25,667 nt of DNA from Thermoanaerobaculia bacterium (GTDB lineage: Bacteria; Acidobacteriota; Thermoanaerobaculia; UBA5066), in the NCBI GenBank assembly GCA_038245905.1, contig JBBRRY010000041.1, positions 1 to 25,667 of the forward strand, read 5' to 3'. Positions 1 through 25,667 of this stretch are shown piece after piece. The notes under the pieces are model-generated. The model had not been told where the DNA came from and searched no databases. It saw only the letters and a list, made by a program, of their open reading frames with translations. The position numbers and the translations under genes were made by a program. The first letter of the stretch is position 1, and every line of letters starts with the position of its first letter.

Positions 1-62
1 CGAAGGCGTGGGCGAGGCTCCACCATCCGAAGTGGTACGAGGAAGTCACGGGGCAGAAATAG
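1..62 (+). CDS. C-terminal fragment of formate dehydrogenase gamma (cytochrome b) subunit, FdnI/FdoI-like
   Basis: Not in the ORF track. Reading from base 3 gives KAWARLHHPKWYEEVTGQK-stop (TAG 60-62), matching the WAxxHHPxWY C-terminal signature of FdnI/FdoI. It lies directly upstream of fdhE. Confidence 0.8.
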   Translation, partial: KAWARLHHPKWYEEVTGQK

Positions 63-73
63 GCTCGTCCGGC

Positions 74-865
74 TTGGCCTCCGTTTCCGAAGGCTTCGAG
101 AAGAGGGCTTCCCGCGCGGAGGCCCTTTCCGTTTCCGCGCCTGCGGTCGCCGAGCCGCTGGTCTTCGCGGGGAAGCTCTTCCGCCTGCAGGGCCGCCTCG
201 CGGCGGCGGTCGTATCCCGCCACGCCGAGACGCCTTTCTCGGGGACTGCGGCCGACCTTTCGCGTCTCGTCGATCTCCTTCCTCCGCTCCTCGCGTTCGC
301 CACCGCCGACGGGCCTTCGGAGATCGCGGAGGCCGCCGAATCGCGCGCGAAGGACGATCCGGCCACGGCTGCGAGCCGCCTCCGCGTCTACTGGGAGGGC
401 GAGCGCGAGGCGCAGGACGACTATCTGTCGCGGGCGTTCCTGCGGCCGTTCGCAGAGGTTCTCGCGCGCGCGGGCATCGTCATGGAACGGCCCCGGCACG
501 CGGGTCACTGCCCCGCCTGCGGATCGGCTCCGATCGTCTCGTACCGCAAGGAGCTCCCTGAAACGAACGGCGGTGCACGCTTCCTCGGCTGCGGGCTCTG
601 CGGCACTGACTGGCCCTTCAACCGGATCCGCTGCCCCTCCTGCCAGGAGGAAGACCCCGCGAAGCTGCCGGCCTTCCAGAGTGACGTGCACAAGAACGTA
701 CGCATCGAGGCTTGTGAGACGTGCCGCCTCTACGTCAAGTCGCTCGATCTCACGCTCGACGCCCGGCCGCTGCCGGAAGTGGATGATCTCGTCTCGCTCG
801 CGATGGACCTGTGGGCGATCGAGGAGGGCTGGGCGCGCCTCGAGCCCGGCTGGGCCGGCGTCTAG
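74..865 (+). CDS. fdhE: Formate dehydrogenase accessory protein FdhE
   Basis: CPACG, CGLCG, CPSC and CETC Cys pairs, YVKSLD, and DDLVSLAMDLWA-type C-terminus. Start moved from GTG 8 to TTG 74 to avoid overlap with the gamma-subunit gene, so the start is uncertain. Confidence 0.9.
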   Translation: MASVSEGFEKRASRAEALSVSAPAVAEPLVFAGKLFRLQGRLAAAVVSRHAETPFSGTAADLSRLVDLLPPLLAFATADGPSEIAEAAESRAKDDPATAASRLRVYWEGEREAQDDYLSRAFLRPFAEVLARAGIVMERPRHAGHCPACGSAPIVSYRKELPETNGGARFLGCGLCGTDWPFNRIRCPSCQEEDPAKLPAFQSDVHKNVRIEACETCRLYVKSLDLTLDARPLPEVDDLVSLAMDLWAIEEGWARLEPGWAGV

Positions 866-1518
866 CCGTCGCGCTCCCGGAAGTCGTCCCATTCCCCCTC
901 GCTCCACCATTCGCGCTCGAGGCCCTCGCACGTGGTGCCGTAGGACGTGCAGATGACACAGCCTTCCCCGCGGATTGCCCCGGCGTCCTCGCTCGGCGGA
1001 TACGCTCCCGCGAGGCGGCCCGCCTCGTCCAGCGCCGCGCGCTCCTCGGCGTCGGGCCCGCGCGCGTCCAACTCCGCGACGCCGGCCCCCAGGAGCCGCG
1101 CCTCGCTCTCGGGCAGGAGCACCGAGTTCTCGGCGTCCATGTGCGCGAGAAGGCTCCGCACGTAAATCGTCGCGAGCTCCTCGAGCCGCACGCGGTCATC
1201 CGCCCCGAGGGCCGGCGAAGAAAGGAGCGGCGCGACCCCGGCGAGCGTCCGGGCCATCGCCATGTGCTGGTCGAAGAGCGAGCGCACGGGACCCGAGTCC
1301 GGCCGGATCGGCAGGTGCGCGAGAAGGGCCGGGAAGAGAGTGTCCTCCTCGCGGGCGTGATGGTACCGGCCCGCGTAGATCGTGAAGAAGCGCGTGAAGG
1401 CGGCGCCGTCCGCACAGTCGCCTCCGCCCGAGAGGCGCGCCGCCACGTACGTCCGGAGCGCGCCGAGCGTGCACTCGATGACGACGTGCTCGGCGCGGAG
1501 CTCCTCGATCAGCCGCAC
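862..1518 (-). CDS. Hemerythrin (HHE) domain protein with C-terminal Cys-rich extension
   Basis: LRAEH, HHAREEDTLFP, DQH and HMDAENSVLLP hemerythrin ligand pattern; tail GEGCVICTSYGTTCEG. Confidence 0.85.
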   Translation of the reverse strand: MRLIEELRAEHVVIECTLGALRTYVAARLSGGGDCADGAAFTRFFTIYAGRYHHAREEDTLFPALLAHLPIRPDSGPVRSLFDQHMAMARTLAGVAPLLSSPALGADDRVRLEELATIYVRSLLAHMDAENSVLLPESEARLLGAGVAELDARGPDAEERAALDEAGRLAGAYPPSEDAGAIRGEGCVICTSYGTTCEGLEREWWSEGEWDDFRERDG

Positions 1519-1530
1519 CAGGCCGGCCGA

Positions 1531-2319
1531 TCAGCGGCGAGGGCGCTTGTGAGGCTGATCCTCGAACGCCTTCAGCATAGGGTTGTCGATCTTCGTGAAG
1601 CCGGCCGGGATCTCCCACGTGGAGGCCGGAATCGAGCCCTTGCGGACTTCGACCACTTCGCTCTCACTCGTGGTCTTAGTCCCCATCACGTCCATCTTCA
1701 TCGACGTGGCGACGGGATAGCCCTTCATCGCCTTCATCTTCTCGGCGAGCTCCGCGCCGCTCTTGGCCATGGCTCCGAAGCCGCTCATCATCTTCTTCAT
1801 GCTCTCGGAGTATTCCTTGTATGCCTCGAACGAGCGCGTGGGGTACTGCAAGTCCCCGGTGATGCATTCTTTCATCGTCGTGTACTGATTCATCGTGATC
1901 GCCCACTCCTCACAGCGGAACCCCGCGACCTTCCGGGACTCTCCCGTCTTCTTCACCTCGATCGTGCCTGCCATCCCCTCGCTCATCTTCGCCATCATCT
2001 CCATGCCCTTTTTCATCTCCGGGTCGTTCATCTTCTCCTGCATCTTGGCCGCGAACTGTTCCATGTCCTGCTTCGTCGTCGTGTAGTACGTCTTCTTCGT
2101 GTCGTCGAGAGTGGTCATCACGCCAGTCTTCAGGTCGATGATCATCTCGTGACCACCGTCCTGCGCCATCCGCACGTGATCGCTCGTCATGTAGCTCGTC
2201 GAGTTGCCGCCTGGCTTTCCGTTGAGGGTGTGCTTCGACACGATCGTGAGGTCATCGGAAGCAGTGGCAGTGCCAGCGGCGAAAAGGAGAGCCGTGAGCG
2301 TGAGGGTCGAAAATCGCAT
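1531..2319 (-). CDS. Secreted DUF4412-like protein
   Basis: AGGAGG RBS before ATG 2319; signal peptide MRFSTLTLTALLFAAGTATA; KTGESRKVAGFRCEEW and IPASTWEIPAGF motifs typical of DUF4412-like proteins; Met/Lys-rich. Confidence 0.75.
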   Translation of the reverse strand: MRFSTLTLTALLFAAGTATASDDLTIVSKHTLNGKPGGNSTSYMTSDHVRMAQDGGHEMIIDLKTGVMTTLDDTKKTYYTTTKQDMEQFAAKMQEKMNDPEMKKGMEMMAKMSEGMAGTIEVKKTGESRKVAGFRCEEWAITMNQYTTMKECITGDLQYPTRSFEAYKEYSESMKKMMSGFGAMAKSGAELAEKMKAMKGYPVATSMKMDVMGTKTTSESEVVEVRKGSIPASTWEIPAGFTKIDNPMLKAFEDQPHKRPRR

Positions 2320-2363
2320 GAATCCTCCTGGTGACGAGATCGTTGGCATGATGGTTCCTTCGT

Positions 2364-3497
2364 TCATTGTCGTGTCAGCTCGACGCGCCGGTTCCGCGCA
2401 CGTCCGGCGAGGGTGGCGTTCGTCTCCCGCGGCACGGAGGCCCCGTATCCTGCCGTGTTGAGCCGGGTCGCCGAGACGCCGCGCTCGACGAGAGCCGTCT
2501 TCACCGCTGCCGCTCGGCGCGACGAGAGATCCTGGTTCTTCGCATCGCCGCCGACGTTGTCGGTGTGGCCCTCGACCACGAGGACCCAGTCAGGATCTTT
2601 CTTCATGACGTCGACAATTGCGCGCAGCACCGCTTCGGACTTCGGCTTGATCGTGGCGCTCGCGAAATCGAAGTAGATCCCGTACAGAACCGCGCGCTTG
2701 TTTTCGGTGAGCGCGCTCTCGAGGGCCGTCGCCTCGTTCTCGACGGGAAACTCGATCCGGACGATTTCGAGCTTGTCCTTGCCGAACGCGAACCGCAGCG
2801 ACAGCGCGTTCGCGGGGTCGTCGAGAATGAACCACTCGACGTCCACCGCCTGGTCCCCGTCGCCGAAGCGCCCCTTGACGTGCCAGGCCAGCAGGGACGC
2901 GAGGGCGTTGTTCACGATTACCCGGAACGGCACCGGTTTCGGTTCCGCGAGACTCAGATTGCCGGACGCCGTCAGATACCCCTTCGCCGCACCCTTGGTG
3001 TCGGCGCTGGGCATCATCGAGAGGAGTCCGGACATCATGCCCGCGATTCCGCCCGCTTCCCCGTCGAGCTTGACCGTGGCTTTACCTTTCGCGCGAAGTT
3101 CCGAAATGACGGCGGTCGATGTCCCCATCGCCGTCGTCCCGGTGTATTCCTCTTCGCCCCCGGTGGTGAACAGGTACTTGTACGTGCGGCCGTCTTTCAG
3201 GTCCGAGGTCCGCACATGCCGCGTCACGCTGACGGTCTCGGTGCGCCCGCCAGAGGGGCCGGGCACCTCCGCGGAGGTCGTGAGACGAAGGCTTCCGTCC
3301 GCTTCGACCGAGTCCACGGTGATCGAGGATTCGTAGTCGCCCTGCCTTTCGCTGGCGGCGCCGATCACCGTCAGGCCCTTCACCAGCGGAATCCTCAGCG
3401 GGGTGGCCGGGGCGGTCGCGGCCGGCGCGCCGCGCGCAGCGAGGCTCGCGGCGAGGGCGGCGACGCAGGGGACGAGGAGGGAACGACTCATGTTCAT
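2364..3497 (-). CDS. Exported OmpA-family (peptidoglycan-binding C-terminal domain) protein
   Basis: C-terminal IYFDFASA..VEGHTDNVG..NQDLSSRRAAAVK..GRARNRRVEL. Likely start ATG 3497 overlaps the upstream TGA (ATGA) and is followed by a signal peptide. Confidence 0.9.
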   Translation of the reverse strand: MNMSRSLLVPCVAALAASLAARGAPAATAPATPLRIPLVKGLTVIGAASERQGDYESSITVDSVEADGSLRLTTSAEVPGPSGGRTETVSVTRHVRTSDLKDGRTYKYLFTTGGEEEYTGTTAMGTSTAVISELRAKGKATVKLDGEAGGIAGMMSGLLSMMPSADTKGAAKGYLTASGNLSLAEPKPVPFRVIVNNALASLLAWHVKGRFGDGDQAVDVEWFILDDPANALSLRFAFGKDKLEIVRIEFPVENEATALESALTENKRAVLYGIYFDFASATIKPKSEAVLRAIVDVMKKDPDWVLVVEGHTDNVGGDAKNQDLSSRRAAAVKTALVERGVSATRLNTAGYGASVPRETNATLAGRARNRRVELTRQ

Positions 3498-5209
3498 TTG
3501 CATCCCGGATTGCAGGCGCGGATGTTGAGCGTGTAGTCGACGACGTTGCCTTGTGCGGGGCGCTTGCGCGTGAAGGCCTTCTGGAGCGTCATGGTCTTGG
3601 TCGTCACGACCACCGGGATCTCGATGGGCCCGTCGTTCATCGCGCGAAAAAGGAGAAGATGCGCCTTCGTGAAGGGCAGATCGTATTTCACGATGATAGG
3701 AGCCAGGATCATCGGCCCGATGAGGACGTACGTGACGTGGGCCTCCATGGAATCGCTGAAATCCGATCGAGCGTCCCCGAGTCGCAGGGTCAGTTTGCTC
3801 CCGACGATATCGCCATCGACGGCCACGTTGAAAGCCGTTGGTGAGGCCGCGCCGATCGTATTGCCTTCGGTGTCGTAGTAGGGAAATCCCGGCGGGACCA
3901 CGAGCTTCCGTAGAAGAGTCGAGGTCTTGGCGGTCACGGGATACAGGACCGCGAGAGCGTCTTCCCAGACGCCGAGCTTCGTCGCCGAGCCGATGAACTC
4001 GCCGTTGACGTGCACGGCGGCGCCGGGTGCCGCGCCCTTGGCGTAGCGAAGGACGAGCTTTCCCTGGAGCGTCATGTCGTACGTCCACCACGTCGACGTG
4101 TCCTGCGTGAATGCCGCGTGCATCGTGGCCGTCATCGGCCCCTCGATTTTTTCGCAATATTTCGCGAAATTCTGCTCCTGCACGAAGCCCGAGACATCCA
4201 CCACGAGGCCAGCGATCGCCGTAGCCCAGCCGACGGGGCCGAGCATGAAGTTCGTCGTGAGCTTGACCGACTCCTTGACAGCGAACGCGACCGCCGGGTT
4301 GCCCTGAAGGGATTTCGGCACGAGGGTGGCGGCGAGCTGATCCGCGCCGGCGTCGAGTCCGAGCGCAAAGCCGACCTCCTTGAGTCCGTCCTGCACGAAG
4401 TTCAGCGCGGCAGAGAGGACCTTCAGGCTCTCGATGACCTGGTCCAGCTTTTCGCACGTCGCACTGGCCGCGCGGCTTTTCGCCAGCTCCTGGTCGATCA
4501 CCGCCTGCTCGGCCTTGTTCTTTCCGACGACTTCCGCGAGCCGCTGGAGCCTGGGCTGGAAGAGGGGAGCGGTCGCGGGGTATTTCTTCGGGACGTCCTG
4601 GAACTTGTCGACAGCGGCCTTCATCTTCTTCGACTGATCGGGCCACTCCTTCATCTTCGTCGCGACCGCGTTCAGCTTTTCCTCGGCCTGGAGTCGGGCG
4701 GGGTTCGCGGGAATCCCCGCGATCTGGGATCTCAGACTCGCGAGGAGCTTCTCGAGGCCTTCGGCGTAGAGCTTGTCGAAGCTCGCGTCGAGCTTGTCCC
4801 TCAGGTCCGGAGGATCCAGGAGCGTGAACGTCGAGCTTCCCGTCCCCTTCCCGTCGGGCGCGGTTACCTTCACGATGTAAACGCCGGGCTGATCCATCCG
4901 CACCATGGCGGTGTAGTCCCCTTGCGGATCGACCTTGGCCGTCGCCAGGACCGTGCGGGCCTTGTCGTTGTGGTCCGCACGGGAGTCGACGAGAAACGAG
5001 ATCTTGACGGTCGGGTTGTCGCCGAGGGCGACCGTCTTGCCCGACACCTTCACCATCGCGCTCGCGAGTCCGACTTGCGGCTGGACGACGACGGTGATGT
5101 TCAGCTTTTCGCCCGAATCGTCTTCCGCGAACGCGGGCCGAACGAGCGCCGCCGCGAGTAGCGCGAGGGCGGTCCCGATCGGGACAAGAGAGAATCTCCG
5201 GCGGCTCAC
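3494..5209 (-). CDS. Secreted hypothetical protein (Ig-like N-terminus, coiled coil, hydrophobic hairpin, beta-rich C-terminus)
   Basis: GTG 5209 overlaps the upstream stop (GTGA); signal peptide ending PAFA-EDD; protein-like composition over about 571 aa. Domain calls are from sequence pattern only. Confidence 0.8.
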   Translation of the reverse strand: MSRRRFSLVPIGTALALLAAALVRPAFAEDDSGEKLNITVVVQPQVGLASAMVKVSGKTVALGDNPTVKISFLVDSRADHNDKARTVLATAKVDPQGDYTAMVRMDQPGVYIVKVTAPDGKGTGSSTFTLLDPPDLRDKLDASFDKLYAEGLEKLLASLRSQIAGIPANPARLQAEEKLNAVATKMKEWPDQSKKMKAAVDKFQDVPKKYPATAPLFQPRLQRLAEVVGKNKAEQAVIDQELAKSRAASATCEKLDQVIESLKVLSAALNFVQDGLKEVGFALGLDAGADQLAATLVPKSLQGNPAVAFAVKESVKLTTNFMLGPVGWATAIAGLVVDVSGFVQEQNFAKYCEKIEGPMTATMHAAFTQDTSTWWTYDMTLQGKLVLRYAKGAAPGAAVHVNGEFIGSATKLGVWEDALAVLYPVTAKTSTLLRKLVVPPGFPYYDTEGNTIGAASPTAFNVAVDGDIVGSKLTLRLGDARSDFSDSMEAHVTYVLIGPMILAPIIVKYDLPFTKAHLLLFRAMNDGPIEIPVVVTTKTMTLQKAFTRKRPAQGNVVDYTLNIRACNPGCK

Positions 5210-5928
5210 AGCTTTTCCAGGACTTTCGCGGCGAGGGCCTGGGCCATGGCGCGCGCGTCGGTCTCGTAAGGAGTGCCGGTCTTCTGCGCCGAGGCCTTGA
5301 CGACGGCGAGCGCCCCCTGCGTCGCGTCCCCGCCGTTCAGGCCGGCGGCCGCGGGAGAGCCCTTCTGATTCTGCTTGAGCTCCTCCATCGCCTTGACCCA
5401 CTCGTCCGACCCCATCTTTAGACTCTGCACCTTGTTCATGATCTTGAATCCGGCCACCTGCTGCAGGTTCGGCGGCTGGACGAGGATGAAAGAGTCCCCT
5501 TTGCGAAGGTAGAGCGTGTTCATCGCGCCGAAGAGCGCCTCGTCTCCGAGACCGGGCACCGGCTCCGGCGCGCCTCCCAGGAATCCGGTCGCGGTGCGTG
5601 CTCCCTGCATCGCCTGTACCGCGTCGGCCACGCTTCGCCTCTGCTCGACTTCGAGATGCGCCTCGAGCCCCATCACGGCGGTCTTGTACGTCATGCTGTT
5701 TCGGCCGGAGGGCTCCATCGCCGTCACGGGCTCGCCGATGATCGCCGAGACTTCCTCTTTCGTGAGGAACGCGTCCCCACCAGCCTTTCGGGCGGAGCGG
5801 CCCGCCGGGGGTGCGGCGGATGCGCCCTCGGCGAGAGATCCTGGCGGCTTGCCTTTCCCGCAGCCCGCGAGCGACAGAGCGGCAAGCCCCGTTAGGACGA
5901 TCACGCGAAGAGACACGGCGCGCCTCAC
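5206..5928 (-). CDS. Hypothetical lipoprotein, paralog A
   Basis: Lipobox LAGC; GTGA coupling with the upstream gene; near full-length similarity to 5925..6641. Confidence 0.85.
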   Translation of the reverse strand: MRRAVSLRVIVLTGLAALSLAGCGKGKPPGSLAEGASAAPPAGRSARKAGGDAFLTKEEVSAIIGEPVTAMEPSGRNSMTYKTAVMGLEAHLEVEQRRSVADAVQAMQGARTATGFLGGAPEPVPGLGDEALFGAMNTLYLRKGDSFILVQPPNLQQVAGFKIMNKVQSLKMGSDEWVKAMEELKQNQKGSPAAAGLNGGDATQGALAVVKASAQKTGTPYETDARAMAQALAAKVLEKL

Positions 5929-6641
5929 AGTTTCTCCAGGACCTTGGTGGCGAGGGCCTGCGCCATTGCGCGCGTATCCGTCTCGTACTGCGTGCCCTGT
6001 TTCTGGCTCGACGCCTTGATCGTGGCGAGGGCTCCCTGCATGGCTTCCCCGCTATTCAGACCGGCGGCCATGGGATCGTTCTTCTCGATCCCCTTGAGCT
6101 CCTCCAGCGCCTTGATCTGCTCGTCCGATCCGAGCTTCGCCGTGCGCATCCTTTCGGCCACCTTGAGTCCGGCGACCTGCTGCAGGTTCGGTGGCGTGAT
6201 CGTGACGACAGCGTCCCCCTTGCGGACGTAGAGGAAGGACATCGCGCCGAAGAACGCCTCGTCTCCGAGGCCGGGTACGGCCTCCGGCTTGCCGCCGAGC
6301 AACCCCGTCGCCTTGCGCGCTCCCTCCATCGTCTCGACGGCGTCGGCGACGTCGCTCCCCTGCTCCACCTCGATGCCCGCCTCGAGCTGCATCACGTCGG
6401 TCTTGTACGTGAGGCTCGTTCCCGTGCCTTCCACTGACGTGACGGGTTGCCCGAGTACGGCGGCAACTTCCTCTTTCGTGAGCATCGGGTCGGCCGCGCC
6501 CTTCGCGGCGGATCGACCGGCGCGCGGCGTCGAGCCGCCCGCGGAGACCTTTGCCGCTTCTCCCGGGGCCTTGTTGCACGCGGCGAGAAAGAGGCTCGGG
6601 CAGAGCGTGAGCGCGAGAAGGACACCCTTGGTTTTCGACAC
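5925..6641 (-). CDS. Hypothetical lipoprotein, paralog B
   Basis: GGAAGG RBS before GTG 6641; lipobox LAAC; shares LTKEEV, VPGLGDEAxFG, PPNLQQVAG and MAQALAxKVLEKL with paralog A. Confidence 0.85.
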   Translation of the reverse strand: MSKTKGVLLALTLCPSLFLAACNKAPGEAAKVSAGGSTPRAGRSAAKGAADPMLTKEEVAAVLGQPVTSVEGTGTSLTYKTDVMQLEAGIEVEQGSDVADAVETMEGARKATGLLGGKPEAVPGLGDEAFFGAMSFLYVRKGDAVVTITPPNLQQVAGLKVAERMRTAKLGSDEQIKALEELKGIEKNDPMAAGLNSGEAMQGALATIKASSQKQGTQYETDTRAMAQALATKVLEKL

Positions 6642-6772
6642 TGAGTTTTCCTTCCGTTGAAGGCGATCCAGCCCGGAGGCGACCGCCCTATGAGGGTCCC
6701 AAGAGACGGTGCGCCCGAAGAGAATGAGAGTCAAGCGCGTTAACCCACCGCTCGCGACGCTCGTGGCTCACC

Positions 6773-7060
6773 TCAGCCGAGTTGCGGAAGTTCCGGCTCG
6801 GCCGGCGCATCGGAGTGCGCCATCGCCTCCCACGCGGCTTCCATCTCTTCCCGGCTCCAGCCGAGAAAGTGGCCGTCGCCCCGGAAGTGAACGGCTCCGT
6901 CCGCGGCCTCGAGACGGACGATCGTACCCGCGCCCTCGTCGGCGCGGACGGCGATGCTCCACGCCGCGGCCGTGAACGAGGCCCCGCGCTCCCTCACGGG
7001 CACGCGCTCGATGAGAACGACCGGGCTCGTGAGAGTCGGCGCGGCGCTCATCGCGCTCAT
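6773..7060 (-). CDS. Small hypothetical protein (95 aa)
   Basis: ATGA overlap with the pcm stop; globular-looking sequence (FRGDGHFLGWS); fills the gap exactly. Confidence 0.7.
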   Translation of the reverse strand: MSAMSAAPTLTSPVVLIERVPVRERGASFTAAAWSIAVRADEGAGTIVRLEAADGAVHFRGDGHFLGWSREEMEAAWEAMAHSDAPAEPELPQLG

Positions 7061-7812
7061 CGCGAAGCCGCCGGGTCGCGCGGCGAAGGAGGGCCGCCCT
7101 CTGCTTCACCGACGAACGGGACGAAACGCACCGGCAGGACGCTCTGCTCGGTGTAGCCGCCGCCCTGCCGTTCGATCACCTTCAGCTCCTGATAGAACGC
7201 GCCGACGGGAATGACCATTCGCCCCGACGCGGAGAGCTGCTCGAGCAGCGGCGGCGGGACCTTCTCCGGCGCCGCGGTGACGAGAATCGCGTCGAACGGC
7301 GCCTGCTCCGGCCAGCCACGGTAGCCATCCGCCGCGCGCAGCTCGACGTTCTTCACGCCGAGCTTCTGGAGGCGCTCTTTCGCCTCGCGCGCGAGCTCCG
7401 GGCGGATCTCGATCGAGTACACCCGGGCGGCGAGCGACGCGAGGATCGCCGTCGAATAGCCGGAGCCCGTTCCGATCTCGAGAACCCTCTCCGTGCCTTT
7501 CAGGCGCAGCTGCTCCGCCATGAACGCGACGATGTAGGGCTGGGAGATCGTCTGGCCGCTCCCGATCGGCAGCGGCCGGTCGTCGTAAGCGGAGGGCACC
7601 TCGGCCGGCGAGACGAAGAGGTGCCGCGGCACGGCGCGCATGGCCTCGAGTACCCGCGGGTCTCTGATGCCTCGGGCCGCGATCTGGTTCTCGACCATGC
7701 CGCTCCGCTTTTTCTGCATCGGATCCGCCGGCTCCCGGCACGCCGCGGCGGCGAAAAGGATCGCCGCCGCGATCGCGGCGGCGGCTTCCCGTGAGCGCGG
7801 GCGGGCCTCCAC
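7057..7812 (-). CDS. pcm: Protein-L-isoaspartate(D-aspartate) O-methyltransferase with N-terminal signal/lipoprotein-like peptide
   Basis: VPRHLF, GQTISQPYIVA, VLEIGTGSGY, PFDAILVTAA and VRFVP motifs. Start is GTG 7812 (leaderless context) or ATG 7821. Confidence 0.95.
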   Translation of the reverse strand: MEARPRSREAAAAIAAAILFAAAACREPADPMQKKRSGMVENQIAARGIRDPRVLEAMRAVPRHLFVSPAEVPSAYDDRPLPIGSGQTISQPYIVAFMAEQLRLKGTERVLEIGTGSGYSTAILASLAARVYSIEIRPELAREAKERLQKLGVKNVELRAADGYRGWPEQAPFDAILVTAAPEKVPPPLLEQLSASGRMVIPVGAFYQELKVIERQGGGYTEQSVLPVRFVPFVGEAEGGPPSPRDPAASR

Positions 7813-7819
7813 GGACGCC

Positions 7820-7825
7820 ATTCTA
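7820..7825 (-). promoter_or_regulatory. Candidate -10 element TAGAAT for a leaderless pcm transcript
   Basis: TAGAAT lies 7 nt before the in-frame GTG 7812; no SD sequence. Confidence 0.45.
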
Positions 7826-7843
7826 TGCGGAGGCGCTCTGAGG

Positions 7844-9205
7844 TCATCCGCCGGGCGGAGCGGGACCCTCGGAAGCGCGCAACCGGCGCTGGAGCGGATT
7901 TTCGAGGGAGAGGATCATGGCGCCGAAGCGGATCTCCACGTCGAACGGGGACAGGAACGACTCACCGAGGATTCCATCCTCGATCCCGTCCGCCTCTTCC
8001 TTCACGACGATGTCCCGGAACCGCACCATGTACGCACCTACACCCACCGTCACGTTCGAGATCTTCGCCCACGACACGCGGGACTTCCCGATCCCTTCGA
8101 GCGTCACCGGGTATGCGGCTTCGATCTCGAAAAGAGGCGTCTTACGGAGCCCGCGGCGGGTGACCATCGAAGGCTCCGAACCCGTGTCCAGGAGAAACAG
8201 CGACCAGGGGTGCCCGTTGAGGGATGCGCGCGCCATGGGCTTCATCCGGCGAAAGAACAGATTCTGGTCCTTTGACCCGCGCACGAGGGACCGTTCGAGC
8301 CGCCGCGCGTGGACGAGCCGGTCGCCGTATGCGAGGCGCCAGTCGAACTCCTTCATGAAGTGCGCGCCGAGGACGCCGTTCAGGCTGAAAACCCCCAGAG
8401 CCGCCGTCTCGAACGTGAGCGTTCCGTCCGGCAGGACGCCCACCGGGACGTCGGTGAGCGTGACGTCGCCGAGACGAAGGGAATCGACCCAGCCGAGCCG
8501 CATCGGGAGGTCCGTCGCATGGAGGCCTTTCGCGGAAGCGGTCGCCCCCGGCACGAAGGTGACGCCGAGGCGCACCGCCGCGCTCTCGGTCAGGAGGGAC
8601 AGCGAGGCGCCGGAGTCGAGGATCATCTCTTCCGCGGCGTGCCCGTTCACGCGCACGGCGAGGCGGAGCAGATTCGGTCTCCCGAACGCGACGGGCAGCG
8701 AGAACCGCTCGCCGCCGGACGCGCCGCCGTAGGGAACGCGGCGGGACTGCGACTCGAGGAAGACGAGCCAGCCGTCCGGAACGCGCTTGCCTTCCCGCTG
8801 GGCGACGCGCCCCCAGCGCCCCGCCGTGGAAAATTCTCCTTCCCAGTAGGCGCCCTGCGAGAGAAGCCAGGCGAGCTCGGCCCGCTCGAACGCGCGGCCC
8901 GTGCCCGCGAGCGCGCGTTCGAGGCGCGGCGCGGCGCCGCGAAAGTCTCCACGCTCGAGAAGCACCTGGCCGCTCAGGCGGTCGAATCGGACGGCGTCGA
9001 GGCTTCGACCGCCCGCGCTGGACAGGAACTCCGCGACCTCGGGAATGTAGCCGCGGGCGAGCTGTTCTTCGGCGTTGAAGGAGTTCACGAGCCCGATCGG
9101 GACCGGCTTCGCGAGCTGATGGGGCAGGACCGCGAAATCACGCGAGAACGTGCAGGCCAGGGCGCCGAGCGCGGCCAGAAAAAGGCCGGCGCCCGCCCGT
9201 CTCAA
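7844..9205 (-). CDS. Lipoprotein with two retropepsin-like aspartyl protease domains and helical (TPR-like) N-terminus
   Basis: MILDSGAS..GVLGAHF and FLLDTGSE..GILGESF; signal ending GALAC; TTG 9205 overlaps the phosphatase stop (TTGA). Confidence 0.88.
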   Translation of the reverse strand: MRRAGAGLFLAALGALACTFSRDFAVLPHQLAKPVPIGLVNSFNAEEQLARGYIPEVAEFLSSAGGRSLDAVRFDRLSGQVLLERGDFRGAAPRLERALAGTGRAFERAELAWLLSQGAYWEGEFSTAGRWGRVAQREGKRVPDGWLVFLESQSRRVPYGGASGGERFSLPVAFGRPNLLRLAVRVNGHAAEEMILDSGASLSLLTESAAVRLGVTFVPGATASAKGLHATDLPMRLGWVDSLRLGDVTLTDVPVGVLPDGTLTFETAALGVFSLNGVLGAHFMKEFDWRLAYGDRLVHARRLERSLVRGSKDQNLFFRRMKPMARASLNGHPWSLFLLDTGSEPSMVTRRGLRKTPLFEIEAAYPVTLEGIGKSRVSWAKISNVTVGVGAYMVRFRDIVVKEEADGIEDGILGESFLSPFDVEIRFGAMILSLENPLQRRLRASEGPAPPGG

Positions 9206-10857
9206 GGCGCCGCCAGGACGCGGGCGATGAGGACGGTCTGGTCGTCGTACTGCGCGACGCCGGTCGTGAAGTCGTTTACGGCGCTGAAAATCTGCCGCGA
9301 GATCTCGGCCGGAGCTTCCGCTCGCCCCGCGATAGCCAGCGCGGTGAGCCTGTCCATGCCGAACTCCTCGTCGCTCCCGTTCAGGGCCTCCGTGATCCCG
9401 TCGGAATAGAGGAGGATCGTGTCGCCGGGCGCGACCCGGATCGACGCCTGCCTGTGAACGACGCCCGGCATCATCCCGACGGGCACTCCCCCGCTCGGCA
9501 GGAGGACGATGCCTCCCGGCGAGATCCAGAGCCCGGGGTTGTGCCCGGCGTTCACGTACGTGAGCCTTCCGTCCGCCGGGTCGAAGACCGCGATGAAGAG
9601 CGTCGCGAACTTGCGCGTCGAGGAAAACCCCACGAGATGTCGGTTCACCCGCGCCACGAGGCCCGGCAGATCCGAGGCGTTGTTCGGCACGAGAAGATGC
9701 AGGCAGGCGTGAACCGTCGACACGAGAAGCGCCGCCGGCACGCCCTTCCCCGAAACGTCGGCCACGCAGAAAGCCGTGCGTCCGTCCTCGAGCGGATACA
9801 CGTCGAAGTAGTCGCCCCCCACCTGCTTCGTCGGCCGGTTCGCGCCCGAAAAGACGAGGCCGGGAACGTCCGGGAGCGTGTCGGGAAGAATCGTCTTCTG
9901 GATGGAGGCCGCGAGCTCCATCTCGCGCTCCATCTTCTCCTTCTCGACCGCCTCGCGGTGGAGGCGCGCGTTCTCGAGCGCGATCGCGGCCTGGTTCGCG
10001 AAGAGGGACGCGACGCGCTCGTCGGCTTCGGTGAAATCGTCGATCGAGCCGGCGCGGTTCTCCTTGTCGGCCACGACGAGCACGCCGAGCCAGCGTCCGT
10101 CGGCGAGGATCGGCACCGCGAGCAGCTTTTCCGCGGGCGCGTTCACGAGAAGTCCCACGCGCTCCTGGATCGTGTTGCAGCGGAGCACCGTCGGCGGGAG
10201 GAGGCGGGCCGACTCGCCGTCCAGAAGCGGAACGCCCAGATGGCGCACGTAGACGGGCGTGTCCGCCGCGCGGTCGCACACGATGAGCGTTCCGGTGCGC
10301 GCGTTCAGGAGCGAGATCGACTTGTAGAGGATGTCTTCGGCGAGCGAGTCGAGGTCGAGGGTTCCCGCGATGGAGAGCCCGACGTCGTAGAGGCTCTGGA
10401 GCTCCCAGACCCGATACTTCAGCTCGAAGTCCGCCTTCTGCACCTTGTCGGCCATGCGCAGAGAGTCGAGAAGGCGGGCCGCGTGCGCCGTGACCGACGC
10501 GAGGCCGACCGGGTCGAGGGGAGGTTTTTCGAGCTCGAGGATCGCGAGAGTTTCCTCGCGGGCGGTGAGCGGAATCGCAACGGGCCGATCCGCGCTCGCG
10601 CCGGGCTTCGCCGGATGCGTGGGATCCAGAAGAACTCCCCGCTCCGCATGCGCTGCCGTCAGGAGAGCGGCGAGGATTCCGTCGAACAGGCGTTCGCGAT
10701 CGGAAAACGGGTCGAGTCTTGCGAGAGTCTCGTGGGCGGTCAGGATCGCGGCGCGCGCCTCTGCCTGCGGGACGAGGGGCCCGGAAATCGCCGCGCTACT
10801 CGGACTCGCCCCGGAGCCAGGCGAGAGCGGGCTCGGGAGCGGGAAAGATCCGTGCAT
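9202..10857 (-). CDS. GAF-domain PP2C/SpoIIE-family serine phosphatase (RsbU/RsbP-like)
   Basis: ELAASIQ, VGGDYFD, VADVSGKG, NAGHNP, YSDGITEA and DDQT motifs; upstream GAF. Start uncertain because ATG 10857 overlaps the STAS gene by 62 nt. Confidence 0.93.
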   Translation of the reverse strand: MHGSFPLPSPLSPGSGASPSSAAISGPLVPQAEARAAILTAHETLARLDPFSDRERLFDGILAALLTAAHAERGVLLDPTHPAKPGASADRPVAIPLTAREETLAILELEKPPLDPVGLASVTAHAARLLDSLRMADKVQKADFELKYRVWELQSLYDVGLSIAGTLDLDSLAEDILYKSISLLNARTGTLIVCDRAADTPVYVRHLGVPLLDGESARLLPPTVLRCNTIQERVGLLVNAPAEKLLAVPILADGRWLGVLVVADKENRAGSIDDFTEADERVASLFANQAAIALENARLHREAVEKEKMEREMELAASIQKTILPDTLPDVPGLVFSGANRPTKQVGGDYFDVYPLEDGRTAFCVADVSGKGVPAALLVSTVHACLHLLVPNNASDLPGLVARVNRHLVGFSSTRKFATLFIAVFDPADGRLTYVNAGHNPGLWISPGGIVLLPSGGVPVGMMPGVVHRQASIRVAPGDTILLYSDGITEALNGSDEEFGMDRLTALAIAGRAEAPAEISRQIFSAVNDFTTGVAQYDDQTVLIARVLAAP

Positions 10858-11158
10858 ATTGAGCGAGCCCCATGATCTGAAACGTCTTCTCGATCGTCGG
10901 CGTCAGACGGCAGAAGGCCAGTTTTCCCCCCTGATCGAGGAGCTTCTCCAGAATCTCGATGAGAATCGAGATCCCGATGGAGTTGACGATCTTCGTCTTC
11001 TCGAGGTCGAGGAGCAGGCGGTTCACCCCCGACCCGAGAAGGGCATAGGCCTCTTTCGCGATTTCCTCACCGCCGGTGTTATTGATGTAACCGTCCGTGC
11101 GGAGGATCGCGACCGTCGCATCGGGCCGGTCCACGACGACTTTCAAGGTCTCGCTCAT
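10796..11158 (-). CDS. STAS-domain anti-sigma factor antagonist (RsbV/SpoIIAA-like)
   Basis: 120 aa; LLDLEKTKIVNSIGISIL with the phospho-acceptor Ser position; AAAGGA RBS. Confidence 0.92.
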   Translation of the reverse strand: MSETLKVVVDRPDATVAILRTDGYINNTGGEEIAKEAYALLGSGVNRLLLDLEKTKIVNSIGISILIEILEKLLDQGGKLAFCRLTPTIEKTFQIMGLAQYARIFPAPEPALAWLRGESE

Positions 11159-11173
11159 TCGGTCCTTTATACC

Positions 11174-11611
11174 CTATCGATATTTGCGCATCACGATGCG
11201 CGTGCCCTGTTCGCCGCTCTCGATTCGGACGTCGTCCATCAGGCTTTCGATGATCTTGATCCCCCAGCCGCGCTTCCGGCTGGACCGGAGCGCGGCCGCG
11301 ATCTCGGGAGTCTTGAGGCGGGTCGGATCGAACCCGTGCCCCGAGTCCGCGACGCCCACCTCGAGATACGCGCCCCGGCCGCCTTCTTCCGCGCCGACGC
11401 GGAAGCTCAGCTCCACCTTGTGATCCGGCGTCGCGCTGTGCTCGAAGGCGTTGATGCAGGCCTCGACGACGGCCATCTTTACCTCGTCGATCTTGTCGCG
11501 GCCCATCTCCATCCACTCGCCCAGGGCCGCGACCTGCGCCGTGGCGGCGATTTCCATCTCCGGCGCGACCGGAATGGTCAGGTGCACCTCGCGATGTTCG
11601 ACCGACGACAT
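11174..11611 (-). CDS. Anti-sigma factor / serine kinase (RsbW/SpoIIAB-like HATPase)
   Basis: EACINAFEH (N box), DSGHGFDP (G1), RGWGIKII (G2). Confidence 0.93.
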   Translation of the reverse strand: MSSVEHREVHLTIPVAPEMEIAATAQVAALGEWMEMGRDKIDEVKMAVVEACINAFEHSATPDHKVELSFRVGAEEGGRGAYLEVGVADSGHGFDPTRLKTPEIAAALRSSRKRGWGIKIIESLMDDVRIESGEQGTRIVMRKYR

Positions 11612-11639
11612 CAGCTTATGGCAATCCCCTCTCGGAGCC

Positions 11640-11882
11640 TTAGAACGTCAGAAGCGCGCGAACCGCCGTGAAGAGGAACGCAGGAATCTTACCCGACCCC
11701 GAAACGAGAGCGAAGGCAGCGGCTTCGGCAACAAGGAGCGGCAAGATCAAGCGGGACGCGCGGATCGAGGAGCCGAGCGCCGCCGGAAGGGACGCCTGAG
11801 AGAAGGAAGAGCGCAGCGGCAGGGACGCGACTCGCACCAAAGCGCGTGCCGTCACAGCCTTGATTCCGCCCTCGCTGAACAT
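11640..11882 (-). CDS. Small hypothetical membrane peptide (80 aa)
   Basis: GGAGG at 11889-11893, 6 nt before ATG; sigma-54-type promoter directly upstream; hydrophobic C-terminal half; stop 28 nt before the RsbW-like gene. Confidence 0.65.
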   Translation of the reverse strand: MFSEGGIKAVTARALVRVASLPLRSSFSQASLPAALGSSIRASRLILPLLVAEAAAFALVSGSGKIPAFLFTAVRALLTF

Positions 11883-11909
11883 CTGGTGCCTCCGGTTGCG
11901 GCTTGCATC

Positions 11910-11924
11910 GCAATTGGCGGGCCA
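11910..11924 (-). promoter_or_regulatory. Sigma-54 (-24/-12) promoter
   Basis: Minus strand reads TGGCCCG-CCAA-TTGC against consensus TGGCACG-N4-TTGC: exact GG-N10-GC spacing with one mismatch. Confidence 0.75.
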
Positions 11925-11937
11925 CGCATGAAGAGCG

Positions 11938-11957
11938 CTTCACCGAGGAGGGTGAAG
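11938..11957. repeat. Inverted repeat CTTCACC-N6-GGTGAAG
   Basis: Perfect 7-bp arms just upstream of the -24 element. Confidence 0.55.
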
Positions 11958-11963
11958 TGAATC

Positions 11964-11976
11964 TAAACTGTTGAAA
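11964..11976. promoter_or_regulatory. Candidate IHF binding site
   Basis: TAA-ACTG-TTGAAA against consensus YAA-N4-TTGATW (one mismatch), at the edge of the AT-rich tract upstream of the sigma-54 promoter. Confidence 0.45.
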
Positions 11977-12105
11977 AGATTAGGTTTCCTTGAACGTAAT
12001 ATAGGCAGAGAGTAAGCCACACCTAAGTGCGTCATAATGTCACGCTAACATGCAATGGATCGCACCAAATGTCTTTACCATTCTAAAAAAAGAAGTTAAC
12101 AAATA

Positions 12106-12140
12106 TGAGACTATATGTCTCTATGTAACTAATAGTCTCA
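12106..12140. repeat. Inverted repeat TGAGACTAT-N17-ATAGTCTCA with nested GAGAC-N5-GTCTC, candidate operator/enhancer
   Basis: Perfect 9-bp arms in the AT-rich divergent intergenic region. Confidence 0.6.
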
Positions 12141-12221
12141 ACAACACAGGCGGCTTTCCTTGGCACAATGGCCGCCGCGCGCCCAATACTGATAAAAGTC
12201 GCGTTCCGCAAGGAGTCCGCC

Positions 12222-14480
12222 ATGAGCTTGTTCGAAAAGGAAGTCACCTCGACCCGGGCGTGGTTCGAGAGCCCACGCTTCGCGGGGATCGTCCGCCTCT
12301 ATACGGCGCGCCAGGTCGTCGAACAACGCGGCACTATCGCGCACGACTACACCGTCGCACGTGAGGCCGCAACCGCGTTCTTCGACCGCCTTCGCCAGCT
12401 CTTCGCGGAGAAGAAGAGCATCACGACCTTCGGCCCCTATTCTCCGGGGCAAGCCGTCGCGATCAAGCGCATGGGAATCGAGGGCATCTACCTGGGCGGC
12501 TGGGCGACGTCGGCGAAGGGCTCGACGAGCGAAGATCCGGGGCCCGATCTCGCGAGCTATCCGCTCAGCCAGGTGCCCGACGAGGCCGCAACCCTGGTGC
12601 GCGCCCTGCTCACCGCCGACCGTAACCAGCACTACCTGCGCTTGCGCATGACCGACGCGCAGCGCGCCGCCACGCCGGCCCACGACTTCCGGCCGTTCAT
12701 CATCGCCGACGCCGACACGGGCCACGGCGGCGACCCGCACGTCCGGAACCTGATCCGCCGCTTCGTGGAGGCCGGCGTGCCGGGGTACCACATCGAGGAC
12801 CAGCGTCCGGGGACCAAGAAATGCGGCCACCAGGGCGGGAAGGTGCTCGTGGCGCAGGACGAGCAAAACAAGCGGTTGAACGCCGCGCGCTTCCAGCTCG
12901 ACGTCATGGCCGTGCCCGGCATCATCGTCGCCCGCACCGACGCCGAGGCGGCCACTCTGCTCGAGAGCCGCGGCGACGAGCGCGACGAGCCGTTCCTCCT
13001 CGGCGCCACGAACCTCGAGGTGCCGGCCTACAAGGCGTGCTACCTCGCTCTTATCCGCAGCTTTTACGAGATGGGCGTCCACGGCCTCAATGGTCACCTC
13101 CTCTACGCGATTCCCGAAGGCGCCCACGCGCACGCCATTGGCTGGCTCGAGCGGAAGGGGCTCCTCGGCCAGGTCACGGAGGCCGTCGCCGCCTATGGGA
13201 ACGGAAAGGAATCCTCGCTCGACACCATCTTCGACAAGGTCGCCTCCCGGCTCGCGGCAGCGTGGGAGGAAGACGCTGGTCTCGAGACTTATGGCGACGC
13301 GGTCGCCGAAGTGCTCGAGTTTCGCGCCAGCGAGGGCGAGACGCTCGAGACGAGCGCCGACGAGTGGCGGCGTTTCGCGGCGCGTGCCTCGCTTTACGCC
13401 GCCCGCGAGAAGGCCGGCTTACTCGGCGTCGACATCGGATGGGACTGCGAGCTCGCGAAGACGCCCGAGGGCTACTACCAGGTTCGCGGCGGTATTCCGT
13501 ACGCCATCGCCAAGTCGCTCGCCGCGGCGCCCTTCGCCGACCTGCTCTGGATGGAGACGAAGACCGCCGACCTCCACGACGCGCGCAAGTTCGCCGAGGC
13601 GATCCACTCCGAGTTCCCCGACAAGATGCTCGCCTACAACCTCTCGCCGTCGTTCAGCTGGGACACAACAGGCATGAGCGACGAGGACATGCGGCGCTTC
13701 CCGGAGGAGCTCGGCAAGCTGGGCTTCGTCTTCAACTTCATCACATACGGCGGCCACCAGATCGATGGTGTCGCCGCCGAGGAGCTGGCGACCGCTCTCA
13801 GGCAGGACGGCATGCTGGCCCTCGCGCGCCTGCAGCGCAAACTCCGAATGGTCGAGTCTCCGTACCGCACACCCCAGACCCTCGTCGGCGGGCCGCGTGC
13901 GGACGCCGCCCTGGTCGCCACGTCGGGTCGCACGGCGACCACAATGGCGATGGGCACGGGTTCGACGCAGCACCAGCACCTCGTGCAGACCGAGGTGCCG
14001 AAGAAGCTCCTCGAGGAGTGGCTGGGATTGTGGACGAAGCATTACGGCCTTCCCGACGGGCTCTTCGTTCAGCTGCGGCCGCATCGCGCCGGCTCGGAGC
14101 TGCTCGAGCTCGGGGTCTTCGGCAAGGGGGCCGAGAAGCTCGCAAACGTCATCTTCGCCCCGATTCACGACCGGCGCGGTCGCAGCATTCTCTCGGTGCG
14201 CGACCAGAACACGTTCGGGGAGCCGCTGCGCAAGAAGCGCCTGATGACTCTCGTCCACCTTTTCCTCGTGCACCGCTTCAAAGCAGACTCGGTGCACTAC
14301 GTGACCCCGACCGAGGACAACCAGTACCAGACCGCGAAGATGAAGTCGCACGGCATCTTCCGCCAGGTCGACACCGAGGTCGGCCAGATCATCGTGGCCG
14401 ACGTCAACCACCCGCGCATCGCCGAGCTCCTCGCGCCGGACCGCGCCGCGCTCGGGAGACTGATCCGTAAGGAGGAGTGA
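12222..14480 (+). CDS. aceA: Isocitrate lyase, long ICL2 type with C-terminal acyl-CoA-binding (GNAT-like) domain
   Basis: AAGGAG RBS before ATG 12222; DADTGHG, HIEDQ, KKCGH (12816-12830), WMETK and YNLSPSF motifs; about 752 aa and, from recall, collinear with M. tuberculosis ICL2 including the C-terminal domain. Confidence 0.96.
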
Positions 14481-14485
14481 GGTCC

Positions 14486-16810
14486 CTATGGTTTCGCCGC
14501 GGGTCCGTCCGCGTCCACCAGCTCGAGCCGTTCGAACGAGGGGACTATGAACGTACCGACGGAGGAGTCGACGGGGCGGGTGCTCTTGCCTTCCGCCGCG
14601 GGAACGAAGTGGTACGTCTTCAGGGTGTAGACGCCTTCCGACAAGAACGCCGCCACGCTTACCGCCACGACCGGAGACGGCGCGTCCGACCCGACGCCGT
14701 TGGCAGCGAGGACTGCCGAAACGAGCTCGAGCGGGATGGGAATTCCAGCCTTCGAGAGGGCGTAGCGGCCGAAGCGCGCGGGAGTCTCCGATTGGCGCCG
14801 AATCGTCAGGCCGCCAAATGCGGCGGGTGGTCGCAACGCCACCTTCACGCGGCAATCTTCGAGCTTGTCACAGCTTGCCGGTGAGGGAAGAACACCCATC
14901 GCAAGGGCCTGCCCGGCCATGACGAGAAAGTAAGGCTTTCCGCCATACCGGTCTCCACGAAGGAGCACTTCGCCTTGCGAGTCTGTACTCCCCACGGTCG
15001 CAACCGCGCCCATCCGCCCCCCACCCGTGTAGTACGAAAAAGGCGATGCCAGAATCATCGCCGTGACGCCGGGAAGGGGCGCGTCCCTCTCGTCGACGGC
15101 GACGAGCACGAGGTCTTGCGCCGGATCCACCCGAACGTCCAGGTGCTTCATCTCGTCCTGCACGACGTCGACGCGCCCTACGTCCTTCGCGTAGTGCCGC
15201 GAGCAGTTCACCGCCACACGAACGACACCCTCCGCCAGGCCGTACTCCCGAACGAGGCCCAGGTCGTCGGCGTTCCGGGTCATGGACTTGGACGAGGCCT
15301 CTCCGATCTTGTCCCAGGTCAGGTCCACGGGACATCCCGGAAGCAGCTCGTTGGTCCGTGCGTCCCGCACGGCAATCTCGAGGCCCGTGGCGTCGAGCTC
15401 CAGATCGATGCCCTCGACGAGAGGCCTGTCGTCCGAGAGCGGTGTCGAGGACTGCGAAGTCGTAACCGCCTTCGGGTCGTCCGATTCCGCCCGGAGGCCG
15501 ATCCTGTTCCCCCTCGTCGAGACGACACTAAGCTCGAAAGTCCCGTCAGCGGCCGAGACCGTCGAGGCGGCAGTCCCCTCGCCGAGTCCATCGACGAACT
15601 CGGTTGCATCCACGCGGGCCGGTAGGGCCGCGCCACCGTGGAGATGAGTCGTTCCCCGGAATGTCCACTCCGCGACCGGCATGTCGACGACGAGCGTTTC
15701 ATCGCCGCCATCCTGCGCAACTTCAACCGTCTTGTGCGTGTTCCCGAGCCCCGGGATCCGAAGCTCGGCCTGGTAGATGCCGCCGTCGACGCGGGGAAAG
15801 CGCGCTCGCCCGGTGTCGTCGATCGGCTCGCGCCGCGGATCGAAGGGGAAGCAGCTCGTCCGCGGCTTTTGATTCCGGCAGCGGGCAAGCGTGGCCCCTG
15901 GCCGGGCCTCACCCCGACGAGTGGTCAGCCCAGAGACACGCACTTCGACGTCCGGGTTCGACACGAGAAAGACGTCGCGGCGGCCGGCCTCGAAAAGCGC
16001 GCCGAGCTTCAGCGTCGACGGGCGAAATCCCGCCGCCTTAATGCGTATGCTGAGCGGCGATTCCGCGGGGACGAGCGCGAGATCCATGACTCCGTTCTCC
16101 CCTGCCGGCGCGACCCGCTTCGCGAGAAGCACGGCAAGAGCCCGATCGGGCGTCTCGAAGGTGATCCCGTCGAGTCGCGCCCCCCGAATGGGTTTCCTCG
16201 CTGGCGCGTCGAAGGCGCCTATCGTCAGGGCCCGGCTCTGCAGCTCCTTCGCGACAATGAAAGATTCCTGGCTCGCCAGAACATCTCCTGCTGCCACGAG
16301 GACGGGTAGCGTCGGGCCTCGCTCGATCGCAAATCCATATCGGCCTGTGGGAATGCGGAATGAGGACCACGGAACGCCGCCGGCCGTTCCGTGCGCCGAC
16401 TCAAGAACCTCGAATTGCGCCGTCTGTCGCATTTCGTGCGGGCCGTCGAGCGCCGCAAAAAGGACCGGCCGCCGGTTTCCCTGAGAAGAAACGGCCCCGA
16501 TGCGCACGACTCCGGTCGGGAGAGCCGCGAGCGTGACAGGTTCGCCTCCACGCGTGAATGCACGTTCGCTGAACGTGCCCGGGCCGAGCGCCTGCACGAA
16601 GAGCGTGCCGGGTGGAGCGAGCGGTTTCGCCGCACCCTTTTCGAAAGGGACCTTTTCGTCCTTGAGAACGGTACCCGCCCCGTCGGTGAAGACGAGTCGC
16701 ACGCTGATGGCAGGAGCGGGTGCCGGCCGGATCTCGACGGAGAGACGCGCGTCGCCGGCCCCTACCGAAGTGACAATCTGAAAGAGCGCGACGAGAGTCG
16801 TGGGGCCCAT
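14486..16810 (-). CDS. Large putatively secreted beta-rich protein (carboxypeptidase-regulatory-like / prealbumin-like repeats)
   Basis: 774-aa ORF; hydrophobic N-terminus; recurring VRDARTNELLPG, AVDERDAPLPGV, AADGTFEL and TDSQGEV patterns. Confidence 0.7.
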   Translation of the reverse strand: MGPTTLVALFQIVTSVGAGDARLSVEIRPAPAPAISVRLVFTDGAGTVLKDEKVPFEKGAAKPLAPPGTLFVQALGPGTFSERAFTRGGEPVTLAALPTGVVRIGAVSSQGNRRPVLFAALDGPHEMRQTAQFEVLESAHGTAGGVPWSSFRIPTGRYGFAIERGPTLPVLVAAGDVLASQESFIVAKELQSRALTIGAFDAPARKPIRGARLDGITFETPDRALAVLLAKRVAPAGENGVMDLALVPAESPLSIRIKAAGFRPSTLKLGALFEAGRRDVFLVSNPDVEVRVSGLTTRRGEARPGATLARCRNQKPRTSCFPFDPRREPIDDTGRARFPRVDGGIYQAELRIPGLGNTHKTVEVAQDGGDETLVVDMPVAEWTFRGTTHLHGGAALPARVDATEFVDGLGEGTAASTVSAADGTFELSVVSTRGNRIGLRAESDDPKAVTTSQSSTPLSDDRPLVEGIDLELDATGLEIAVRDARTNELLPGCPVDLTWDKIGEASSKSMTRNADDLGLVREYGLAEGVVRVAVNCSRHYAKDVGRVDVVQDEMKHLDVRVDPAQDLVLVAVDERDAPLPGVTAMILASPFSYYTGGGRMGAVATVGSTDSQGEVLLRGDRYGGKPYFLVMAGQALAMGVLPSPASCDKLEDCRVKVALRPPAAFGGLTIRRQSETPARFGRYALSKAGIPIPLELVSAVLAANGVGSDAPSPVVAVSVAAFLSEGVYTLKTYHFVPAAEGKSTRPVDSSVGTFIVPSFERLELVDADGPAAKP

Positions 16811-16822
16811 GCCCTCTGGTCC

Positions 16823-18316
<1,494 letters not shown>

Positions 18317-18320
18317 GCCC

Positions 18321-19715
18321 TCATCCGTGGATGCGCGCGAGCTCGTCGAGCGCAGGCTGGTATCGGGGATTGCGCGCGAGAACCGGCTGAAGCGCCTTCT
18401 CGGCCTCGTCTTTTCTGCCAAGACGGGAAAGAGAGCCAGCCAGCAGAATTCGCGCCGTGTCCGTGCGTGAGTAGTAATCCGTTCCGCCGAGGCCAGAAGG
18501 CCCTCCTTCGGAAAGCACCTTCCCGAAAAGGTCGGCGCTCTCGGCGAATCGACCCACCTTGAAGGCCACGAGGCCGCGAACGAACCTGAGATCTCGCGCG
18601 TAGCCCTTCATCTTTTCCGGCTCGCCCTCCGTGGGGACGGCTTTCTCGAGAGCCTCGAGAGCCGCCTCGGCCCCAACGGCATCGCCCACACGCGCGAGGA
18701 AGACGGTACGACGGAAAAGCGTATTGAGAGCCATCGAGTCCGCTTCGCTTCCGGCCGGGAACGTCCGTGCCTCGGCCGTCATCTCGTCGAATTCCTTGCG
18801 CGCTTCTTCGGTCTTTCCGGCGTCGAAGAGCGCGAGGACCGCGAGGAACTGGAAATCCGCCCTGATCCAGGGGCCGGACGCGGCGTCGGCGGCCTTGCGA
18901 AAAAAAGCGGCTGCCTTCTCGGGATGGCCGCGGCCCAGCTCCACCGAGCCAAGGTGACCATAGGACGCGAAGAAGTCCTCCTTGATGGCGAGAGCCTTCA
19001 GGAGGTTCTCTTCGGCTTCGTCGTACCGCCCGATGCGAGCGTACATCTCGCCCAGCGAGTCGAATGGATTCGCCTGATCGGGCGCGAGATACCGGTACCG
19101 CTTCAGGAAGTCCTCGGCCTTCGCGAAGTCGCCGCGCTCGGCCCAGTAGTAACCGAGCACGTTGTAAGCGGTCGCGTAGTTCGGATTGATGGCGAGGAGG
19201 CGCTCGTATTCCGCGATGGCGTCCTCGTTCCGGTTGACGTTCGACAGGTGGTTCGCCCGCAGCCGGTAGCCCTCCGGGTCGTTCGGGAAGCGTTCGACGT
19301 ACTCGTCGAAGAGCTTTCCGAGAACGGCCATGTCTCGCCGGCCCCAGCGCTCCTCGTAGATCCGGAGCACGAGCTTCTCGCGTTCGGTGATCTCGTCGCG
19401 ATAGCGCGCCGCCGACGCGAGGAGCGATTTGGCCCGGTCGGGATCGCGTCCGCGCATCTTGTCGGCGAGACGCAGAGTCGCCATGACGAAGTGAGGGTCT
19501 TCCTGGAGCGCGGCCGCGTAGCCGGACATCGCCTCGCGCTCGTACATCTTCAGGTCGTTCTCGGACGCTTCGTGATACGCCTTCCAGGCCTTCTCAGACG
19601 ACGTCGTGACGTCCCGGCGGGCCCTCATGAAGTATGCCCCGGCCGTTCCGGCCACGGCCAGCCCGGCTACCACGAGGGTGAGAAGGATGGGGCGCAGGGA
19701 GCGGGGAGACGTCAC
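18321..19715 (-). CDS. Membrane-anchored/exported tetratricopeptide repeat protein
   Basis: N-terminal hydrophobic helix; repeated TPRs (AIAEYERLLAINPNYATAYNVLG, DSLGEMYARIGRYDEAE). Start GTG 19715 or 19718. Confidence 0.9.
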   Translation of the reverse strand: MTSPRSLRPILLTLVVAGLAVAGTAGAYFMRARRDVTTSSEKAWKAYHEASENDLKMYEREAMSGYAAALQEDPHFVMATLRLADKMRGRDPDRAKSLLASAARYRDEITEREKLVLRIYEERWGRRDMAVLGKLFDEYVERFPNDPEGYRLRANHLSNVNRNEDAIAEYERLLAINPNYATAYNVLGYYWAERGDFAKAEDFLKRYRYLAPDQANPFDSLGEMYARIGRYDEAEENLLKALAIKEDFFASYGHLGSVELGRGHPEKAAAFFRKAADAASGPWIRADFQFLAVLALFDAGKTEEARKEFDEMTAEARTFPAGSEADSMALNTLFRRTVFLARVGDAVGAEAALEALEKAVPTEGEPEKMKGYARDLRFVRGLVAFKVGRFAESADLFGKVLSEGGPSGLGGTDYYSRTDTARILLAGSLSRLGRKDEAEKALQPVLARNPRYQPALDELARIHG

Positions 19716-19721
19716 CACCCG

Positions 19722-19727
19722 ATGATA
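19722..19727 (-). promoter_or_regulatory. Candidate -10 element TATCAT for a leaderless TPR-gene transcript
   Basis: TATCAT lies 6 nt before the in-frame GTG 19715; no SD sequence. Confidence 0.45.
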
Positions 19728-19748
19728 CGCGCCGCCTGCGTCGAAGTT

Positions 19749-22361
19749 TTACCCGATCCGCATCAGAACGAACGTCTGGTCGTCGTACTGTTCGGCCTCC
19801 TGGGTGAACTGCCGGATGTCCTCGAGAAGCTCGTCCGCGAGCTCCGGGAGCGGCAGCCGCGCATGGCGTACGAACGACGCCTTGAGCCTTTCGTCCCCGT
19901 ACGGTGTCATTTCGGCCGACATCGCCTCGTTGAGGCCGTCCGTGTAGAAGAGGAGGAGGTCGCCGGGCGCCAGGTAGAACGTGACGGTGTCGTAAGGCAC
20001 TTCGCGGAAGGCGCCGAGAGGGAGCCGGTTCGCCGGGGCGGGAATCTCCACTGCGGCACCCGCGCCCGCGCGGACGAGAAGCGGGGTCGGCTGCCCGCCG
20101 AACGCATATGTGAGAGACAGAATCTTCGGATCGAAAAGGAAATACGCCAGCGACACGAACATCCGCCGCTTGATGTCGTAGAGGCGCCGGTTCGCTTCGC
20201 GGAACACGACGCCGGGATCGGGATCGGCCATCGCGCGCGCGTAGACGATCTCCTTCGCCGCGACCATGAGGAGGGAGGCCGGAATCGACTTCCCGGAGAC
20301 GTCCCCCACGACGAGGCCGAGGCGTCCGCCCTTGCGCACGTCGCCGTCCACCTCGAGGAAGTCGTAGAAGTCGCCGCCGACGACACGGGCCGGACGGCTC
20401 ACGCCGAAGAACGAGACGCCGGGCACGCGCGGCAGCGCGCGCGGAAAAAGGCTCGTCTGGATCTCGCGAGCGATGTCGAGGTCGCGCTCCATCTCGGCGC
20501 GCTTCGTCAGCTCCTCGTGCAGGCCCGCGGCCTCGAGTCCGAGGGCACCCTGATTCGCGATCGTGAGGAGGTGGTCGAGGTCCTCACGGGAAAGCTCCTC
20601 CTCCGAGCGCTTGCGCCCAACCGCGAGAAGCCCGAGAAGCTTACCGTGCGTGGCGAGCGGCAGCAGGACCGTGACGGGCCGGCGCTTCGCGGCCGTGACG
20701 AAGGCGCGGGAATCGGCGTCGAGGGTCCAGCCGTCGAGCTCCGCGAGCCGGACCGGCACGCCCTTCTCGAGGACGAGGCGAGGCAGCACCGCCCCCATCG
20801 GAAGCGCGGGCAGCCCCGCGCCGGCGCCGGACCCGTCGGCGAAGGCGCCGTCCTCGGCTCGCGGAAGAAGTAGATCGAGGCTCTCGAGCCGGAGGAGCTC
20901 GGCCGTCCTCGACGTCAGGAGCGCCCGCAGCTTCGGCCTTTCGAGCTGGGAGACGACCGAGCGGCTCATCTCGAGGAGCGCGTGCTGGAAGTCCGCGCGG
21001 TCGCGGAAGAACAGGCGGTCCACGACGCGCTGCATCCGCCTGCGCAGGGGGTCGAAGAGGAGCACGACGACGAGGGTGAAGCCGAACGCGAACACGGGAG
21101 ACGCGAGGAGCGTCGACGACGAGACCGTCGAGACGAGGGCGTTCCCCGTCACGACGCAGAGCGCGTAGAACCCCGTGACGACGGCCGTCAGGATCGCGTA
21201 GACGAGCGACTTGCGGACGATGACCTCGACGTCGAACAGCCGGAACCGCACGATCGCGTAGGCGAACGTGAGCGGAATGATCGCCATCGGAACGACGCCC
21301 CACGCGAGATAGCGGTCCTCGCGGAACAGCGACGGGAAAAAGACGGCGAAAACGACGAAGGGCACGATGCCGGCCACGGTCCCGAGGAGGAGGACGAGGA
21401 TGGGCCGGCGCTGGGCACGGTCCTCGCTCGTCCACCACGTGTGCGCGAGCGCGAGGAGCCCGAGGATGAGGTAGTCCGCGAGGAGGATCCAGTTCAGCGT
21501 CGGGGCCCCGTAGATGAGGCGCCTCAGCCTGCCCTGGTGCGCGCCCGCCATCTGAAGCACGTAGAGGACCGGCGGCAGCGTGTAGAGAAGGGTGAGGAGA
21601 AGGGGCGACCGGTTCAGGAAGCGCTGGAGCGTGCCGAGCCACCGGGCGGAGGGCGGCACGCCGGCGGCTCGCTCCGCGAACCGGAACGTCTTCTTCGCGG
21701 GGAAGAGCAGGAAAAAGTGGAGGAAGACGGCCGGCAGTAGGAAGAGGGCGAGGGTCCCCGCCACTTGCACGACGTAGTCGATCCAGTAGTAGCTGGACGG
21801 CCTCAGCCGGCAGATGAAAAAGAGCATGAAAAGGAGGCAGAGGACGTAGAAAACCTGGACAGCGGGGTCCTCCGGGCGCCGCGAGACCACGAACGCCCCG
21901 AGTACGAAAAAGAGAAGCCCCAGAAACGCGAAGTAGAAGTAGGACGCCGATCCGAGCCGGAACGGCGTGAGAATCACTTTCGTCTCGAAGACCTCGCCCT
22001 CGCGGCTCACGAGGTAGTCCACGGCCTCGCCCGCTCCGTGCCGGCGCAGCTCGGGGGGCGCCTCGGCCGCCTTGTTGAGCATGCGGTGGCCGATACCGAG
22101 GACCGTGTCGCCTGTCCTCAGGCCTGCCTTTTCGGCTGCCCCGCCCGGCACGAGGTCCCGGACGACGATGCCCCCCGTCGAGTACGGATCGGGCACGACG
22201 CCGTCGTAGGCCTTCGGCATGAACATGTCCACGACCGACAGGACCGCGAGCAGGCATGCGAGGACGCCGATGAAGACGAGGAGCGGTCTCGGCGAGCGCG
22301 AGCGGCCGGGTACGCCGCCCGCGCCCTCCGGGCTGCTCGGATCCGGCGACAGAACCGACAT
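19749..22361 (-). CDS. Membrane sensor phosphatase: TM-PDZ-multi-TM-GAF-PP2C/SpoIIE
   Basis: PDZ (GIVVRDLVPGGAAEKAGLRTGD); several TM helices; GAF-like LLGLLAVG..IANQ; VGGDFYD, GDVSGKS, YTDGLNEA and DDQT. Likely start ATG 22361. Confidence 0.92.
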   Translation of the reverse strand: MSVLSPDPSSPEGAGGVPGRSRSPRPLLVFIGVLACLLAVLSVVDMFMPKAYDGVVPDPYSTGGIVVRDLVPGGAAEKAGLRTGDTVLGIGHRMLNKAAEAPPELRRHGAGEAVDYLVSREGEVFETKVILTPFRLGSASYFYFAFLGLLFFVLGAFVVSRRPEDPAVQVFYVLCLLFMLFFICRLRPSSYYWIDYVVQVAGTLALFLLPAVFLHFFLLFPAKKTFRFAERAAGVPPSARWLGTLQRFLNRSPLLLTLLYTLPPVLYVLQMAGAHQGRLRRLIYGAPTLNWILLADYLILGLLALAHTWWTSEDRAQRRPILVLLLGTVAGIVPFVVFAVFFPSLFREDRYLAWGVVPMAIIPLTFAYAIVRFRLFDVEVIVRKSLVYAILTAVVTGFYALCVVTGNALVSTVSSSTLLASPVFAFGFTLVVVLLFDPLRRRMQRVVDRLFFRDRADFQHALLEMSRSVVSQLERPKLRALLTSRTAELLRLESLDLLLPRAEDGAFADGSGAGAGLPALPMGAVLPRLVLEKGVPVRLAELDGWTLDADSRAFVTAAKRRPVTVLLPLATHGKLLGLLAVGRKRSEEELSREDLDHLLTIANQGALGLEAAGLHEELTKRAEMERDLDIAREIQTSLFPRALPRVPGVSFFGVSRPARVVGGDFYDFLEVDGDVRKGGRLGLVVGDVSGKSIPASLLMVAAKEIVYARAMADPDPGVVFREANRRLYDIKRRMFVSLAYFLFDPKILSLTYAFGGQPTPLLVRAGAGAAVEIPAPANRLPLGAFREVPYDTVTFYLAPGDLLLFYTDGLNEAMSAEMTPYGDERLKASFVRHARLPLPELADELLEDIRQFTQEAEQYDDQTFVLMRIG

Positions 22362-22371
22362 GCTTCCATTC

Positions 22372-22401
22372 AGTATACGAATGGCGTGCCAAGGTGGTTC
22401 C
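22372..22401 (-). promoter_or_regulatory. Candidate promoter elements for the PDZ-phosphatase gene
   Basis: TGGCACG-CCAT-TCGT (sigma-54-like but GT at -12), TATACT and GGAAC-N17-CGT overlap within 30 nt. Confidence 0.35.
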
Positions 22402-22441
22402 GGAGCCGAGGGCCCTCCGCGCATGCAAGAATCCCGTCGTC

Positions 22442-23086
22442 GTGACCCGCGGGCTTTTCGTGACATTCGAGGGGATCGAGGGCTGTGGGAAATCGACCCA
22501 GCTGAACCGCGCGGCCAACTGGCTGAGAACCCGGGGGCATGCCGTCCTGACGACGCGGGAGCCTGGGGGAACGGCTCTCGGCAAGCGAATCCGGTACGCT
22601 CTCCTGCACGCGCGAGAGAGCGTCGAAGCGGGCGCCGAGCTCCTGCTCATGGTGGGCGACCGGCGGCAGCACCTCTTCGAGACGATCGAGCCTGCCCTTG
22701 CGGCCGGCGTAACCGTCTTCTGCGACCGGTACGCGGACTCCTCACGCGCCTACCAGGGCGCCGGCCGGGCCTTGGGGGAAGCGGCCGTCGACGAGCTCCA
22801 CCGCCGGTGGTGCCCGCGCGTCCCCGATCGCACGTACCTCTTCGACTGCCCCGTCGAGGTCGCGCTCGGGCGCGTCGCCAAGAGGAGCGGCGCCGGCCGC
22901 GAGAAGATCGACAAGTTCGAACGCGAGGAGATCGCGTTCCACCGCCGCGTGAGGACCGCCTATCGCCGCCACGCGCGACAGGAGCCGAAGCGATTCGTCG
23001 TCATGGACGCCTCGCGGCCCCCGGACGACATCTTTCTCTCACTCGAAGAAAATCTTGAATCTCTCTTCCGGAGGCGCCGCCCGTGA
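22442..23086 (+). CDS. tmk: Thymidylate kinase
   Basis: FVTFEGIEGCGKST, TREPGGT, CDRYADSSRAYQG, DKFE; precedes a holB-like gene. Confidence 0.96.
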   Translation: MTRGLFVTFEGIEGCGKSTQLNRAANWLRTRGHAVLTTREPGGTALGKRIRYALLHARESVEAGAELLLMVGDRRQHLFETIEPALAAGVTVFCDRYADSSRAYQGAGRALGEAAVDELHRRWCPRVPDRTYLFDCPVEVALGRVAKRSGAGREKIDKFEREEIAFHRRVRTAYRRHARQEPKRFVVMDASRPPDDIFLSLEENLESLFRRRRP

Positions 23087-24045
23087 TCGGCAGGTCCGGC
23101 ACGTCCGGCACGCCCGTCGTCCTTCTCGCGGGCCCCGGGTCGCGCCGGCTCGAGGCACTGGCTCTCGAGGCGGCTGCCGAGGCCATCTGCGGGCCCGGTT
23201 TCGATCCCGAATCGTCCTCCGCCCGACGCGTCTTCCGCAAGGAGCACCCGGACCTCATGGTCGCCGCGCCCGAGCGGCGGCGCCGCGTGAATCCCCCGGC
23301 CTTCGAGGAAGGCGACACGAAAGAGACGACCCTGCCGACCGCGCTCGTCCGCGCGGTGGCCGCCGACGCCACGCGGTTCCCTTACGAGGCCGCGCGTCGC
23401 GCGATCGTCTTTCTCGACGTGGATCGCACGGAGGCCGCCGCCTTCAGCGCGCTCCTGAAGATCCTCGAGGAGCCCCCGGCGAAGACGCGCTTCGTCCTCA
23501 CGGCCACGCGGCCGCGCCTCCTCCCGCCCACGATCCTCTCGCGCGTCGCGCTCCGGCCTGTCCGGGGCGGGACTCGTGAGGAGACCGCCGCCGCCCTCCT
23601 CGGCCGCGGGCTCGGCGAGGAGGAAGCCGCCGCCCGCGCCGCCTTCCTGCCCCACGACGTGGACGAAGCCGCCGAGCTGGACGTCGCGGAGGCGCGGGCC
23701 GTGCGCGATGCCCTCCTCGAGGCCGCGAGCGGAGTCTTCCTCACGGGCTCTCTATCGTGGGCGCTCGCGCTCGGCACGCTCCTGGGAGAAGGCGACGGCC
23801 CGGAGGCCGTGCGCCGCCTCCAGCTCCTCGCGCAGCTCCTCCGCGACGCGGCGGCGGCGCCCGTCGACCCGGCCGGGCGCTACGTCCTCTTCCGCGAGCG
23901 CTTCAAGGACCTCGCGCGTCTCGGCGCGGCGCCGGCCCCGCGCCTCCTCGACGCAGCCTCGGACGCGCTCGACCTCGCCGCGAGCCTCACGGACTCCCGC
24001 CGCAACGTACGCCTCGCGGTCGAGGCGTACGCTCTCGGATTGTGA
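23083..24045 (+). CDS. holB: DNA polymerase III delta-prime subunit-like clamp-loader protein
   Basis: HPDL, AFSALLKILEEPP and LLPPTILSR motifs; GTGA coupling to tmk; conserved tmk-holB order. Confidence 0.85.
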   Translation: MIGRSGTSGTPVVLLAGPGSRRLEALALEAAAEAICGPGFDPESSSARRVFRKEHPDLMVAAPERRRRVNPPAFEEGDTKETTLPTALVRAVAADATRFPYEAARRAIVFLDVDRTEAAAFSALLKILEEPPAKTRFVLTATRPRLLPPTILSRVALRPVRGGTREETAAALLGRGLGEEEAAARAAFLPHDVDEAAELDVAEARAVRDALLEAASGVFLTGSLSWALALGTLLGEGDGPEAVRRLQLLAQLLRDAAAAPVDPAGRYVLFRERFKDLARLGAAPAPRLLDAASDALDLAASLTDSRRNVRLAVEAYALGL

Positions 24046-25667
24046 GCACGGGCGAACGGCCGCTCTCCTCTGCTGCGAAGACGCTCGCGATCCTCCTCGC
24101 GCTCCTCGCCCCGGCACGGATGGCGTGGATCGTCTTCACGTTCGGAGAGAACAACCTCTCGAACGACTACGTCGCGCGGGTGCCCGTCGTCGCGGAAATC
24201 CTCGAGGGACGCTACCCGTTCACGCACATCTTCGGAGACGCGTGGATCTGGGGCGGGCACTCGTGGCTCACCATCCTGCCGATCTACTGGTTCGAAGCGC
24301 GGTTCTTCGCCTGGGACCTGAGGGTGGAGCTCGGGATCGGCCTTCTCCTGTCCGCGCTCAAGGTGCTCCTCGTGTGGCGCGCGGCGACACGGTTCGTATC
24401 TCGACGAGCGCATTTCGCGCTCCTTCCGGTCCTCTCGACGCTCGCCTTCTCCGTCTCCATGGTCACCTCCTTCACCTTCGGGGAGTCGGCCCTGCAGATG
24501 CAGCTCGCGCAGGTGTTTCTCGCGGCAGGATGTCTCGCGTTCGCGCGCCTCGAGGGCCGACCGGACCTGCGCGCCGCAAGCCTCGCCGGCTGCGGCGTTC
24601 TCGCATCGTGGTCCTGGGGCGGCGGCGTCATGGCGTGGCCCGTCTTCACCGTGGCTCTCTTCGCGTCGGGCGAACGCGCCCTGCGGCGCTGGGCGTGGTG
24701 GATGGCCGCTGCCGCACTCGGCCTCTCTCAGTACGTCTGGTTCCTGCTGGTGAAGCCCCTCCCGCAGGTCGTGACGAGTCCGGGACTGCACGGGCTCTGG
24801 CACCTCCCGGACCTTCTCGGACGCCCATTCGTGAACGGGACGGGCCCCGATTTCAGCCACCGCACGTCCGCGCTGGTCATCGGAGCCGGCGGCCTGGCGC
24901 TCGCCGTGGCCGTCCTGTGGTGCGCTCGGGGCGAGCTCGAGAAGAGAACGCCGGCCCTCGTCGTCCTCGGCTGGAGTCTCCTCCTCGCCGTCCAGATCTC
25001 CGTCCTTCGGACGGACGTCGCGCCCTGGTACATCGCGCCGATGACGGTCTTCTGGCTGGGTCTCGCCTGCCTCCTGGCGGCCGCGCCGCGCTGCCTCGCG
25101 CTCGCCGGGTTCGCGTCGATCGCCGTTGGGCTCCTCTTCTCGAATCGCACATGGGAGGATAAGTCCTTCTACCTTCCGTCCCGCGCGCCCGCTTCCGCCG
25201 CGTGCCTGCGCGAGTGGCGGACGGCTCCCGCGGAGTGTCACGACCGCGTCTTCCAGTGGGGCAAGCCCGGGTTCCGGCCTGACGAGCTGGCCGTCCTCGG
25301 GGAGGCACTCGAGAGGCGCGGGCTCTCGGTCTTCGGCCCCTCGCGCACGTACCTCCTGCAGGGCGACGTCGCGGTCGGACGCGTGTCTTTCGCGACGTCC
25401 GCCCGGAGAGCCTTCTTCTCACGGGACGGCCGCACGCCCGCAGATGCCGGCAACTTCCGCCGCCTCGACCTCGTTCTCGCCCCGGGCGCCGCCGTCGCGT
25501 GGCGCATCGACCTGCCGGCACAAATAACGTCGGCGCGGTTCGAGACGCGAGTCCGCGTCCGGGCGGACGACCCGTTGCTCGCTCGCTCCGCAAGAGCGAC
25601 GGTGGAAGGCTCCGCTTCGGTGGCGCACGCCCTCGTCGCACGCGGCTCGGCGGAGCCCCTCGTTCTC
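24042..25667 (+). CDS. Polytopic membrane protein, possibly GT-C-like glycosyltransferase; 3' end outside the window
   Basis: Not in the ORF track. GTG 24042 overlaps the holB stop and the frame is open to the window end: MSTGERPLSSAAKTLAILLALLAPARMAWIVFTFGENNLSNDY..., many TM helices, then a soluble domain. Confidence 0.8.
   Translation, partial: MSTGERPLSSAAKTLAILLALLAPARMAWIVFTFGENNLSNDYVARVPVVAEILEGRYPFTHIFGDAWIWGGHSWLTILPIYWFEARFFAWDLRVELGIGLLLSALKVLLVWRAATRFVSRRAHFALLPVLSTLAFSVSMVTSFTFGESALQMQLAQVFLAAGCLAFARLEGRPDLRAASLAGCGVLASWSWGGGVMAWPVFTVALFASGERALRRWAWWMAAAALGLSQYVWFLLVKPLPQVVTSPGLHGLWHLPDLLGRPFVNGTGPDFSHRTSALVIGAGGLALAVAVLWCARGELEKRTPALVVLGWSLLLAVQISVLRTDVAPWYIAPMTVFWLGLACLLAAAPRCLALAGFASIAVGLLFSNRTWEDKSFYLPSRAPASAACLREWRTAPAECHDRVFQWGKPGFRPDELAVLGEALERRGLSVFGPSRTYLLQGDVAVGRVSFATSARRAFFSRDGRTPADAGNFRRLDLVLAPGAAVAWRIDLPAQITSARFETRVRVRADDPLLARSARATVEGSASVAHALVARGSAEPLVL

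Follow-up and report, generated by a model that had tools for sequence, protein, structure and literature searches.

A sigma-54 activator gene before the predicted sigma-54 promoter of a partner switch in Thermoanaerobaculia

The gene cluster described here comes from a member of Thermoanaerobaculia, a class of Acidobacteria known from soil and still uncultured, and is retained throughout the class. Its novelty is a cassette in which a sigma-54 activator (bEBP) gene stands directly before the predicted sigma-54 promoter of an RsbW/RsbV-type switch without a sigma factor of its own, a variant of a wiring that has a precedent in the syp biofilm genes of Vibrio fischeri. The best-supported reading is that the bEBP and sigma-54 would drive the operon of a small ORF, rsbW, STAS and PP2C genes, and that the whole is a Thermoanaerobaculia signalling cassette with two tiers seems to us rather probable. 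The window, i.e. the whole stretch of DNA analysed, has 25,667 nt (contig JBBRRY010000041.1 of assembly GCA_038245905.1, positions 1 to 25,667 of the forward strand) and the span under study within it is 7844..22361. The genome is 96% complete.

Gene content of the cluster

Domains in the window were assigned by a Pfam profile search (Table 1). All the genes named by a previous sequence-only reading were found by Pfam and start-codon inspection where it had placed them, on the minus strand, but the single run on one strand that it described is split by an isocitrate lyase gene on the plus strand. Since this gene and the one coding for a 774-aa protein separate the halves, the region consists of two transcription units. 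Both genes had been overlooked, as had the small ORF and PCMT.

Table 1 Features of the cluster in the window
Feature	Position	Strand	Evidence or sequence
PCMT, protein-L-isoaspartate O-methyltransferase	7057..7821	-	PCMT 7.6e-61 (Pfam)
Lipoprotein, two retropepsin-like aspartyl protease domains	7844..9205	-	Asp_protease_2 1.3e-20, two stretches (Pfam)
Soluble GAF-PP2C phosphatase, up to 551 aa	9202..10857	-	SpoIIE 2.7e-46, GAF 9.4e-10 (Pfam)
STAS anti-anti-sigma-type protein, 120 aa	10796..11158	-	STAS 1.2e-11 (Pfam)
RsbW/SpoIIAB-type serine kinase, 145 aa	11174..11611	-	HATPase_c_2 2.6e-22 (Pfam)
Small ORF, 80 aa	11640..11882	-	GGAGG 8 nt before ATG
Predicted sigma-54 type -24/-12 promoter	11909..11924	-	TGGCCCGCCAATTGCG; motif match and positional conservation
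Third conserved upstream block	12024..12046	-	TGTGnCAttnTGncaCG (in window GCGTGACATTATGACGCAC); conserved columns, 77-sequence alignment
Two tandem dyads, candidate UAS1/2	12107..12139	-	GAGACTATTAGTTAC then ATA then GAGACATATAGTCTC; ~200 bp upstream of promoter
Isocitrate lyase, long form, 770 aa	12168..14480	+	ICL 3.4e-118 (Pfam)
774-aa protein	14486..16810	-	sub-threshold CarboxypepD_reg match only (Pfam)
bEBP (N-terminal helix, GAF, AAA+, HTH_8)	16823..18316	-	Sigma54_activat 4.4e-65, HTH_8 1.2e-12, GAF_2 2.8e-10
TPR protein, 465 aa	18321..19718	-	TPR families, e.g. TPR_2 4.3e-19 (Pfam)
Membrane sensor phosphatase (PDZ-PP2C), 870 aa	19749..22361	-	SpoIIE 6.9e-44, PDZ_2 4.9e-06, GAF 0.003 (Pfam)

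The upstream operon follows a sigma-70-like region and is headed by the PDZ-PP2C gene (ATG at 22361). Hydropathy gives this protein a first transmembrane segment, the PDZ domain, about ten more hydrophobic segments and then GAF and PP2C, a topology that would place the PDZ domain in the periplasm. The phosphatase motifs are GGDFYD, GDVSGKS, TDGLNEA and YDDQT, and an ortholog was found in 14/14 loci (L071-L084). The TPR protein is predicted to be exported or membrane-anchored by its single N-terminal hydrophobic segment (residues 11-29). Its gene was present in 14/14 order-level loci and was not detected in any of the 14 class-level loci L165-L178, in one of which (L178) the PDZ-PP2C gene directly abuts the bEBP gene.

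The L1 loop of the bEBP reads GVATGV instead of GAFTGA. The stretch FGIExGVATGV, Walker A (GESGTGKE) and Walker B (LDE) were invariant in the 28 bEBP orthologs aligned; the other bEBP-like L1 loops of the genome (~20, in a genome with about 18-20 bEBP genes) follow G(A/S)F(T/S)(G/D)A. The phenylalanine of GAFTGA is needed in PspF; the GVATGV loop lacks it, and the one functional support for such a loop is a regulon prediction from another phylum. The variant is in print for DVUA0100 of Desulfovibrio vulgaris, which in the account given in PMC4641369 is a one-component bEBP with the same three GAFTGA substitutions, co-located with the sigma-54 promoters that it is predicted to activate; the same source mentions PspA-PspF. 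The likeness drawn here is that of the loop; the N-terminal region and the targets of DVUA0100 (type III secretion operons) differ, and its activity is itself a prediction.

The small ORF is the first gene of the predicted sigma-54 operon and codes for one hydrophobic segment (TM residues 45-63) and a conserved C-terminus (...AVRALLTF). It has no Pfam or NCBIfam match, and an equivalent with the C-terminal motif was found in 15/15 loci and also in the class-level loci. The kinase matches the RsbW of PDB 6m36 (E 3.9e-12), and its residues E50, N54, D89-G91-G93 and R114-G115-G117 show no variation among 35 sequences, while Ser60 of the STAS protein aligns with the SpoIIAA serine, the one that differs between the PDB constructs 1th8_B and 1tid_B. 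Both proteins score below the NCBIfam cut-offs, those for RsbW and SpoIIAB in the case of the kinase. The motifs of the soluble PP2C are GGDYFD, ADVSGKG, SDGITEA and YDDQT; its start is uncertain owing to the overlap with the 3' end of the STAS gene, and it is kept in all 34 relatives' loci examined except L168. Judged from these residues, RsbW, STAS and both PP2Cs retain catalytic or phosphorylatable motifs. Of all proteins in the cluster, STAS is the best conserved (94-99% identity in the genus, 60-68% across the order), above RsbW, bEBP and PP2C in the 14 loci L071-L084, and within the class RsbW (34-56%) diverges faster than STAS (51-68%). In two metatranscriptome runs, stretches of the PP2C, STAS and rsbW genes are represented by RNA-library contigs of relatives (90-97% identity), a weak hint that the switch genes are expressed.

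The remaining genes are more variable. The protease lipoprotein gene begins with a TTG that overlaps the stop codon of the PP2C gene, and it codes for a signal peptide, MRRAGAGLFLAALGALAC, with a lipobox at its end. It is an accessory gene limited to one family (f1) and close relatives. Two other families (f2 and f3) lack it and have in its position a ~550-aa protein with an amidohydrolase-like N-terminus (Amidohydro_3 from Pfam was tested on the L168 counterpart only). PCMT, separated from the protease gene by 22 nt and read from the same strand, is probably the tail of the switch operon; it was found downstream of the switch in 14/14 order-level and 5/14 class-level loci within the fetched span. 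Only some members of the genus have the isocitrate lyase gene inserted between bEBP and switch promoter (2/14 of the loci L071-L084, namely L074 and L075, plus several of L085-L095), and it is absent in f2 and f3. The 774-aa gene lies after the bEBP gene in the source genome only, and tblastn of its product across L071-L184 gave no match.

Conserved linkage and the spacer before rsbW

The two halves of the cluster belong together. In 36 of 40 relatives drawn, according to the match tables, the best match to RsbW and that to the bEBP share contig and strand. They are at most 620 nt apart in 25 of these relatives, 1.5 kb apart in two and 2.9-5 kb apart in nine; the four remaining cases have contig breaks or a genome only 51% complete. 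The order PDZ-PP2C, TPR, bEBP, spacer, RsbW, STAS, GAF-PP2C, further genes and PCMT was kept in 14/14 fetched 20-kb loci from three families, and in other families of the class the bEBP gene was directly upstream of RsbW in 13/14 loci, although such counts overstate independence because the relatives are kin. Actually, the adjacency of bEBP and switch is retained across at least 13 families even though the flanking genes vary. The co-occurrence proposed from the sequence alone is thus borne out by the neighbourhoods. Other classes of Acidobacteriota have RsbW-STAS-PP2C modules with no GVATGV bEBP, and this type of bEBP is also found without the module.

In Thermoanaerobaculia relatives the distance from the end of the bEBP gene to the downstream rsbW is usually 400-620 bp, and this spacer contains a conserved -24/-12 element, upstream dyads and the small membrane ORF. 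In the window alone the sigma-54 motif is not significant (7 matches vs 4.6 expected with up to two mismatches, and this copy has two mismatches to TGGCAC-N5-TTGCW). It is the position that is conserved: TGGC-N7-TTGC was found 200-414 nt before rsbW in 15/15 loci, in 74/79 distinct loci and in 13/14 class-level loci, against 3/79 on the reverse strand, 1/79 in coding sequence and 42/1580 in shuffles, and in 0/6 loci of other classes without the bEBP. A sigma-54 promoter heading the switch operon, as previously proposed, is therefore present as a predicted element conserved in position across relatives, and the genome does have rpoN (214.8 bits).

The tandem dyads are probably the binding sites of the bEBP, a prediction from their sequence and position. 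They contain the sole perfect copy of GAGAC-N5-GTCTC in the window and fall in a conserved block of the 77-sequence alignment. Exact GAC-N5-GTC dyads number 48 in 79 upstream regions, 33 of them at -220 to -190 from the promoter, and class-level loci have similar dyads (GnGACA-N3-TGTCnC). This distance is typical of enhancers. In a nhmmer scan of the genome the best match was the third block (E 0.19), followed by much weaker ones, and no other dyad copies were found, with the low power of such a scan and a genome 96% complete. The dyads remained with the switch promoter despite the insertion of isocitrate lyase and the 774-aa gene in the source genome, and L168 retains promoter, dyads and small ORF with its bEBP gene on another contig.

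Proposed signalling and alternative readings

The first tier would be the operon of the polytopic PDZ-GAF-PP2C envelope sensor phosphatase, the TPR protein and the GAF-type GVATGV bEBP. The promoter and upstream dyads lie directly downstream of the bEBP gene, so the bEBP is taken to act on the switch operon. In the second tier it would bind three conserved dyad sites and, with sigma-54 RNA polymerase, activate the -24/-12 promoter, which would drive the small membrane protein, the RsbW-type kinase, STAS and the soluble GAF-PP2C, with the protease lipoprotein and PCMT coming next in the source genus. A canonical phospho-switch would follow: RsbW may phosphorylate STAS at Ser60, and the phosphate may be removed by the membrane PP2C on input from the envelope and by its soluble counterpart on input from the cytoplasm. 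The output would leave the cluster through a partner encoded elsewhere, not necessarily a sigma factor, as in Vibrio Syp or Pseudomonas Hsb. If the bEBP merely turns on the switch, the physiological output is not accounted for by this model.

A closed feedback loop, which is the reading proposed earlier from the sequence alone and is compatible with the first tier, is possible though unlikely. RsbW or unphosphorylated STAS would bind or phosphorylate the GAF-bEBP, making the switch an anti-activator/anti-anti-activator pair, and the sole target of the bEBP would be the operon of its own regulators, like sigma-B autoregulation. Consistent with this, the bEBP has a GAF and not a receiver domain, the cluster has no histidine kinase (Pfam), the bEBP shares its operon with a PP2C sensor, a kind of phosphatase that usually acts on phospho-STAS proteins, the entire cassette is conserved as a unit, and the low-power scan mentioned above found no further dyads. 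Furthermore, other GVATGV-type bEBPs of the phylum have links to Ser/Thr phospho-signalling: FHA domains occur in 4/6 examined, and three of these four adjoin Hanks-type kinase genes. There are precedents too: in NifL-NifA, HrpV/HrpG-HrpS and PspA-PspF a partner holds the bEBP inactive and a third protein relieves it, and the GHKL-domain NifL inhibits the GAF-bEBP NifA through binding, HrpV/HrpG acting on HrpS. The likeness lies in a protein partner that restrains a bEBP, with a GHKL domain in the case of NifL; to our knowledge none of the three uses an RsbW/STAS/PP2C phospho-switch. On the other hand, GVATGV was found in none of eight genomes of other classes carrying 46-50% identical RsbW, the bEBP search in five tested other-class genomes gave paralog-level matches only (5/5), and GVATGV bEBPs occurred in 9/274 other genomes, none of the nine among those with RsbW matches, so that neither part needs the other. 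This independence of the two modules beyond Thermoanaerobaculia somewhat weakens the earlier proposal of a switch acting on the bEBP. The faster divergence of RsbW than of STAS is not what would be expected of a conserved RsbW-bEBP interface either.

It is doubtful that this is a classical anti-sigma switch with an unlinked target, in which RsbW would sequester a sigma-70-family factor, e.g. the 295-aa sigma or an ECF, and the bEBP would merely set the amount of switch made. The nearest solved relatives of RsbW are indeed the true anti-sigma factors RsbW and SpoIIAB, and the genome has one r2-r3-r4 sigma (295 aa, group-3-like, contig C6) and about 17 ECF sigmas. However, none of the genome's 19 Sigma70_r2 matches is on the contig, in agreement with the absence of SigB, SigF or ECF genes noted earlier for the window, and the genome search for a SigB-type factor revealed no bona fide SigB/F/G (best scores 128.7 bits for RpoD and 122.1 for the 295-aa sigma, cut-off 234.35). 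The 295-aa sigma looks RpoH-like from its neighbours, dnaK and a MerR/HspR-like gene. No sigma gene adjoins the RsbW orthologs in the 40 fetched loci inspected or the RsbW-like genes examined in the source genome and in relatives, and other RsbW/STAS pairs of the phylum sit with c-di-GMP enzyme genes (GGDEF/EAL/HD-GYP).

That bEBP and switch operon are mere neighbours, with the -24/-12 element served by another of the 18-20 bEBPs, or with the spacer motifs serving the small ORF or the upstream operon (as terminator or sites of another regulator), is conceivable given that the assignment of the dyads to this bEBP is predicted, but very improbable in view of the adjacency across at least 13 families with changing flanks, the joint presence of promoter, small ORF and bEBP and their joint absence from other classes (0/6), and sites at an enhancer-typical distance that accompany the promoter after insertions.

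Relation to known systems

The circuit had been taken as undescribed, which is too strong. The closest precedent is V. fischeri. According to PMC4517449 and PMC8256260, its syp locus is driven by SypG, a sigma-54-dependent activator, and among the products of the locus are SypA, a STAS protein, and SypE, which combines an RsbW-like kinase with a PP2C phosphatase; the locus has no sigma factor gene, and no known sigma factor is the output. SypG is a receiver-domain response regulator on a phosphorelay and SypE fuses kinase, receiver and phosphatase, whereas here the bEBP has GAF and GVATGV, and three individual proteins provide the kinase and the two sensor PP2Cs. The polysaccharide genes are absent here and the phylum is different.

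The Bacillus subtilis RsbU/RsbV/RsbW-sigma B system shares the RsbW-type kinase, the STAS serine and two PP2C inputs. In the sigma B operon the upstream genes are expressed constitutively and an inducible internal promoter serves the downstream ones, and the division here is similar. Unlike in B. subtilis, the sigma B/F gene is absent from operon and genome, the internal promoter is predicted to be of sigma-54 type with an enhancer, the kinase gene precedes the STAS gene, and RsbW and STAS fall under the NCBIfam cut-offs. The Pseudomonas HsbR/HsbA type, a sigma-less partner switch tied to c-di-GMP, also has an RsbW/STAS pair without an adjacent sigma factor; the present cluster has no c-di-GMP enzyme and is tied instead to a bEBP and a predicted sigma-54 promoter.

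Gene order in the window and in relatives

The contig (C41), which the window covers in full (25,667 bp), belongs to a 3.80-Mb genome, 96% complete and with ~67% G+C. Its gene map, drawn from third-position G+C and Pfam matches, holds every gene named in the sequence-only reading, which had missed an isocitrate lyase gene on the opposite strand, a gene for a 774-aa protein and a small ORF. The PDZ-PP2C protein carries, in order, a first transmembrane segment (TM1), a PDZ domain, ~10 more hydrophobic segments, a GAF domain and the PP2C domain.

Coordinates of the genes and regulatory features of the cluster
Feature	Position	Strand	Remark
PCMT	7057-7821	-	
Aspartyl-protease lipoprotein	7844-9205	-	TTG start overlaps PP2C stop; lipoprotein signal
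GAF-PP2C	9202-10857	-	
STAS	10796-11158	-	
RsbW-like kinase	11174-11611	-	
Small ORF, 80 aa	11640-11882	-	
Candidate -24/-12 element	11909-11924	-	
Third conserved upstream block	12024-12046		
Two tandem dyads	12107-12139		
Isocitrate lyase	12168-14480	+	
774-aa protein	14486-16810	-	no assigned family
GAF-AAA+-HTH_8 bEBP	16823-18316	-	
bEBP L1 loop	17478-17509	-	
TPR protein	18321-19718	-	
PDZ/polytopic/GAF/PP2C protein	19749-22361	-	
tmk, holB			divergent from PDZ-PP2C gene

The idea that the two halves of the cluster, the PDZ-PP2C, TPR and bEBP genes on one side and the switch operon on the other, occur together in related genomes stood up well. We compared the coordinates of the top matches to RsbW and to the bEBP in 40 relatives, which belong to three families within one order, and both shared contig and strand in 36 of them (34 of 38 if G025 and G030, two genomes flagged as unpublished that supplied no locus, are left out). 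The gap between both genes in the linked relatives was at most 620 nt in 25, ~1.5 kb in two and 2.9-5 kb in nine, while three of the four unlinked ones are split by short contigs and the remaining genome is 51% complete. All 14 loci of 20 kb fetched from the order had holB-tmk divergent from a series formed by PDZ-PP2C, TPR, bEBP, a spacer, RsbW, STAS, GAF-PP2C, a variable gene and PCMT, and the lyase and 774-aa genes are therefore insertions present in part of the genus. In family f1 this variable gene encodes the aspartyl protease, and in f2 and f3 it codes for a ~550-aa protein with an amidohydrolase-like N-terminus (Pfam Amidohydro_3, run solely on the counterpart in the class-level locus L168). 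In other families of the class, 13 of 14 loci had the bEBP gene directly upstream of RsbW-STAS-GAF-PP2C; in these same 14 loci the genes for PDZ-PP2C and TPR were mostly not adjacent.

Two genomes of the genus have the bEBP match in two adjacent pieces (G009:C41:12467-13873 and G007:C1:764244-765753), which may reflect a frameshift or an assembly error. The 774-aa ORF has good third-position G+C and begins 13 nt past the bEBP stop; the family search gave only a sub-threshold CarboxypepD_reg stretch and tblastn found no match in any fetched locus of the relatives. After PCMT come three consecutive minus-strand ORFs of 269, 240 and 635 aa (3494-6734) with no Pfam match.

The predicted regulatory region before the switch operon

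From its conserved elements, the spacer between the bEBP gene and the switch operon is a predicted sigma-54 regulatory region. The motif TGGC-N7-TTGC was located 200-414 nt before rsbW in 15 of 15 loci, with the -24 GG, the -12 GC, the fixed spacing and the orthologous position of a sigma-54 promoter. Requiring GG and GC, agreement with the consensus at nine or more of 11 positions and a location between -450 and -150, we found the element in 74 of 79 distinct loci, against 3/79 on the reverse strand, 1/79 in coding sequence and 42/1580 in shuffles; the promoter that had been read from the single sequence before this operon is kept in position. It was also found in 13 of the 14 class-level loci and in none of six loci from other classes that have RsbW-STAS-PP2C but not the bEBP.

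About 200 bp upstream of the promoter there are two tandem dyads, GAGACTATTAGTTAC and the perfect GAGACATATAGTCTC, and a third conserved block is also found upstream. These blocks are prominent in an alignment of 77 sequences, exact GAC-N5-GTC matches are at -220 to -190 in 33 of 48 cases, and related GnGACA-N3-TGTCnC dyads recur throughout the class. The distance falls within the ~100-250 bp from the promoter taken for upstream sites, and we infer that the bEBP binds there. A count of GAGAC-N5-GTCTC with up to two mismatches along the window gave 26 occurrences for 26.5 expected, with no enrichment, so the case for the dyads rests on position and conservation. In a low-power nhmmer scan of the genome with three short dyad models, the combined model scored the C41 site only (E 3.3e-09, the next being E 4.2), which hints at a bEBP dedicated to the switch promoter. 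At L168 the bEBP gene is on a different contig, and the promoter, dyads and small ORF are still there. In the genome studied here the insertions did not part the dyads from the switch promoter, and 29 nt now separate them from the start codon of the lyase; with candidate sites so near this opposite-strand gene (12107-12167), bEBP binding might also affect the lyase promoter in this genome.

The small ORF (50-90 aa, one hydrophobic segment) begins 17-30 nt past the promoter and is always the first gene after it, in the window and in the order-level (L071-L084) and class-level (L165-L178) loci. Its product ends in ...RALLTF in this genus, ...LQLFLRF in f2 and ...LLQxYLxF elsewhere. It had no Pfam or NCBIfam match and was missing in all six other-class loci that lack the bEBP.

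Two metatranscriptome runs contained 5-6% of the sampled words, and RNA-library contigs with 90-97% identity cover parts of PP2C, STAS and rsbW, one of 200 nt extending from the rsbW start into the end of the small ORF. These contigs belong to relatives and carry no starts, strands or levels; no meaning attaches to the parts left uncovered, and the coverage does not establish expression or a start site.

A second sigma-54 promoter, before the PDZ-PP2C operon, was not accepted, as the candidate TGGCACGCCATTCGTA (22376-22391) lacks GC at -12. The genus-conserved part before this gene reads ...GCCATTCGTATACT, closer to a -10 box, and the f2 counterpart is ...GCCATTAACAT. The 32-bp gap between tmk and PDZ-PP2C (22362-22393, also in L071 and L073-L075 of the same order) contains the genus-conserved GGAAC-N5/6-TGGCACGCC(A/G)TTCGTATACT, an element that looks half -24-like and half -10-box-like.

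Switch proteins, sigma factors and the enhancer-binding protein

The RsbW-like kinase has the N-box Glu/Asn (E50, N54) and the G1 (D89-G91-G93) and G2 (R114-G115-G117) boxes of a partner-switch GHKL serine kinase, all invariant in 35 sequences, and its closest solved structures are B. subtilis RsbW (E 3.9e-12) and SpoIIAB. The STAS protein is a single domain (E 1.2e-11) in which Ser60 aligns with the SpoIIAA serine altered in PDB 1tid/1til, which we take to be the phosphosite. Both PP2C proteins match the full SpoIIE profile and carry GGD(Y/F)xD, DVSGK, (S/T)DG and YDDQT, the PP2C motifs with the metal-binding Asp. Judged by these residues, all the parts of the switch look functional. RsbW, STAS and the PP2Cs score under the NCBIfam equivalog cut-offs and are therefore distant members. 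Of all proteins in the cluster STAS is conserved best, whereas RsbW is among the least conserved, a pattern that would suit an output centred on STAS no less than one centred on RsbW.

The role usually assigned to partner switches is the regulation of sigma factors, and in RsbW/RsbV/RsbU systems the cognate SigB/F-type sigma is the sequestered partner, usually encoded in the same operon. No such factor was found on the contig, at the cut-offs applied to the genome or in the loci inspected. The sequence-only reading had described a switch with no sigma factor in the window, to be checked against rpoN and SigB-type genes elsewhere, and the genome agrees with it on each point: none of its 19 Sigma70_r2 matches is on C41, rpoN is present (Sigma54_DBD, 214.8 bits, C1:207577-208050) and the SigBFG cut-off was attained by no protein. 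The NCBIfam-named sigmas are one RpoD and ~17 of the ECF type. One 295-aa sigma with regions r2-r3-r4 meets no NCBIfam cut-off (SigBFG 122.1 bits vs 234.35) and is probably RpoH-like, because dnaK and a MerR/HspR-like gene adjoin it. A sigma gene beside RsbW appeared in no locus inspected.

The bEBP has an AAA+ domain with Walker A and B (GESGTGKE and LDE, both invariant) and a C-terminal HTH_8 (Pfam). The canonical GAFTGA loop is absent and all 28 orthologs have an invariant GVATGV, preceded by FGIE, with the Thr retained and the Phe changed to Ala; ~20 other bEBP-like L1 loops of the genome have the sequence G(A/S)F(T/S)(G/D)A. A degenerate FGIExGVATGV pattern was matched in 26 of the 27 class genomes (25/26 without G025), the exception being G009, with its bEBP match in two pieces, and in 9 of 274 other Acidobacteriota genomes (reversed control, 0). 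This natural variant, exceptionless among the orthologs, is relevant to how strict the requirement for the GAFTGA phenylalanine is. Among six GVATGV proteins from outside the class (L203-L208), four have FHA domains, of which three adjoin Hanks-type kinase genes, and two have GAF. D. vulgaris DVUA0100 has the same variant and, in the part available of the study describing it, is a predicted activator of type III secretion sigma-54 promoters (PMC4641369).

FHA-AAA+-HTH proteins with the GVATGV loop were seen beside Hanks-type Ser/Thr kinase-TPR genes, and the L203 contig has two FHA-AAA+-HTH/kinase pairs ~12 kb apart, each adjoining a large OMP_b-brl_4 outer-membrane barrel gene. The best NCBIfam names in the cluster pointed to the PEP-CTERM proteins PrsK/PrsR/PrsT, a kinship that we discarded by the scores against the TIGR02915 and TIGR02916 cut-offs: the bEBP reached 350.7-350.9 bits vs 502.6 for PrsR, all 18 PrsR matches of the genome stayed below (300.9-429.6 bits), and the PrsK match had 52.5 bits vs 300.

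Direction of the wiring and known systems

Activator gene, dyads, -24/-12 element and operon follow one another, the standard layout by which a bEBP that acts on its neighbouring operon is recognised; a Desulfovibrio regulon study applied, in its available part, the same neighbouring-operon criterion (PMC4641369). We therefore rank first the reading in which the bEBP and sigma-54 would turn on the switch operon. The regulatory claims all derive from comparative sequence analysis, in genomes that are related and not independent.

The converse, that the bEBP is the output of the switch, had been the proposal of the sequence-only reading and comes after it. It would be favoured by the GAF domain of the bEBP, which lacks a receiver, by the PP2C sensor encoded in the same operon as the bEBP, by the conservation of the cassette as a unit and by the ties between relatives of this type of bEBP and Ser/Thr phospho-signalling. 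However, the RsbW-STAS-PP2C module and the GVATGV type of bEBP occur apart: eight genomes of other classes with 46-50% identical RsbW plus STAS and PP2C lack the motif (0/8), the five tested gave only paralog-level bEBP matches (267-286 bits vs at least 495 for the orthologs of the order), and none of the nine GVATGV genomes outside the class was among the RsbW matches. Complex prediction, run for the 1:1 bEBP-RsbW pair only, scored 0.01 vs a mark of 0.32, which is evidence neither way. A specific version, which we consider rather unlikely, is that RsbW, STAS and PP2C were recruited as anti-activator and anti-anti-activator of a sigma-54 bEBP in place of a sigma factor. The PDZ-PP2C would sense envelope stress and dephosphorylate STAS, which would then remove RsbW from the GVATGV bEBP or itself engage the bEBP GAF domain, and the released bEBP would fire the sigma-54 promoter that heads the operon for its own regulators. 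If true, sigma-54 transcription would here have a partner switch that is self-contained and autoregulated, with the small membrane protein as first product. RsbW/RsbV-type control of sigma-54 transcription is not described in the available parts of the literature on partner switching with enhancer-binding proteins or sigma-54, and a switch acting back on the bEBP would be its first case.

With the bEBP acting on the switch operon, the reading ranked first, this class-wide cassette of uncultured soil and wetland Acidobacteria would be a partner switch without a sigma factor placed under sigma-54 and enhancer control. It supplies a predicted promoter and enhancer, a conserved unannotated small membrane protein and two sensor PP2Cs, predicted to serve the envelope and the cytoplasm. 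Its logic is common to the B. subtilis sigB operon, but the defining cognate sigma factor is missing. The nearest precedent is the syp locus of V. fischeri, which is driven by the sigma-54-dependent activator SypG, whose first gene codes for the STAS protein SypA, of unknown target in the parts available of these papers, and which also encodes an RsbW/PP2C protein, SypE (PMC4517449, PMC8256260). SypG is a receiver-domain bEBP and SypE a fused kinase-receiver-phosphatase, whereas here the bEBP has GAF and GVATGV with no Response_reg match and the kinase and PP2Cs are separate proteins. Unlike syp, a polysaccharide locus, this cluster has no glycosyltransferase or export genes, and it adds a membrane PDZ-PP2C and the leading small membrane protein.

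The two other RsbW-like genes of the genome are likewise not adjacent to a sigma factor. One belongs to a second RsbW-STAS pair on contig C51 (L185:7897-8681, 10835-17019), surrounded by EAL, receiver, histidine-kinase, GGDEF, cNMP-binding/FHA and another STAS gene, and the other is a domain fused to DUF7005 on the 1.1-kb contig C113 (L022). In family f40 the RsbW-like domain is the C-terminus of 725-823-aa ORFs (725-780 aa for L209:3413-5620, L210:3382-5562 and L211:5292-7637) with a ~600-aa N-terminal part without Pfam match, flanked by PocR-GAF-GGDEF, STAS and GAF-HD-GYP genes. As paralogous c-di-GMP modules, uninformative on the bEBP, these fusions were dropped as a Rosetta-stone for it. 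A DUF4412 gene (1531-2367, minus strand), ~5 kb downstream of the cluster, adjoins an OmpA-family gene (2364-3536), and in two loci of other classes a DUF4412 gene is directly upstream of the RsbW ortholog (L180:2838-3617, L183:5630-6346); this neighbourhood may be a recurring association.
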